A stretch of 62,931 nt of DNA, the filler included, from Asterionella formosa (Eukaryota), in NCBI GenBank assembly GCA_002256025.1. It is 27 parts of 27 records of this genome, joined end to end, with 100 filler letters (N's around TTAATTAATTAA, not from the genome) between each part and the next. Parts side by side here need not be neighbours in the genome. Positions count along the whole stretch, not along the records: positions 11,701 to 13,939 come from NKIB01000155.1; positions 14,040 to 16,281 come from NKIB01000156.1; 25 more parts are not named here. One strand, written 5' to 3'. The notes under the pieces are model-generated. The model saw only the letters and a list, made by a program, of their open reading frames with translations, was not told where the DNA came from and searched no databases. Shown piece by piece: positions 1 through 62,931 of the stretch (positions within the stretch are counted from its first letter, which is position 1; each line of letters begins with the position of its first letter). The translations under genes and the position numbers were made by a program.

Positions 1-410
1 ACACAACTAGCTACTAGCATCAGACACATACAAAGATAAAACCAAAATTCATTTTAGTCAATTGTATTGTACATATTTCGATTGAACGGAACAAATTGAA
101 TTCTAATAGACATGATAATAGAAAATCAAGTCGTTGATGAACCTGCTGATGGTCCTATGTACCATAGTTAGGATTCGAGCAGGCCAGCATAATTAACATG
201 AGTAACGATCCACTATGCCGGTGGCTAAATAATTCATACGTATTACTGGTATGAGTATATTTAACGCAACTTGCAGGTACCCGGTAACCTGGTACCAGTA
301 CCGACGCAAATCATTTTATGCCAATGCCTGGCTGATGAGAAAATGGGGACTGATGGGCTGAAAACAAACTCGCCCTTCATTGCGCACAATTCTATGTTTG
401 ACACAGCATC

Positions 411-1439
411 ATGATCTCCAGGCAAAGGTTCAGTTTATCCTTCCGCCAAATGCTGCTGCAAAGGCATATGTGCGCGTCACTGCCACCCGCTTCCGGTTAC
501 ATTGATGCTGATGATCATCAGCACTCAGTGCCATGCCTTCCTCCTGCACACGTTTTCTCATCGTTGTCCAGTAACGAACCCATGGCATACTCTCGTGGTT
601 GGGCACTGCAGCAAGTATTGCTTCAACAGCGATTGGAGCTTCGGCGCCAAACAGAAACACCCAACGACTCCGACCAAATACTAATGTTGCAACACTCTCC
701 AGTGTACACGCTTGGCCGCGGGGCAGATGAAAATCATCTGACATTTCTTCCGCAAGACGACGTAGTTAGGAGAGAAGCTCTTTCGAGAATCACGAGAGGT
801 TCTCAATCAGCCAGATTATCCGTTGATAAACAATTTCTTGTGACAGAAGAAACGTTTTGGTCCATTGTGGATGACTTATCCAATGGTGCGACACCTGTAC
901 TGTCGCCCAATAATGCCCCAATTTATCGGATTGATAGAGGGGGTGAAGTTACTTTTCATGGACCAGGACAATTGGTAGTTTATCCTCTGCTGGATCTAAA
1001 GCGTGCTCCGATGAAAACTGATCTTCATTGGTACTTGAGAATGGTGGAGGAGGTTATTATACAAGTATTGAAAGAATACGATATTGTCGGGAAACGGAAC
1101 GAGATCAACACCGGGGTGTGGGTCGGAGACTCGAAGTTAGCCGCGATTGGGGTTTCGTCTTCTCGCTGGATTACAACACATGGATTTGCTATCAATGTTG
1201 CCCCCGACTTGGAATATTTTGATACAGCATTTATTTTGCCATGTGGAATCGCAGGGAGGGGTGTTACTTCCATCGAAGAGGTGCTGATAGGACGAGGTGA
1301 ATCAGAAAGTAGTGTGCCATCTCTCGGTGAAGTATCGGTTAATGTACTAGAAAGAATGCAACAAATTTTCGGTATAGATGCCAACAGTAATTTTGTTGAA
1401 ATACCGGGTACTGGTAGTTTAATTGGAGATATGCCTTAA
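411..1439 (+). CDS. lipB: Lipoyl(octanoyl) transferase LipB/LIPT2, probably organelle-targeted
   Basis: Motifs LQHSPVYTLGR, IDRGGEVTFHGPGQLVVYP, TGVWVGDSKLAAIG (catalytic Lys), THGFAINV and ILPCG (catalytic Cys). Arg/Ser-rich N-terminus; about 50 extra residues before the DRGG motif. Confidence 0.95.
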   Translation: MISRQRFSLSFRQMLLQRHMCASLPPASGYIDADDHQHSVPCLPPAHVFSSLSSNEPMAYSRGWALQQVLLQQRLELRRQTETPNDSDQILMLQHSPVYTLGRGADENHLTFLPQDDVVRREALSRITRGSQSARLSVDKQFLVTEETFWSIVDDLSNGATPVLSPNNAPIYRIDRGGEVTFHGPGQLVVYPLLDLKRAPMKTDLHWYLRMVEEVIIQVLKEYDIVGKRNEINTGVWVGDSKLAAIGVSSSRWITTHGFAINVAPDLEYFDTAFILPCGIAGRGVTSIEEVLIGRGESESSVPSLGEVSVNVLERMQQIFGIDANSNFVEIPGTGSLIGDMP

Positions 1440-1479
1440 ATCAACGAATTTCCAACAATGCCAAGTAGCTGTACATGTC

Positions 1480-2241
1480 CTACCATCCGCAGTCATCATC
1501 ACTATCATCCAACAATGCTCCCGCTTCCAGCAGTTTTTTGTCGAGCGCTTTGCCAGGCAATTTTGATGCTTCCTTGTCTTCCTCCCTTCCTCTCTTCTTC
1601 CTAGACTCGGTTCTATTAAGCATTTGCAGAATAACTCCATCCGAAAAGAGATCGTCGGTATTGTTCAGTTCCCTAGTACCGGTACTTGATGGCTCATTCG
1701 ATCGATTTTTTAATGAAATACACGGAACACCTGGCGCGCTGAAGGATTGTTCAGGTTCGTCCAACGGTGCTTTTTCCAGCTTATCGTGTGGGTTCAACAT
1801 GACTTTCGTAGATACGGCAGATTTTCTTTTTGGTGCATCTTTTCTTACTTTTGAAATTTTTGTCACTGAGCCGGATTTGGAGGTTTCGGTCATACGTTGT
1901 ACAAGCGATGAATCCCACAGCGCATCGTGGTCATCGGGTTGTCCAGCTGCAAAATCTTCAGCAGTTTGCTCTCGTGTTGATCTAGGTTTGGAAGCCGTAG
2001 CATTTAATGGCAAATGAAATGCCTGCTCCTGTCTTTGTAGTCGATCTAGCTCTTTTTTCATTTCCTGCAGCTTATCGAGAGTGGTTGCGTACAATTGCGA
2101 GAACTGATGCGTCAAAATATCCTTGTCAAGTTGCCCCTGACGTTGCATAGAGTCTATTGTGGCCTTCCACTCTCTCACATGTTGCTGCAGTTGATGCTTA
2201 TCAGAGTTGGCTTGAATAATTTGTTGGCATTGTTGATTCAA
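1480..2241 (-). CDS. 3' part of an unknown protein with a Gln-rich coiled coil and low-complexity tail (5' end cut by contig end)
   Basis: Frame is open from the contig edge to a stop at 1480. Heptad-like Q/L/E segment; converges on lipB with a 40-bp gap. Confidence 0.6.
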   Translation of the reverse strand: MNQQCQQIIQANSDKHQLQQHVREWKATIDSMQRQGQLDKDILTHQFSQLYATTLDKLQEMKKELDRLQRQEQAFHLPLNATASKPRSTREQTAEDFAAGQPDDHDALWDSSLVQRMTETSKSGSVTKISKVRKDAPKRKSAVSTKVMLNPHDKLEKAPLDEPEQSFSAPGVPCISLKNRSNEPSSTGTRELNNTDDLFSDGVILQMLNRTESRKKRGREEDKEASKLPGKALDKKLLEAGALLDDSDDDCGW

Positions 2242-2341
2242 NNNNNNNNNNNNNNNNNNNNNNNNNNNNNNNNNNNNNNNNNNNNTTAATTAATTAANNN
2301 NNNNNNNNNNNNNNNNNNNNNNNNNNNNNNNNNNNNNNNNN
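2242..2341. other. Artificial contig-joining linker N44-TTAATTAATTAA-N44 (first of 26 linkers, spaced about 2.33-2.34 kb apart)
   Basis: The same 100-nt spacer, with a six-frame stop palindrome, recurs between all segments. Segment lengths fall from about 2241 to 2229 bp, as expected for size-sorted contigs. Confidence 0.98.
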
Positions 2342-2935
2342 TACCATCTACCGGTACTGTACATTACTTGTGATAAACCACCAAAAGTTGCAGTCATTTT
2401 TTCTGAAACGGATGTGAAGCGGGACAGGCGCCAATGTTCATCGTAACGGTACTTAAATTGGCGGTATATACCGGTACACACAGCGAACGTTTCAATTGAC
2501 TGTTTGAAATCGTCTGTACCACGATTGAGTGATGGAGACGGAGGCTTTATGATAGTTTAATCCTTCCAAACAACGCAAAAAATCTACTGGTACTTTGCAT
2601 CTTTCCCTCCAAATTCAAAATCCTTCTCCTTTTCCGACCAAAGTGATGAAACCAACAAATAATGAAGGTTCTAAAGGAAAGGCGCTTAATAAGCTCACAA
2701 TGCATTGAAATAGTAGAGAACGTCATCAATTCAACAAATCTTTGTGAAATTGTCTGTATCATAACTTCTCAGTGATGTAGGTGCTATGCTTATTTTACTC
2801 TTGCTTCCATTTTGTCATGCGCAGATAGGATTTTCGGCCATGAGACTAGAGATTTGTATGAAACTTACCTAAATGCTCTCCCAATTTTGAGAGTACTACC
2901 AGAAATTGGGGGTCTTGTACAGGTACCTAACTTCT

Positions 2936-3045
2936 TCAAAAGTATAGAATTTCTGGTAAGCATTTTTGAGCACCCTATAGCTACCTGTAACCACTGGAGC
3001 CTGATGCATCCCTGGAAATACTAACCAGAAATTCTATACTTTTGA
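2936..3045. repeat. 110-bp foldback or MITE-like inverted repeat
   Basis: Perfect 22-bp arms tcaaaagtatagaatttctggt (2936-2957) and accagaaattctatacttttga (3024-3045). Confidence 0.75.
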
Positions 3046-4729
3046 CAAAATTACATTTTCATCGAAACAAGCAAGCTTAAATACTGCATATGTCATGAAT
3101 CGAAATTTGGGCTAGAACATGTTGCTAGCTACGTAAATTAGCAAAAACATAATAATCTATAATATTCTTTTAAATAGCTTTAAAAAAAACAATTTTATAC
3201 GTACAGTCGAACAAACCATCATGGCATAATTATGCATCGTCCTCCGGCGATGTTGCGCCATAACTACTGCTGCAGCATACTATGGTTCCAACATTGTTGC
3301 GATAATTCATCCAACGTAAGTGTTCAATAAGGTTAGAGAAATATCCTTTTGGCTGACCATCATGCTTGTTGCATGGATGAAAGTCGGACTTCTGTGAGAA
3401 AGTCGTCAACTTGGCATGTGTGAGTTGTTGAAAGCGAATCGGCTGATTGCTGATTGATGTTGCCATCAATGATATACACTATCTCTCCTTCCACTTCCTT
3501 GAATCACAGAAAGTCAGCTGCATTTGAGATGCCTTGAGGAGAGCATTGTTGACTCATAAATTTCGAGTTGCGGAAGGGCGAAAAGGTGGTTGGTAAAGTC
3601 GATTGTATGCTCATTCTTTGCTTGAAAGAAGGATATATTGTGATGATTTGGGGGCGTTTGATAATAAAGTACATGTCCTAGGCTTAACACTTTGTCATTC
3701 ACAGAGGTAAACAAAACTTGCTTACTTTGCTTACTTTCCTTCTTTCCGGTCATTTTCATTTCCCTTTTTTAGCAATTCGCCCATGTTTTCACGTTCGGAA
3801 AAATAAAATTAGCATGAAACCTAAATTTTAAATCTCAAACAAGAAAATACTAGGCATTTGTATGAAAAAATAATGTAAAACTATTCACGTCTTAAGCCAA
3901 GACATATACAAACTTGTATCATAATTACTTAATTTTTTTGCTATCAAATGAATTTTCCCCATGATTGTAGTCAATTTTATTATTGCTCTTCTTTACTCAG
4001 ATTGGAGAGTATGAACAAAGTTGGAGCACAATTGAAACTCCAGGAACCTGTCTGGCTGGTCAACGCAAATTGTAACAATTTAATTAGCTACAATCTATAA
4101 AAATCTTGAATTTTTCCATCACTTTATTTATGAAAGAAGAGAGTATTCTACTGTGCAACGCACATCTTTTGAAATTCCTTAGAAACGAATTTTAATGTGC
4201 TGTGTCTTATAAAGTCCACCATTTTTGAATCTGACATTCGCAGAATTTTTTGAATGTGTTCTTTTGTTTGATGAGCAGTGACACGACACAGATTGCACTG
4301 ATTACCCAATCATGAGTGGCATCCTAGTTTATTTCAGAATTTTGGAATCTAATTGGTTGCTGTATGACGACTTGATAGTCCATATTTCTGGACTCATTGC
4401 CAAGGAGTCGATCTAACCAGTTTTTCACTCGTCCTGCTTTTGGGAATAGGAAGCAGCTTTTGACGTCTAGTTGTGTCGAAAATCGTTTCGCTTCAAAGGT
4501 TTGCTGATTTTGTGGAATCACAGGAGTCCCTGGCATCGCTTTCAATCTTTTCCACCATATTGCTTCCTCCCAGTAGTCCCGANNNNNNNNNNNNNNNNNN
4601 NNNNNNNNNNNNNNNNNNNNNNNNNNTTAATTAATTAANNNNNNNNNNNNNNNNNNNNNNNNNNNNNNNNNNNNNNNNNNNNTATCGGTAGATCAATTCA
4701 TAGCAAATGAGCCGGCTGCTCATTCTCAT

Positions 4730-5450
4730 TGCTCAGATTGATTGTCTGCTGTAGAAACAAGAGGGCAACAGCATTTGCAGAGTGAGTTGATGAGATAGCA
4801 AAAGTTGCGAAGCCATGATTTCGGTTCTGTGTGCTCCTTACCATGTTCCCCAATGTCCAACCCAGCCCTCATCAAATTGATTGTCTGCAATCAGTAAACA
4901 ACGGTCGCAGAGTGAGTTCATGGACGAACAATTGTTACAAAGGCATCGTTCTTGTTGTGCTTACCATGCCGCCTGATTCACAACAAATCCCTTGCTCAAC
5001 AGATTGATTGTCTGTAGACAAAGAACAGCGTTTGCAGAGTAAGTTCGTGATCAACAATTAACATGCACAAAATCAAGCCCTTCTTCTAATTCATTACAAA
5101 TAGGCAATGCCTGCGCTAACAATTCCGAACAAAGACGAAGGAGAATAGGAGAGGAGATCTGCCCACAACAAGCAACAGCAAACAATATCAGCAGAAGGCA
5201 AGAAAACATTGCACTTGCTTACCATGTATACATTTGTCCCCTATGCACCAGAGGAATCCTTTCAACAATGCAAATAACAAATGATTGATAGCCTGCCTGA
5301 CACAGGATAGCCATCCTGACACAGGCAGAGCACGACGCATTTCATTATTCTCAAGGTTCAACCCTGCCCTGCCAAAAACAGATTGATTGTCTGTAGAAAA
5401 AGAAAAAGGTTCGCAGAGTAAGTTCATGACTGACCACTTTTCCAATTCCA
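4730..5450. repeat. Degenerate direct repeats (4 copies of agattgattgtctg...gcagagt[ga]agtt)
   Basis: Motif seen near 4735, 4876, 5001 and 5380. Confidence 0.7.
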
Positions 5451-6224
5451 AACGGCACAAGTAAGAGGAAGAACGAAATGGAGGTAAGGGAACTACAACA
5501 GCAATCATTCATATTTCCAAACACAAGACGAAGAAAACGAGCGACGGTGCAGAGCAACAACAAAAAGAACAACAGCAATGTGACAAAAGACCTGTTTCCA
5601 TTTCCCAAAATATTAACTGCTTACCATAATTTCTCGAACTTTCAGATGCATCCTTTCTGTGATGACAAGCAAGGAGAAACAAAAAAAACTGCCTGTTTCT
5701 TCCAGAGGAACCGGCCCACAACAGAGTCCTTCTTGTTATCTGGAAGCGAAGAACAAGATTCACAGAGTCAGATGATGGCTGGTTTTTAACAAACAAGACC
5801 TTTTTACATTTCATATCAAACAATGCATGTTCAAGTTCAAACGCAGGGCGAGGAACACCAAGGAAGAGAAGGTTTTACAGCCACAGTAACCATAACGAAA
5901 GAACAATAGAATAAGAACAAGAAAAATGACAGCAGAAACAGCAGGGACAGCGGTAACGACAACGAGAACACAACCATGATAGCAGAAAAGACGACAAAAA
6001 CGACAACAATAACAATAACAATAACATTGACAATTATTTCATTTTACCATGAATGTGATATTTTGTTCCTTTCATTCCAGCAGCTGCTTCTTCTTAAGAA
6101 AACTGGCGCGGATGGTCCTCCTCGCCAACATTCATTTTGTACTAAATTTTTATTTTGTACTAAATTTTTGTACATTGTACTTCAGAAAAAGCTGGCGCAG
6201 TCTATGCTTAGTCAGTATTTATCA

Positions 6225-6922
6225 AATTCGTCATCAGGATGCGTAAAATTTTCGGTGCTTGCTGTGGACTGATGACCAGTGCTGTAGCAACCTAAATTCC
6301 AATTCATTTCTTTCTCAACCAATTTGATGCCGATTTCTATCTAATATATTATTTGATGTACCCGAAATCAAAGGCTTCTTGTCGAATGTCGATATGCTCA
6401 GAACGAACGTATATTGTCCAAAGGAGGCATCAGGATGTGTAAATTTTAGGACCACTGCTTTAACAACCAAGCTTCCAATTCATCTTTCTCTACCAATTCA
6501 TTGTAAATTTCTATCTAGCATAGTATTCGATTTATACGAGATATCAATGCCGATATTTCGAATGTCGATATGCTCGCTCAGAACGAACATACATTGATCA
6601 AATTGCTCATCAGGATGGTGTGTAAATTTTCGGTACTTGTAGCTTGATCATTAGTGCAGTAGCAACAAAAATTCCAAACAACCCTTCTCAACCAATTTAA
6701 GGCAGATTTCTATCTAGCATAGTACTTGATGCATACAAAATCAATGCAGTCGTGTCGAATGTTCATATGCTCAGAACGACTATATATTGATCAAATTGGT
6801 CATCAGAATGAGTAAAATTTTCGGATGCTTGTGGACTGATCATCAGTGCTGTGGCAACAAGAATTCCAAACCTCCTTTCTCCACCAATTTAAGGATGATT
6901 TCTATCCAGCATAGTATTCGAT
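6225..6922. repeat. Diverged tandem repeat, unit about 180-200 bp, at least 3.5 copies, runs off the contig
   Basis: catcagga/gaatg anchor near 6232, 6429, 6608 and 6801, with shared blocks ttctatctagcatagta and tcgaatgtcgatatgctcagaacga. Confidence 0.85.
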
Positions 6923-7022
6923 NNNNNNNNNNNNNNNNNNNNNNNNNNNNNNNNNNNNNNNNNNNNTTAATTAATTAANNNNNNNNNNNNNNNNNNNNNN
7001 NNNNNNNNNNNNNNNNNNNNNN

Positions 7023-7700
7023 TGTTCTTTGTTCTCTCCGTAGTACTCAGCCAAGAAAGTTCACTAAGAATGGCTTTATAAAAACGTACGAACCATACTA
7101 GATTTCCATAGCAGAATCGGTATCAGCATAATTGATACAATCATTAGAGCGTGTTCACTGCTAATTGGATAATTTCGTCAATTTCCCTCAATAAGAACTA
7201 ATAACTCAACTGATAAAGCTGCTTAACATGCATCATTCCTGCACCTTATTCCTTAGGTAGTAGCAAAGATTGTTCGCCATTACATGGTGACCACTTGAAT
7301 ATAGCTTCATTTTGACAAATAAACACTACCACTGGGTTGGGAGGGTCCTGATGATGTATACTTTAATTTCCACCTGATGGTAGTATAGGGTCGACCTTTT
7401 CAATTGCATCCGCCCGTTTGGCATTCTACAATGATTGCTTGTTCCTCTCAATCAATACTTGTAAAATGAAAACCGTAATTAGATGAAATTTGACTTCCGG
7501 TTTCTAATATTTTACATTGCACTACTGAAACTTGAATCCATCAATGGGCATTCAACTTGTGCTTTTTGCATTTTTGTAGTATAGACTGGCTGGTGCTGCT
7601 GGTTGATAGACCAAAGTGTCTGGATTTTCATGAACATCTACAAAGTAGTGCTTTTGTCGAGGTTTGTTTCTAAACCCAACTGCTGCCATCCATTGAACCA
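7023..7700 (-). pseudogene. Decayed IS630/Tc1-like DDE transposase (same broad type as 30940-32632)
   Basis: Minus-strand pieces WMAAVGFRNKPRQKHYFVDVHENPDTLVY and PVVVFICQNEAIFK...LLLPKE*GAGMM resemble the YVDGHE, GQDE-IFK and PKDEG-G-M blocks of this family. Many stops. Confidence 0.55.
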
Positions 7701-9829
7701 CTCCAGATACAGCAAAGAATACGCTCCTGTCGTCAAAGGCAAGGAACTAGTACAATGACAAAGGAAATCTGATGAGACAGGAAAATTACGAAATCAGAAT
7801 CACTCTGTTACTGTACATAGACAGTCTCTTGCTTCCTTGTGCACATCGCCTGCTATGCTGCGTTTCAGTTTTTCCTCAGGACATGGCTGTTTTGTCGTTG
7901 TTGCAAGAATCAAAGTGAGGACTGGAGAGGATGATGAGCCAAACCACATTACTTTAGCTGGTACGACATTATCCTACCAAGATATATATATAAAGGAACC
8001 TAATAGAAACAATACATCAATTAATTAAATATACATAGTCAAAAGGGTTACTATTTAAAATACGAGGGCATTTATTAAAATTGTTAGATGATATAACGAA
8101 AAAATATGATCAGATGATCATTGGAATATGATGGTTTTTATTTGCAGATGGAGTTGAAATTTGTAACCACTGCCAGCATCATCCTCATACCAACTACCTG
8201 GTACCCAATATAAGTATTATAATCTATCATCACATATGTACATTATGCATTTTACATATTTATCCATTATCATGCTGGACTCATGAAGATATTGGCGTCC
8301 TGATAGCAGTAGCTAAGTGATGGCCAGCAGACCAGATAGTGTTGTTCATCTTTGTCCAGTCAGTTGTCCATTTTCATACCTCCTCATTCTTACGGAAGCA
8401 GAAATAACGACAATGATATGAGGAATGGATTGATTTGCAAGAAAACTTGTGAAATGAAAGTCAAAGAAACATGCATGCCATATCAAGGCAGACATCAGCA
8501 ACCAGAAAAGGAACCAATTGGCAAAGTTTTCAAGCAACACTACAAGCAACAGATCAGCAGAGGCAAGAGAAGCAGCAAATGGGTGGTTCTTTGGACATGT
8601 GAAGTGATGATTGAGGAGTGGCGAAATGCAATTATCAGATTGGGGGGGGGGGATTGTTGGGAGATCAATCGTAAGAAATGCCATTGCCTGCAAATCGCCT
8701 AGCAAAGCAAATGGCCTCCAGATCCATCAGATTTTCGTCAAAGTGCCCTGAAACATATAATAGTATCTTATCATTTATTCTTACAGTTTGTTATCATTAA
8801 TCCTGTTTATTAGGTCACCGATGCTACCAAAAGCACCACCATTGTTGATGAGCTGACCGATTAAAATTATTGCTAGTAGTTTTCTCGTGTTATGTTGTGC
8901 TCAAGAGGTATTCCTACATATGCCAATTTTTCCAAAATAAGCAAGGAGTTACATAAAGTACTATATGCATTTGTTTAGAGGCTCCACTAAAATTTTGGCG
9001 AAACTCGAAGATGAAGTTTAACCTATAGGAAAAACAGGAGGCGAAAACATCCCGGCTTTTACAAACCTTTTACTACCACTACATAGTAGGGCGAATGGTT
9101 TAGGGTGCATATACTATTGGTCAGAGGTAGTACCAGTACCAGTACCAGGGTACCTGGTGCTCCTTTGTTTGGTTGCAACCTGAAGATCAATTTAGTAGGA
9201 TACATAAGCCTTAACATGACAATCATAAAATTTTCGACCATCATGACCCTGATTTCCACTCNNNNNNNNNNNNNNNNNNNNNNNNNNNNNNNNNNNNNNN
9301 NNNNNTTAATTAATTAANNNNNNNNNNNNNNNNNNNNNNNNNNNNNNNNNNNNNNNNNNNNGATTGCACCACTATTACTTAGAGACACCAAAATTGCACC
9401 ATTAGACTACCCAAGTATAAAATCCCTGCTACGGCCTGCACTACCGTAGTGTTATTTTCTACATAGGATCGCGATCAGATTCATGTAAGATATGTATTTT
9501 GTACTAGCCAACGGCGTAGGCTACCCGGTACATACATCTAATGGGACATATCGGTACTAATGAAGAATTGCAAGCATTTTTTATCATATATATAGGTTAC
9601 TACCAATAATGAATTTTTAACTAAGGCAGTTTTTGCTGACGTCATATTGTTATTGCACCACCATAGACCTACTGGTGCTCGGAGCACCAGGTAGTACATA
9701 ATATTGGTTCATCATGCATGATGGAGGACAGGATGTACTACCGGTAGTACCGGTACAGATTTTACCAAACTTGACTGGCGAGATTTTACAAGACTGGGAT
9801 ACTTCAGCGAGTCTGAAGCAGGTGAATAA

Positions 9830-10080
9830 ATTCAATTAAACCAATCAGAATATATGTAGTGACGCAGGAACTTACCCTGGAGTCTTTTCGGACTGAGAAT
9901 TATTCAGCAAAACATACCTACGCAAGACTCCAAGTATACTAGAACGTTTTTGCATGCACAAATTCTGATTCCAATATTTTGGCGACTGTTGAAAAAGCCG
10001 ATCGGGTCGACTTTTTGGAGGAGAATTGCTCTACATCTACTACCGGTACGGGGCTTCATGAAGAATGAAATTAAAAGCCG
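9830..10080 (+). mobile_element. Diverged copy of the Crypton leader region
   Basis: ccaatcagaatat... and ttctgattccaatattttggcgactgttgaaaaagccgat align with 51780-52010 and 20045-20270. Confidence 0.6.
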
Positions 10081-10687
10081 TGTACCCTATAACGTCAGGA
10101 TTTAACTTCTGCAGAGAAGTGGCTGTTATCCCCCTAGATTTTTTAAAAAGCTTGATGGCCCCCTTTTTTGATTATTTTTTGGATAAACAGAGATAATATT
10201 ATTACGTGTTCAAAGTAAGCGTTAAAGCATGCATGGTTGTTTTTAGTACCACGTACGTATGTAGACTAGATGACTGCCGGTAACCGGTACCGGTAGAATA
10301 TCCGTTAAGCATCATTACATACGTACATGACCGGAGCAAAAACTTGCCACCAACATCAGATGTATCGATATCATCGTTCGTCCGACGAAATATGGACGAT
10401 GCGACTACATGAATACCTCGGAAAAAAAGCAATCCAACAATCAACCGCATCCGTTAGGCAAAGAATCGCTACTGGCGTCATCGCGGAACCGATTTCGCTT
10501 CAAACCGGTCATGATGGACGACGATTGGCATGGTGAAAGGTAAAATTGCCGGAGTCCACTTTTCAGGAGACGAACAAAAACGAGGTGAATTCTAGATATA
10601 AATTATTAGAATCTGTATAGTATATAAATTAATTTCCTTAAGTAGACCCCTTGCCGATTTCGGCAATCCCAGGGCTGGAAAACCGAG

Positions 10688-10915
10688 GGGCAATTGGTGT
10701 CTGTTGTCTTGCCAAAATGCGAACATATGAAATATACAAAATATGTTTTAATGATGGGCAATATCGGACCTTTGGCAATTTTCGAGTTGAAGATAGGAAA
10801 TATACAAAATATATTTTATATGATGGGCAATAGTAGGCTAAAATTGACATTTATGCTAAATTTGTGGGCAGTAGGTAGGCGAATGACGCGACGATAGCTT
10901 GAGCGGGAATTGCCT
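10688..10915. mobile_element. About 228-bp Harbinger-related MITE
   Basis: Ends gggcaatt...aattgcct. The right end (gacgatagcttgagcgggaattgcc) matches the terminus at 50100-50125 upstream of a Harbinger-type transposase. Internal direct repeat aaatatacaaaatat...atgatgggcaata of about 34 bp. Confidence 0.65.
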
Positions 10916-10945
10916 CAACAATACCCTTCTCGGCGGCTACCGGTA

Positions 10946-11013
10946 CTTGCCTTCTCGTATGCATGTGTTCGAGGCTGGGTGGCGCCTCGAACACATGTAT
11001 ACTCGCAGGCAAG
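10946..11013. repeat. Long near-perfect hairpin (about 30-bp stem, 8-nt loop)
   Basis: cttgccttctcgtatgcatgtgttcgaggc and gcctcgaacacatgtatactcgcaggcaag are reverse complements with few mismatches. Confidence 0.85.
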
Positions 11014-11739
11014 AGACCACCTCGGGCGTGTATTGCCCTCAGCAGGATCCTGATGCACAAAACGATGATTTGAGCACCTGTGCACAAACGTATGTCACTT
11101 TATGTAATGTATGTCGTAGGGCAATAGGTCTTAGAATGTTGAGAAGCCTCGAAACGCTTTGGGCATACAATCGTACGCCACGTTCTATGATGCTGGCTCG
11201 CAAGACGAAGTTGCATACAACACTCGATTGGGTGTACAATCGTCCGCCAGTCGACACTCGACACTCGATAGGGTGTACAATCGTAGGCCACTCGGTAGAA
11301 TGCTGGCTCGCAAGACCAGGTCGTACGCACTATACCAGGGCCTTTGGTAGAAGTCCACGATGACAAGAGTACCATGACAGCAACGAAAGCAAATACCGGT
11401 AGAAGAATGCCGGTACCGGTATCATGATGTTTCAAATCAGTCACAACATTCCTCACCCTTGTTGAATGATTGACAGAAGGTTCTCCTCTTCTCTTCTCCT
11501 CTCCTCTCACTTTCATTGTCTTGTACTCCCAACCAGGTACCCACCACCATCAGTTAGAAAACAATGAAGGTTTGGTTCCAGTTGTTTCTTGGAAACGCAG
11601 NNNNNNNNNNNNNNNNNNNNNNNNNNNNNNNNNNNNNNNNNNNNTTAATTAATTAANNNNNNNNNNNNNNNNNNNNNNNNNNNNNNNNNNNNNNNNNNNN
11701 TAATATTGCTTTTATGAATTTAACTGGCGCGATAATTAG

Positions 11740-11870
11740 CCAGGCTGACGAGTTACTACCGGTACCAGGTAGTACGTCTACATCTTTTATCAGCACCTTT
11801 AAGTAGCACCTACGGTTATGGTGGTACTATGTTTTTCCCTATTATTTTCTGTCGCAGCTCATCTGTAGAG
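11740..11870 (+). repeat. Interspersed repeat of about 130 bp, shared with 39473-39590 and 44135-44252
   Basis: Near-identical ccaggctgacgagttactaccggtaccaggtagtacgtctacatc...ctgtcgcagctc. Confidence 0.85.
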
Positions 11871-12482
11871 AAGCTGTGAAAGTCAAAGCGCTGCCCCCGC
11901 CCCCCCTCTATTATACCGGAAAAATTTGGTACATCACCCATTATCGTGCGTTGCAACGGCCCGCGACAGGGTGGCTGTGGTTATGGAGCAGGGGGTAGAA
12001 CGCCACAACATGACGAAGTCCCAAGGATCATGAATGGGAAGAAAACTTTGCTGCATTCTGGTGGTACCATTGTACTTGGGAAACAGCGAGGAAGGTTGTT
12101 TCCCGCCATATCAAACGGTTTCGAATAAGAGGAGTTGGAACGAAGAGATGTGACAAGAACTGACCTGACACTTCTGTCCGACTTGGTCGATGGATGTCTC
12201 CCGCCTATTTGTGACTTCCTGCGCAACACAACAAAACTTGCCACAACGACTAATCAAACGGTTTCGAATATGAGGAGTGGTTGGAACGAAGAGACTTTTC
12301 ATAAACATGACACTTCTGTCCGACTCGGTCGATGGAGCAAAAGAAACGACACCAGCGTCCGGTTATTTGCAAATGGCTGTACTTGATTAAAAACAAATAA
12401 CCATTTTGTTAGTAACTATTTATGAGTAAATAAAAATTCTTACTTCCATCTTTCCCCATAGGAATCAAGCAAAAACGAAAGT

Positions 12483-12648
12483 AGTCCTGACAAGGAATAC
12501 TGTGTCGTCGATCCGTCTCACAGTAGCCGAAAAGGAGCGTATCTTTCTGGACGCGCTTCAGTCCTACGATGCCGCTGGAAGGCAAATGCTCAAGGATGAC
12601 GAGTTTGACCTATTGAAGGAAGATTTGCAATGGAAGAACGGATCTGAG
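12483..12648 (+). pseudogene. PGRL1: Isolated PGRL1 (PGR5-like 1) gene fragment
   Basis: SPDKEYCVVDP then, after a frameshift, IRLTVAEKERIFLDALQSYDAAGRQMLKDDEFDLLKEDLQWKNGSE. This matches the PGRL1 pattern EKE-FL-ALQS-Y...EFD-LKE-L-W-GS. No continuation downstream. Confidence 0.8.
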
Positions 12649-13237
12649 CATATACCGGTATATAGCTAAAACAAGGAAAGACGACACGACAATGAACGTG
12701 ATGGCTGGTTGTTGAGGATACCGGTATGTGATATGCATCAATCCATCATGTCACAAATCATATTATAGTGATGTACATATCAACGCATCCGTATACTTAA
12801 ATCCTATCCACTGTAAAATACTATCATATTAAGTGTTGACTTTAACTGTATACATTAAACGACAAACATATATATTAATTAACATACTTTATGATTGCTT
12901 GATGTATATTCTATGATGTCTTGGTAACATTTGCGTACAAATTTTATCGTATTTTATTGTCATGGTACTATTTTTACATGATCATATTTTGATCAAAATT
13001 ATATCATATACATTTTATAAAATCATCGTAGTTTTATGATCAATGTATCATAGCTATGTGATGTACTATATTCAATATTACGTATCATACTTTGGTGATG
13101 TAAACATCGATGTAGCCTTATCATGATATCACAGTATCATCTTATCAATCAGGAATTTAGTAGCGAAGTCACTCCGCCTGTAATGTACTAAAGTCGACAA
13201 TGCACATACCGGGTACCGGTACTCAAATGCTAATCAG

Positions 13238-13640
13238 GTTTGAGGCAACGGACAGTGGTTCGAACGAGCGAATGATGATACGGTACCAATTTTTCCAACG
13301 AAAGAACTTGTCTCTCTATTGATGAGGATGACACGGACACCGACTTTTCCAGGAGCAAACAACAATGAAGAAACCCACTTGTCGCTCTATTGATCATGTT
13401 AACAAAGATGCGGACAAGTTCAACAGTGAATACAAAGAACAACATACCATTGAAAACAAGTCGACAGTGTGTGCACGCACACGCCAAACAAGTTTGAGGC
13501 AACGGACAATTCCAACAAGCAAATGACGATACAGATATCAAATTCTTCCTACGAGCAAACAACAATGAAAAGAGCCACTTGCTTTCGCTCTCTTGCTTGA
13601 TGGTATCAAAGATGCGGACAAGTTCAATAGTTAATTCAAG
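13238..13640. repeat. Degenerate tandem duplication, period about 255 bp
   Basis: gtttgaggcaacggaca at 13238 and 13492; gagcaaacaacaatgaa and caaagatgcggacaagttcaa are each repeated. Confidence 0.75.
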
Positions 13641-15270
13641 TACAGTATACCAAATGCAGAAACGAGCGAGCAATATGAAAATGAAATGCGTTCTAATCAG
13701 AATCATTCTATAACTATAGCTATGTGGACAGTAGTCTGTTACGCACATTTTCGTATCTCTTTCTATGCTGAATCTCAATAGTAGATGTAGTATCATGTGA
13801 GAATTGAAAATGTCAACGAGAACAAGTAGAATGTGTTTGTTTACGGGTTGATTGGCGAGATTGTCATGCTGAAGTGGACGAAACGGATATACTTTGTGCG
13901 CAAAATCGGAAGTTGGTAGGGTTTATAATGTCGTTTATTNNNNNNNNNNNNNNNNNNNNNNNNNNNNNNNNNNNNNNNNNNNNTTAATTAATTAANNNNN
14001 NNNNNNNNNNNNNNNNNNNNNNNNNNNNNNNNNNNNNNNACAAAAGGCAAGGAATAAATGAAATAACAATCAACATCATACCAAGATAAGCGCCAGCAAA
14101 ACAACCTTGACAACGACCTCAATTCGTCGTTGAATCTTGAATTTTCTTTCATGAGAAGCTGTAATTAAGAAAGGAGTAAGAGGTGTGAGAAGTAGAAGAT
14201 CAGAAAGAGTCACAATCACATCAAACTGACCATGCAGAAGCAACCTTCATCGTGGCGGTTTCCTTGATTTTGGCATGATTTTATAATTTATGTGGCGCAA
14301 GTATGATCATGATGATTCTAGGGTACTGGTACCTGGTACCATGTACCAGGTACCAGGTACAAACAAGTCTATAATTAATTAATTTAATATGGGCGCGGTC
14401 AATTGTGCTCATTTCCTAATAAAATGTACCAGACTCCTCTAATAAAATGAACACACAAACGAAACTGGCGCAGTCTGCAGTCTTGTACGAGTGTACCATG
14501 AGGACCTCCGATTTTACCACCATTCAACAACCAGGTACCTGGTACCTGGTACCAGGCACATGATACCAGGATTAAAAAGGTACATGAGGAAGAAAGTAAG
14601 GCTGCTGGTACCTGGTACCTGGTACCTTGCCAGGTATAAGGTAGGAGTACCTGTTACCTGGTACCAGGTAATGGAGGGTAGCCCTCGCAATCGCTACAGT
14701 ACAAGGTAAATTATTGTTTAGCTGAGATACTGCGATTCTTTTGACTATACAAAATCCTACAGTGTAGTTGTTGGTGATCATCTGGAGCATCCTGCATCAT
14801 GTCGTCTCAACCTTGACCATGACGAAAATAGCGGAAATCTCTACGAAAATTGAGAACGACGCTCTCCTGTTAGGAACGTATATCAATCACAACAAAGGCA
14901 ATACAACCGTAAGAGAATAGTTGCAATGGCATTGATAGTGACAGCGAAAACTGCAATCGCCGATGGCACAATTTTTCTACATAATCTATAGCTGCTCAAA
15001 TCAAAACGACGCTGTTGCGAACAGATTTGACATTTTTGCAGTTGCTGAGCAATGAACGACTATAACAATAACATGATTAGTTGAAGCAAAAAATTGTTAA
15101 AATAGTTATTCATCAAATAAGAATGATTGATTGTACCAACGGCATTTGTGGATGCGGATATCGGCGCCAACAACTGCTTGTGCTGTTTGTTCTTTGGCAG
15201 TCGATATCAAGGGAAAATGTGATAGAGGAAAAAATAATAATTGAATCGAAATTAGGTACTCTTTACTTAA

Positions 15271-16281
15271 GGTTCCTGCATTTGAACCCCTAGGCAAAAA
15301 TTAAAATATTGCTTAGGGTTGCCGAAATTCCCTGGAACTAAGAATTTTTATGAGTTAATTTTGAATGACGTGATTCCAATTGAAATATTTGAATCACTGG
15401 AAATTTGCGCGTACATACATAGATTCCTTTTCGAATTCAATAAATATATACATAAACGTTCTCCATCGCTCAATGTTTATATACCCTATCATACAATCAA
15501 CATATATGTGTCAGACGAGCTGGCAGCATGGCAACTATTGTTGTTGACTAGCTACCGGTAAGAAACAAAAAAAGCAACAATCAACCATGAGCGAAATTAC
15601 ACATCAAAATGATGACAATGGTAATGACGAATTTAACTACAGTCATGATAGTTGTCCTACCTGCCAAGACCGGTTGATTGTAGAGTCGTATGTGGAGGGA
15701 TGTGAGGATCGCATCTTCTGCGAATGCTGCGATTTTTGCTGCCCTGAATGTCAGTGCCGATGGGATGAAGTCGAAGAGTTGGTGGAGAAGTTTCTGGAAG
15801 GTGAATCCATTCTTACCATGTTGAAGGATGAAGACATTACGGCATCAAGAGCCCGCAATCTTCTGTACAAGTTTCTAATCAGAGTTTTCAGTGGTCCATT
15901 GGGAAAAGGTGTTCGGATGCAACTTCCTGACTGTTGTTTGAAGGGGGTTCGATCTCTTTTGAAGAACAAGGACCCAAACGAAGTGTTCACTGGTTTCAAA
16001 CTAACTTCAAAAAGTTCTAAATCTTCTAAATCTATTAGTGATTAGTGTTTTTACGATTTTCATTTATTTCATTAGTAAATCAAGAACTTCAATCCACCTA
16101 CGTACGATGTTTCAAAACCTTCTAGAAATGAGGTGGCATGAATGATAAAAATATTTTTTATATTTACACAATCTAACGAATCAACCTGCCATAAAAACAG
16201 CAACACCAGCCAACTATTATAAGACAAAATCATGCCACGTTCCAGTGGTAGCCGTCTCATTTCCGAAATAGGTGTTGGTGG
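15271..16281 (+). mobile_element. Left part of a TTAA-flanked TIR DNA transposon (Kolobok-like), cut by contig end
   Basis: TTAA (15267-15270) followed by GGTTCCTGCATTTGAACCCCTAGG. The same end occurs at 19594, 35919 and inverted at 60826. It carries the KolX/ballast-like ORF, and a second ORF starts at 16232. Confidence 0.75.
15587..16045 (+). CDS. Cys-rich protein with a P2X7 cytoplasmic-ballast/KolX-like C-terminal domain
   Basis: N-terminal Cys cluster (CPTC, CECCDFCCPECQC). C-terminal RARNLLYKFLIRVFSGPLGKGVRMQLPDCCLKGVR...FTGFK fits the R..Y...G.LG.G.R..LP.C...R...Y/F.GFK pattern. Intact ORF. Confidence 0.75.
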   Translation: MSEITHQNDDNGNDEFNYSHDSCPTCQDRLIVESYVEGCEDRIFCECCDFCCPECQCRWDEVEELVEKFLEGESILTMLKDEDITASRARNLLYKFLIRVFSGPLGKGVRMQLPDCCLKGVRSLLKNKDPNEVFTGFKLTSKSSKSSKSISD

Positions 16282-16381
16282 NNNNNNNNNNNNNNNNNNN
16301 NNNNNNNNNNNNNNNNNNNNNNNNNTTAATTAATTAANNNNNNNNNNNNNNNNNNNNNNNNNNNNNNNNNNNNNNNNNNNN

Positions 16382-16841
16382 TGTTCTTGATGTTATCGAG
16401 AGCAATGAACCATTCATCTGGGTCAGCTTTAGTACTCTACAAAGTACAATCGTTGAATTCACCTGTTAGCTGAATCAAATCAGTAACTTGATGAGGAGCA
16501 TATCGATCCTCCAAGTACTGCCAGGCAAGAAAAGCATCTCCATCCATCAAATCATCTGTCTTGGCAAAATTCACAATCCCAAATGCAATCCCACTGACAC
16601 TAAGAATCAATAGCTGATATGCCTTGTCATTCAACTCGTACTTCTTCTTCTCGTCATCATCAGTAGACACCAAATAGGCATCATCGTCGATTGGCTTCGT
16701 GTCTTTGGCATAAACATGCCTAAAACCTTTAGATTTCGCAAGCTGAAGAGTCTTGATACTTCACTCATGCCAAGCAGTTTCGCTTCCATCAAACTTGATC
16801 AAGCGAACAGTCTCACCTGATTTCTCATCGGCCGTAACCAT
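16382..16841 (-). pseudogene. Ty1/Copia gag N-terminus with premature stops
   Basis: MVTADEKSGETVRLIKFDGSETAWHE*SIK...NDKAYQLLILSVSGIAFGIV...GDAFLAWQYLEDRYAP...DPDEWF, a Copia gag pattern. Confidence 0.8.
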
Positions 16842-16852
16842 GTCTCTAGACC

Positions 16853-17300
16853 TGTAGGTTTGTTTTAAAACGTGTTAAATTGTCTAGTTGAAATATCACA
16901 GATCTTACTTTTAAGATCTCTAAAGCTGAAAACGTATTTTCACTTTACACTTTATAATATTGTGAGCTTTCTGTTAATAGTCTATCTAGGTCTTGTTCTT
17001 GCCTGATTACTCATGTAATCCCGAACAAGACTTCTCACACTTTCCTTGATCTCGTCAAGAATGATCTTGCTTACTTTGACAATAAGTAAGCATATTCATT
17101 TGACAATAAGTGAGCATCTGATTCACTTGTCAATAAGTAACATCTCCAGTCCAGTCATTTGTCAATAAGTAAACATCTCCAGTCATTTGTCAATAAATGT
17201 CGAAATGTTTTGGGTCTTGGTTTCTAATCACTACTAAGAATATTGATTCTCGATGTGTTGGATTCCATATATTTTATCACGACCGGACACACAGTCGAAC
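16853..17300 (-). mobile_element. Probable 5' LTR of the Copia element, with internal tandem repeats of about 25 bp
   Basis: Ends ...cctaCA just upstream of the gag ATG. Five copies of ttg[at]caataa at 17075-17196. The outer boundary is uncertain. Confidence 0.5.
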
Positions 17301-17548
17301 AGATAAGTCAAATAGTGACACCTCAATCATGGCCATTATCTGCTCGACAATAAAGGCAATCTTAAAAGCAGCACCAGAAGCAGTCATGTATGCACCTTCT
17401 CCACCTGAAACACCACCTCCAATCTCCCAGAAAAAGGGATGAATTGCAGATTTAGATTATACCCAAAAATATCAGGCGTCATGTCCACAAGGGCGTGATG
17501 ACTAAAGATTCCTTTCACGGAAAACTCCACATTGCTTGAATTGTTTCA

Positions 17549-17630
17549 GCAATTCCCGCTCCAGCTATCGTCTTGCCATTCGGGTACTTCTAAGTAATTT
17601 TTAGGCTCTAAGTAATTTCTTAAGTAATAC
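17549..17630 (+). mobile_element. Harbinger-family terminus, same as 50043-50125 inverted
   Basis: gcaattcccgctccagctatcgtcttgccattcgggtacttctaagtaatttttaggctctaagtaattt is the reverse complement of the segment ending near 50123. Confidence 0.8.
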
Positions 17631-18374
17631 GTCGTCAAGCTGCTGGTACACAAATGACCAGTATGCTGACTAGCACGTTGCAGTCATTTGGCTTTTAAAT
17701 AAACGATTTAATGAAGGATAATGGAGCTAAACCTCTAAGTAGTATCCTCAGCATAATTACCGCAACTTGCATTTACCGTTTGTACCTGGTACCGGTATGT
17801 ATTCAAATATACTGTATGAAGGACCCAAATTTACTTTCATGTGCATTGAACGGAATCACCGCTGTCCTATAACTAAGAGTTCTCCTGAAGTAGGTGGACG
17901 ATAGAAACCATCGATGAACAATACTACTCCGATTGAAAGTGACGAAAATACCGGTACCAGGTACTATCGTTCGCAAAACGCTCATTTCTTGTGCCCCTAC
18001 GTACCAGCACTTGTAGTCTATTGATATCATCGCAGCATTGTTCGATGTCGGATCGGCCGAAGTAGGTTTCGCATTCTTGTACTTCGTTTTATCTCGAATC
18101 CAACATTTTGTTAGTTGAACACAACCAGACCGTTGTCTAGTCAGCAAGGCACAACCTAATATATATTACGCACAGGCTCTTACGTCGTTGCAACCGCGAT
18201 TCTTCACCTGTTCTGTTCATGGACCTGTCTGGAATAAATCTGGCCACGTTCAATTGTATAGCGCTCCTTCAGCTCTTAATCAAAATATTTCCCTTCCGTC
18301 AGTAGCCAAAGTTGATTAGAATTCCTATCCAGAAATTTCCAATCCATTTTCTCATTGTGAAAAGATCGATTGCT

Positions 18375-18619
18375 ATGAATGCCAGAAATATGAACGCTAC
18401 CGCCACGTCCATATCATTCTCGCTTCGTGTCTTGCAACAAAGCCACGCTGGAACCGACAGCAGAGATATTCTGACCATCATTTACCTTGTTATTTTGGGA
18501 TTGTGCTTTGTGATACCAATTTTATATTATATACGCCTTCAATGCGATGAGCAGCAATATCGAAATATGCGGGCTTTGGAGATGAATATATTACGCGATG
18601 CGTTTTTAAACAGAGTTAC
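18375..18619 (+). CDS. N-terminus of a single-pass membrane protein, possibly a RING E3 ligase type (3' end cut)
   Basis: Hydrophobic helix ILTIIYLVILGLCFVIPILYYI; frame open to the contig end. No RING domain is visible. Confidence 0.45.
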
Positions 18620-18719
18620 NNNNNNNNNNNNNNNNNNNNNNNNNNNNNNNNNNNNNNNNNNNNTTAATTAATTAANNNNNNNNNNNNNNNNNNNNNNNNN
18701 NNNNNNNNNNNNNNNNNNN

Positions 18720-18936
18720 CCTTTGCATCGTCCTTGTTAACATCGGGGTGTAACTCTCGGGCTTTGCGCTTGTACGCTTCCTTGATTTCAGTCGTCGTCG
18801 CCCCCCAAGTCAAGCCTAGTTGAGCGTATGGATCGTCGCGTTTCATTGTTTCTGTATTGGTGAAGTAGCTGCGAGAATTGTGCGAAAGGCGAAAAACGGG
18901 AATCCGCCCTTTGCGAAATGAAGATAGCATCATCAT
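18720..18936 (-). CDS. DnaJ/Hsp40 J-domain protein, N-terminal part, with a putative mitochondrial presequence
   Basis: DPYAQLGL...EIKEAYKRKARELHPDVN (HPD motif) after an Arg/Ser-rich leader with no acidic residues. Confidence 0.9.
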
Positions 18937-19593
18937 CTCTTGGATCGCAGTTATTCTTATCTGGCGATGAAATGATGATTAAGTCTATGGCTGCTGAAGA
19001 AAGGTAAGAGGTACCTGGTACCTGGAATACCTGGTAAAGGGCAGTCAAAGGGAGGCAAACGATAGTAGCAAAATACTGCAACAAAAGAAGTGAACAAACC
19101 TTGTCGTCGTGGCAGTTCCTGTGCTGGCAGATCGGATGCGACAAAAGGAAGGGCATGCTGAAAGAAAGTACCTGGTACTGACGTCAAGATAACGCAACGC
19201 TTTTCCAGGTTACTACCTTCGTATCTATTACTAGAGGATTGCGGAATATACGAAGATCCCGGAACAAATGGAAAGTTCAGAGTAACAACAAGCACATAGC
19301 CCTGGTACCACGTCACTAGGAAGCGTACGTATGCTCTGTACATGTACGGAATCAGTATCTTACAACATGTGAAAAGAGGTGAATTAACCATTGGAGATCC
19401 TTTCATTTCTCTATATTTATGTAGACTGTATCATAATTTTAATTTTTTCTTGACATTTTACCCTTTATTACATCTACAGCAGCAATTATTGGTACCAGGT
19501 ACAGCCACCAGAAAAAACGCTAGTGAAATATGATCACCCAAAAAAATTATTTGGGTGGCCCAATATTGTGAATTCTGCAACATACATAATGAA

Positions 19594-20640
19594 GGTTCCT
19601 GCATTTCATATTGCTTAGGGTTGCAAAAATTCCCTGGAACTAAGAACTTTTATGAGCTATTTTTAAATGACATGATTCCATTTGAAATATTCAAATCAGT
19701 GGAAATTTGTGCGTATGTAAATAGATTCCTTTGTGAATTCACTAAATATATAGATATAGATTGTACATCTCTCTATATATACTGGTATACACTCTATACA
19801 CTGATTGATAGTTTATGTACTATCATACAACCCGGCGGCTCTGCAAGTATTTGAAGAGCACTCTAGGAGTGGTACACATGTGGCATATGATAATCATCTA
19901 CCAATAGTACCCATAGTGGATATGGTACTGGTGTACTGGCAATCACCCAAGACATTTTTAAATGTGTATCCACTGTAGCAAGTGTGGGTTTGCACAACCT
20001 CACAACAAACTGGGCCAATCAAATATGGGTAAGTAATTGAAGTTGACCAATCAAAATATTTATAATGAAGCAGGCACTTACAATTGAATTTTTTGTACAG
20101 GAGATTTTAGAAATGAATATTTTAGCACAAGACTACCATTCTGATGATGACGTTTTCGGTGATTAGTGATTCTGATTCCAACATTTTGGAGTCTGTTGAA
20201 AAGGCTGATTTTGTCGATTTTTTGGAGGATGATATCTCAACAATGGCTGGGTTTGAAGAAGAGTCAAGTACAAAGGTAATCTTCATATAGCCCCAGAAGA
20301 TAACTTTTGACAGAAAAGTGCAGGAAGTAACTTTGTTTTTTACTAGGCCAAATAAACAAGTTGGCCCAGTAAAATCCACTATTTTCAGCACAGTTTAAAA
20401 ACCGAAGTTCCTTTCTGCAGTTTCTGGCCAGATCCTAAATACTGACATTGCATAGAGTTGACCTATACCCCTACTTTGATCAATGACTGTATCTTAGCAT
20501 ATGGAAAGGGTGTATATTGGTGAAAGCTCCGTTTGGCGGTATACATTTATGTTTTACTCATAAGAAGTGTGTGTTTGAGTACTCTGACTCAATGTTATTT
20601 TTTAACCCTACCTCTAATCTAGGGTTGAAATGCAGGAACC
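19594..20640 (+). mobile_element. Non-autonomous member (about 1.05 kb) of the TTAA/GG..CC TIR family, containing Crypton-derived sequence
   Basis: Left end ggttcctgcatttc; right end ctagggttgaaatgcaggaacc followed by TTAA (20641-20644); left flank TGAA. Internal 19960-20390 aligns with the Crypton leader at 51705-52130. Confidence 0.75.
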
Positions 20641-22028
20641 TTAAAGGGTATGACATCACATAAAAGTATGATGCATCACATAATATATATATATATGATA
20701 GGAGTGAACTAAGTTAGTTTTGACAGCTTCCATTTTTATTTTAGAAACCCACATAATTTTTGAGGCAAACTAACCATATTTATTGTATCCAATCAAATAA
20801 TTTTTTGATCAACGACAGCAATTATTATTCACAGCAATAATCATCTATAATTTTTATGAATGAACAAGGTACACTTAAAATTCTATTGAAATAATGATAT
20901 TGTTGTAATAGCTACCAGAATTATATTTACGTTGTATAACTAGCTACTACTACTATNNNNNNNNNNNNNNNNNNNNNNNNNNNNNNNNNNNNNNNNNNNN
21001 TTAATTAATTAANNNNNNNNNNNNNNNNNNNNNNNNNNNNNNNNNNNNNNNNNNNNCTGCTAACAGGGGTGTTTTGCTCCGCTTTTCCACAGTGCTTTTG
21101 ACCTAGAAATCCATCCACGTCGTGCCAAGAGTGAGACTTTTTATTCTACAGAAGGAAATCAAAGAGTTGTCTATCAATCATTGATTGAAGCTACTATCGT
21201 ATCGGAAAACAACAAAAATCGCCAATCAACAGGTTGAAAGCGTCCACTTTGTCCAACAATCCAACCAGTGCATTCATGGAACTTTCACCCAATAAAGCAT
21301 CCAACGCCATCATGTTATAAGAGCCGCAACAGGTAATGATATCTATGAAATCAAGAAAAGACTGCTTTCACAAAGCGCCCACTTCAAGCAACAACCAACA
21401 AGCTCACACATAAGGAGGACTGCAGTGGCTGCTTACCAGGCTCATCAAAAAACTTGGGGAAACTAACGAAAAAAGTGTTAGCTTTAACAACTAGCCTGGA
21501 AAACTGGAAAATGCTGACTACGGGCATTGTTGCATATGGTATGAATCATGTCACTACTAGGTATCTTGCATGTATGAATTTGGAAAGCTGCCATCCACAA
21601 AGCTTGGGACAACATGCAATAAACTCCCATGCACATGTGTGCATAACAAATGTATCCCTTTGGGGTCAGTATTGGTGTTGATAGGTACCACTCCAGCTAA
21701 TGTCATCTTGTCAAGCCGCAGAAACAACAAGCAATCCTTATGTTATTGGGACTTTGTGATAATGAAAACTGATGATGAGAATGGCAGGTAACTGATGCTC
21801 TATTATAACAAGGAGAACCAATATTAAACTAAGTGCATTAATAGAAAAGCATTGATAATGTTCTAGTATACCGCTGAAATGTAATGAAGTTTCCAAATGT
21901 CCAAGGTGGCCCATTCTAGTGCAGGGGTCTATTGCAGTAATCTTTTATTGAGTGATCAGGTGTTCCTTTGCTCAAAATGCCAACCTTTTAAGGTGCAATC
22001 ATATGTTATATTTTTTCTTTTTTGAAAC

Positions 22029-23279
22029 TTATGCCATTGTTGCTGCACCCTCCAAAAAATAGGGATTGCTAGACCCCAGATCAGATCCATTCCATCGTTG
22101 TACCATGCTCTTTATATTCATAAAACCTCGTGCAATCCAATAGTCACTCGGTTGCTGTTTGGGTACTTCTCCAGGTAAAAGAATAATTTTCTCATGAGCA
22201 ATATCTGGAATCACATGGCATCGTTCTGCCAACATTGCTGTTGCCACATCCATTTGATTCACAGGCCACAGAGTGGCAAGTTCCTGAACAGCACATGATA
22301 GAAACACCTTGCTCACCCAGAAGATACCTCCTTTGCAATATGGTGGAATGTTTTTAAAGGGGTAGTTTGGTATGGATAACTTGGATGATGGCGTTGTCTC
22401 TCTTGTACACCTGCCCCACAGGTGCATATTTTCATCCAAGTAATCAGCTTCCCCAGTATTTCGTTTGAATAAGTTCAATCCATTTTCAAATTTGGTAATG
22501 TTCACAAAGGTGTCATCAAAAATGGTAATGCCAACTCTAAATCCAGATATATGGTGGAGCAGGACGTAATAGGAAAATAGAAGCTTGATGGTAGTGTCGG
22601 ATGCAGCATTCGGAGTATGGATCCAAACAATGTCATTGTATCGATCGTATTCGTCTCGAACGTCGGCAAAGCGACCAGACACTACAAAAATAACATGTTC
22701 TGACTTTAATTGCTTCCATGTTTGTCGGATCCCATCCCGACGTGCCTTGCTGGTACTGATGACAACATATATAATGGCAGGTTGCTTCCAGTCGTTGTCT
22801 GAAATTCTCCAGAGGGCGTTCACATGTAGTTTGTAGAAATAGGAATGACAGCTGATAACGATGGAATCGTCATATTGTTCCTCCGGCAGGGGGTCTTGTA
22901 TTTGAGTTTTAGTGCAATTTACAAAAGATCCAGTAGTGGACGGAATAGGAGCGACTGTCGCCCTCTTCTTGAGACTCGGAGCGACTGTCGCCCTCTTCTT
23001 GAGCATCATCTTTCGGGGGGGAATGGTCGCAATGGATAGATTCGAACGCCGCCTCCATCGTGCTGAATGCAACATGGTCAAAACGACTAGAATGGCAACC
23101 ATTGCAAGACCTTTGCAAAGTGCCCTTTTGGAGACAACGTGAGATGATGCCATCCGGCGTGCTTGGAATTTGACTGCGGCGCACTTGCTGGTCACGAACA
23201 AGACCACTGACTTGGACATGATGGAACTCTTAAACAAGGCAGATTGCCCTCCTTTTGTTTGGAACGTCGTAGCTGTCAT
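22029..23279 (-). CDS. Type II membrane glycosyltransferase, GT31 (beta-1,3-galactosyltransferase)-like
   Basis: TM helix GLAMVAILVVLTML. Motifs RRDGIRQTW, EYDRYNDIV, FDDTFVNI, PPYCKGGIFWVS, MDVATAMLAERC. True start may be a downstream Met. Confidence 0.75.
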   Translation of the reverse strand: MTATTFQTKGGQSALFKSSIMSKSVVLFVTSKCAAVKFQARRMASSHVVSKRALCKGLAMVAILVVLTMLHSARWRRRSNLSIATIPPRKMMLKKRATVAPSLKKRATVAPIPSTTGSFVNCTKTQIQDPLPEEQYDDSIVISCHSYFYKLHVNALWRISDNDWKQPAIIYVVISTSKARRDGIRQTWKQLKSEHVIFVVSGRFADVRDEYDRYNDIVWIHTPNAASDTTIKLLFSYYVLLHHISGFRVGITIFDDTFVNITKFENGLNLFKRNTGEADYLDENMHLWGRCTRETTPSSKLSIPNYPFKNIPPYCKGGIFWVSKVFLSCAVQELATLWPVNQMDVATAMLAERCHVIPDIAHEKIILLPGEVPKQQPSDYWIARGFMNIKSMVQRWNGSDLGSSNPYFLEGAATMA

Positions 23280-23488
23280 GAATCATAAATATANNNNNNN
23301 NNNNNNNNNNNNNNNNNNNNNNNNNNNNNNNNNNNNNTTAATTAATTAANNNNNNNNNNNNNNNNNNNNNNNNNNNNNNNNNNNNNNNNNNNNGGTAGAC
23401 ATACTACATTGGACAAAGATTTTTTCTCCAGATGACGAATGTTGCACAGGCAAGAATGCTCCTTCGGTAATTATATTGTCATGTACCA

Positions 23489-23657
23489 GGGGAATGGCTT
23501 AGTGGTTAGCACACTCAATGTGGTGGCGGGTTAGATTCCTGCATTCTCCACCTGTCTTTTTCATATAGTCCCTAGGGTTCCGGGGGGTGCGGCTCACGAA
23601 AAGACAGGTCCTGTTGTACCTTACGGACGAATAAAATCGGTACTAATTGTGACATTT
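23489..23657 (+). mobile_element. tRNA-derived SINE, copy A (shorter 3' end)
   Basis: A-box TGGCTTAGTGG, B-box-like GGTTAGATTCC, acceptor stem GGGGAAT/ATTCTCC-A. 18-bp TSD ttatattgtcatgtacca (23471-23488) / ttatattttcatgtacca (23658-23675). Confidence 0.85.
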
Positions 23658-23740
23658 TTATATTTTCATGTACCAGTTGCTAATACGTAATAACTTCACT
23701 CGCAAAGAAGGATAACATTGACGTCTTGCTAGATATACAA

Positions 23741-25600
23741 ATGTCATCATCTGTTACAGGACAGATCTATACCTGGTGTCCAATATGCGGGTACAATGTT
23801 AGGAAAAATCGGGAACCATCGAAACCACATCAAAAAATTTGTTCGAATCATTCTTTTCTACCATTTGGTTGCTGTCGCATTTGCTCTCAGGAATACCAGA
23901 TAGATCCAACAATAGCGACCACGTCGCGATTTTGTTCTGTAATATTTTCTAATCATGATATCAATGGCAGAACTGGATCTGATTACATTCCAACATCATC
24001 TGATAATGTGTCATTACCAAAAGAAAATGATAATTTCCCAGATGGGTGGGATATTGCTGTCGCTATAGAGGAACAAGAAAAGAAATTACACATTGATTCG
24101 ATTTCCGGAAAAAGATACAGCTTGTTGAAAACTAGTATGAATGATGAAGGATCTTTGTTGGATCAAGCGAAACATATTCCTCTCCCGAAACATTTGGGTA
24201 TTTCCAGAATGGAAACGTTAGCTATGGATCCCATCGAGTTGGAACTTATGTTATTTCTCAACGAAAATTTCTTGCCACTTTCATTATTTGATGATATAAT
24301 GAATTGGGCTTTCATGGCCCGTGATGTGGGTAATTTCCAGAAAAGAGATCGTGCACCATCACACCAGACATTAAAAAAACACATGAACACGCACATCATT
24401 TCTTCCATCGCTTAGTGGTGGAAAGTTGTTGGTAAAACAATGGCAGAGTGAACCTAATTCAGGATTTCAACTGCCATCATGCACTCTACATTATTTTGAT
24501 CCTGTTGGTTTGTTACTGGGTTCCATGATACAAGATCCTGACATCATGTAACATCTTGTCTACTCCCCACAAGAAAAACTCACAACTTGTGGGATACACA
24601 TAAACGATGAAGCAACTTCTGCAGAATGGTTTTATTCTGCTTTTAATGATTCTCCAGCTTCAGAGAATGGGAAACTCAAAAAGGCCACCTATTTGTGGGC
24701 ATCATACTTTTTAGTGATGATGGATCCGCAATTGACAAAATGCAAAAACATTCTGATCATCCATTGCCAATCATATTTCCCAATTTGTCTATTGAATGCA
24801 GGAAGAAGGTGGAAGCATGGCAGTTGGTGTCAATGTTATGATTTAGAATTTAGCAACTTGAATAAAACTTCAAATCTATCAGATTTGAGCAAAGAACGTT
24901 TAGCCCAATATCACCGATCCATAGGCTTTTTATTGGAACCATTTCGCGATCCCAACAAGTAGTTTTATGAATTTTTTGTTCATGGATTGGGTAAAATGAG
25001 GGTTTACTTTCAAATTGGTATGATAATTGGTGATGCAGACTAACACAACAAAATATGTGGTTTTAGAGGAGGGAATGGGAAATATAGATTTCATTCCTGT
25101 AGAGATTGTACAGTTACTGCTCCTAACTCGGATAATCCAGAAGCTAAATGCGAACCACGGCTTGTGACATACACTAAAACATATTTGGACTGGGTGCTAG
25201 AATTGTTTACAGGAATGGTTTGGGGGAAATACCTGTTACTGCTGGTGATACTCGTTCAGAACAAGAAAGGTACCTACATTGGCAACAGTCAAGACCAGTT
25301 GGAAAATCAATGTATTGCATTGAATGACAATCTGAATATGTGATAATACACTGAAGAGTGTATAGAAATCCTAGACAAACGAATTCGAAGATATCTGACT
25401 GTGACAAAAACAGTAACTGGAGAACAACGTGAACTGGCTTCTTCTGTTGCATACCATATACCCGAATTCCATGGAATGAGGATTCATTACCCTCATTTGA
25501 TTAAAAATTTGGAACACCAATCAACTTCTTCGATGGATTCTTAGAATCATTCTTGAAAGAAAAACTGAAACGTCCAAGTAAAAGAGTATATTGTCATACT
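23741..25600 (+). pseudogene. Decayed Plavaka/CMC-like DNA transposase
   Basis: Fragments across frames: PLSLFDDIMNWA, YFDPVG, GIILFSDDGSAID, QYHRSIGFLLEPF, GMIIGDAD*HNKICGF...SCRDC. Many stops and frameshifts. Confidence 0.6.
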
Positions 25601-28064
25601 ATTCCATGGAATGAGGATTCATTACCCTCNNNNNNNNNNNNNNNNNNNNNNNNNNNNNNNNNNNNNNNNNNNNTTAATTAATTAANNNNNNNNNNNNNNN
25701 NNNNNNNNNNNNNNNNNNNNNNNNNNNNNCGGCTCTGCGTCGCGATGGTAACTTCGCGGAGGGCCTTCGTACCGCATCATCGGAGGATGAGAAGGCGACT
25801 GGCCGTGAGGAGGCGGATACGGGTGAACCCACATTGTCAGCTGACAAAGGATGGCAAAGTAACAATATTACAGCTGCCAGGAATTGATTGTAGAAACAGA
25901 TTGTTACACAAGATTTACAATCAAAGGAAGAATGGTCAAACTCAAAAGTTTAACACAAGTGACGATTTGGTGTGTCGGGCTGGTGCTGATCTTATACAAA
26001 CGTGTTTACGTTTACTTAATGAAATCCTCCGCACGTCAGATTTACATTTGTCTACAAATTTGTATAAAATCATTCATTTTTAAACTGTGTTGGCTTCCTC
26101 GTTCATTTCAGGTCCAACGTGAATTTCGAGAAAAACCCTTTCTCTCATCATCCGCATGGCGAGCTGCCAAAATTGTCGAGGACGTGGCTGGCGCTTCCCG
26201 CCAGTTCCAGCTATTCATTGGCACACCAACTGATTAATTCCAAATTATGCAACCGCAATATATCTAGAAGGTCAAGCACACCTACCCACATGCAAAAGAA
26301 ACAGAAGAGGGTTGCCGCCCTTTCGGCAGACGCTCGGCGTTTGGATACTACAGATAACGTCATCCTAATATATTTTAAATTTCCAATAATTCCATTTTTT
26401 CGTCGCTTTCGAAAACCGTTGATATTCTCTTTGACGAAAAGACTGGATTCATTTTTAAGAATACAACGTTGTTCCCCCAAAATCCCGGGACCAGAACAAC
26501 CCCTCTACAACCGGTATACTACTTATTACTATACAGAGCTGATTACCGGGAGGAGCATCGCTCGCGTGCTTGCCTGACCAGGGCACTTACCGCACATATA
26601 ACGTGTCCTTGGAGTGAGCAGCAATCAAGTCCCTCCCTTGATTTGGCACTATCTATTTTTCTACACATTATTCTCGGTACCAGCGTAGTATCGCTTATAT
26701 TCATACATAAAATATTACCAAGATTTCATACAACCTGGCTCCCGCATGCACATGCCCGTATATCCTTCCAGCGAAATGGATCTTGTGGAGTTGAATTTTG
26801 GCGCCCTATATGTATAGTATTGGCAATCAATGAAGAACAACCACCTGGTTAACGTATAATATAAAACCTAAATGTATACTGGTATGCACGCATAAACTGA
26901 CGGTACACATTCTACCCTAATACTCCATACGGTATACCCTAGTAACACAACTGCAATAATGTCAGCTGGCTAATACCAGTTAGTTGTGGTCATTTTCCCG
27001 AAAACACAATTGCAAGACAAGCGCTTAAGTTCTTCAAACTAAATAGAGAATGTCATCAACTTGTAAAATTGACTGTATCATGACTACTAAGAGACACAGG
27101 TTTTAAGCAAATTAATTCGTCCAAATGTAGAAACATCAAAACAAGGGCAAAAAATGGCTAACAAAAAGCAAATGAACATGACTGGTGCAGTAGGGCAGCC
27201 TATTGTCCTGAAGCAATCGTAAGGAAAAGTAAGCAAGTCTTGCTTATTTTGCTTTATTCTTACAAGCGAATTCAGAATTGTTCTCCTTTTCCTGCCAAAG
27301 TGGTGAAACAAACTATTAGTACCTGAATTTATTCCTGTCTTAATGCTACTCTATTGTTGGAAGAGGAACCCTCATGGCTCTTCCTGGAAAACTAAGCCTG
27401 TGTTTAGGATAAAACAAAAACTCATCCAGTGCCATCCCAACATATGTGGTTTCTCTAGGCGCTACTCACGCAGCAGCAGGGGCAGTGGTAGATGCTCTCT
27501 CTCAAATGATGTGGGAAAGAAAAAGATGGTGCTCTGTTGCTCTGGGTACTGTAGTCAATCCCTCACCTCGTTTTATGAATTTCCTTGCCAGAACATTTTG
27601 GCTGTTGGTGCCTCCCATGGTGCATGGGGATTAGTGCTGTATAATTTGTTAATATATTGTCGGCCACTTTTCGCTAGTAAAGCCGATTCCATGAAAGAAA
27701 ATCGGCCTTTTCTAGGAACCTCTTTTTGGTACTCAGTTTGGCCTTTGACATATCAGAAATTGGATGCTGGAAGAGATGAGAGCATCTTGTAGGCAGCCTG
27801 TATGTTGATCTAGGTAGTACCCTGGTTCTGATGCAGATATCTTGTGCTAAATGAGCTATGTTGACATTCTTTGCGTGGTGGAGATGATGAAAAAACCAAT
27901 AATGAATGATTCTGATGACTTTAGGATTTGAATATGCACATGCCAGCTCGGTCGCATGTTACAANNNNNNNNNNNNNNNNNNNNNNNNNNNNNNNNNNNN
28001 NNNNNNNNTTAATTAATTAANNNNNNNNNNNNNNNNNNNNNNNNNNNNNNNNNNNNNNNNNNNN

Positions 28065-28443
28065 TGTTGAAAGGTCTCGTACTCCTTCCCGTCTGACGGG
28101 TTCCTCTTACGTAGAACTTACCTGCTATACCACTAGTATTGTTATCTTCTTTCTGCTGCTAGCCTTCGTGCTAGTTTTCGTTATTGACCTTACTCTGTCA
28201 ATTCTCACTGTTTCTTAATTATAAGATTAAACTAAAACTAAGTTTCAATCCCATTCATCACACTTCGAGAACCTGTTCTTCGTGTTCCCTTTTCGTTGAT
28301 GTAAACCTTCTTCTGATTGATCTAAGACATCAATCTCGTTAGCAAGCTTCTTGACATGGGAACGCACCATTTGACTCATTGGACTATAGTCGAGTCCACA
28401 GTCCTTGTGACTCATTATAGCCATTGATGCTATATTCTTGACA
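28065..28443 (-). mobile_element. Complete 3' LTR (379 bp) of the Copia element
   Basis: On the minus strand, the purine tract gaggagga directly precedes TGTCAAG at 28443, and the LTR ends TTCAACA at the contig edge (28065). The pol ORF reads into the LTR. Confidence 0.8.
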
Positions 28444-30298
28444 TCCTCCTCGTTACCATGTTCAAGAAGTTCTAAAATTGTACCACTCAGCACGGGTCCA
28501 GATAACCTTGTAAAAATCTGCTCTTTGACATTCTTCGTCAAAATGTCTGCTGGATTGTTTTCTGATCTTAGAAAAACAATATGCAACTCACCCTCATCTA
28601 TCATGTTCTTGACATGATGAAACTTAATATCAATGTGTTTTGTTCTTGTTCCAAGTTGTTGATTCTTCGCTGTGAATATTGCACCTGTATTATCCTCATG
28701 TAAAATGCTTGGTAGGATATTTTTGCCACCTGTCACTTCGTTGAGTAACATTGCAATAAATTTAATCTCTTGAGCACATTGCGACATTGCAACGTATTCT
28801 GCTTCTGTGCTTGATAGCGTAACGGATGACTGGCCCTTTGATTGCCAACTGATCAACGCACCACCAATGGTAACCAGAAAACCCGTAGTACTTTTCCGGC
28901 TTACCTTATTAGCAGCCCAGTCACTATCAACATAAGCAATAACCCGCAATTCCTTAGGTTTTCGAATCTTGAGAACTCTGTCCAATTTGCTTGATAAGAA
29001 TCCAACAACTCGTGAAATTCCATCCCAGTGTTCTTCGCCTGGACAGCTTAAATACGAAGATAATTCACGTACTGCATTGGCACAGTCCGGGGAATCTTTC
29101 TTAGTAGACCATAATAGTTTCCCAACAATCTTGCGATATTCCGCCTCCATAATAGTTTCTCCATTATTGGCTCCTAATGTTTTTCCTGGTGCTCCTGGTG
29201 TCGCATAAGACTTTATCTTCTTACCAGTAAGCATTTCATATTCCAGTAGCATTTCAGTACGAAATTTCTTCAGTTGTACTTCCCAGTATTCTCCAAATTT
29301 GTCATGCTTGCGCATATATTCCACACCTAAGCGTTTTCGTAGAGGACCTTGTTCCGTGATATTAAAATCCTCCTTGATCATATTTTTCATATAGTCGACT
29401 GCATTCCTGGTACCACAAATAATTCCATCATCCACGTAGTTTGCCAACAGCCCTTCAATTTGTCCATCGTTGTTACGGTAGATAAACAACATTGGGTCTA
29501 TTTCACTTTTCGTTATACCTTTCTTGCTGGTGACGCACTTCGCGAATGTCTTAGACCAGCATCTTGGAGCTTGTACAATTCCATACATAGCCTTAATTAA
29601 TTTGCAGATATGTATATTCTGATCGATCCCTGTCAATCCTTCTGGGGGCTCAATATAAATGTCTTCGTCGACGTCAGCATTTAAAAACGCTGCTTCAACA
29701 TCGATTGCTTCCGCTATCCAACCATAGTACAAAGTAACAGCCAGAACAGTTTTTATTGTAGCATCACTTGCAACAGGAGCAAATGTTTCAGTAAAATCAA
29801 CTCCCGGGATCTGTTCATATCCCTTTACAACCAACCGTGCCTTGTATACTGTCTTTCCGGTTATCACGTCCTCCTTAATACGGAAGACCCATCTTGTCTT
29901 AAGAGCTCTCTTGTTCACGTCATTTCTCTTAACTATTTTCCATACTCCTCTTGCTTTGAAGTTTTCAAATTCTTTCTTTATAGCTTTCATCCACTCTTTG
30001 CGATCAGGTCTTACCATTGCCTCATCATAACTATTTGGTAAACCTGGGTCCGATGCAAGACTTGCATTGAATACGAAATTTACTTCAGTTTCCTTATTCA
30101 AAGATGCTTCCTCCTCAATCACATTTGGTAGTGAAGTGTCTGGAGGGAATTTAACATTTTTAGTTGGATTATACGATGAGTCCAACTTCTTCATTTCTCG
30201 TTCCAACTTTGCCTGTTGCTTCAAAACATTTCTCTTTTCTAGGTCAGAAATTTCATCACTCCTTGAGGTAGATTTTCCTTTTTCAGTGTCTGCGGTTG
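28245..30298 (-). CDS. Ty1/Copia pol 3' part: reverse transcriptase and RNase H, uninterrupted
   Basis: YKARLVVKGYEQIPGVDF, DVEAAFLNA, KAMYGIVQAPR, YVDD, YVDSDWA, SSTEAEY, EDNTGAI, RTKHIDIKFH, NPADILTK. Confidence 0.95.
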
Positions 30299-30939
30299 NN
30301 NNNNNNNNNNNNNNNNNNNNNNNNNNNNNNNNNNNNNNNNNNTTAATTAATTAANNNNNNNNNNNNNNNNNNNNNNNNNNNNNNNNNNNNNNNNNNNNAC
30401 GAGACGAGACGAGCAATTCAATTGACGAAAACTTACATTATTTGTTTGGCATAAAACACTGTTCGTCGTATTCTATGAGCAAAACCGTGGCAAAGCAAAA
30501 ATTGAATAGAGTCAAGGCAAGCAAGAGGCAACCACATCAAATCGAAACGACCACGATTCAAGTTGATATATATGGACAATGTACAATAAATAGCTCGAAA
30601 TACTTCAGTCTAATAGGCTCACCTATTTTATTTCTGCTATATCTATACTGTACTAACCGCTATGGCATTGAACTTTAGGTCTCTTCTCCAGATTGGCTAT
30701 GACTGATGATATTTTTGGACTGCTTGTCGATATGTATACGTCATAAGGCTGGTTGCATCAAAATAATAATTATAGTAGCCCACGTAGCGCTGGTACAAAA
30801 TGTTATCCTTATCCCTACCGTAGGAAGGAATATCCCGCCGATTTGTTTGCTTCGATCGGCTCACCATGTTGCTCAATATCGCCGCCGTTTCCTGTGCAAA
30901 AGTGATTCCCCGAAGGCTTTTATATTCTTTTGTATAGTC

Positions 30940-32632
30940 ATGAGTGAAATGCTTTTGGGGAATCACTTTTCACATGATATTCAAAAAGTTATAGCAATAT
31001 CCGTTATGGCCGCCATCAGTGACCCTGCCATTCATGGTGTTTGGTTGCCGGTCGATCAATTCAGGGAACATCTTCACGAAAAGTACTCTTTTGGCGATAA
31101 CATACAATTTAATACTAATAGATTGATAAGGTATCTCAATAAGGTTTTTCCAAATCAATCTTTGGAGTCAAACGAGGTCACAATTTCCACAGGCAAGAAG
31201 GTGATGGTATTTCGACATGAGTATCAAACGAAAGTCAAAAGTAGGCAAAGATTTATTTACATTACAGGAAAGACAGTATCAGCGCTTCCTAAGCTTCCTA
31301 CATATGATAATTCATCTGAATGGGAAGAGAAATGTGTTCCATTGAAGAGGCTACTACTAAGAAATGGAAACTGGGGTAATGATGGTCAAAATTTTCGTGA
31401 TGGTCACCATGTAAATTCATCTAGTAGTGGTAGTAGTAATTCACCTCAACTATTAGAGAAAGAAGTTACTCTACATACTGCCTTTGATTCAAATTGTAAA
31501 ATTACTATGACTGGTCTAGGAGATGAATTGAATTCAAGGAAAAGGACAAGTGAACAACAAGAAGGAGAAGAAGAAGGCAAAGAAGCAACTAGTAGACTAT
31601 TATTGCTAGGGGGGGGGAGTGATGAACCATCAGAACACCATTTGTTAGAGAATTCGAATATGGGGCAAAATCAGAAGGCTACTGGTCCTATCAACACATG
31701 GTATTGCAGCTCGAAGATTGCATTGATGTTCTCAAAGTACTCTACCCTCAATTCGATTTCTTGTTTCTTTTTGATCACTCCTGTGGGCACGACCGTCAGA
31801 AAGAAGATGGCTTAAATGTGGAATGAATGACTAAGTCCTGTGGAGGTGCCCAGAAACGGTTGAGGAAAATGGCAAACACATGGTTACCTGGGACCTCACT
31901 TACCTTAGCTGAAAAAAACGCAATCAATGCAATCAATGTTATTCAGAATAGATGACACCGGACCATTCTGGATGACTGAAGCTGAACGAGATCAAAAGCG
32001 CCATGACTTGGTACTGGAAGGGCAAACAATCACAAGACAATACACAAAGGATGAGCTCCTTAAACAACTAAGGCAAAGAGGAATGTTAGCAAAGGGTAAG
32101 AAGCAAGCAATACAGTCTAAGGCGCAAGAACACAACTTACCAAGAATTGAAGAGACTAAAGCAAAAGTTGTCGAAGGATGGGAAAATAAACCAAACGGTC
32201 TGTTGCGGATACTTTGGGAGCGTGGATTTATTGACGAATTGAGATTGGAGAACTACATGTTGAATGGAAAGCACGATGCATTTGGATTTGTGCAGAAAGA
32301 TTTTTCTTTGAAGTCGCTGAAGGGAAACTGTCTTGATTTCGAGGAAGAGGAGACACTATTGCAGTCAATGGGAAAGGAAATGGGAGTACTTGTTGACCGA
32401 ACGCCGAAATGTCACTGTGAACTTGCAGGAGAGGGAATCGAGTATTCTTGGAGTTGCGCCAAGAAAATTTTTACCGTCGGGTTTCTCTGAAGAGGAAAAG
32501 GGTAAAGAGAATTCAGGTCTGTGGTGTGAGAGAGCATGTCAACAGAAAAAGTGTTAACAACAAAAAGGATAAGACATTTTTCAAGGCGAGCAAGACAATA
32601 TATATGTGCATACTTCAAGATTTGGAAAGATC
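30940..32632 (+). mobile_element. Disrupted IS630/Tc1-mariner-superfamily transposase (N-terminal ORF 30940-31815, catalytic C-terminal part about 31880-32632)
   Basis: GYLGP, GPFWM, GWENKPNGLLRILWERG, DFEEEETLLQ, TPKCHCELAGEGIEYSW (third acidic residue motif). Stops and a frameshift; the middle appears deleted. Confidence 0.75.
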
Positions 32633-32744
32633 NNNNNNNNNNNNNNNNNNNNNNNNNNNNNNNNNNNNNNNNNNNNTTAATTAATTAANNNNNNNNNNNN
32701 NNNNNNNNNNNNNNNNNNNNNNNNNNNNNNNNAAACTTTTGACA

Positions 32745-34478
32745 ATGGCTTTCAATTCTGGCGCAAGCGGCAGCACATCAGCACCAGCGGCTGGAGGTTT
32801 TTCCTTCAGTTCATCAAGCGGAAGTGCGCCAGCTGCAATTTTCTCGTTTGGAACAACTACTGAAAACTCGACAGCGTCCGGTCCTACTGCTGGCTCTGGC
32901 AGTGGATTCAGTTTTGGAGCAGCTCCATCAGGAAGCAATTCGGGTGGCTTCGGAGCAGTCACAACCACCAAAAGTGGAGGAGGGGGAGGAAAGCGTGGAG
33001 CTGATGGAGAAAAGCCAACGTCATTTGGTGCGACTTCCACAGCCACTGGAGGCTTTGGCGGTTTTTCTGGGGCTGCACCGAGTGCTGGTGGATTTGGTTT
33101 CAGTGGGTCCACTCCTGCTCCAACAGCAACAGCTACAGCTGCGGGATTCAGTTTTGGATCAGCTTCTTCCGCCCTCGCAGATTCTTCTCCTGGAGCAGGA
33201 GACTCAGCCGCTCCTGTACAAGCTTCGGGTGGATTCAGTTTTGGAGCGGCTGCCCCGGCGGACACTGCGCCTGCACCAGCTGCAGGTGGATTTAGTTTTG
33301 GAGCGGCTGCTCCTACCGATGCTGCACCTGCACCAGCTGCGGGCGGATTTAGTTTTGGAGCGGCTGCCCCGGCGGACACTGCGCCTGCACCAGCTGCAGG
33401 TGGATTTAGTTTTGGAGCGGCTGCTCCTACCGATGCTGCACCTGCACCAGCTACGGGCGGATTTAGTTTTGGAGCGGCTGCCCCGGCGGACACTGCGCCT
33501 GCACCAGCTGCGGGCGGATTTAGTTTTGGAGCGGCTGCTCCAGCAGATGCTGCACATGCACCAGCTGCGGGTGGATTTAGCTTTGGAGCGGTTGTTTCCA
33601 AGCCGTCGGAGGCTGTGCTTGCACCAGATGCTCCTGCAGCTGGTGGATTTAGTTTTGGAGCCGTGGACGCTGCTCCTGCTCCAGGTGGCTTTAGTTTTGG
33701 AGCTGCTCCTCTTGCGGATGCAGCTGCCAAGACGCTGGCGTCGAAGGCCCCAGAAAATAATGCAGCTGCATTATCCTTTGTTGACACTCCTGATTTCAAA
33801 GTAGCCGACCCGAAGCCTGCAACGACAGCTGCACCTTCCCTGGTTGGGGTTAGCACAACCGCAGCACCTGCGCAAGCAACACCCGCCAGAGCGAAGGATC
33901 CAGCTCGATTGGAGTACCAAACTTTGACTGTGGAACAAATTCTCAACAAGTTCCAGAAGGAGCTTGAGTCTGATGCTGTAGACTACATGAAGCAAGCACA
34001 TCGTGTTATGCAGTATGATGCCATTTTGAGAGATTCGCAGAGATCTCTCTCGCACATGACACAACAGACTTCCAAACTACTCGTTCAACAAACGGAACTT
34101 GAACAATTGCTTCAGGGAATCGGAGCCTTTCAGACAGAACTTGATTCCAACCTTACCAAAATGGAAACCCAGGTGGATGATTTGTTTCGGGCGCAATCTC
34201 ACGTGACACCAGTGGAAGCCGATCGCAAACGTGAACAAGCGTATAATACGGCTGTAGAAGTCGATGGTCGGCTCTCAATTTTAACCACCAACCTTCAATC
34301 ATCCCTGCATGCATTGGAGGGGGCTCAAGAAAATATCATGACTGCGGAAGTGGGTGATGTTGTACGGATCATGAATATGCATCAATCACAGTTAGAGCAG
34401 TTGGAACGAGCCACGCGAACCATGGATCATGATATAAAACAGTTGGAGCAAATGATGGCAGCAACTACAAGTACTTAG
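32745..34478 (+). CDS. NUP62: FG-repeat nucleoporin Nup62/Nsp1
   Basis: Many GGFSFG repeats, including near-perfect 60-bp tandem units at about 33228-33590. These are followed by an Nsp1_C-type coiled coil (LTVEQILNKFQKELE...QAHRVMQYDAIL...REQAYNTA). Confidence 0.92.
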   Translation: MAFNSGASGSTSAPAAGGFSFSSSSGSAPAAIFSFGTTTENSTASGPTAGSGSGFSFGAAPSGSNSGGFGAVTTTKSGGGGGKRGADGEKPTSFGATSTATGGFGGFSGAAPSAGGFGFSGSTPAPTATATAAGFSFGSASSALADSSPGAGDSAAPVQASGGFSFGAAAPADTAPAPAAGGFSFGAAAPTDAAPAPAAGGFSFGAAAPADTAPAPAAGGFSFGAAAPTDAAPAPATGGFSFGAAAPADTAPAPAAGGFSFGAAAPADAAHAPAAGGFSFGAVVSKPSEAVLAPDAPAAGGFSFGAVDAAPAPGGFSFGAAPLADAAAKTLASKAPENNAAALSFVDTPDFKVADPKPATTAAPSLVGVSTTAAPAQATPARAKDPARLEYQTLTVEQILNKFQKELESDAVDYMKQAHRVMQYDAILRDSQRSLSHMTQQTSKLLVQQTELEQLLQGIGAFQTELDSNLTKMETQVDDLFRAQSHVTPVEADRKREQAYNTAVEVDGRLSILTTNLQSSLHALEGAQENIMTAEVGDVVRIMNMHQSQLEQLERATRTMDHDIKQLEQMMAATTST

Positions 34479-35066
34479 TTTTTTGTGTTATAAATTATGA
34501 CAACAGAGGATGACGGAGATAGTCACAATGACTTGCAAGATGCATGGGACAGATGGGGAAAACAGAGTAGTAGTTTACTTTTGCTAAGAGAGGCACATAA
34601 TAGGCAGACCTTTGATCTTGCTCACACTTGATGCATTTTGAACTTGCAAACACTGTAGTATCGAACTCATCTGAGAATGTTGAATTTTTCAGATTGAGTC
34701 CAATGATTTCAGTAACTCCAACAAATAGAGCACATCTTTTGTTCTGAATGGAAATTGGATACTGGGGCGATACAATCATTAAATTCTGCACAACCAAAAT
34801 TTCACTCATACACTATGCATGGAGGGGGAAATAGCAAAATTCTTTAACCATGTGAACAAAACCAATTTTTACAATGATGACAAATCATGATAATGGACTT
34901 ATGAGGTTGTGGCCAGGGATTGTCACATCTCAATCTTGATACTCCTTACCACAATTCCTTGTAATTNNNNNNNNNNNNNNNNNNNNNNNNNNNNNNNNNN
35001 NNNNNNNNNNTTAATTAATTAANNNNNNNNNNNNNNNNNNNNNNNNNNNNNNNNNNNNNNNNNNNN

Positions 35067-35283
35067 CCTTTGCATCGTCCTTGTTAACATCGGGGTGTAA
35101 CTCTCGGGCTTTGCGCTTGTACGCTTCCTTGATTTCAGTCGTCGTCGCCCCCCAAGTCAAGCCTAGTTGAGCGTATGGATCGTCGCGTTTCATCGTTTCT
35201 GTATTGGTGAAGTAGCTGCGAGAATGGTGCGAAAGGCGAAAAACGGGAATCCGCCCTTTGCGAAATGAAGATAGCATCATCAT
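35067..35283 (-). CDS. DnaJ J-domain protein, allelic copy of 18720-18936
   Basis: Same translation except one N/H difference. The whole contig 35067-37299 is collinear with 18720-20956. Confidence 0.9.
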
Positions 35284-35918
35284 CTCTTGGATCGCAGTTA
35301 TTCTTATCTGGCGATGAAATGATGATTAAGTCTAGGGCTGCTGAAGAAAGGGAAGAGGTACCTGGTACCTGGAATACCTGGTAAAGGGCAGTCAAAGGGA
35401 GGCAAACGATACTAGCAAAATACTGCAACAAAAGAAGTGAACAAACCTTGTCGTCGTGGCAGTTCCTGTGCTGGCAGATCGGATGCGACAAAAGGAAGGG
35501 CATGCTGAACGAAAGTACTGACGTCAAGATAACGCAACGCTGTTCCAGGATTACTACCTTGGTATCTATTACTAGAGGATTGCGGAATATACGAAGATCC
35601 CGGAACAAATGGAAAGTTCGGAGTAACAACAAGCACATAGCCCTGGTACCACGTCACTAGGAAGCGTACGTATGCTCTGCACATGTACGGAATCAGTATC
35701 TTACTACGTGTGAAGAGAGATGAATTAACCATTGGAGATCCTTTCATTTCTCTTGGTTTTATACTTTTACCAATTGTATCATAATTTTAGATTATTTTTC
35801 ACATTTTACCCTTTATTATATCTACAACACTGATCATTGGTACCAGGTACAGCCACCAGAAAAAACGCTGGTGAAATATGATCACCCAAAATTATTATTT
35901 GGCAACATACATAATTAG

Positions 35919-36986
35919 GATTCCTGTATTTCAACCCAAAGACAAAAATTAAAATATTACTTAGGGTTGCCAAATTTCCCTGGAACTAAGAACGTATATG
36001 AGCTATTTTTAAATGACATGATCCCATTTGAAATATTCAAATCAGTGGAAATTTGTGCGCATGTGCATAGATTCCTTTTTGAATTCACTATATATATAGA
36101 TATAGATTGTACATAACTCTATATATACTGGTATACACTCTATACACTGATTGATAGTTTATGTACTATCATACAACCTGGCGGCTCTGCAAGTATTTGA
36201 AAAGCACTCTAGGAGTGGTACACTTGTGGCATATGATAATCATCTACCAATAGTACCCATAGTGGATATGGTACTGGTGTACTGGCAATCACCCAAGACA
36301 TTTTTAAATGTGTATCCACTGTAGCAAGTGTGGGTTTGCACAACCTCACAACAAACCGGGCCAATCAAATATGGGTAAGTAATTGAAGTTGACCAATCAA
36401 AAAATTTATAATGAAGCAGGCACTTACAATTGAATTTTTTGTACAGGAGATTTTAGAAATGAATATTTTAGCACAAGACTACCATTCTGATGATGACGTT
36501 TTCGGTGACTAGTGATTCTGATTCCAACATTTTGGAGTCTGTTGAAAAGGCTGATTTTGTCGATTTTTCGGAGGATGATATCTCAACAATGGCTGGGTTT
36601 GAAGAAGAGTCAAGTACAAAGGTAATCTTCAAATAGCCCCAGAAGATAACTTTCGACAGGTAAGTGCAGGAAGTAACTTTGTTTTTTACTAGGCCAAATA
36701 AACAAGTTGGCCCAGTAAAATCCAGTATTTTCAGCATAGTTTAAAAACCGAAGTTCCTTTCTGCAGTTTCTGGCCAGATCCTATATACTGGCATTGCATA
36801 GAGTTGACCTATACCCCTACTTTGATCAATGACTGTATCTTAGCATATGGAAAGGGTGTATATTGGTGAAAGCTCCGTTTGGCAGTATACATTTATGTTT
36901 TACTCATAAGAAGTGTGTGTTTGAGTATTCTGACTCAATATTATTTTTTAACCCTACCTCTAATCTAGGGTTGCAATGTGGGAACC
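35919..36986 (+). mobile_element. Allelic copy of the non-autonomous TTAA TIR element
   Basis: Ends gattcctgtatttcaaccc ... gggttgcaatgtgggaacc followed by TTAA. Confidence 0.75.
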
Positions 36987-37399
36987 TTAAAGGGTATGAC
37001 ATCACATAAAAAGTATGATGCATCACATAATATATACATGATAGGAGTGAACTAAATTAGTTTTGACAGCTTCCATTTTTATTTTAGAAACCCACATAAT
37101 TTTTGAGGCAAACTAACCATATTTTTTGTATCCAATCAAATAATTTCTTGATCAACGACAGCAATTATTATCCACAGCAATAATCATCTATAATTTTTAT
37201 GAATGAACAAGGTACACTTAAAATTCTATTGAAATAATGATATTGTTGTAATAGCTACCAGAATTATATTTACGTTGTATAACTAGCTACTACTACTATN
37301 NNNNNNNNNNNNNNNNNNNNNNNNNNNNNNNNNNNNNNNNNNNTTAATTAATTAANNNNNNNNNNNNNNNNNNNNNNNNNNNNNNNNNNNNNNNNNNNN

Positions 37400-39631
37400 G
37401 CATCTAAGCCGCGTATTACGTGAAGTGACCATCACATAAATAAGCCTAGTTGATTTTGAATGCATCACATGAATAAGTTGAATACATCAAAATACGTAGT
37501 TGAATATATCTATATATTATCTGAATGCATCACGTTAAATATTTGATCAAAGTATCATGCATGCATTCCTGATCATCACTATATTATATGATCACCTACA
37601 CATAATTATTTGAAATACTTCACATAATTATTTGAAATACTTCACATAATTATTTGAAATACTTCACGTAATTCTGTAATTTCGTTCACATAATTCTAGA
37701 ATAAAGTTCACTTAATATGTAAGATTTGTTTACGTAATTTTCTGGAGTTCATTCAACTAAATTAAAGAGTTTCATTAATGAAATAAAGCCTGCTCATTCG
37801 GAACGGCATGCGAATGCTCCTGCACTGAAAGGGTTTGCTGCAATGTCAATTGAATGTAAAGGAAGATCAGTGTGAGTTATCAGTAGCGTTGCTCATTTAG
37901 CCGTCAAAATAGCGCAGTAATCTTACCAGAACAACGTTCATTCCGGACCTCATTGTCCCTGCCTGTTGTCAACAACAATGCGTGAGCTGACAAGCCATAG
38001 CTACTATCATTTAGGTACACAACAAGAACACATTCACCATTCAACTGTATTGCAGAGTTCTTTTGGATTTCATCCCAATGCTCCTGAATTGAAAGGGTTT
38101 GCTGCAATGTCAATTGAATGTAGAGGAAGATCAGTGTGAGTTTTCTCAATGTTTATTGTTCCTGTCTCGTCCTTTCCTTCCTCTATTCTGAATCATGTGT
38201 CAGGCAGTGCCTACTAATGTTACGTCTCTTTCCCTGCTGTTAGTGTCACTCTGAACTTGCCGACTATTCCGTTGTTTGATTGGTTTTATGGTCCCATGCA
38301 GTTACAGACACAATGAGAAGGAATGATTTGTTAGCAAGTAGTCATGTTACATTGAAACAACGACACGCAATTCCATCGTATCTTCTTGCTTCACTTACCA
38401 CAAATCAATGCAACTGAGGATGCATAAGTCTGTAATAGTAACTTGTCAGTAAGCCAAATTCTTGAATAAGTAAGTTTCGGATATCCAATGTTGTCGAATA
38501 AAACTCACCGGTTCATTTTTGTCATCTTAACTTTGAGAGAAGGTCAACGTCTTGTCAGTTTTGTTCCAACAGAAGTGCATAGGTCCAACGAGCGACAAGA
38601 GCACTTATGCAATTTGGTTTTGTTTTGTTTTACATTGGTGCTCCCCAACAAGCGAAACGAGCTGTTGAATCAACTGAGAAAAAAGGAAATGTGGCTGCGT
38701 TTAGTTAACAATTTGTTGTTGTGCTGCCTGTCTCCCAACGATTGTCATCCAAGTAGCTACCACATTGATGGCTTCATTACCTTAAACATTCTCCATCCTT
38801 CGAAGGCGCAATGTGTCGAAGTCACAATGTTTTTCGTTATGTATTGTGAAAATTTTCTTTTCTCTTAATGTGCCTTACTACGACGTATCTTTTCATGAAG
38901 CAGCAGGCATTGTTTGTTAACATGACAGAACGATTTGAAAACTATATATGCCATGAATATACTAATAAAATTTGTAAATATATATATATATATTAAGTGT
39001 TATACATTTATAAAATTCAAAGGCACTGGTTGGGATGATCATACTCGCATATACATAATTCGAAAATACTCAATGCACCAGATGTCAATTGTTTTCCACG
39101 ACTACGTGTACCGTTATTATCTCTGAAATTTGTTTGCATCGATATTTTCTTCGTCCGTTGAAACTAATTATTTAGACCGTTCAATTGCAGCAAGGGTTTT
39201 GGTAGCAAATTGTTTAAGCCCCTTTTTTGGTTGGGAGCTCTTCATGTGTACCGGTACATCATACCGGTATGACAATAACAATATATCATATATATATACA
39301 GAGTACCAGTAGCAGGTAGTAAGTGATATACTGGGGGTAGTCGGAGTAGTAAACTAGCAACAGAACACCATATGTACAGGACTGTTGCTACTGCAGTGGG
39401 ACAGTAAATCATCATAGTTTTAGGATCATATGATCGTAAAACTAAAAACCAATAGAACACCATATGTAGGACCAGGCTGACGAGTTACTACCGGTACCAG
39501 GTAGTACGTCTACATCTTTTGTCAGCACCTTTAAGTAGCACTTACGGTTATGGTGGTACTATGTTTTTCCCTATTATTTTCTGTCGCAGCTCTGTAGAGG
39601 CTGCGATGTACGGTTATGGTGGTACTATGTT
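37400..39631. repeat. Contig nearly identical to 42063-44293 (haplotig or duplicate), with a 22-bp tandem x3 and a direct repeat of about 65 bp
   Basis: End-to-end match with only a few SNPs and a 1-bp indel. cacataattatttgaaatactt x3 at about 37599-37664; aatgctcctg...gatcagtgtgagtt at about 37814 and 38077. Confidence 0.95.
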
Positions 39632-39899
39632 NNNNNNNNNNNNNNNNNNNNNNNNNNNNNNNNNNNNNNNNNNNNTTAATTAATTAANNNNNNNNNNNNN
39701 NNNNNNNNNNNNNNNNNNNNNNNNNNNNNNNAGACGATGTCATGGCACTCCATAGGATTACATTTCAATCTATTCTAGAATGTGTATTTGAAGGAGCACG
39801 AAAAGCAAGGACAAATCCAAAAACCAGATCAATTTGTCTCTGCCGACAGGAAATAAATGTATTAGATATCAGGACAGTTCTTAATATTTAAGTTCGCTC

Positions 39900-40640
39900 G
39901 CATTGGAGTAATAAGGCTAGGCATATTGACTGCGGTAATCAATGTAGTCGATTTAACATACACATTGCAGAAATGATTACAATGGCGTTATTATTTTTGA
40001 ACATCAACTTTGTCCTTGAGATTATTCTTGTAGGCCTTTCCCAACCGTCCGAAAGTTCATCTGTACCATGTGCCAATCAATCCATTTGATGTCACGATTG
40101 TTTATCTTCGTATTAAAATTACGATTATACATCCGAAAGGTGTCCTATGGATGATTGTCAAAGTATCTCAAAAAAAGATGCATTTCGTAGACCGTGCATC
40201 CAACTTCTGAACTCCAATTCATACAGTTCTTACAAAGCCAACTCGCCCAAATTGTCTGAAGCAGAGTCTGGCCTCCTTATGTTCATGTCTCCATAGACCA
40301 TGTCATCTGGTGTCCAAATTCGCAACCTTATTCATCAATTTGTAGCTGTGTGTTTTGCTTCCGACCACAATAACTCCTGAAATTCATCCGAGCATTTCGC
40401 ACTCAACATGATTTCTAAAGCGCGCTGAGCGATGCACCGTAATAAAGCCATGTTCCACAAAACTATTGTGTTGCGGAGTGTGAGTCGAGGGGAATCAACT
40501 GCACCTTAATACTATGATTTTCACGTATTTTTTTCAGCTGCTTGCTGTTCTCACCTGCGTCATCACATCAGATGCATTTTGTCTTGTCCCCAGTCTTCAA
40601 TCTTGTAAGTAGACCATAAATAGCCATATTGGTCACTCTT
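39900..40640 (-). pseudogene. Heavily decayed Copia integrase region
   Basis: Minus-strand remnants KCI*CDDAGEN, HTPQHNSFVE, RQFGRVGFV, KLDARSTKCIF and NRDIKW parallel the sequence at 60900-61350. Confidence 0.75.
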
Positions 40641-40937
40641 CATCTTAATAAGATGGCTCCGGCGTTTCTTCAGCATACTGGCATGATCTACAGGCTTATT
40701 TTACAACAAAATAAGCAATATATAAATATTCAGGTCATAAAAGTATGTATAGATTTGTAATCTATAAAATTCACTTATGTTGAGATTGGGAAGCAGACGA
40801 AAGCAAGCAAACACACTTTCTTTCTAATGATTGCACTCAAATGTATAATTTTTCTTGTTTGCTAAAATTTAGGAGCATGAACAAAGTTAAGGCACATTTA
40901 AAACAGTAGCAACATGTTTGGTCAACGTGAATTGTAA

Positions 40938-41179
40938 TAAAATTGAAATTAAATTTTATAGTTCATAAAAGCTATCCAATAATTGCACTTGTGCCCAGAT
41001 TTTTAATGGAAACAATTAATACCGGTTTTGTTCATCCCTACAGTACAACGGCTCCTCTCTTTTCTTCAACCGCACCCCCCGGAACCCTAGGGACTACAGG
41101 TATATGAAAAAGACAGGTGAAGAATGCAGGAATCGAACCCGCCACCACAGTGGGTGTGTTCACCACTAAGCCATTCCCC
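40938..41179 (-). mobile_element. tRNA-derived SINE, copy B (full length, 242 bp)
   Basis: Minus strand GGGGAATGGCTTAGTGG...GCGGGTTCGATTCCTGCATTC with a perfect B-box. Perfect 15-bp TSD caacgtgaattgtaa at 40923-40937 and 41180-41194. Confidence 0.9.
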
Positions 41180-42062
41180 CAACGTGAATTGTAAAAAATA
41201 CATTAGTTCCATTAAAAAATTTCTGTTGTGCTTGCTATTGCCTCTATTTATGTATTATAAATATGTTATTTGCTTGTTTGTCTATATAAAATTTCCTGTT
41301 TATTTTCGTCTTTATACTCAGTCACTTTGTCCATTGACAATCAATATGTTATCATGAAATCTCAACAGAAATATCAATTACAAACTTACATAGAAAGTTG
41401 ATGTAAACAATTATGGATTTGCTAGATATTTAGTAGAAAAAGAGATTTGACATTCCTTGGATTAACTCATTGTGAATTATCAGAAACTTTTGTGCAAAGA
41501 GTGTAATGGCCCATCCTGATTTCCTGTAGCAGAGTTTGCTTTGGAACCACTTATATCAATAAATCAATGTTTGGCAGGTGCTGCTGTAGGTTTTTCCATA
41601 GTAATTTTAGATAACAGCTTAGCTAGCTTTTACCTGCACCTCAAAATGTCCGGAAAATTAGCAACCAAGTAATTGGCCATGTCTCGGAGACATATTTCTC
41701 CCACTTGCTCCAACACATCATGGTCCTTGTTCACATCCACAATCATCACCTTTTTCGTAATTTGATGCTGTCATGAATATTCTAATTACATTTTACTTTC
41801 TTTGTTTCGACTTTCTTCCACTCAGTTTCATCGTAATTCTTCTTTCGTTAATGTCATACTCTCGTCGACTTGTTGAATTTTTTACAAAGCCGCAATCTTG
41901 ATTAGAGGAGTTCCATAGATGTGCTACATTGCTCCAAATCATCTCGTTTGATCCCTCATACANNNNNNNNNNNNNNNNNNNNNNNNNNNNNNNNNNNNNN
42001 NNNNNNTTAATTAATTAANNNNNNNNNNNNNNNNNNNNNNNNNNNNNNNNNNNNNNNNNNNN

Positions 42063-44293
42063 GCATCTAAGCCGCGTATTACGTGAAGTGACCATCACAT
42101 AAATAAGCCTAGTTGATTTTGAATGCATCACATGAATAAGTTGAATACATCAAAATACGTAGTTGAATATATCTATATATTATCTGAATGCATCACGTTA
42201 AATATTTGATCAAAGTATCATGCATGCATTCCTGATCATCACTATATTATATGATCACCTACACATAATTATTTGAAATACTTCACATAATTATTTGAAA
42301 TACTTCACATAATTATTTGAAATACTTCACGTAATTCTGTAATTTCGTTCACATAATTCTAGAATAAAGTTCACTTATATGTAACATTTGTTTACGTAAT
42401 TTTCTGGAGTTCATTCAACTAAATTAAAGAGTTTCATTAATGAAATAAAGCCTGCTCATTCGGAACGGCATGCGAATGCTCCTGCACTGAAAGGGTTTGC
42501 TGCAATGTCAATTGAATGTAAAGGAAGATCAGTGTGAGTTATCAGTAGCGTTGCTCATATAGCCGTCAAAATAGCGCAGTAATCTTACCAGAACAACGTT
42601 CATTCCGGACCTCATTGTCCCTGCCTGTTGTCAACAACAATGCGTGAGCTGACAAGCCATAGCTACTAGCATTTAGGTACACAACAAGAACACATTCACC
42701 ATTCAACTGTATTGCAGAGTTCTTTTGGATTTCATCCGAATGCTCCTGCACTGAAAGGGTTTGCTGCAATGTCAATTGAATGTAGAGGAAGATCAGTGTG
42801 AGTTTTCTCAATGTTTATTGTTCCTGTCTCGTCCTTTCCTTCCTCTATTCTGAATCATGTGTCAGGCAGTGCCTACTAATGTTACGTCTCTTTCCCTGCT
42901 GTTAGTGTCACTCTGAACTCGCCGACTATTCCGTTGTTTGATTGGTTTTATGGTCCCATGCAGTTACAGACACAATGAGAAGGAATGATTTGTTAGCAAG
43001 TAGTCATGTTACATTGAAACAACGACACGCAATTCCATCGTATCTTCTTGCTTCACTTACCACAAATCAATGCAACTGAGGATGCATAAGTCTGTAATAG
43101 TAACTTGTCAGTAAGCCAAATTCTTGAAAAAGTAAGTTTCGGATATCCAATGTTGTCGAATAAAACTCACCGGTTCATTTTTGTCATCTTAACTTTGAGA
43201 GAAGGTCAACGTCTTGTCAGTTTTGTTCCAACAGAAGTGCATAGGTCCAACGAGCGACAAGAGCACTTATGCAATTTGGTTTTGTTTTGTTTTACATTGG
43301 TGCTCCCCAACAAGCGAAACGAGCTGTTGAATCAACTGAGAAAAAAGGAAATGTGGCTGCGTTTAGTTAACAATTTGTTGTTGTGCTGCCTGTCTCCCAA
43401 CGATTGTCATCCAAGTAGCTACCACATTGATGGCTTCATTACCTTAAACATTCTCCATCCTTCGAAGGCGCAATGTGTCGAAGTCACAATGTTTTTCGTT
43501 ATGTATTGTGAAAATTTTCTTTTCTCTTAATGTGCCTTACTACGACGTATCTTTTCATGAAGCAGCAGGCATTGTTTGTTAACATGACAGAACGATTTGA
43601 AAACTATATATGCCATGAATATACTAATAAAATTTGTAAATATATATATATATATTAAGTGTTATACATTTATAAAATTCAAAGGCACTGGTTGGGATGA
43701 TCATACTCGCATATACATAATTCGAAAATACTCAATGCACCAGATGTCAATTGTTTTCCACGACTACGTGTACCGTTATTATCTCTGAAATTTGTTTGCA
43801 TCGATATTTTCTTCGTCCGTTGAAACTAATTATTTAGACCGTTCAATTGCAGCAAGGGTTTTGGTAGCAAATTGTTTAAGCCCCTTTTTTGGTTGGGAGC
43901 TCTTCATGTGTACCGGTACATCATACCGGTATGACAATAACAATATATCATATATATATACAGAGTACCAGTAGCAGGTAGTAAGTGATATACTGGGGGT
44001 AGTCGGAGTAGTAAACTAGCAACAGAACACCATATGTACAGGACTGTTGCTACTGCAGTGGGACAGTAAATCATCATAGTTTTAGGATCATATGATCGTA
44101 AAACTAAAAACCAATAGAACACCATATGTAGGACCAGGCTGACGAGTTACTACCGGTACCAGGTAGTACGTCTACATCTTTTGTCAGCACCTTTAAGTAG
44201 CACTTACGGTTATGGTGGTACTATGTTTTTCCCTATTATTTTCTGTCGCAGCTCTGTAGAGGCTGCGATGTACGGTTATGGTGGTACTATGTT
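42063..44293. repeat. Near-identical duplicate of contig 37400-39631
   Basis: Same start, same end, and an almost identical ORF track. Confidence 0.95.
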
Positions 44294-44636
44294 NNNNNNN
44301 NNNNNNNNNNNNNNNNNNNNNNNNNNNNNNNNNNNNNTTAATTAATTAANNNNNNNNNNNNNNNNNNNNNNNNNNNNNNNNNNNNNNNNNNNNTGTTGTA
44401 CATTGAGCTGGGGCAGAGCGCTGGGAAAATTGATGTTGGTGGCTATTGCAAAATCTGCTGTTTCCCCATATTCCAGTGCCCAAAGTAACCCTTCTTTGCT
44501 GGGTTGATATTGGGTTGGTGCTGAGTATTCAATAACACCTAGCTAGGCTGGCAATGCCAGGAAGCGCTATTCGGGCGCCTACCCAGCAATAGACTAGTCT
44601 TACACAGTGGTTAAGACAATCTATGAGGTTATTATG

Positions 44637-44884
44637 GGTGGAATGCATGGATTAGTGGTTAGCACACCTTCTGCGGTCGTGGCGGTTCCGATTCCTGCAT
44701 TCTCCACCTGTCCTCGTTTTCAAGGAGTCCCTAGGGTTCTGGGGGTGCGGCTAACTAGAAGACAGGTCCCATTGTACCGTAAGGACAAATAACCCAGTAT
44801 TAATTGTTTCCATTCAAAATTTGGTCACGAGTGCGATTATTGGATAGCTTTATTGGACTATAAGATTTAAATTCAAATTTTAAA
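44637..44884 (+). mobile_element. tRNA-derived SINE, copy C (full length, more diverged)
   Basis: Aligns with copies A and B throughout. 12-bp TSD with one mismatch: gaggttattatg (44625-44636) / gagattattatg (44885-44896). Confidence 0.8.
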
Positions 44885-44971
44885 GAGATTATTATGCAAA
44901 AGCTGTTGTAGATATTGTGGCAGCAGTGATTTGAGGAAAACAAAAGGAGAAGAAGGAAGGAATCTGATTAT

Positions 44972-45560
44972 ATTTTGGAACTATATACTTGGGCTGTAGT
45001 CACAGCAGATCATGAGGCAATGATGTTTCTGGGTGCACTAGTTTCAAAGATACAATGGACGCCATCAGTCATCTGTTTTGAAGGAGTTTTTAATCCTGAC
45101 TTTTCTTGGTATCAGGAGTAACAAGTGTATACAGCGATTTAGAGTCCAGCAAGCAAGTACTAGTACTCAAATGTGGTATTTGAAGAAGTTTCCAACAATG
45201 AACAATTTTACAAACTACTGATACAATGTGGCTGCTGTAGCTAGCAGAACAAGAAGGAGAGGAAGGTGTGAGTGATGGGACACCAACAGTAGGTGAAAGA
45301 GGGAAAATCATCTGCCAGTTTGTTTTTGGAACTATTTACTTGGGCTGTACTCCTAGCAGATCGAGATGCCATGTCGCCTAGTTTTGAAACTAGCTAAGGT
45401 GGATGACATCAGCCAGTCGACTCTCGTCTTGAAGGAGTTTTGACTCCTGACTAGCATTATTGGTGATGTCAGGAGCGACAAGTATACAGAATGATGATTG
45501 AGATTCCAGAAATTCCTCAAATGTGGTGTTTGAAGAAGCTCCCAACAATGAACAAGTTGT
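44972..45560. repeat. Degenerate direct duplication, period about 350 bp
   Basis: tttggaactat.tacttgggctgta, ttgaaggagtttt and ctcaaatgtggt.tttgaagaag...ccaacaatgaacaa each occur twice. Confidence 0.75.
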
Positions 45561-46726
45561 TGAACCAACAGAAATGATGCAGGATGTGCGTCGCTCGAAG
45601 CCATTCTGTCAGTATTTTAGTCTTTCCGTTACACCAAAAACTATTTGTTCTTTGGTAGGAATGAAAAGATGGAATTAGGTTGGTAAGGTGGCTAAAAAAG
45701 TTACAATGGTTGAGCAGGATAAAGTGAGAAAGGTGGAGAATTGTTGCTTGGCACAACTTTGTGTGGGATACAATGACTGCCCTACATTGAGCTGCGTTCT
45801 TTTCACTGCCATATTGCAAATTGACAAAATGTATGAGGTATGTATTCGAGATAGAACAGTGCCACAGATTAGATTGCCAATCAATTTATATCTGCTGATC
45901 ATCACTCTGGTTGTCATACACAGTTAGTATGTATTTAGGTTATTATTAAAAAGATGTATGATTTTATTCTACTGAAGTTATGTTACTTTTTTTCACTATT
46001 TTTCATTAGCTATACACTACATTGCTTGTTTTCACTTCATTTCGGGTATATGTATATTATACATCTACATGCCTACCAGTAATAGACTTGGTTTTCTATT
46101 TACTGTATGTAATATAGTGCTATAGTATATGTTCTTGTGGTGACTCCATATTAAGTATTCTAAAAATTTACGATGTTCTATTCCCCACATAAACGTACCC
46201 AGGTACCAGGTACCTGGTACCAGTCGAGACGAGCAACAATGGTACCAGGTACCTGGTAGGAGTACCTGGTGAGCGATCTTGCGCATCAATACAGATGTAT
46301 ATAGGGTTAGGGTTATATCATATATGTATCAGAACTCAATAATGAGAGAACTCGACTAACACTCATTGTATACTTTGGTGTCGACTTAGAGAACGAGTTA
46401 CACACAAGGATTAACAAATAAGCTCATATATTCAATGAATACTACTACTTCTAGTTAGATACTTCACTTTGAATTCAAAAAGAGTCAAATTAGAATTAAT
46501 AGTGTTGATGTCCTCTCAAGTTCCAGTGGTCCCATTGATGAAGGATAACAACATACTAAACATAAAGATTCAAGCTTCTTCGTGTATCCTTACAAGCCAG
46601 GTCGACATTTGAAGTCTTACAGCANNNNNNNNNNNNNNNNNNNNNNNNNNNNNNNNNNNNNNNNNNNNTTAATTAATTAANNNNNNNNNNNNNNNNNNNN
46701 NNNNNNNNNNNNNNNNNNNNNNNNTG

Positions 46727-48898
46727 GGACTTGAAAACTCTTATAAAGCGGAGAAGGATGCTACCGAGGCATCGCGTAAGGCATCTGCTATAGCAAGGGC
46801 GAATAGAGAGCACGCTGATACCGCAAGGAGTCGAGTCGACACGGTCAAGGACCTGCTGAAGAAAGTGAAAGACGGCGCATCGAGTGCGGAAACAGTTGCT
46901 GTTACAGCAGAGACCGAAGCCAAGATCAGCGAGCAACGTGCAGCCATGACCGAAGCTAGGGCTTCTCGGGCCCTTGCCACTGCTGATAAGGAGCGCGCAA
47001 AGGCAGATCTCGAAACCAAGAGAGAAGAGCGTCTCGAACAAGAGGCTGCCCAATATCACGAAATCTGTGTCGAAGCAACAAAATTGGCCCGAACGTGCAG
47101 AGACAGAATGGAAAAAGCAGCAGGAATGCTTGATCGTTGTAATGAACAAATCAAACTGATTGAAAGAAGTTCCCAATATCAACAGGAATTGCGAGAATCA
47201 AACACAAACAGCAGGGCAGACTCAGATGTAGATGGAGTACCTCGGTATAGCAGCCGGTTCCTTGACAAGCACGCTTCAAAGCTGGAAGAGCGCAAGATGT
47301 GCTTGCAATTGATAAAGGAATCGTCGACAGAGAACTCAGCAGCCGAAGCAAAGAGGAGGCGAGCTCAGTCTGCTTTTGAAGATGCAGCTCACACCTGGAA
47401 GGGGCAGGCTGAAGTTGCTGCTGCGGCTAGGAAGCAAGCTGACCGAAGTTCACAAATCGCCGAGGAATTGGCAGAGCACGCTGAGGAGGAGCGTGAAGCT
47501 GCCACGCTACGGCACATTGCACGCGAGAAAGCCCAGAAAAGTATTTCTCAGACAGATAATAATCGAACAAGTGCTCAGGCCCAGCTCGCTGAGGCAGAAC
47601 GAGCGTCAGCTGAAGCCGCCAGTCTTGCTACCGAGAGTCGGCAAAACGCAGAGCGCTTGGCACGAGAAGCTGCTTCTGCAAAAGATCATACACATGCACT
47701 TCGTGCAATAGACGATGCAGTGTTGGCTCGAGATGCTGCCCAATCCGCTTTCAATTCTGCCCTCAACAACAAACTTGCTGCCGAGTCGAAGGCTGCCAAT
47801 GCAAAGCGGATTTACGATACGTCGGCAGAGGTCTTCTCTAGTGCGAAACGAGAAGCAGCGGCTGAAGCGCATAACTTGACTGCAAGACGACAATGGGAGA
47901 AAAATGCTGTGCTTGCATATAGCAAAGCCCTTATCTTCAGGAAGGAAGCACAGCATGCTCACGAGCTGGCAAAGATTGCGGCTACCACATCTTTTAAAAA
48001 GGCTGCTGCGGAACGGCATGCACGAGACTTTAAGGACAAAATGGACAAAACAACAATGATCTGTCCTGACCTAGCCTCTATGACTGCGTTGCATAGCTGC
48101 AAGTTCCGATATTGGGAGAAAAGCCATTCACTTCCATTTTTTTACATGCACAGCATCTCGCAGTCTCTGGTTCTGGAAAAACTAGAAACCGACGAAAGAA
48201 AGACTCGCGAGGATTTCGCCAAATTTACAAAAACCCATTTGTGCAGAACTTTTCCATCGTGGAAAGTGACCGAAAAAAGTAGCAACCTCAATTTTGATCC
48301 TGTCGTTCAGCATTCACTTGGCTGTCAGATTGTTGCGATGAACTTTCACTCTGCTGATGAACCATTGCTAGTCAACGATGGTCGTTTCCGAGCGAATGGA
48401 TCATCAGGTTATGTTCTGAAGCCGCCTCATCTCATCAACGACAAGAGTCCCATAGATCGGGAGCAGCAATGGAAGATTTCTGTTCTTTGCGGGAGTTGTC
48501 TTCCCAGGGCAGAGTCGTACATGTCAAAAAAGAACATTTCTGTTAGCTCGTCGTCGATCCTCTTGAACCCTTTTGTTCGGGTGACACTTTTCGAAGGAAA
48601 CCCCAATTCTGGCCCAGTATTAGTTCATTCGACTGCCCCTGCAAAGGGCAATGGCCTGAATCCAGTTTGGGACAGTGAGAAGGACACGTTTGATATGTTT
48701 GTGGTAAAACCATCCATTGCAATTGTCCTGTTCTCGGTGTATGATGCTAACACGAAAGATTTTATTGCCGGAGCTGCACTTCCGCTTAGTTGCTGCCGAG
48801 AAGGGTATCGCAGCATTGCCCTCTTTGATTCTATGCATATGAGATGTGGTCCGTACGCTTTCGCTTCATTGTTTGTGAAGGTTCAAAAACTGTCCTAA
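46727..48898 (+). CDS. PLC: Phosphoinositide phospholipase C, C-terminal part: long Ala/Glu/Arg coiled coil, Y box and C2 domain (5' end cut)
   Basis: Y box FTKTHLCRTFP...NFDP...GCQIVAMNF...NDGRFRANGSSGYVLKP. C2 domain NPFVRV...GNGLNPVW...REGYRSIAL. Frame open from the contig start. Confidence 0.9.
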   Translation, partial: GLENSYKAEKDATEASRKASAIARANREHADTARSRVDTVKDLLKKVKDGASSAETVAVTAETEAKISEQRAAMTEARASRALATADKERAKADLETKREERLEQEAAQYHEICVEATKLARTCRDRMEKAAGMLDRCNEQIKLIERSSQYQQELRESNTNSRADSDVDGVPRYSSRFLDKHASKLEERKMCLQLIKESSTENSAAEAKRRRAQSAFEDAAHTWKGQAEVAAAARKQADRSSQIAEELAEHAEEEREAATLRHIAREKAQKSISQTDNNRTSAQAQLAEAERASAEAASLATESRQNAERLAREAASAKDHTHALRAIDDAVLARDAAQSAFNSALNNKLAAESKAANAKRIYDTSAEVFSSAKREAAAEAHNLTARRQWEKNAVLAYSKALIFRKEAQHAHELAKIAATTSFKKAAAERHARDFKDKMDKTTMICPDLASMTALHSCKFRYWEKSHSLPFFYMHSISQSLVLEKLETDERKTREDFAKFTKTHLCRTFPSWKVTEKSSNLNFDPVVQHSLGCQIVAMNFHSADEPLLVNDGRFRANGSSGYVLKPPHLINDKSPIDREQQWKISVLCGSCLPRAESYMSKKNISVSSSSILLNPFVRVTLFEGNPNSGPVLVHSTAPAKGNGLNPVWDSEKDTFDMFVVKPSIAIVLFSVYDANTKDFIAGAALPLSCCREGYRSIALFDSMHMRCGPYAFASLFVKVQKLS

Positions 48899-49055
48899 AA
48901 GTTCGATGATGATTAATTACAAAGAGTTGACATATTGCTATCTGCGATTGCACCANNNNNNNNNNNNNNNNNNNNNNNNNNNNNNNNNNNNNNNNNNNNT
49001 TAATTAATTAANNNNNNNNNNNNNNNNNNNNNNNNNNNNNNNNNNNNNNNNNNNN

Positions 49056-49697
49056 GGGTCAGTTTCAGACCATCCATTGCTCCCCAACAATTTGTTATAA
49101 GTGGGTATTTCTGATTGATCATGGTTGCAAACAAGGTGGCTTCGTCTGCAGTAGGCAGTCTCACAACGGCATCTTCATGTGTCAGCAGTACTTTTACAAT
49201 CATTCGCCTTGAAAACCTCAACCAAACACTCAAAGAACCATGATTTATCCGAAAATAATCTGAAGAATCATATAGGAACCACGAGTCCTGGTCCATGCTA
49301 CCCCAAGCGCTAGACAACTGATGGAACAGAGGTATCTTTGCCGACCTTTCTTTGTTGTTGAATTTCTAACAATGAAATCCGTATTTTTCCTACAGGGAGT
49401 GAAGGAATAAAAACAAGGTTTGAACAGCTGATGTAGGAGCTCGAAAGAAGCATGGTCAAACCCACACAAGGTAATCAGAGCATCATCATGCTTGCTGTTG
49501 AACAAAGTCCAGAATGGACTCAATAATGGATGCTGTAGTGCGTGGCGACGGATTTTGCCTCTTCTTCTTCTGACCTCATCAACAGTCAAACTTTTCCTGA
49601 ACGATGGCGTCCTATTTACTGGTGGATAGCACATTGCTAACAGTAGCAATGTGATCATAATGTCATCATCATCAGGAGATGAGATGAAAGTCGACAT
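49056..49697 (-). pseudogene. PIF/Harbinger-type (DDE_Tnp_4-like) transposase N-terminal half, frameshifted near 49248
   Basis: DDALITLCGFDHASF, CLALGVAWTRTRGS...LQIIFG, then after the shift SVWLRFSRR...KYPLITNCWGAMDGLKL (first catalytic Asp). Confidence 0.8.
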
Positions 49698-50042
49698 GGT
49701 CAGTGACCGACGATGATGAATATATAGAACTCATGCATATAATGAACAAGAGGCGGCATAGCATACAAGAGGATGCATCGATATGAAAATTTAACTGTTG
49801 AAAATTAAAGTTAAAAATATGTATAATGTCAGAGAAGTAATCTAAAATATCTCTATTATCAGAGCGCAAGGACGATATTATGTAGCAGATCACCAGAATA
49901 ATTTGTGTTATAATACACACATGATATAATAATTTTTTATTATCAGAGCACGCCCACTTATAACATTGCATTTCATACTTGGTTGCTCCAAACATAATGT
50001 TCAATTTTCATAAAAATTTGCCCTGTATTGCCCCTAAATAAA

Positions 50043-50125
50043 AATTACTTAACAAATTACTTAGAGCCTAAAAATTACTTAGAAGTACCCGAATGGCAAG
50101 ACGATAGCTGGAGCGGGAATTGCCC
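50043..50125 (-). mobile_element. 5' terminus of the Harbinger element
   Basis: Minus strand begins GGGCAATTCCCGCTCCAGCTATCGTC, about 430 bp upstream of the transposase ATG. Subterminal aaattactta repeats; shared with 10915 and 17549. Confidence 0.7.
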
Positions 50126-50493
50126 ATACAGTACACACATGATGCTTACGTAATTTGCATCGAAGTGGAGAAACACAGATTCCATCACGACAACTGCTAC
50201 ATATGTAAAATGCCACGAGAAACACTACCACTCCCCTCAAATGATCAAACTTCACTTCAAGTTCAAAATAGAAGTACTATACATACCGTGCTTAATTATA
50301 TACTGGGAATGAACGGAAGTTCAGACTTCGGCTGAAAAACCGGCCTATGATACTGTCCGAACATTTCTACGAAAATCAGCGTAAGTGTCCGGTAGATGTC
50401 TGATGATGTTCTCTAGCTATTTATTCTTTTTGAGTGCCTGTCCTGTGTCACGTTGTCCATTTCAGCAAAATGACATGCAGGCTGGTATAGGTA

Positions 50494-51285
50494 CCCCTGG
50501 TACCACTTAAAAACTGTAAGCCACCGCTACGGCGACTTTTGAACTGTAAGCCACCGCTAAACGGAGTAAACGCACGGTTTGAACTTAGTTTACAAGATAC
50601 GCTATTTATTGTCACGAACGAGTTGTTCAGATTTATATAGCGAGTAAATACTTTCGTACTTGTATTGTTGCATTATGTACATTGTTAATTAGGTATTATC
50701 GCCCAAAGGTTGCTGTCGACGTGAAATTGCGAAAATTGGATATTTTCACGTTTACTCGATTGAGCAAGCATCACCTTTTATATACGTATTCAGCTATAAT
50801 ATTATTCCTCCGCTAGAAAACTAATTTAGTATCCTCTAAAATTTATTTAATATGGCTACGACGTCATTGCGCTTTCGCTCGTGCGCCATAATAAAGAGAT
50901 AAATTCAGTAATGGAAAACGTCAAATAGGAATTCCTGGCGCGCCCGAATTATGAGTACAAAAATTAAATGCAAACACAAACAATCACCCATCACCCATCA
51001 CAACACCAACACCATGACCTCGAAAGCGCCTCGACAAGGCAAAGCCTTGCCTCGAAAGAAATTGTCTCCTGAAGAGTTGGTCAGTGTTCAGTTTTGTCTT
51101 AACAATGTGATTAGGGAGCTAGAAGCTAAGAAGGCTAACAATGGTGGAAAAATGTCTCATGGTGCTATTTCTAGGACAGTATCAGCTAAGCAATGCATTT
51201 TCCCTTGGATATCTGTTAACCAAGTGAAGAATGAACTAAAACAAAGTGCTAAACTAGAAGTTAAGTCTAGTACTACTAGTATGTA
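50494..51285 (+). mobile_element. Probable 5' end of a pogo/Tc1-like element with the N-terminus of its ORF (from 50951 or a nearby downstream Met)
   Basis: TA followed by CCCCTGGTACCAC; direct repeat aactgtaagccaccgcta x2. ORF with NNGGKMSHGAI...FPWI is open to the contig end. No catalytic domain visible. Confidence 0.45.
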
Positions 51286-51385
51286 NNNNNNNNNNNNNNN
51301 NNNNNNNNNNNNNNNNNNNNNNNNNNNNNTTAATTAATTAANNNNNNNNNNNNNNNNNNNNNNNNNNNNNNNNNNNNNNNNNNNN

Positions 51386-51556
51386 AGCATCGTTTTTTAG
51401 GGTTACCGAAACCAAAACACTGTTTGGTTTGCGTTTTGGTCCACCGTTAGCAACGGCCTTATATATTACCGTTGCTAACCGTTGACCCAAACCAAAACCC
51501 AAAAACTTTTTTTGGATTGGTTTTGGTTTTGGTCAACTGACGAAAAAACGATGCTA
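51386..51556. mobile_element. About 170-bp palindromic MITE
   Basis: Arms agcatcgtttttt / aaaaaacgatgct, inner inverted repeat gttagcaacgg / ccgttgctaac, and multiple aaacc/ggttt subterminal motifs. Confidence 0.8.
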
Positions 51557-52164
51557 TCGGTTTTTGGGAAATCCTAAATGCTGTCAACCACCCATCTACA
51601 GTGACGTAGGATGACAAAACCATTATAAAAAAAGTAAAATATTTCTAGACTCCGTACGGATACCGGTATACGGGTAGGATCGGCCAAAACCCAAGAAAAT
51701 GCTTCATGTGCATCCAGTGTGGCCGGCGTGGGATTGCAAGACCTCGCAAACCGTGCCAATCGAACGGATATAAGGATAGCCAATCAGAATATGAATAATA
51801 CAGCGGGCAATTACAATGGAACTTTTTGTACACGAGAATTTACGACTAAAAATTTTAGTACAAGACTACCATTCCGATGATGACGTTTCGGCGATTAGTG
51901 ATTCTGATTCTGATTCTGACATTTTGGTGACCGTTGAAAAGGCCGATATTTTCGAACATTTGGAAGACGATAGCTCAGCGTTGGCAGGGTTTGAAGAAGA
52001 GTTAAATACATAGGTAATCTTCATATAGCCCCAGAAGTTAACTTTCTGCGAGAAACTGCAGAAAGGAACTTCGGTTTTTTTACGAGGCCAAATAAACGAG
52101 TTGGCCCGGTAAAATCCAGTATTTTCAGCATTGGCTATGATGACCTACAAAGATAGGATAGAAT

Positions 52165-53614
52165 ATGCTACCAGGTACTGACTATGAGTTTAGTATAGAG
52201 CAGCTAGCAGACATCAAGCCTGAACACATATACAAATGGATGGCTGTGAAGACTTATGGTAAACCAAACCCAAGCCAAAACGATAATCCAACATATGGTA
52301 GATCAACCTCATTGGAATATTACAAGAAGGCATTGTCCTACTTCATGCCACTCCGGCTCTCGACTTGGAATGTCATGATCAAGTGTGGAAATCCAACCAG
52401 ATCTGTGCTTGTTCTTGACCTAATCAAGGCTGTAAAGAAAAAGGAGGTCCGCAAGCAGGGAAAAGCATCAGCAGCACGTCGTCCACTTGAAGCCCAAGAA
52501 TTTACCGACACAATAAATGCACTTCGACGATGCAAAGACAGTATCCGCCGCTACCAGATGGATTCTCTATGTTCCTTCCAATTCCACATGGTTGGCCGGA
52601 TCGACGATTGTGTCCAATTGAAGAAGGAAAACTTGAAACCCAATCTTCGTTTTCTTTTTACCCTGATATGTCAGCTGTGTTGGTCCAAGAATGTCAAGGA
52701 TGAGAGGGATGCACCAGATCAATTCCTCATGGGTGCAATGGACCCACAGTATTGTGTACTACTTAACTTTGCAATCCACCTCAAGACAGAAGGAATGTCC
52801 AATGGCAGCTCACTGGAGAATGACTGGGTTTTTCTTCTTGGAACCGATAATCCTCGGAATGCAAAAAATAAGGCATATCGTATCCTGCGAGATGAAGTTT
52901 GTTCAGGTAGTGAGTTCAACAAGCTTGGCATCATTGGATTAATTGGAATACACAGCCTTCGTAAATATCCCTCAACCCATGCACGAAGGAATGGATGCTC
53001 CCGCAATGATATAGATTTCCGCGGTCGCTGGAAACGACACACAAAGCAAGTAGACACTTACATTGATGTTGATCTTCCATATCCTGATGCCAAGGTGGCA
53101 GCAGCCCTGTGTATTGGAGGAGCATGTAAGTATGTGCTCAAAGAGAGTTGCGGTGTGACTGATGATTGGCTTTTGGAAACTGTTGCTCCAAATATTCTCC
53201 TGCAGTTCCCACGTGAAGTAGCATTGACGCTAGCACGGCCACTACTATTGGCCGTTTTTGAGCCACACCTACAGGGCTACCAGATACACTGACAGAGCGC
53301 GTCAGGTCAGCATACGCATTTGTGCGTCGCCTTCCAGCAGCTGCCAATCCAGTGGAAAAAATTCCTATTATTATTACTGGTGCAGAAGGTGAGGTATATA
53401 TTGACGAAATTGGTGCGGATCTCGATCAAGGTGTATGCAAGGTGGTACCACAAGGGGAACAGCCCCCAGCAGGTGGAGCACAACGACGACTAGCTGGTCA
53501 GCAGAGGAATGTGGTACTTGGGCTGTATTCACTGCAGAAGGAAACACAACGAGACATGAAAGAGATGCAGGCGCAAATAGTGGTACTCAAGTCAGCTATG
53601 CAAAAGGGGATGAC
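52165..53614 (+). mobile_element. Crypton (CryptonS-type) tyrosine-recombinase ORF, frameshifted near 53285 and probably also near 52165; 3' end cut
   Basis: Catalytic set: VGRIDD (R), WSKNV (K), IHSLRK (HxxR), RGRWK (W), VDTYID (Y). Also GNPTRS..V..LIK and PYPDAKVAAALCIGG. Continues in another frame (NPVEKIPIIITGAEGEVYIDEI). Confidence 0.88.
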
Positions 53615-53714
53615 NNNNNNNNNNNNNNNNNNNNNNNNNNNNNNNNNNNNNNNNNNNNTTAATTAATTAANNNNNNNNNNNNNNNNNNNNNNNNNNNNNN
53701 NNNNNNNNNNNNNN

Positions 53715-53991
53715 CGTCTGTCCATCCTGACTTAGCAATGGACGTAACCTGTGAATAGAGGCCGCAAAACTTTGTCACATCTTGATTGATTGTTCCCCAT
53801 CGAGCAGTGCACGCTGTTGAGGTGCGATCCTTCCCATCTGGTGGGATAAGCTCAACATAAATCTCGAATACCCTGCTCCAAAACTTGCTTGCTTTCTGAC
53901 CAGTCCCAGTGATTGCGTCTTCACTTGCAGCTACCCAGGCCCAAGAGAGTGCTTTGTCCTCTTCCTTCTCCCACGTGACACCGGAACCCAT
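53715..53991 (-). CDS. Myb/SANT-like DNA-binding protein of Pong/Harbinger ORF1 type (3' end cut)
   Basis: WEKEEDKALSWAWVAASEDAITGTGQKASKFWSRV...RTSTACTARWGTINQDVTKFCG. Confidence 0.8.
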
Positions 53992-54189
53992 CCTGACAAT
54001 GATGATTGTTGTTTTATGATGTTGACTCAATATGATGTATACACCACACCAAGATCACATTGGCATATAGAATTCTACATGAAGAGACAATAGTGAATGT
54101 ACTGTAATTATGTATGCACTCATTGAACTATAAACGTTAGGTTGCTGGCGCAAGCACATGCGCAAGCCACAATCTAAACCAATAGAAAT

Positions 54190-54498
54190 GCTCCTTTTAT
54201 TTGGCTTCGGTCGGAGTCTAATCGACCAAATACCTGATATTTGGTCGATAAGGGGGTCATCCTCGATCAAGACCAAAGCATATTTGGTCTTGGTCGATGC
54301 GGTGGCTAGAATATTTTTGCTTTTTCGACCAACACACAACATCATGACGTGTAATGACCCGCAACTTCAATTGGCTTGGTATTTTGGTCGATGCGGTGGC
54401 GATGCTCTAAGCAAAAACAATTTAGACAAAAAATTCGTTCTTTGCCAATTATTGTTTTCGGCCATATCGAGCAAAATGTACAACTAGTTAAAAGGGCC
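54190..54498 (-). mobile_element. Pong/Harbinger-like terminus with subterminal repeats, upstream of the Myb/SANT ORF
   Basis: Minus strand TTA followed by GGCCCTTTTAACTAG; repeated ttggtcga/tcgacca motifs. Confidence 0.55.
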
Positions 54499-55188
54499 TA
54501 AGTTTTCGTAACCATCTACCTACTCTCAACATACAAATGGTATATTCCTGCATAAATGGCATAATTCTTGTGTTATTCAGAAAGACTCCTCGTTGCTTTA
54601 CGGTACCAGGTACCGCCACCTGGTACCAGGGTATCTCCATGCTTTTTGGATCTTGTCGGAGTGAATACCAAATGTCCTCTCCATCGTGTTGGCGATTTAA
54701 TATCTCTGATGAAATTGAAATACAAAAATACGTGGGTGAGAGCGGTCATTTGGGTTTTGTGCAATCAGACGGCATCAAAAGTGATCCTCGAGAACATTCT
54801 GTGCGTTTCTCGGATTCGCTCTATTTATTGTACTGCATATCGGTACCTGGTACTCCGATGCCGGCGTATACAGTGAGTGTGTCTAAATGATTCGAAATGA
54901 CTCTTCATTCATCTCGATCGCTTTTGGATCTTGGCGGTGCCAGTCTTAGATGTGGTACAGTAGTAGCTGGTATGGTACCTGGTACTGTACCCCGTACCCC
55001 GGAATGCCGGGGTACCTGGTCCTGAATCCTAAAATGTACAGCCGGTAGCCATAGTTGATAACCCCATCACGAAACATTTGTTACTTGCAAAGAATCACAA
55101 TAATGCAACGCAAGTCCCACAAAAATCAAATTTGGGAATGATTGATGCATGGAATCAGTTCCAGCATCTTCAATAACAGTTTATCAGC

Positions 55189-55944
55189 ATGAACATTCTG
55201 ATTTCTTCACTTTTATTACTGTGTTTTGTTACGTTGGCGTATTCTGAGCAGGGTGCCATTTGTTGCTCGTATGATTTGCAAACGTGCACGGACCCTGTTG
55301 CAGACCCTTGGTGCTCCAGCAGCTGGCAGAACTGCAACAGATGCTGGGGCTCGTGGATAAATCCTGCTCTGCGCACAACTTGCATTCCGCTTTGGAAGTC
55401 ATGTGCTAGTGTCCTTGACATTGATGCGGGTACTGACAAAGACACTTGCTGCGGCCAATCTATCTGCAAGCCATGGAAGAACTGTGAACCTCCTCAGTTC
55501 TGTTGCTCGTGGGATTTGGCTACCTGCGGGGAAAGCAAATGGTGCAACCAAAATGCACAGAATTGCGCTGTCTGTGGGGGTGTTGCATTCATAGAACCAG
55601 CCACTCGTCACGACTGCACGCCTCGCTGGACGGACTGTGTGAAAGCCACTGAATGCTGTGGCGGAAGTGTGTGTCAAGAAAAGCCGGATGGTTCTGGTTG
55701 GAAGTATTGTGATATACCAGCAACACCTAAGCCAACCACGCAGCCTTCAAGTCCTCCTCCAACAAGAGTGCCAGTAACTACGCCTCGTCCTACTCTTTCG
55801 CCAACTCGTGCGCCAACAAATTTTGGACCTGTTCCAGCAGGCCCTTTCATCACTGTTTCCTCTACAAGAATCACTATCCCCAATCCAGCAAATCCTGTTG
55901 TCTCAGGTAGAACGCTGTGTCCTCATCTTGACACTGGTATTCTC
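55189..55944 (+). CDS. Secreted protein: signal peptide, two tandem Cys/Trp-rich modules and a Pro/Thr-rich linker (3' end cut)
   Basis: Signal MNILISSLLLLCFVTLAYS. CCS[YW]DL.TC...WC....NC..C.G and C.P.W..C...CCG.S.C each occur twice. PTTQPSSPPPTRVP linker. Confidence 0.85.
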
Positions 55945-57621
55945 NNNNNNNNNNNNNNNNNNNNNNNNNNNNNNNNNNNNNNNNNNNNTTAATTAATTAA
56001 NNNNNNNNNNNNNNNNNNNNNNNNNNNNNNNNNNNNNNNNNNNNCTTACGACACAGAAAATCCTGCAGCACCTTGGCAAGAAGCCAATACTACAAGGGAA
56101 GCTCGAGTCAAGAGAGAGCGCAACATGGTGAGCCTTCTTTTTTTATAATCATTTAGAACACTATTGTTATGCATAAAATATCACCACAGCAAAAAAAATT
56201 GTTTTACGTACATGCTTATGTGTCAGAATATGTCTGTTAGGCTGTTGATGTCAACAGGTGTCCGAAGACTAGATGAAGTCTGAGGGAATGTCTACCGGTA
56301 AATGGAAATTGACAGTATTAATATGTTTATGCCGGTATGTAGCAGAATGATCTGCAAACGAGCGACGCGGGAAAGGTCTTGACCGGTTATTCCAGATTTT
56401 AAGTACAATACCGGTACCGGTAGTCTAATGTGTTATGGCTGGATGCATCATGAAACTACATTGGGTAGCCATCATTGCTACCGGTACAAAATAATTCTGG
56501 CTACCAGTTCAACATAATTTTAGCTTAAGTAAAATGTTCTATATAAATAACATACATATGAATAAAGTTTATGTACAGATGCATCCGCGATCTTGTGTTG
56601 TCATCATTGCATTCATTCATGACAAACATGAAATCGATGTCAATTGTGCAGCGATGGGTGTGAAATCGTTGTTGTATGTTCATTGCAACTACTGTACTAA
56701 TTGAGACATTCTTGTACAGTTTCAACTCCAGCTTGCCCACTATCAAGCTCAAGAGTGTGAAACCACTGGTCATGTATGCGTGGATCTCCATGCCCAACAC
56801 AAAAAGTTCATATATAAAGCAAATTGTGTCATCCTGTGCCGCTTCTGGTGTTTAATAGTAGCGCTAATCATGAAGGAAAGAAAGCTAGCTATTTGAAGTG
56901 GCACAGGAGGATGTTCTATTGTTGAGTAAAGCAACAGAATAATAACGACATGGTGGATGTGATTATAACACCATGCCAATCCAGGCACAAAATATTATAT
57001 ACCATAGGTTAAGGCTAGTATTAGGCCTACAGGGTCTACCCCCCCCCCCGGTGGCCCCAAAAATTGCATCAAGCCATATTGTGAGTTTGAAAACTAGAAC
57101 ACTTCCCAAGACTTGGCAATATTCTTCACTATACTGTGGGAAACCAACATTTGTTAGACAAAAAATAAACATATTTCAGACAACACCCAAGGCAGATCAT
57201 TAGCTGATCAGAGGGAAAATTTCAAATCGAATTTTAGAACAAAAAATAACATGGAAAACCTGATATTCTCACACAGATATTTTCGAAGAAGAATGAAAGT
57301 ACAGAGATTCCAGCATTGCCCCTGAGGTTGTGAACCAGCTTTCTTACTTCACCATCAAATTAGAGGGAGAAAGTGTTCCAATTAATATACAAAACTAGTT
57401 GAGGAGTATAAACTATGATACTTATTAGGAAGAAATGGTGTGGGCGAGTGGCGACCTTTTCCTTTCCAGGACCTACCATGATAGCCTTGAATTTAAGCCC
57501 CTCTCATCGATTGGAATGGCATCAGCCAACTAAAGATGCATTTTCACTAGGCGACTTCCATCCACTTTCTCAAACCTCTCAGCAACATGACTGCACTAGT
57601 TTAGGACCAGATCGAGTAAGG

Positions 57622-57662
57622 GAATGAATGAATGAATGAATGAATGAATAAATGAATGAATG
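57622..57662. repeat. (GAAT)n microsatellite
   Basis: About 10 units with one variant. Confidence 0.95.
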
Positions 57663-58192
57663 TACCATCGCTCTGTGAGCAAGCCTGGAAAGATTTGGTT
57701 CATCTTGCATACCGGTATTAATAAATCGGAACATGCATCATGTGTCCCCAAGAAGGCCCGGTAGCGCACGTTTTATGCGCACTTATTCAATTTCGACTCA
57801 CTCTCAATGACTTGTCCCATGCCTACCGGACGAGCAAGATAGGCTGGCTTTGCATTCCAAACTCTCTTAGGTCAATTTCTATAATGTTAAATAATCAATC
57901 ATTATCTCCAAGTCGTGATCTGAACACGAAATTGTGTTTGCCTACTGGTTTACTGATGGAATTCACCAATCAGCAATTTCTAGTTGTAGTCAGCAATTTC
58001 TACTAGTCATAGTCAACATTTTCTTGTCATTGGCTTCAAGTCGTTGTCAGCAACTTCTAATTGTTTTCAGTAACTTCTAGTCATTGTCAGAAGAATTCTA
58101 GTCTATGTAATCACCAACTGGATCATTAATCATAAACAAAAGAGTCATTTTGAAAATGTCAATGGATTGTTAATTGATATGGTTATAGTATA

Positions 58193-58273
58193 GGGGAATG
58201 GCTTAGTGGTTCTTAGCACACCTATTGTGTGTGTCTCCACCTGTCTTTTTCATGTAGTCCCTAGGGTTCCACC
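58193..58273 (+). mobile_element. tRNA-derived SINE, copy D (B-box/T-arm deleted, cut by contig end)
   Basis: ggggaatggcttagtggtt...tctccacctgtctttttcatgtagtccctagggttcc. Confidence 0.75.
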
Positions 58274-58373
58274 NNNNNNNNNNNNNNNNNNNNNNNNNNN
58301 NNNNNNNNNNNNNNNNNTTAATTAATTAANNNNNNNNNNNNNNNNNNNNNNNNNNNNNNNNNNNNNNNNNNNN

Positions 58374-58751
58374 AGATCCGCTTGCAATGATGACACTGTT
58401 GGCTTCGTCGGCGATGTTCCAAGAGTTATCCGAGGCGAAGTTGTCGAAGCGGATCTGGACAGTAACTGATACCGCATCGCTTCCAGAAGCAAGGGATGAT
58501 TTCTTGTCGAAACTTCTGGAAAGGTCTTTCATGAGTTTGCTTTCTTGGTTGTTTGCAGCGCTCATGGGGGGAGATGGATTTGTAACCACAGCAGTGCCTC
58601 CTCTGTTCTTTCGTCGTCCTTTGGGTAGCTCGTACACTCTTGGTTCGTTGCCAACAACAGCATCTCCATTCACCGGAGAGACGAGTAGCATGGCTGCAAG
58701 TAGAAGTGCCAGTGATCGTAGGACGAGGCGATAGGATCGACTGACCAACAT
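58374..58751 (-). CDS. N-terminus of a secreted protein
   Basis: Signal-like LALLLAAMLLVSPVNG, then VTVQIRFDNFASDNSWNI, resembling a beta-rich extracellular module. Open to the contig end. Confidence 0.6.
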
Positions 58752-60702
58752 TTTGCTGTATTTTCCAGTATTTCTTTCGAGAAATGACTTCCAATAATTG
58801 TGAGAAACAGTTACCAATTGTACTTATGTGTTACTCGGCAGATGAAGAGAGATTGTGTATAAAGCGTTACGAATGACGCGATGAAGATTGGTGAACAAGG
58901 AGCAACTAGTGCGAGGGGGAATTGATGTTTTGCTTTCCTACCGAAAAAATGTATCATGCATTCTTGTGTGTAAATGTGTTTTTCTTTGAAGGCATCAGCA
59001 ATCATAAAGAACCTATTTATCATAATCGGAGGCAGCACGCATGACCAACTTCTGACCATTGGGGCGTACAAGGGATAACAAAAGCAGGAGAGCAGAAATT
59101 TATTTCGGAGCGTGAATCAGTAATGACTAATATAAAGAACAATTACGACATAATCCTGTGACATCCCAAAAGCTGGGTCATCCATTTTACCTATATATCA
59201 TAATTCATTTATACGTATGACAATTATAGGTCCTTTGACCGGTAAGCAATTGACACGCAATGATATTAATTATGATGATGCACAGGAGAAGTGCACAAAC
59301 TTTCTTTAGCACGTGCATCTACTTGCACATATTCGTTTGCCAGATAGGTAGTTATTCGACATTTTGTTCTACCCGTACCACTCCGAAAAACATATCGAAT
59401 TTGGTCTTGTACATGCACGATACAATGACCGATAATATGGAACACGACCAGAACCACATCAAGCACTTCTCGTGTGCACAGATAGGATCCAGATCTCCCA
59501 GAGTGAATCCCCCATCCCTGTGCCATGCTAGAATTCAGATACCAGCATGTGCTGTATTGATCCACACATTGATTTCTGCAATACTGTGGTGCTGTGATGC
59601 CTCGTCCGCCATATGTGCCGAAATTATAGGAAAAGTGTGAAGTCCCGCCCAAATTGGTGGATTGCTGATTGTTGTTTTTGGTGCCACCGAGTGCATTTCT
59701 TTTACTGACCATGATGGAATCACAGATTGATTGTTTCTCCTATTGTCATTATCATGGCTGGTGCTGCTGTTTGCTGTTTACTGTTTACTGTTCTCCTAAT
59801 TTTGGGATAGCTGCCTTGTGTCAATAACCTTTTTAAAAAATCCTTTGTTGAAACCAATCTCATCTTAGACCTTGAAAACTAAGTCACAATAGCTCAATGG
59901 GTAGTCATTGGTCATGGCTGGGGGAAGTATGATTGGCACAGACCTACTAGCTACATGAAATATGTCAAAACAAGCAAGAAGCGATTTTGTTTTGTGATGA
60001 CTGCAGCTGCTACTCTTTGACATTTCCATTCATCATATGAATAATAAGAATGTTGGCAGTGAAAGAAGCAGATGACCACAACGGCAAACAAAAGAGAAAG
60101 TAAGACTGAATGATCGCCATAGTGCTTGAGGTTTGCTCAGGTGCAAGGCAAATACTATGCCGCAAAAAGAGTTACTAGGGTTAGAGTTAATGAACAAACT
60201 ACTACTACCTGTACATAGACACAGGCCTCGGGTTGCTTGACAACGACAATATGCTACTGTCAGCCAAGCCACATACCGGTACCCATGGTCCGTACATAGA
60301 GCCTCCGTATTGTTATATAGAATACATAGAGAGAGAGCTCACCACACATTGATGATCAAGAAATCAATTTCCCGCAATCACAAATTTTCATGTCAACATG
60401 ACAGTTGTGACTCTGTTCCTCCAACTTGACGATGATTCCTCCGCCTCCTCATTGGCATCATGCTGTTACAAGAGCACCACTAGCCAACTTTCCGTGAATG
60501 TCTCGTCGTGGTTGTCAACACAAACGACAGTGGCAGAATTCTGTCAACACGTCATGGAAGAATTGATCCCTGGTGATTGGTTGTTTCCCATTTATTCTTT
60601 CTNNNNNNNNNNNNNNNNNNNNNNNNNNNNNNNNNNNNNNNNNNNNTTAATTAATTAANNNNNNNNNNNNNNNNNNNNNNNNNNNNNNNNNNNNNNNNNN
60701 NN

Positions 60703-60826
60703 GATTCAAATATTTCAAATGGAATCACGTCATTCAAAAATAGCTAATTAAATTCTTAATTCCAGGGAATTTTCGCAACCCTAAGCAATATTTTAATTTT
60801 TGCCTAGGGGTTCAAATGCAGCAACC
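60703..60826 (-). mobile_element. End of the TTAA TIR element, inserted in a Copia integrase
   Basis: Reverse complement of about 15271-15396, followed by TTAA (60827-60830), after which the integrase frame KKKNLLSKIVDE...LRCDNAGEN resumes. Confidence 0.85.
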
Positions 60827-62931
60827 TTAAGAAGAAGAATTTACTATCCAAAATTGTGGACGAGCTACTTATCAAGCTATTTGCAGCAAAATATGTCATC
60901 AAGTATCTACGATGTGATAATGCAGGTGAAAATCTCGAAAATTTGTCATCTGTATGCACCAAGCATGGTATTCAGATTGAATACACAGCACCAAATACAC
61001 CTCAGCAGAACGGTGTTGTTGAGCGCAAGTTTGTCAAGTGATGAGTTTCAAGGACTTCTTTGGGCAGAATGTGCCAACACAATGACTCGAGTGACAAATG
61101 TGGTTTCGAATTCAAGAAATATCAAGTGCCCTGATTGGCTATGGTATGGGAAACAACCTACAATCTATGAACACTTGATTCAATTTGGACGAATTGGATA
61201 TGTCACCATAAGAGCTCCTGTGAATAAGCTTGATGATAAAGCAATTAAATGTGTCATGATTGGATACTCTGAAAACCACTCAGGTGATACCTACCGACTC
61301 TTTAACCCTATAACCAAGAAGGTGATTCAGAGCCGTGATGTAAAATGGATTGAATGGCATGGAGAAACGAAACCTAATAATGATCTGACCATGTTCAAGA
61401 CTGGGATTGATGAAATTGAGTTTGAGGAGGAACTTGACCAACCTGCTGCACCAACTCCGACTGTCATCCCAGATGATGAGACTGGATCACTTTCGACTCT
61501 TAATGACTTGCAGGTCTCTGAAGCAGGGAGGAATGAAGCTTCAAATACTTCAAAACCTGCTATTACGAGAGCTGAACGAGAGCTCAAGAAACTTGGTCAT
61601 GAAACTGCTCCAACGATGTCTACACTACATTCTGGAAGATTGCATAATGTAGATGATGAGGATGATCTGGATTCTAAGCCTACTTCATCCATGGAGGTTC
61701 ATTACATCTATAGCTCTACACTTGCATCAGATCCAGGTGAACCCAAGACCTACAGTGCGGCACTGAAAGCAGATGACAGAGAAAAATGGATTCCAGCAAT
61801 CAAAAGTGAAATTGATAATTGTATAAAACGAAAAGTCTGGTCAAAATTCCCAAGATCAGAATTGCATGGACGCAAGCCGCTTGGGAGTCGATGGGTCTTC
61901 AAGAAAAAGAAGGAACAAGACTTGACTACACGCTATAAGGCACGTGTGGTCGTCAAGGGATAGTATGTTCAAATCCCCGGTGTTGATTTTACCGACTCGT
62001 TTGCACCTGTGGCTACGGATACAAGTATCAGAGTTGTCTTTGCAATCACCATGCACAAGAAGACATGGACTTTGGAGGTCATTGACGTCGAAGCATCCTT
62101 TCTTGAAGGAGACTTAGAGGAAGACATCTACCTTGAATGGCCTGAAGGCGTTGTTGAGTTTGGCTTTGAAGACAACAAGGTTGTCTCAGAAAATTGTATT
62201 CTTCTAAGTAAAGCCATGTATGGAACGGTGCAGGCTGCGCGACAGTGGTACAAGAAACTTGTGGAGCGTCTGATTCTCATTGGAATGAAACAGAGCAAAG
62301 TGGATCCATGCATTTTCTTCTTGAAACGTGATTTGAAATTGGTTCTAATTGTTTGTATCTATGTTGATGACTGCATTGTTGCAGGAGAACAAGCCGATGT
62401 TGACTGGCTTAAGGCTGAAGCCAAGAAGCATTTCACCATAAAGGAACTCGGACCAATCAAGAAACATTTAGGAGTTTGGTATGACTGGGGAGAGGATGCT
62501 GATGGAAGATTTCTTGAATCTACTATGGAGGATTTCGTTGAAGGAATGTTTGAAGACTATAAGAATCTCTTTGGACGTTATCCCGCAATTGCACCAACTC
62601 CCGGATTGCCAGGTACAAGTTTGTCCAAGAATGTTGCCCACACTGTTCTACATAGTGAATACAGATCCATGGTTGGAAAAATCTTATACTTTGTAAAGAA
62701 GATATCTCCAATTTGTGCCAATGCATGTCGAGAATTGTCTCAGCATCTGGAGAATCCAGGAGAGGCTCATTGGAAGGCAGTTGAACGTCTGTTGGGATTC
62801 TTATATGCAGACAAGAAACATCGGCGTATGAAGATGCGAACCCCTAAAGAAATGCGCCCAATGGATGTTGTTGACAGTGCATTTGCAATTAACCCTGATA
62901 CTCGCAAAAGTACAAGTGCATATCTCGGAAC
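60827..62931 (+). mobile_element. Inactivated Ty1/Copia pol (integrase, RT, start of RNase H)
   Basis: RCDNAGEN, TPQQNGVVER, KLDDKAIKC, YKARVVVKG*YVQIPG, IYVDD, VDSAFA. Deletion or frameshift at about 61040 and an in-frame TAG at 61961. Confidence 0.93.

What the first reader, a model, noticed from the sequence alone, without database searches (positions are those of the whole stretch)
15267..16281. TTAA-targeting DNA transposon encoding a P2X7-ballast/KolX-like Cys-rich protein
Seen: TTAA plus the terminus GGTTCCTGCATTT(G/C)AACCC recurs on four contigs, and the matching inverted right end plus TTAA is at 20640 and 36986. About 316 bp inside the copy here is an intact 152-aa ORF with a Cys cluster and a ...YKFLIRVFSGPLGKGVRMQLPDCC...FTGFK tail. 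Known (from memory): a TTAA TSD with RR..YY termini and an accessory KolX protein characterise Kolobok, and KolX resembles the Zn/GDP-binding ballast domain of vertebrate P2X7. A second ORF starts on the same strand at 16232 (MPRSSGSRLISEIGVG, cut by the contig end). My unverified impression is that it resembles N-termini of diatom piggyBac-like transposases. If so, this would be an unusual TTAA element pairing KolX with a non-Kolobok transposase. Otherwise it is a diatom Kolobok lineage.
Basis: partly seen in the sequence, partly recalled or inferred. Interest (0 to 1): 0.72.

Follow-up and report, generated by a model that had tools for sequence, protein, structure and literature searches.

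The report
Diatom Kolobok transposon with ballast-like gene
This is the left end of a young cut-and-paste jumping gene of a diatom that inserts at TTAA and belongs to the known Kolobok group; its small zinc-type helper gene is a shortened relative of the tail of the animal P2X7 receptor, carried here by a Kolobok branch not previously described as having such a gene.

Summary
Window 15267-16281 is the left kilobase of a ~3.94-kb diatom DNA transposon with 23-bp TIRs. TTAA borders 80 of 102 termini. Empty copies of the host repeat carry one TTAA, and the matching right junction is on another contig. The ORF at 16232 begins a 791-aa transposase, intact in two metagenome contigs: PF20700, with Kolobok D-D-DxxH-E motifs and no piggyBac domain. 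The 152-aa ORF has no direct hit. A two-step profile ranks P2X7 first in PDB (E 1.5e-5), and its model ranks the P2X7 ballast first of 48,161 chains, weakly (Z 5.3). It is under purifying selection between subfamilies (dN/dS 0.21-0.30). What is new is modest. Published KolX is tied to Kol0, but this transposase has the CCHC finger that Kol0 lacks. The ORF is the short, four-cysteine form that was published only from two piggyBac families. Repbase's diatom Kolobok may already hold such an ORF (not visible to me). The scan noted dead copies of this family elsewhere in this genome. The helper's function is inferred, not shown.

The parts
14040..15266 (.). Host repeat into which the element inserted (non-coding, multicopy, unclassified)
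   Evidence: 94-99% identical copies elsewhere in G000 continue past a single TTAA without the element
15267..15270 (+). TTAA target-site duplication, left copy
   Evidence: Five empty copies (L190-L193, L195) read a single TTAA here; L039 joins the element's right end + TTAA to the host repeat's downstream sequence
15271..15293 (+). Left TIR, 23 bp, starts GG
   Evidence: Majority letters of 52 left and 50 right termini agree for 23 positions, then diverge
15294..15586 (+). Left subterminal / 5' region; the first ~200 bp are kept in non-autonomous derivatives
15587..16045 (+). ORF1, 152 aa, short KolX / P2X7-ballast-like Cys-rich accessory protein (core C45, C48, C57, R90, Y94, G103-R110, P114, C116, R122, G136-F137)
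   Evidence: purifying selection
16046..16231 (+). 186-bp AT-rich spacer between the two genes
   Evidence: Same length in the intact copy L183
16232..16281 (+). First 16 codons of the 791-aa Kolobok-type DDE transposase; cut by the contig end
   Evidence: Identical start in intact L182 and L183; PF20700 E 3.8e-43
19594..20644 (+). Non-autonomous derivative (~1.05 kb): decayed left end, intact right TIR ending 20640, TTAA 20641-20644
35919..36990 (+). Second version of the same non-autonomous insertion; right end 36986, TTAA 36987-36990
   Evidence: Contig 93.7% identical to 18720-20956
51689..52130 (+). Old internal fragment of the right-hand non-coding region (78%)
60703..60830 (-). Another left end with TTAA, cut by the contig start
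   Evidence: 92% to the 15267 end

Best explanation
A young, two-gene Kolobok-superfamily DNA transposon of a diatom. Layout: TTAA | 23-bp TIR | ORF1 (152 aa) | 186 bp | transposase (791 aa) | ~600 bp | TIR | TTAA, about 3.94 kb, both genes on one strand. SHOWN: insertion at TTAA with duplication, the two-gene layout, Kolobok-type catalytic motifs (D308; D403/D405; D455-x-x-H458; E582; a CCHC finger C347/C350/H363/C365; an H/C finger at 517-530), spread with ~1-kb non-autonomous derivatives, and selection on ORF1. FROM ESTABLISHED KNOWLEDGE of DDE transposases (recalled): the enzyme binds the TIRs, cuts the element out and joins it into a TTAA site; derivatives are moved in trans. INFERRED: ORF1 is a small zinc-stabilised accessory factor with the helical core of the P2X7 ballast. 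Four conserved cysteines (C45, C48, C57, C116) would hold one zinc; this subfamily's extra C23/C26 and C52/C55 pairs may hold a second. The invariant R90, near-invariant Y94 and the Gly-rich basic loop G103-R110 would form a phosphate-binding face (guanine nucleotide or DNA backbone). Through it ORF1 would raise or time transposition by its own element, probably by acting on the transposase-DNA complex. Odds: Kolobok identity ~0.95; ballast homology ~0.9; 'helper of its own element's transposition' ~0.6; guanine-nucleotide binding ~0.25.
For: TSD and ends. Intact two-gene copies L182, L183. Transposase: PF20700 E 2e-39 and 3.8e-43; motif positions match by eye the Kolobok alignment in Data S5 of PMC9587614, including the long insertion before DxxH that Kolobok_1_FraCyl also has. 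ORF1: profile A3 gives P2X7 as the top 4 of 5 PDB rows at E<=10 (E 1.5e-5 to 5e-3, residues 537-594); 34 of 50 A3 members match PF20478 at E<=0.5, best 2.8e-9; HHalign 98.2% to an acorn-worm ballast-type protein over 61 columns; VIA-align rank 1 of 48,161, the only Z>=5. Selection: dN/dS 0.21-0.30 against three subfamily copies (Fisher p 1e-8 to 3e-5), and pS 0.73-0.95 against pN 0.20-0.24 for five distant copies. Linkage: a ballast-like hit lies on the same strand, 5' of the catalytic core, in 12 of 16 divergent PF20700 loci, or 8 of 12 after dropping four loci picked because they already had an ORF1 hit. R546 and R578 are the GDP-site residues kept in invertebrate ballast proteins (PMC7016195); they map to R90 and R122. 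Precedent for a transposase-accessory pair: MURA-MURB (PMC12973397).
Against: The window protein itself has no Pfam hit and no PDB hit below E 0.5, nor has the close-family profile. The link needs a second profile step through proteins of 21-36% identity found at E 1e-6 to 1e-3. Foldseek gives no match at E<=0.001; the best P2X7 row is rank 3, E 3.6. Z 5.3 (rmsd 4.3, 88 aligned) is below the tool's caution level of 8 and less than 1 above rank 2, so formally tied. The sequence match covers only the C-terminal half of the ballast. H547, R574, K583 and the F581-P582 motif have no counterpart in ORF1 (N91, L118, N127, L125-K126). Nothing here measures ORF1's activity. The lineage call rests on motifs read by eye, not on a tree.
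Confidence: 0.85

Rival explanations
1. One reading: a KolX-like gene paired with a piggyBac-type transposase in a TTAA element.
For: TTAA is shared by both superfamilies. Two piggyBac families do carry KolX-like genes of the same short form (Data S6 of PMC9587614). This genome has piggyBac loci (25 matches).
Against: The ORF at 16232 continues into a PF20700 transposase in every longer copy examined. No DDE_Tnp_1_7 hit. Ends are GG..CC, the Kolobok RR..YY type. 0 of 25 piggyBac loci (18 contigs, ~1.5-kb flanks) hold a ballast-like ORF (best E 0.2).
Confidence: 0.01
2. The element is an ordinary member of Kol0, or simply the catalogued diatom Kolobok architecture (Kolobok-1_FraCyl type), so nothing about the layout is new.
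For: Kolobok is already listed from a diatom. The FraCyl transposase is labelled '_2p' in Data S5, which implies a first protein in that family, and it shares the insertion before DxxH.
Against: Kol0-type rows (Kolobok_1_XT and similar) have no CCHC finger and a D-x3-D-x-P-G first motif, while this enzyme has the finger and a D-M-G-W motif. The paper names KolX only for Kol0 and two piggyBac families; the FraCyl first protein is not in its supplements (1 occurrence of the name).
Confidence: 0.3
3. ORF1 works on the host rather than on the transposase: an anti-silencing or chromatin factor that keeps the element expressed.
For: Purifying selection fits any element-level benefit. Anti-silencing accessory proteins are known in VANDAL elements (PMC12973397).
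Against: No chromatin-factor domain in Pfam for any notable share of 50 homologs. No data on silencing here.
Confidence: 0.25
4. ORF1 is the TTAA target-recognition factor, which would explain why ballast-like genes occur in both TTAA-targeting superfamilies.
For: Occurrence in Kolobok and in two piggyBac families; basic Gly-rich loop conserved.
Against: The paper gives TTAA for the whole Kolobok superfamily, though several lineages have other or no accessory genes. Most piggyBacs target TTAA with the transposase alone (recalled).
Confidence: 0.1
5. ORF1 is captured cargo or a chance ORF with no role.
For: 15 of the 30 closest copies have a stop or frameshift in ORF1, and dN/dS among close copies is around 1.
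Against: That is the expected decay of dead copies. Between subfamilies the synonymous sites approach saturation while the protein is kept, and the position upstream of the transposase is kept.
Confidence: 0.03

Closest known systems
Kolobok superfamily; nearest named row by motif Kolobok-1_FraCyl (diatom), also Kolobok_1_ADi, Kolobok_9_CGi and KolobokE-type CCHC-bearing transposases (PMC9587614, Data S5)
   Same: TTAA TSD, RR..YY short TIRs, D-D-(C/DxxH)-E transposase with both zinc fingers; long insertion between the second D and DxxH as in the FraCyl row.
   Different: Only moderately similar to the FraCyl row by eye (a different family). The paper describes no accessory gene for these rows except the nuclease or helicase types; here the accessory is ballast-like.
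Kol0 lineage with KolX (type Kolobok-1_XT)
   Same: Two genes: DDE transposase plus a ballast-fold protein; TTAA.
   Different: Kol0 transposases lack the CCHC finger and are reported from animals. KolX there matches P2X7 476-595, the region with seven cysteines; here only the C-terminal half aligns in sequence and four cysteines are family-conserved. Gene orientation in Kol0 was not stated in the passages I saw.
KolX-like proteins of piggyBac-2_GrCh and piggyBac-14_PI (Data S6 of PMC9587614)
   Same: By eye the same short form: C-x2-C ... C-x-W, one long helix, R-x3-Y, G-x-L-G/S-K-x2-R, P-x-C.
   Different: Carried by piggyBac there and by a Kolobok here. ORF1 has extra C-x2-C pairs (8 of 41 distant homologs share the inner pair).
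Cytoplasmic ballast of P2X7 (PDB 6u9v, 9e3m; Pfam PF20478) and metazoan ZCD / Nanor proteins (PMC7016195)
   Same: R546, Y550, G559, P570, C572, R578 and the terminal G-F map to R90, Y94, G103, P114, C116, R122, G136-F137.
   Different: Different cysteine spacing in the N-terminal cluster; H547, R574, K583 and F581-P582 not kept; the G-x-L-G-K-G-x-R loop is absent from P2X7 itself; free-standing, not fused to a channel.
MuDR / MULE (Pfam calls PF20700 'Mutator-like')
   Same: DDE clan with C/DxxH; transposase plus accessory gene (MURA/MURB).
   Different: 4-bp fixed TTAA and 23-bp TIRs here, against ~9-bp variable TSDs and long TIRs (recalled); zinc finger between the second D and E, absent in MuDR.

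Membership tests
Kolobok superfamily | TTAA-specific 4-bp TSD | tested here: met
   80 of 102 termini exact, 95 of 102 within one mismatch; empty versus filled site
Kolobok superfamily | Termini 5'-RR ... YY-3' with short TIRs | tested here: met
   GG at 86 of 102 termini; 23-bp TIR
Kolobok superfamily | [quoted passage not shown] | tested here: met
   D308, D403/D405, D455-x-x-H458, E582 in P0045, compared by eye with Data S5
Kolobok superfamily | Zinc finger between DxxH and the catalytic E | tested here: met
   H517, H522, C525, C530 (definition)
Kolobok superfamily | Placement in a tree of reference Kolobok transposases | not testable with these tools
   Reference sequences were available only as text in a supplement, not as stored sequences
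Kol0 lineage | Accessory protein with the ballast fold (KolX) | tested here: met
   C-terminal half only by sequence
Kol0 lineage | Transposase without the CCHC finger after the first D | tested here: not met
   C347, C350, H363, C365 present; C347, C350 and H363 invariant in 8 of 8 rows of A6; the paper limits this finger to KolobokP, E, D, 5 and solitary families
Kol0 lineage | Full seven-cysteine, two-zinc ballast motif | tested here: inconclusive
   Four Cys conserved in 34, 34, 36 and 41 of 41 distant homologs; only C116=C572 maps by sequence; the structure match spans 475-595 at low Z; Figure S6 is an image I could not see
piggyBac | DDE_Tnp_1_7 (PF13843) transposase | tested here: not met
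   No hit at E<=1 for the intact 791-aa protein; no match to 25 own-genome piggyBac loci
piggyBac | Termini unlike Kolobok's RR..YY | tested here: not met
   GG..CC
KolobokP / E / D / H | LTDRs with His-Me nuclease; lambda-exonuclease; DEDDh; RecQ | tested here: not met
   No long direct repeats in L183; Pfam shows only PF20700 on the transposase; only two genes besides overlapping-frame ORFs
MuDR / MULE | Long TIRs and ~9-bp variable TSD (recalled) | tested here: not met
P2X7 ballast | GDP site R546, H547, R574, R578, K583 | tested here: inconclusive
   2 of 5 kept (R90, R122), the same two kept in invertebrate ballast proteins
P2X7 ballast | Measured zinc and GDP binding | not testable with these tools
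   Needs purified protein

The most novel reading that the evidence does not exclude
Diatoms carry an undescribed Kolobok lineage, outside Kol0, whose accessory gene is a minimal one-zinc ballast module. That module is widespread in environmental eukaryote data and has moved between Kolobok lineages and piggyBac. It would predate the animal KolX/P2X7 form and act as a guanine-nucleotide or phosphate sensor that ties transposition to the host's metabolic state, which would make it the simplest model for what the P2X7 ballast originally did.
Probability: 0.15. Interest if true: 0.7.

Novelty: new variant of a known kind. Interest (0 to 1): 0.36.

Why it matters
The function of KolX, and the reason P2X7 carries a zinc/GDP-binding tail taken from a transposon, are open questions. 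Intact, near-identical two-gene copies exist (L182, L183; a cluster of 159 transposase sequences), and the family looks recently active: the right end at this site is 100% identical over 853 bp to an intact copy. A small 152-aa ballast relative beside its own transposase in an alga is a convenient system in which to test the helper's role. It also widens KolX from animal Kol0 elements to a second Kolobok branch. It is not a new superfamily, and the headline claim of a piggyBac chimera is wrong.

Tried and rejected
Direct Pfam and PDB searches with ORF1 and with the close profile A2: nothing significant. ESM Atlas: best score 0.81, unnamed clusters, no lead. PF20478 against the own genome: 0 candidates, but the control rang nowhere, so it is uninformative. 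Foldseek: no E<=0.001. Viral contigs with the transposase and with A2: no relatives. The neighbourhoods of distant short ballast-like proteins could not be fetched, because their alignments had no stretch conserved enough to scan; which transposases they travel with stays open. The metagenome scan with transposase alignment A6 gave 4 loci from 76 pattern matches: two intact, one partial, one fragment. Predicted complex of ORF1 with the transposase and zinc: no verdict (score 0.21, mark 0.34, alignments not used); it is not used as evidence. The transposase model had mean pLDDT 50, so it was not fold-searched; the PDB sequence search with it was empty. Expression: 18 runs hold part of the stretch, 13 on record as RNA, mostly freshwater and estuary metatranscriptomes. 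In the three RNA runs laid, contigs also cover the TIRs and run into flanks, so transcription of either gene or a joint transcript is not shown. Earlier-findings look-ups by sequence and by relatives were empty. Literature: 'Kolobok'+'KolX' 1 paper; 'Kolobok'+'diatom'+'transposon' 4 held, 3 listed (17); 'PF20700' 0 (89); 'ballast domain'+'transposon' 1 (90). In what I read of these, no ballast-like gene is described in a non-Kol0 or diatom Kolobok. Repbase Reports and subscription journals are not covered.

Full report
Observation. The window is a string of unrelated ~2.2-kb contigs; the finding lies on G000:C156. TTAA (15267), the GG terminus (15271), the 152-aa ORF (15587-16045) and the ATG at 16232 are as described. 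Of the four left ends in the window, two have an exact TTAA. The two right ends quoted belong to one ~1.05-kb non-coding derivative seen on two near-identical contigs. The host is a diatom by its silicon-transporter genes (7 matches, best E 1e-171).

The element. The stretch has at least 40 matches in the genome at 82-100% (40 of 707 candidates scored). Stretches cut around them gave complete copies of 2.4-4.0 kb and derivatives of 0.9-1.2 kb. From all own-genome loci then held I took termini with a pattern that left out TTAA and the first three bases: 112 flanks, 105 after merging near-identical ones, 3 dropped as unclassifiable. Of the 102 left, 80 have TTAA, 95 are within one mismatch, and 86 start GG; left and right ends agree for 23 bases. 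This copy sits in a multicopy host repeat. Of the eight other repeat loci returned, five read through a single TTAA with no element, one ends just after the TTAA, one has a variant site and one did not show the anchor. L039 carries the element's right end, TTAA, and the host repeat's downstream sequence (99.7% to L190); its 853 element bases are 100% identical to an intact copy. That is direct evidence of a TTAA duplication and of a young insertion. That C156 and C13985 are two ends of one copy is inferred.

The transposase. Longer copies continue from 16232 into a PF20700 protein. A 791-aa intact form (P0045, cluster of 159) is encoded by metagenome contigs L182 and L183, each with an intact 152-aa ORF1 186 bp upstream and the same 16 first residues as the window. 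L183 spans both ends, about 3.94 kb. Pfam finds no piggyBac domain, and neither the N-terminus nor the whole protein matches 25 piggyBac loci of this genome. The motifs are D308, a CCHC finger (347-365), D403/D405, D455-x-x-H458, an H/C finger (517-530) and E582. They match the Kolobok description and alignment in PMC9587614. Of that paper I saw the abstract, passages, section 10, and parts 104-106 of supplement 3; Figures 4 and S6 are images and were not seen, and part 103 only as a snippet. No intact transposase is assembled in G000 (0 of 8 copies), but stop-free pieces at 98-100% identity on short contigs cover residues 38-308, 312-571, 457-752 and 498-791, as expected when young copies collapse in an assembly.

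ORF1. Alone it hits nothing. A profile of 19 close relatives found 83 representatives at E<=0.001. I aligned 41 of the distant, full-core ones with 9 close ones (A3), leaving out fragments and frameshifted copies. A3 returns P2X7 as the first four of five PDB rows (E 1.5e-5 to 5e-3; residues 537-594), 34 of its 50 members match PF20478 at E<=0.5, and it aligns to an acorn-worm ballast-type protein at 98.2%. The model (pLDDT 70, core above 85) ranks rat P2X7 475-595 first of 48,161 chains at Z 5.3, rmsd 4.3, 88 aligned. That score alone is weak and Foldseek is not significant, but it points to the same domain as the sequence result; the model was built from A3, so the two are not fully independent. 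C45, C48, C57 and C116 are kept in 34, 34, 36 and 41 of 41 distant homologs; R90, G103 and R110 in 41 of 41; Y94 in 40. R90 and R122 correspond to R546 and R578, the only GDP-site residues kept outside deuterostomes (PMC7016195, passages). McCarthy 2019 was not read.

Is ORF1 functional? Among the 30 closest copies, 12 are whole and open, 3 are partial and open, and 15 are broken, with dN/dS scattered around 1. Between subfamilies dN/dS is 0.21-0.30, and the most distant copies have pS 0.73-0.95 against pN 0.20-0.24; the transposase gives 0.10-0.41 (columns in windows under 35% identity were dropped, which lowers dN somewhat). A ballast-like hit lies 5' of the catalytic core on the same strand in 12 of 16 divergent PF20700 loci; four of these were chosen with an ORF1 hit already known, and the rest give 8 of 12. 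The gene pair is therefore old and maintained in active elements.

Mechanism. Cut-and-paste by the DDE enzyme into TTAA follows from the anatomy and from what is known of the clan. For ORF1 I favour a zinc-stabilised helper that acts for its own element through a basic, Gly-rich phosphate-binding face (about 0.6), over an anti-silencing role (0.25) or TTAA recognition (0.1). MURA-MURB is a precedent for transposase-accessory pairs (PMC12973397, passages). None of this is measured.

Comparison. It is a Kolobok on every feature I could test. It is not Kol0, because it has the CCHC finger that the paper restricts to other lineages, though it works like Kol0 in carrying a ballast-fold gene. That gene resembles, by eye, the short KolX-like proteins the paper lists from two piggyBac families more than the seven-cysteine animal form. 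The Xenopus Kolobok paper confirms TTAA and RR ends (PMC6004289, passages). My searches found no description of this pairing, but the diatom family in Data S5 is labelled as protein 2, so a first ORF probably exists in Repbase, which I could not see. Two earlier notes of this scan on dead copies in the same genome reached a similar reading; I saw them after forming mine, and they are not independent evidence.

Verdict. Real, a Kolobok, not a piggyBac chimera. A new variant of a known kind, interest 0.36.

Noticed in passing
window 14040-15266; L190-L196: The target is itself a multicopy non-coding repeat of at least 1.5 kb, with 94-99% identical copies and a sharp right boundary about 300 bp past the TTAA; unclassified.
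   Followed up: partly
window 23534, 41134 (-), 44690, 58261: A recurring repeat with a tRNA T-loop-like stretch followed by a shared tail; it may be a tRNA-derived SINE-like element. It matched the TIR pattern only by chance.
   Followed up: no
L183:4418-4614: A 79-bp imperfect inverted repeat (77%, 39-bp spacer) in the right non-coding region, kept in many copies and derivatives; a possible hairpin or subterminal binding site.
   Followed up: no
L181:777-780, L050:973-977, L073, L080: Copies sit end to end at one TTAA, or close to other copies, which suggests reinsertion into the TTAA left beside an earlier copy.
   Followed up: no
P0073, P0075, P0077, P0079, P0085, P0090, P0102, P0103: 8 of 41 distant homologs share ORF1's longer cysteine cluster (an extra C-x2-C pair), a sub-type of the short ballast family; their genomic context is unknown.
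   Followed up: partly
P0045 residues 712-728 and 85-163: The transposase has a C-terminal C-x2-C ... H ... C knuckle and N-terminal C-x2-C pairs that the paper's core alignment does not cover.
   Followed up: no
L065:3749-4549 (runs X4, X6): High-depth RNA contigs join across internal deletions and one ends in a run of A near 4549; they may come from deleted copies or processed transcripts, which contigs cannot tell apart.
   Followed up: no

Follow-up and report, generated by a model that had tools for sequence, protein, structure and literature searches.

SINEs have long been thought to be absent from most unicellular eukaryotes, a view quoted in the available text of two reports on diatoms (PMC5859163, PMC7466962). 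Diatom "putative SINEs" have been listed for P. tricornutum (13 copies, 1,454 bp; PMC5859163), C. cryptica (PMC7466962) and C. tenuissimus (0.02%; PMC8613185), and diatom SINE reports are summarised in PMC8147415, as far as the accessible parts of these sources go. All three share host group and nominal class with the repeat family of Asterionella formosa described here. As presented in those parts, however, they are automated-pipeline categories of very low abundance for which no head, target-site duplication (TSD) or tail anatomy is given, whereas the A. formosa family has a defined structure and a high abundance; it is set apart from the published diatom SINEs by their descriptions and not by their sequences. 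The original prediction that the family might be undescribed is consistent with this literature, in which no properly described diatom SINE family was found.

Close described systems are also found in plants. In the available text of PMC6007223, Au-like SINEs, which are mobilised by RTE-clade LINEs, combine an A/B-box tRNA-related head with a conserved 3′ region, the lack of poly(A), variable TSDs of approximately 10–20 nt and a T-rich insertion junction, and their insertion signature is a T stretch with a T about 10 nt downstream of it. The diatom family is alike in these features of head, 3′ region, TSDs and junction, the likeness being one of features and not of sequence, and differs in that a plain T run follows GACA and no partner LINE was found in the window. 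SINE tails can be poly(A), poly(T) or of low complexity according to the consulted sections on AnnoSINE (PMC8825457), and plant poly(T)-tailed SINEs described there have the T-run 3′ end in common with the diatom element, although plants belong to a different kingdom and this likeness, too, is by features. The element agrees with what the same sections of PMC8825457 ask of a SINE in the B box–tail distance, the TSD beside the tail and the absence of terminal inverted repeats (TIRs), while its A–B box spacing, 23 nt between the boxes or 34 nt from start to start, lies at or just below their window of 25–50 nt.

The copies in A. formosa very probably constitute a tRNA-derived SINE family, that is, a family of short non-autonomous non-LTR retroposons, which resides in this freshwater diatom's nuclear genome and was inserted by target-primed reverse transcription. 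This reading is based on the tRNA-like head, the sharp boundaries shared by the copies, the variable length of the TSDs and the absence of TIRs. The type of element is ordinary and reveals no new kind of mobile element. The oomycete Phytophthora infestans, from another stramenopile lineage, has SINE families as well. A defined and abundant family can supply insertion-polymorphism markers for natural populations of diatoms, give access to diatom Pol III promoters and terminators, and lead to the LINE machinery that presumably moves it. With it, diatom metagenome bins should also become easier to repeat-mask and to assemble, as one copy (c4) lies at a contig break.

Copies, flanking duplications and abundance

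The window, i.e., the whole stretch of 62,931 nucleotides that was analysed, consists of 27 contigs of about 2.2 kb each with N44 spacers between them. All four copies originally proposed for it (c1–c4, Table 1) are present where they had been placed; they are homologous to each other by blastn and nhmmer, and they lie on separate contigs within unrelated flanks. Together with a copy on a metagenome contig (L001), this amounts to five homologous copies, all with unrelated flanks. Pairwise blastn identities are 84.5% over 168 nt for c1 and c3, 78.2% over 239 nt for c1 and c2, and 97.3% over 37 nt plus 89.7% over 29 nt for c3 and c4. When the window was searched with a family profile (nhmmer), the four copies were recovered with E values of 6.9e-74, 3.5e-71, 1.6e-57 and 4e-18, the next matches having E values of 0.62 and 4.9. 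A weak match at 18199–18228 (E 0.003 in blastn, 0.62 in nhmmer) was rejected as chance. Copies are non-coding, interspersed and 168–251 nt long, below the limit of approximately 600 nt customary for SINEs. The start of c3 is ambiguous between 23489 and 23490 owing to overlap with its TSD. A search for further copies with a core pattern yielded one locus in metagenome contigs, L001, and no matches in viral contigs or genome contigs; a second family pattern had no matches in either of the two collections searched. As to host affinity, all named matches among the best 120 LipB relatives are diatoms.

Table 1. Coordinates of the family copies in the window and of the elements recognised within and beside them
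Feature	Position	Strand	Remarks
Copy c1	40938..41179	-	full length, 242 nt: head, body hairpin, 3′ module, T-run end; blastn and nhmmer
Tract T5 of c1	41107..41111	-	6 nt past head; resembles a tRNA-gene terminator; also 5′ arm of body hairpin
tRNA-like head of c1	41118..41179	-	element positions 1-62
B box of c1	41129-41139	-	0 mismatches
A box of c1	41163-41173	-	0 mismatches
TSD of c1, 3′-side copy	40923..40937	.	caacgtgaattgtaa, 15 nt, perfect
TSD of c1, 5′-side copy	41180..41194	.	caacgtgaattgtaa, 15 nt, perfect
Copy c2	44637..44884	+	full length, 248 nt; most diverged copy
TSDs of c2	44625-44636 and 44885-44896		11/12 identical
Copy c3	23490..23657	+	168 nt; ~70 nt of 3′ module lost between two AATTG repeats; GACATTT end retained
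TSDs of c3	23472-23489 and 23659-23676		17/18; 18/19 with one extra T
Copy c4	58193..58273	+	truncated by contig end at 58273; internal deletion took out T arm and B box

Each of the four complete copies (c1, c2, c3 and L001) is flanked by a direct repeat of its own, and these repeats vary in length (15, 12, 18–19 and 11–12 bp, respectively). The three pairs originally reported were confirmed, with 15/15, 11/12 and 17/18 matching positions in c1, c2 and c3. The pair of c1 is also the top direct repeat of its contig in an independent repeat search and reaches 18/19 if extended into the adjoining A/T run; in its 5′-side copy, position 41193 is polymorphic (SNP) in X6 and X7. As a control for chance, 5000 random position pairs, 169–248 nt apart, were scored for direct repeats: scores of at least 10 occurred in 0.3% and of at least 15 in 0.06%, compared with 15, 10 and 16 for the copies in the window. 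Inverted repeats are absent from the termini, where only 10–12 of 30 positions match between the two ends in four of four copies. The 5′ end is GGGG... and the 3′ end a T run, and there are no LTR ends. The combination of TIRs with a TSD of fixed length, named at the outset as incompatible with a SINE, is absent from the four complete copies, whose TSD lengths vary.

Contigs from the Logan collection were placed on the locus for four runs (X1, X5, X6 and X7) belonging to four studies, with 336–3028 contigs placed per run. Summed depth in the head bin compared with the unique flanks amounts to 42045 versus approximately 86–97 in X1, 619846 versus approximately 800–2800 in X5, 1981 versus approximately 6–7 in X6 and 1752 versus approximately 2.5–5 in X7. 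The family had been called abundant, and in all four runs the depth of the element is indeed roughly 300–500 times that of the unique flanks, where summed contig depth does not equal copy number and related species may contribute. In X1, the 3′ module reaches a depth of 25825 as compared with 42045 for the head. Both boundaries of c1 recur in the contigs of all four runs: at the 5′ boundary (41179), 18–26 contigs per run continue into unrelated sequence (agreement 0.38–0.43), and at the 3′ boundary (approximately 40947), 26–72 contigs per run diverge. No empty site was seen at c1, which is filled wherever contigs bridge its junctions, as they do at both junctions in X1 and X7 and at the 3′ one in X6; there was likewise no empty allele among the 15 of 33 joints that were listed and no empty paralogous site in the window when the copies served as queries. 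Six runs on record as RNA contain part of the contig under study.

The tRNA-like head, the body and the tail

The A and B boxes were scored copy by copy against their consensus motifs. An A box is present in all five copies, without mismatches in c1, c3 and c4 and with one in c2 and L001. The B box has no mismatches in c1 and L001, one in c3 and two in c2, and is deleted in c4. The head anatomy first described, consisting of A and B boxes, an acceptor stem GGGGAAT/ATTCTCC followed by A, a T arm and a shrunken anticodon arm, matches the sequence. The head of c3 aligns end to end (positions 1–71) with the Rfam tRNA covariance model at 24.2 bits and E 0.002 (gathering score 29); the heads of c1 and L001 score below that of c3, c1 being weak, and at gathering thresholds Rfam gives no match to the head. 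ARAGORN finds no genes in the heads at its default, 95% and 85% thresholds. An "Arg" call on c2 appears only at the 70% threshold, with nothing in the other four of the five heads, and was disregarded. Compared with a tRNA, the head is short of one nucleotide at position 8/9 and of about 10 nt in the anticodon arm, the loop among them, and what is left of that arm differs from copy to copy.

The isotype of the parental tRNA had been given as Ala. In the Rfam alignment of c3, GGGGAAU pairs with AUUCUCC, which yields G3.U70 and A73 at the cost of one deleted nucleotide at 8/9, and T70 is present in five of five copies. A register moved by one position, as worked out by hand, would turn the wobble pair into G4.U69. 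The Ala anticodon is absent, the anticodon loop being deleted, and no tRNA genes were found in the window. As a proxy, the head was compared with annotated phage tRNAs, which are not those of the host: the best match was to tRNA-Ala from a single cluster of related Streptomyces phages (E 6e-6), followed by tRNA-Thr (E 3e-3). In the full alignment with the phage genes, Thr is identical in the inner acceptor stem and the T arm, while the Ala-like part comprises the outer three acceptor pairs only. A search of E. coli genomes with the head gave no match. G3.U70 and A73 in the Rfam register agree with Ala, while the deleted anticodon and a phage proxy split between Ala and Thr leave the assignment in doubt. 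With its Ala-like outer acceptor pairs (G1-C72, G2-C71, G3.U70) and A73, the head may derive from a tRNA-Ala, a possibility for which the chances appear about even.

Downstream of the head, the body forms a long hairpin, ACCTGTC...GACAGGT, around the invariant AGTCCCTAGGGTTC; this hairpin is the conserved feature of the body. When the consensus is folded, the T arm reappears together with a 7+4-pair body hairpin, which three to four of the four copies retain; the fold is backed by only one compensatory pair. The tract located 6 nt past the head is T5 in c1, c3 and c4 and T4 in c2, and is missing from L001; contig data suggest that most family members carry T5 at this site. The 3′ module of about 60 nt contains ..TTGGATAGCTTT.. 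and ends in GACA and a T run. On the element strand, the consensus strings of all four runs end in GACA followed by T6–12. All four complete copies end 0–7 nt past the T run, which is T4–5 in c1, c2 and L001; in c3, T3 merges with the first T's of the TSD into a run of five. The tail had been described as AT-rich and not poly(A). Its non-poly(A) nature holds, and the remainder of that description is imprecise, as the tail ends in a T run. Judged from its sequence, this oligo(T) tail coincides with a putative Pol III terminator.

Mode of insertion and alternative explanations

The original designation as a SINE-type retroposon holds on all counts, namely an A/B-box head, sharp common 5′ and 3′ boundaries, variable TSDs in four of four complete copies and the absence of TIRs. 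The enzyme that copied the element is a separate matter. Among the 62 stop-to-stop ORFs of at least 110 aa in the window, 44 were scanned for domains; none of these contained a non-LTR reverse transcriptase or endonuclease domain, and the only matches were two Copia RVT_2 domains. Nor was a LINE sharing the 3′ module found in this window of approximately 60 kb, where blastn matches to the tail occur only within the copies. LTR-element integrases generate fixed, short duplications of 4–6 bp, and LTR termini are TG..CA. It is conceivable that a SINE-like retroposon was copied without a LINE, by a Copia reverse transcriptase or by template switching, with priming by the oligo(U) end: a Copia-type enzyme is the only reverse transcriptase seen in the window, no LINE tail match was found, and it is the putative Pol III terminator, not a known LINE 3′ end, with which the T-run end coincides. 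We consider this unlikely, given TSDs that vary between 11 and 19 bp instead of the short, fixed 4–6 bp left by LTR integrases, and a 3′ module whose depth in X1 is comparable to that of the head (25825 versus 42045), in keeping with a module that a partner has to recognise. The same TSD lengths make it very improbable that the element is a solo LTR or a small LTR retrotransposon that is non-autonomous and includes a tRNA-like sequence. Its termini, GGGG... on one side and a T run on the other instead of TG...CA, also disagree with such an origin, as does the fact that no contig carries a second copy in direct orientation, even though Copia elements occur in the window and LTR elements derived from small RNA genes, recently named Helenus/Ajax, are described in the available text of PMC10886601.

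Explanations that dispense with retroposition fare still worse. A short element with one AT-rich end and a high copy number might be a MITE or another derivative of a cut-and-paste DNA transposon in which a tRNA-like stretch arose by chance; with no TIRs (10–12 of 30 positions matching in four of four copies) and four TSDs that all differ in length, this is extremely improbable. Equally little credence can be given to a non-mobile origin, in which tRNA pseudogenes were spread by segmental duplication or the copies are assembly or chimera artefacts of short contigs. The assembly is highly fragmented and contains near-identical contig pairs, and c4 lies at a contig end, as such an origin would have it. 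Against it, dozens of contigs per run, from four independent studies, have unrelated flanks past the same sharp boundaries, every complete copy comes with a direct repeat of its own, and another copy is present on an independent metagenome contig.

For a SINE inserted by target-primed reverse transcription, the following pathway can be envisaged. The head of about 62 nt would be the remnant of a tRNA gene that has retained the Pol III A and B boxes. Pol III would initiate at the 5′ end of the head via these internal boxes, pass the T5 tract behind the head and terminate at the terminal T run. The T5 tract could halt Pol III after approximately 70 nt, and full-length transcription therefore needs read-through. 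Next, a LINE would presumably supply the endonuclease and the reverse transcriptase by which the RNA is copied into nicked target DNA. As partner, an RTE-like element would be likely, or another of the non-LTR types reported in diatoms. In the available text of the respective sources, these include RTE-like non-LTR elements in Thalassiosira pseudonana (PMC2806351) and LINE/Ambal in Pleurosigma (PMC12803021). The outcome of insertion is directly visible in the variable TSDs of 11–19 bp. A more specific version of this pathway can be put forward tentatively, with somewhat less than even confidence: the family would be the first structurally defined, high-copy tRNA-derived SINE of a diatom, absent from Repbase, Dfam and SINEBase, and it would have arisen through Pol III reading past a tRNA-type terminator and would still depend on this, the oligo(U) end of its RNA priming on T-/A-rich nicked targets via an RTE-like LINE. 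Read in this way, the element would have an unusual anatomy, in which a tRNA remnant, possibly of Ala type, with its own T5 terminator is followed after about 170 nt by a second terminator, the oligo(T).

Copies, flanking repeats and termini

The sequence interspersed through the window constitutes a real SINE family, tRNA-derived, abundant in a freshwater diatom and ending in oligo(T); it belongs to the tRNA-derived SINE class by all structural criteria tested. The four copies located earlier from sequence alone (c1-c4, see table) were confirmed at their positions and are homologous by blastn. A family profile retrieves exactly these four from the window (E 6.9e-74 to 4e-18), the next-best matches lying at E 0.62 and 4.9. 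A pattern scan of a metagenome collection yielded one further copy, L001, on an independent contig of 1,317 nt. Copy c3 has lost some 70 nt that would lie between a pair of AATTG repeats, and keeps the GACATTT end; this deletion may have preceded or followed its insertion; c4 is cut by the contig end, with loss of the T arm.

Each complete copy (c1, c2, c3 and L001) is flanked by a direct repeat of its own, and an independent repeat search also ranks the pair around c1 first among the direct repeats on the c1 contig. Of 5000 random position pairs with the same spacing as the copies, 0.3% scored as high as the weakest repeat observed, and 0.06% as high as c1 and c3. The claim that separate copies carry different flanking repeats was thereby borne out. 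Inverted repeats are absent from the termini, where 10-12 of 30 positions match.

Copies of the family and other features of the window (L001 positions refer to its own contig)
Feature	Position	Strand	Flanking direct repeat	Repeat match	Similarity or evidence
Copy c1	40938-41179	-	caacgtgaattgtaa	15/15	blastn: 84.5% to c3 over 168 nt; 78.2% to c2 over 239 nt
Copy c2	44637-44884	+	12 nt	11/12	
Copy c3	23490-23657	+	18 nt (19 if another T is included)	17/18 (18/19)	blastn: 97.3% over 37 nt and 89.7% over 29 nt to c4
Copy c4	58193-58273	+			
Copy L001	342-592		aatttcctgtct vs aatttctgtct	one indel	
Plastid-ycf2 5'UTR RNA, weak match	41117-41176	+			Rfam, sub-threshold
Plastid-ycf2 5'UTR RNA, weak match	23489-23551	-			Rfam, sub-threshold
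Plastid-ycf2 5'UTR RNA, weak match	L001 344-400	-			Rfam, sub-threshold
Copia-type retrotransposon fragment	28245-30224	-			Pfam RVT_2, E 8.5e-47
Copia-type retrotransposon fragment	60800-61963	+			Pfam retroviral SH3-like domain and start of RVT_2
Tandem repeat, 57-nt unit	33073-33724				about 11 units
Tandem repeat array, 22-nt unit	37561-37760; 42224-42423				
Near-identical whole-contig pair	18620-20986; 34967-37329				95-100% identity
Near-identical whole-contig pair	37300-39600; 41963-44254				95-100% identity
Dispersed repeat, four contigs	9962-10035; 20169-20242; 36515-36588; 51907-51980				73-81% identity
Over-represented segments of the c1 contig	40482-40631; 41307-41531				X1 depth up to 1,589 and 998, vs about 90 in flanks

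The tRNA-like head and its parent

The head, comprising element positions 1-62, was scored against the general consensus of the A box (TRGCNNAGTGG) and the B box (GGTTCGANNCC). Copies c1, c3 and c4 match the A box without mismatch, and c2 and L001 have one mismatch each; for the B box, c1 and L001 match fully, with one mismatch in c3 and two in c2. The two boxes lie 34-37 nt apart, start to start. The Pol III promoter elements of the original prediction are thus present, the B box in c1-c3 and L001. At curated thresholds, neither ARAGORN nor Rfam detected the head. At a permissive threshold, the c3 head aligns with positions 1-71 of the Rfam tRNA model at 24.2 bits (gathering 29; E 0.002). All seven acceptor pairs are standard in this alignment, GGGGAAU pairing with AUUCUCC to give G3.U70, and an A occupies position 73, so that the acceptor stem and discriminator proposed earlier hold. 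The alignment also contains defects: one nucleotide is absent at 8/9, U13 and U22 are mismatched, and the inner anticodon arm has 5 positions versus 13 in the model. Lower scores were obtained for L001 (14.1 bits, tmRNA of the tRNA clan) and c1 (7.9 bits). Aligned with two real tRNA genes, the head has a gap of 10 nt in its anticodon arm, and its variable loop, AGGTG, is retained. The reverse strand of the head gave sub-threshold matches to the Plastid-ycf2 5'UTR RNA (15-20 bits, gathering 65.7); they were put down to tRNA likeness, as artefacts, the model appearing to contain an antisense tRNA-like stretch.

In the register of the covariance model, the Ala-type features are G1-C72, G2-C71 (family majority), G3.U70, G4-C69 and A73. 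T70 is found in all five copies, and no majority change from c1 is listed at this position among contigs from four public sequencing runs. Most contigs differ from c1 in carrying G at 41120, so that G2-C71 can pair again, and A at 41161, which brings back a GGTTAG D loop. When the 3' half of the head is compared with annotated phage tRNAs, tRNA-Ala ranks first (94% over 34 nt, E 6e-6) and tRNA-Thr second (E 3e-3). The Ala match stems from five related Streptomyces phages, i.e., one independent gene, a sixth relative being annotated as tRNA-Cys; the E. coli genomes searched gave zero matches. In full alignment the Thr gene is identical at the inner acceptor stem (GAAT/ATTC) and throughout the T arm, the Ala gene only at the outer pairs. 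The Ala anticodon is absent from the head, the anticodon having been lost, and a shift of the acceptor register by one position, worked out by hand, would turn the wobble into G4.U69. Judged from these sequence features, descent from tRNA-Ala stands at about an even chance.

Body, 3' end and abundance of the family

In the body, ACCTGTC(TTTT) can pair with (AAAG)GACAGGT around the invariant AGTCCCTAGGGTTC. In RNAalifold this pairing persists in 3-4 of four copies, but only one pair is compensatory; the predicted hairpin is no more than plausible. The 3' end runs through ..TTGGATAGCTTT.., a T run and 0-7 A/T bases into the target-site duplication (TSD). The terminal run is T4-5 in c1, c2 and L001; in c3, T3 and the first T's of the TSD form a run of five. 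Another T tract lies 6 nt behind the head (T5 in c1, c3 and c4, T4 in c2, none in L001), and the loose-end consensus at 41098 suggests that T5 is common to most of the family.

Logan contigs of the four runs, from four studies (X1, X5, X6 and X7), were aligned on the 2.2-kb c1 contig at a likeness of at least 85%. Summed depth in the unique flanks is ~86-97, ~800-2,800, ~6-7 and ~2.5-5, respectively, and in the head bin (41082-41156) 42,045, 619,846, 1,981 and 1,752. Depths for the 3' module bin (40932-41006) are 25,825, 415,208, 942 and 1,135, those for the body bin (41007-41081) only 4,058, 81,784, 247 and 153. The head is therefore 8-11 times, and the 3' module 4-7 times, more shared than the c1 body. 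Many joints skip 70-123 nt, from ~40989-40997 to ~41060-41121, consistent with subfamilies that have another body or lack one altogether. Summed contig depth, possibly including other organisms, is read here as hundreds of copy-equivalents and not as copy number.

The same contigs delimit the element. In each run, 18-26 contigs lead beyond its 5' end, at 41179, into unrelated sequence (agreement 0.38-0.43), and 26-72 depart from the reference at 40947, with a consensus, on the element strand in all four runs, of GACA, 6-12 T and then unrelated sequence. The family thus has a sharp start, the head's first G, and a canonical ...AATT-GACA-T(n) end, from which c1 has diverged in its last nine bases. 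The c1 site is filled wherever listed contigs bridge a junction by at least 31 letters (3' junction in X1, X6 and X7; 5' junction in X1 and X7), and no empty-site joint occurs among the 15 joints listed (of 33). In X1 and in X7, a single contig connects 40740 directly with 41409 and so leaves out 668 nt that contain the SINE together with its flanks; this joint, whose shorter side measures only 21 letters, could represent a deletion allele or a repeat-mediated misjoin.

The structure as a whole points to a known mechanism, in which Pol III makes an RNA that target-primed reverse transcription then inserts, given the tRNA-type internal promoter, the 5' boundary at the head start, the 3' boundary at the T run, variable duplications of 11-19 bp, the lack of TIRs or LTRs, and the high copy number. 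The SINE interpretation draws its support likewise from promoter boxes, boundaries, variable duplications, absence of TIRs, and abundance. A T run is a Pol III termination signal. Whereas structure, boundaries, duplications and abundance were observed, the polymerase, terminator use and reverse transcriptase are inferred and would act as follows. Pol III would transcribe the element from the promoter in its head. The T5 behind the head, which resembles a terminator inherited from the parent tRNA gene, poses a genuine difficulty: it could halt Pol III after ~70 nt, so that full-length RNA would need read-through to the terminal T run. The oligo(U) end might then anneal to a nicked target and the RNA would be inserted by target-primed reverse transcription. 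The c1 target is T-rich at the junction (...gtatttttTTACAATT...), where the repeat extends to 18/19 into a T/A run; this would fit such annealing, four sites being too few for a signature. The tail has no blastn match elsewhere in the window, so no LINE sharing the 3' end was seen there. Non-LTR reverse transcriptase was absent from the 44 of 62 ORFs of at least 110 aa that were scanned, which gave only Copia reverse transcriptase; the other 18 either share sequence with scanned ORFs in a different frame or fall within FG-repeat or spacer regions. RTE-like non-LTR elements (PMC2806351) and LINE/Ambal (PMC12803021) have each been reported in another diatom, which makes a partner LINE plausible.

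Known SINEs and genomic setting

Plant Au-like SINEs come closest in their way of working, being 'stringent' SINEs without a poly(A) tail whose 3' ends are common to RTE LINEs (PMC6007223), and a T-ended tail is an accepted SINE variant (PMC8825457). For diatoms, published texts give for P. tricornutum 13 'putative SINE' copies with a total of 1,454 bp, presented as the first from any diatom (PMC5859163), for C. cryptica a class from RepeatModeler (PMC7466962), 0.2% in a long-read assembly of P. tricornutum, with reports in 'two other' species (PMC8147415), and 0.02% in C. tenuissimus (PMC8613185). As far as these texts go, such reports are annotation categories only, whereas the present family has a defined anatomy. 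No description of a diatom SINE head, tail or TSDs was found in full-text literature searches, supplements aside, and likewise none for stramenopiles; the family is likely undescribed. Diatom genomics and the study of Pol III and LINEs should profit from it, although the kind of element is not surprising.

The window comprises 27 contigs of ~2.2 kb each, separated by N44-ttaattaattaa-N44 spacers, and thus represents several loci rather than one. Pfam matches include, besides RVT_2 (twice), PI-PLC with a C2 domain, galactosyltransferase and LipB-type lipoyltransferase. The LipB ORF has one protein match at 98% identity, and the named relatives among its best 120 matches are all diatoms at 48-55% (Cylindrotheca, Nitzschia, Attheya, Mayamaea, Seminavis and Fragilaria); by sequence, the DNA is eukaryotic and most likely of diatom origin. 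The c1 contig occurs, at least partly, in 20 public runs from 15 studies, labeled mostly as freshwater, lake and algal metagenomes.

Further repeats accompany the family. A codon reading by hand of the 57-nt tandem repeat suggests GGFSFG-type units like those of an FG-repeat nucleoporin. The near-identical contig pairs are probably haplotigs or assembly duplicates of one locus, and both members of one pair carry the 22-nt array. The dispersed repeat on four contigs, with neighboring families D5, D6, D14 and D20, resembles a multi-copy gene or a further element family. The two segments of the c1 contig with excess depth in most or all four runs are other repeats adjoining the SINE.
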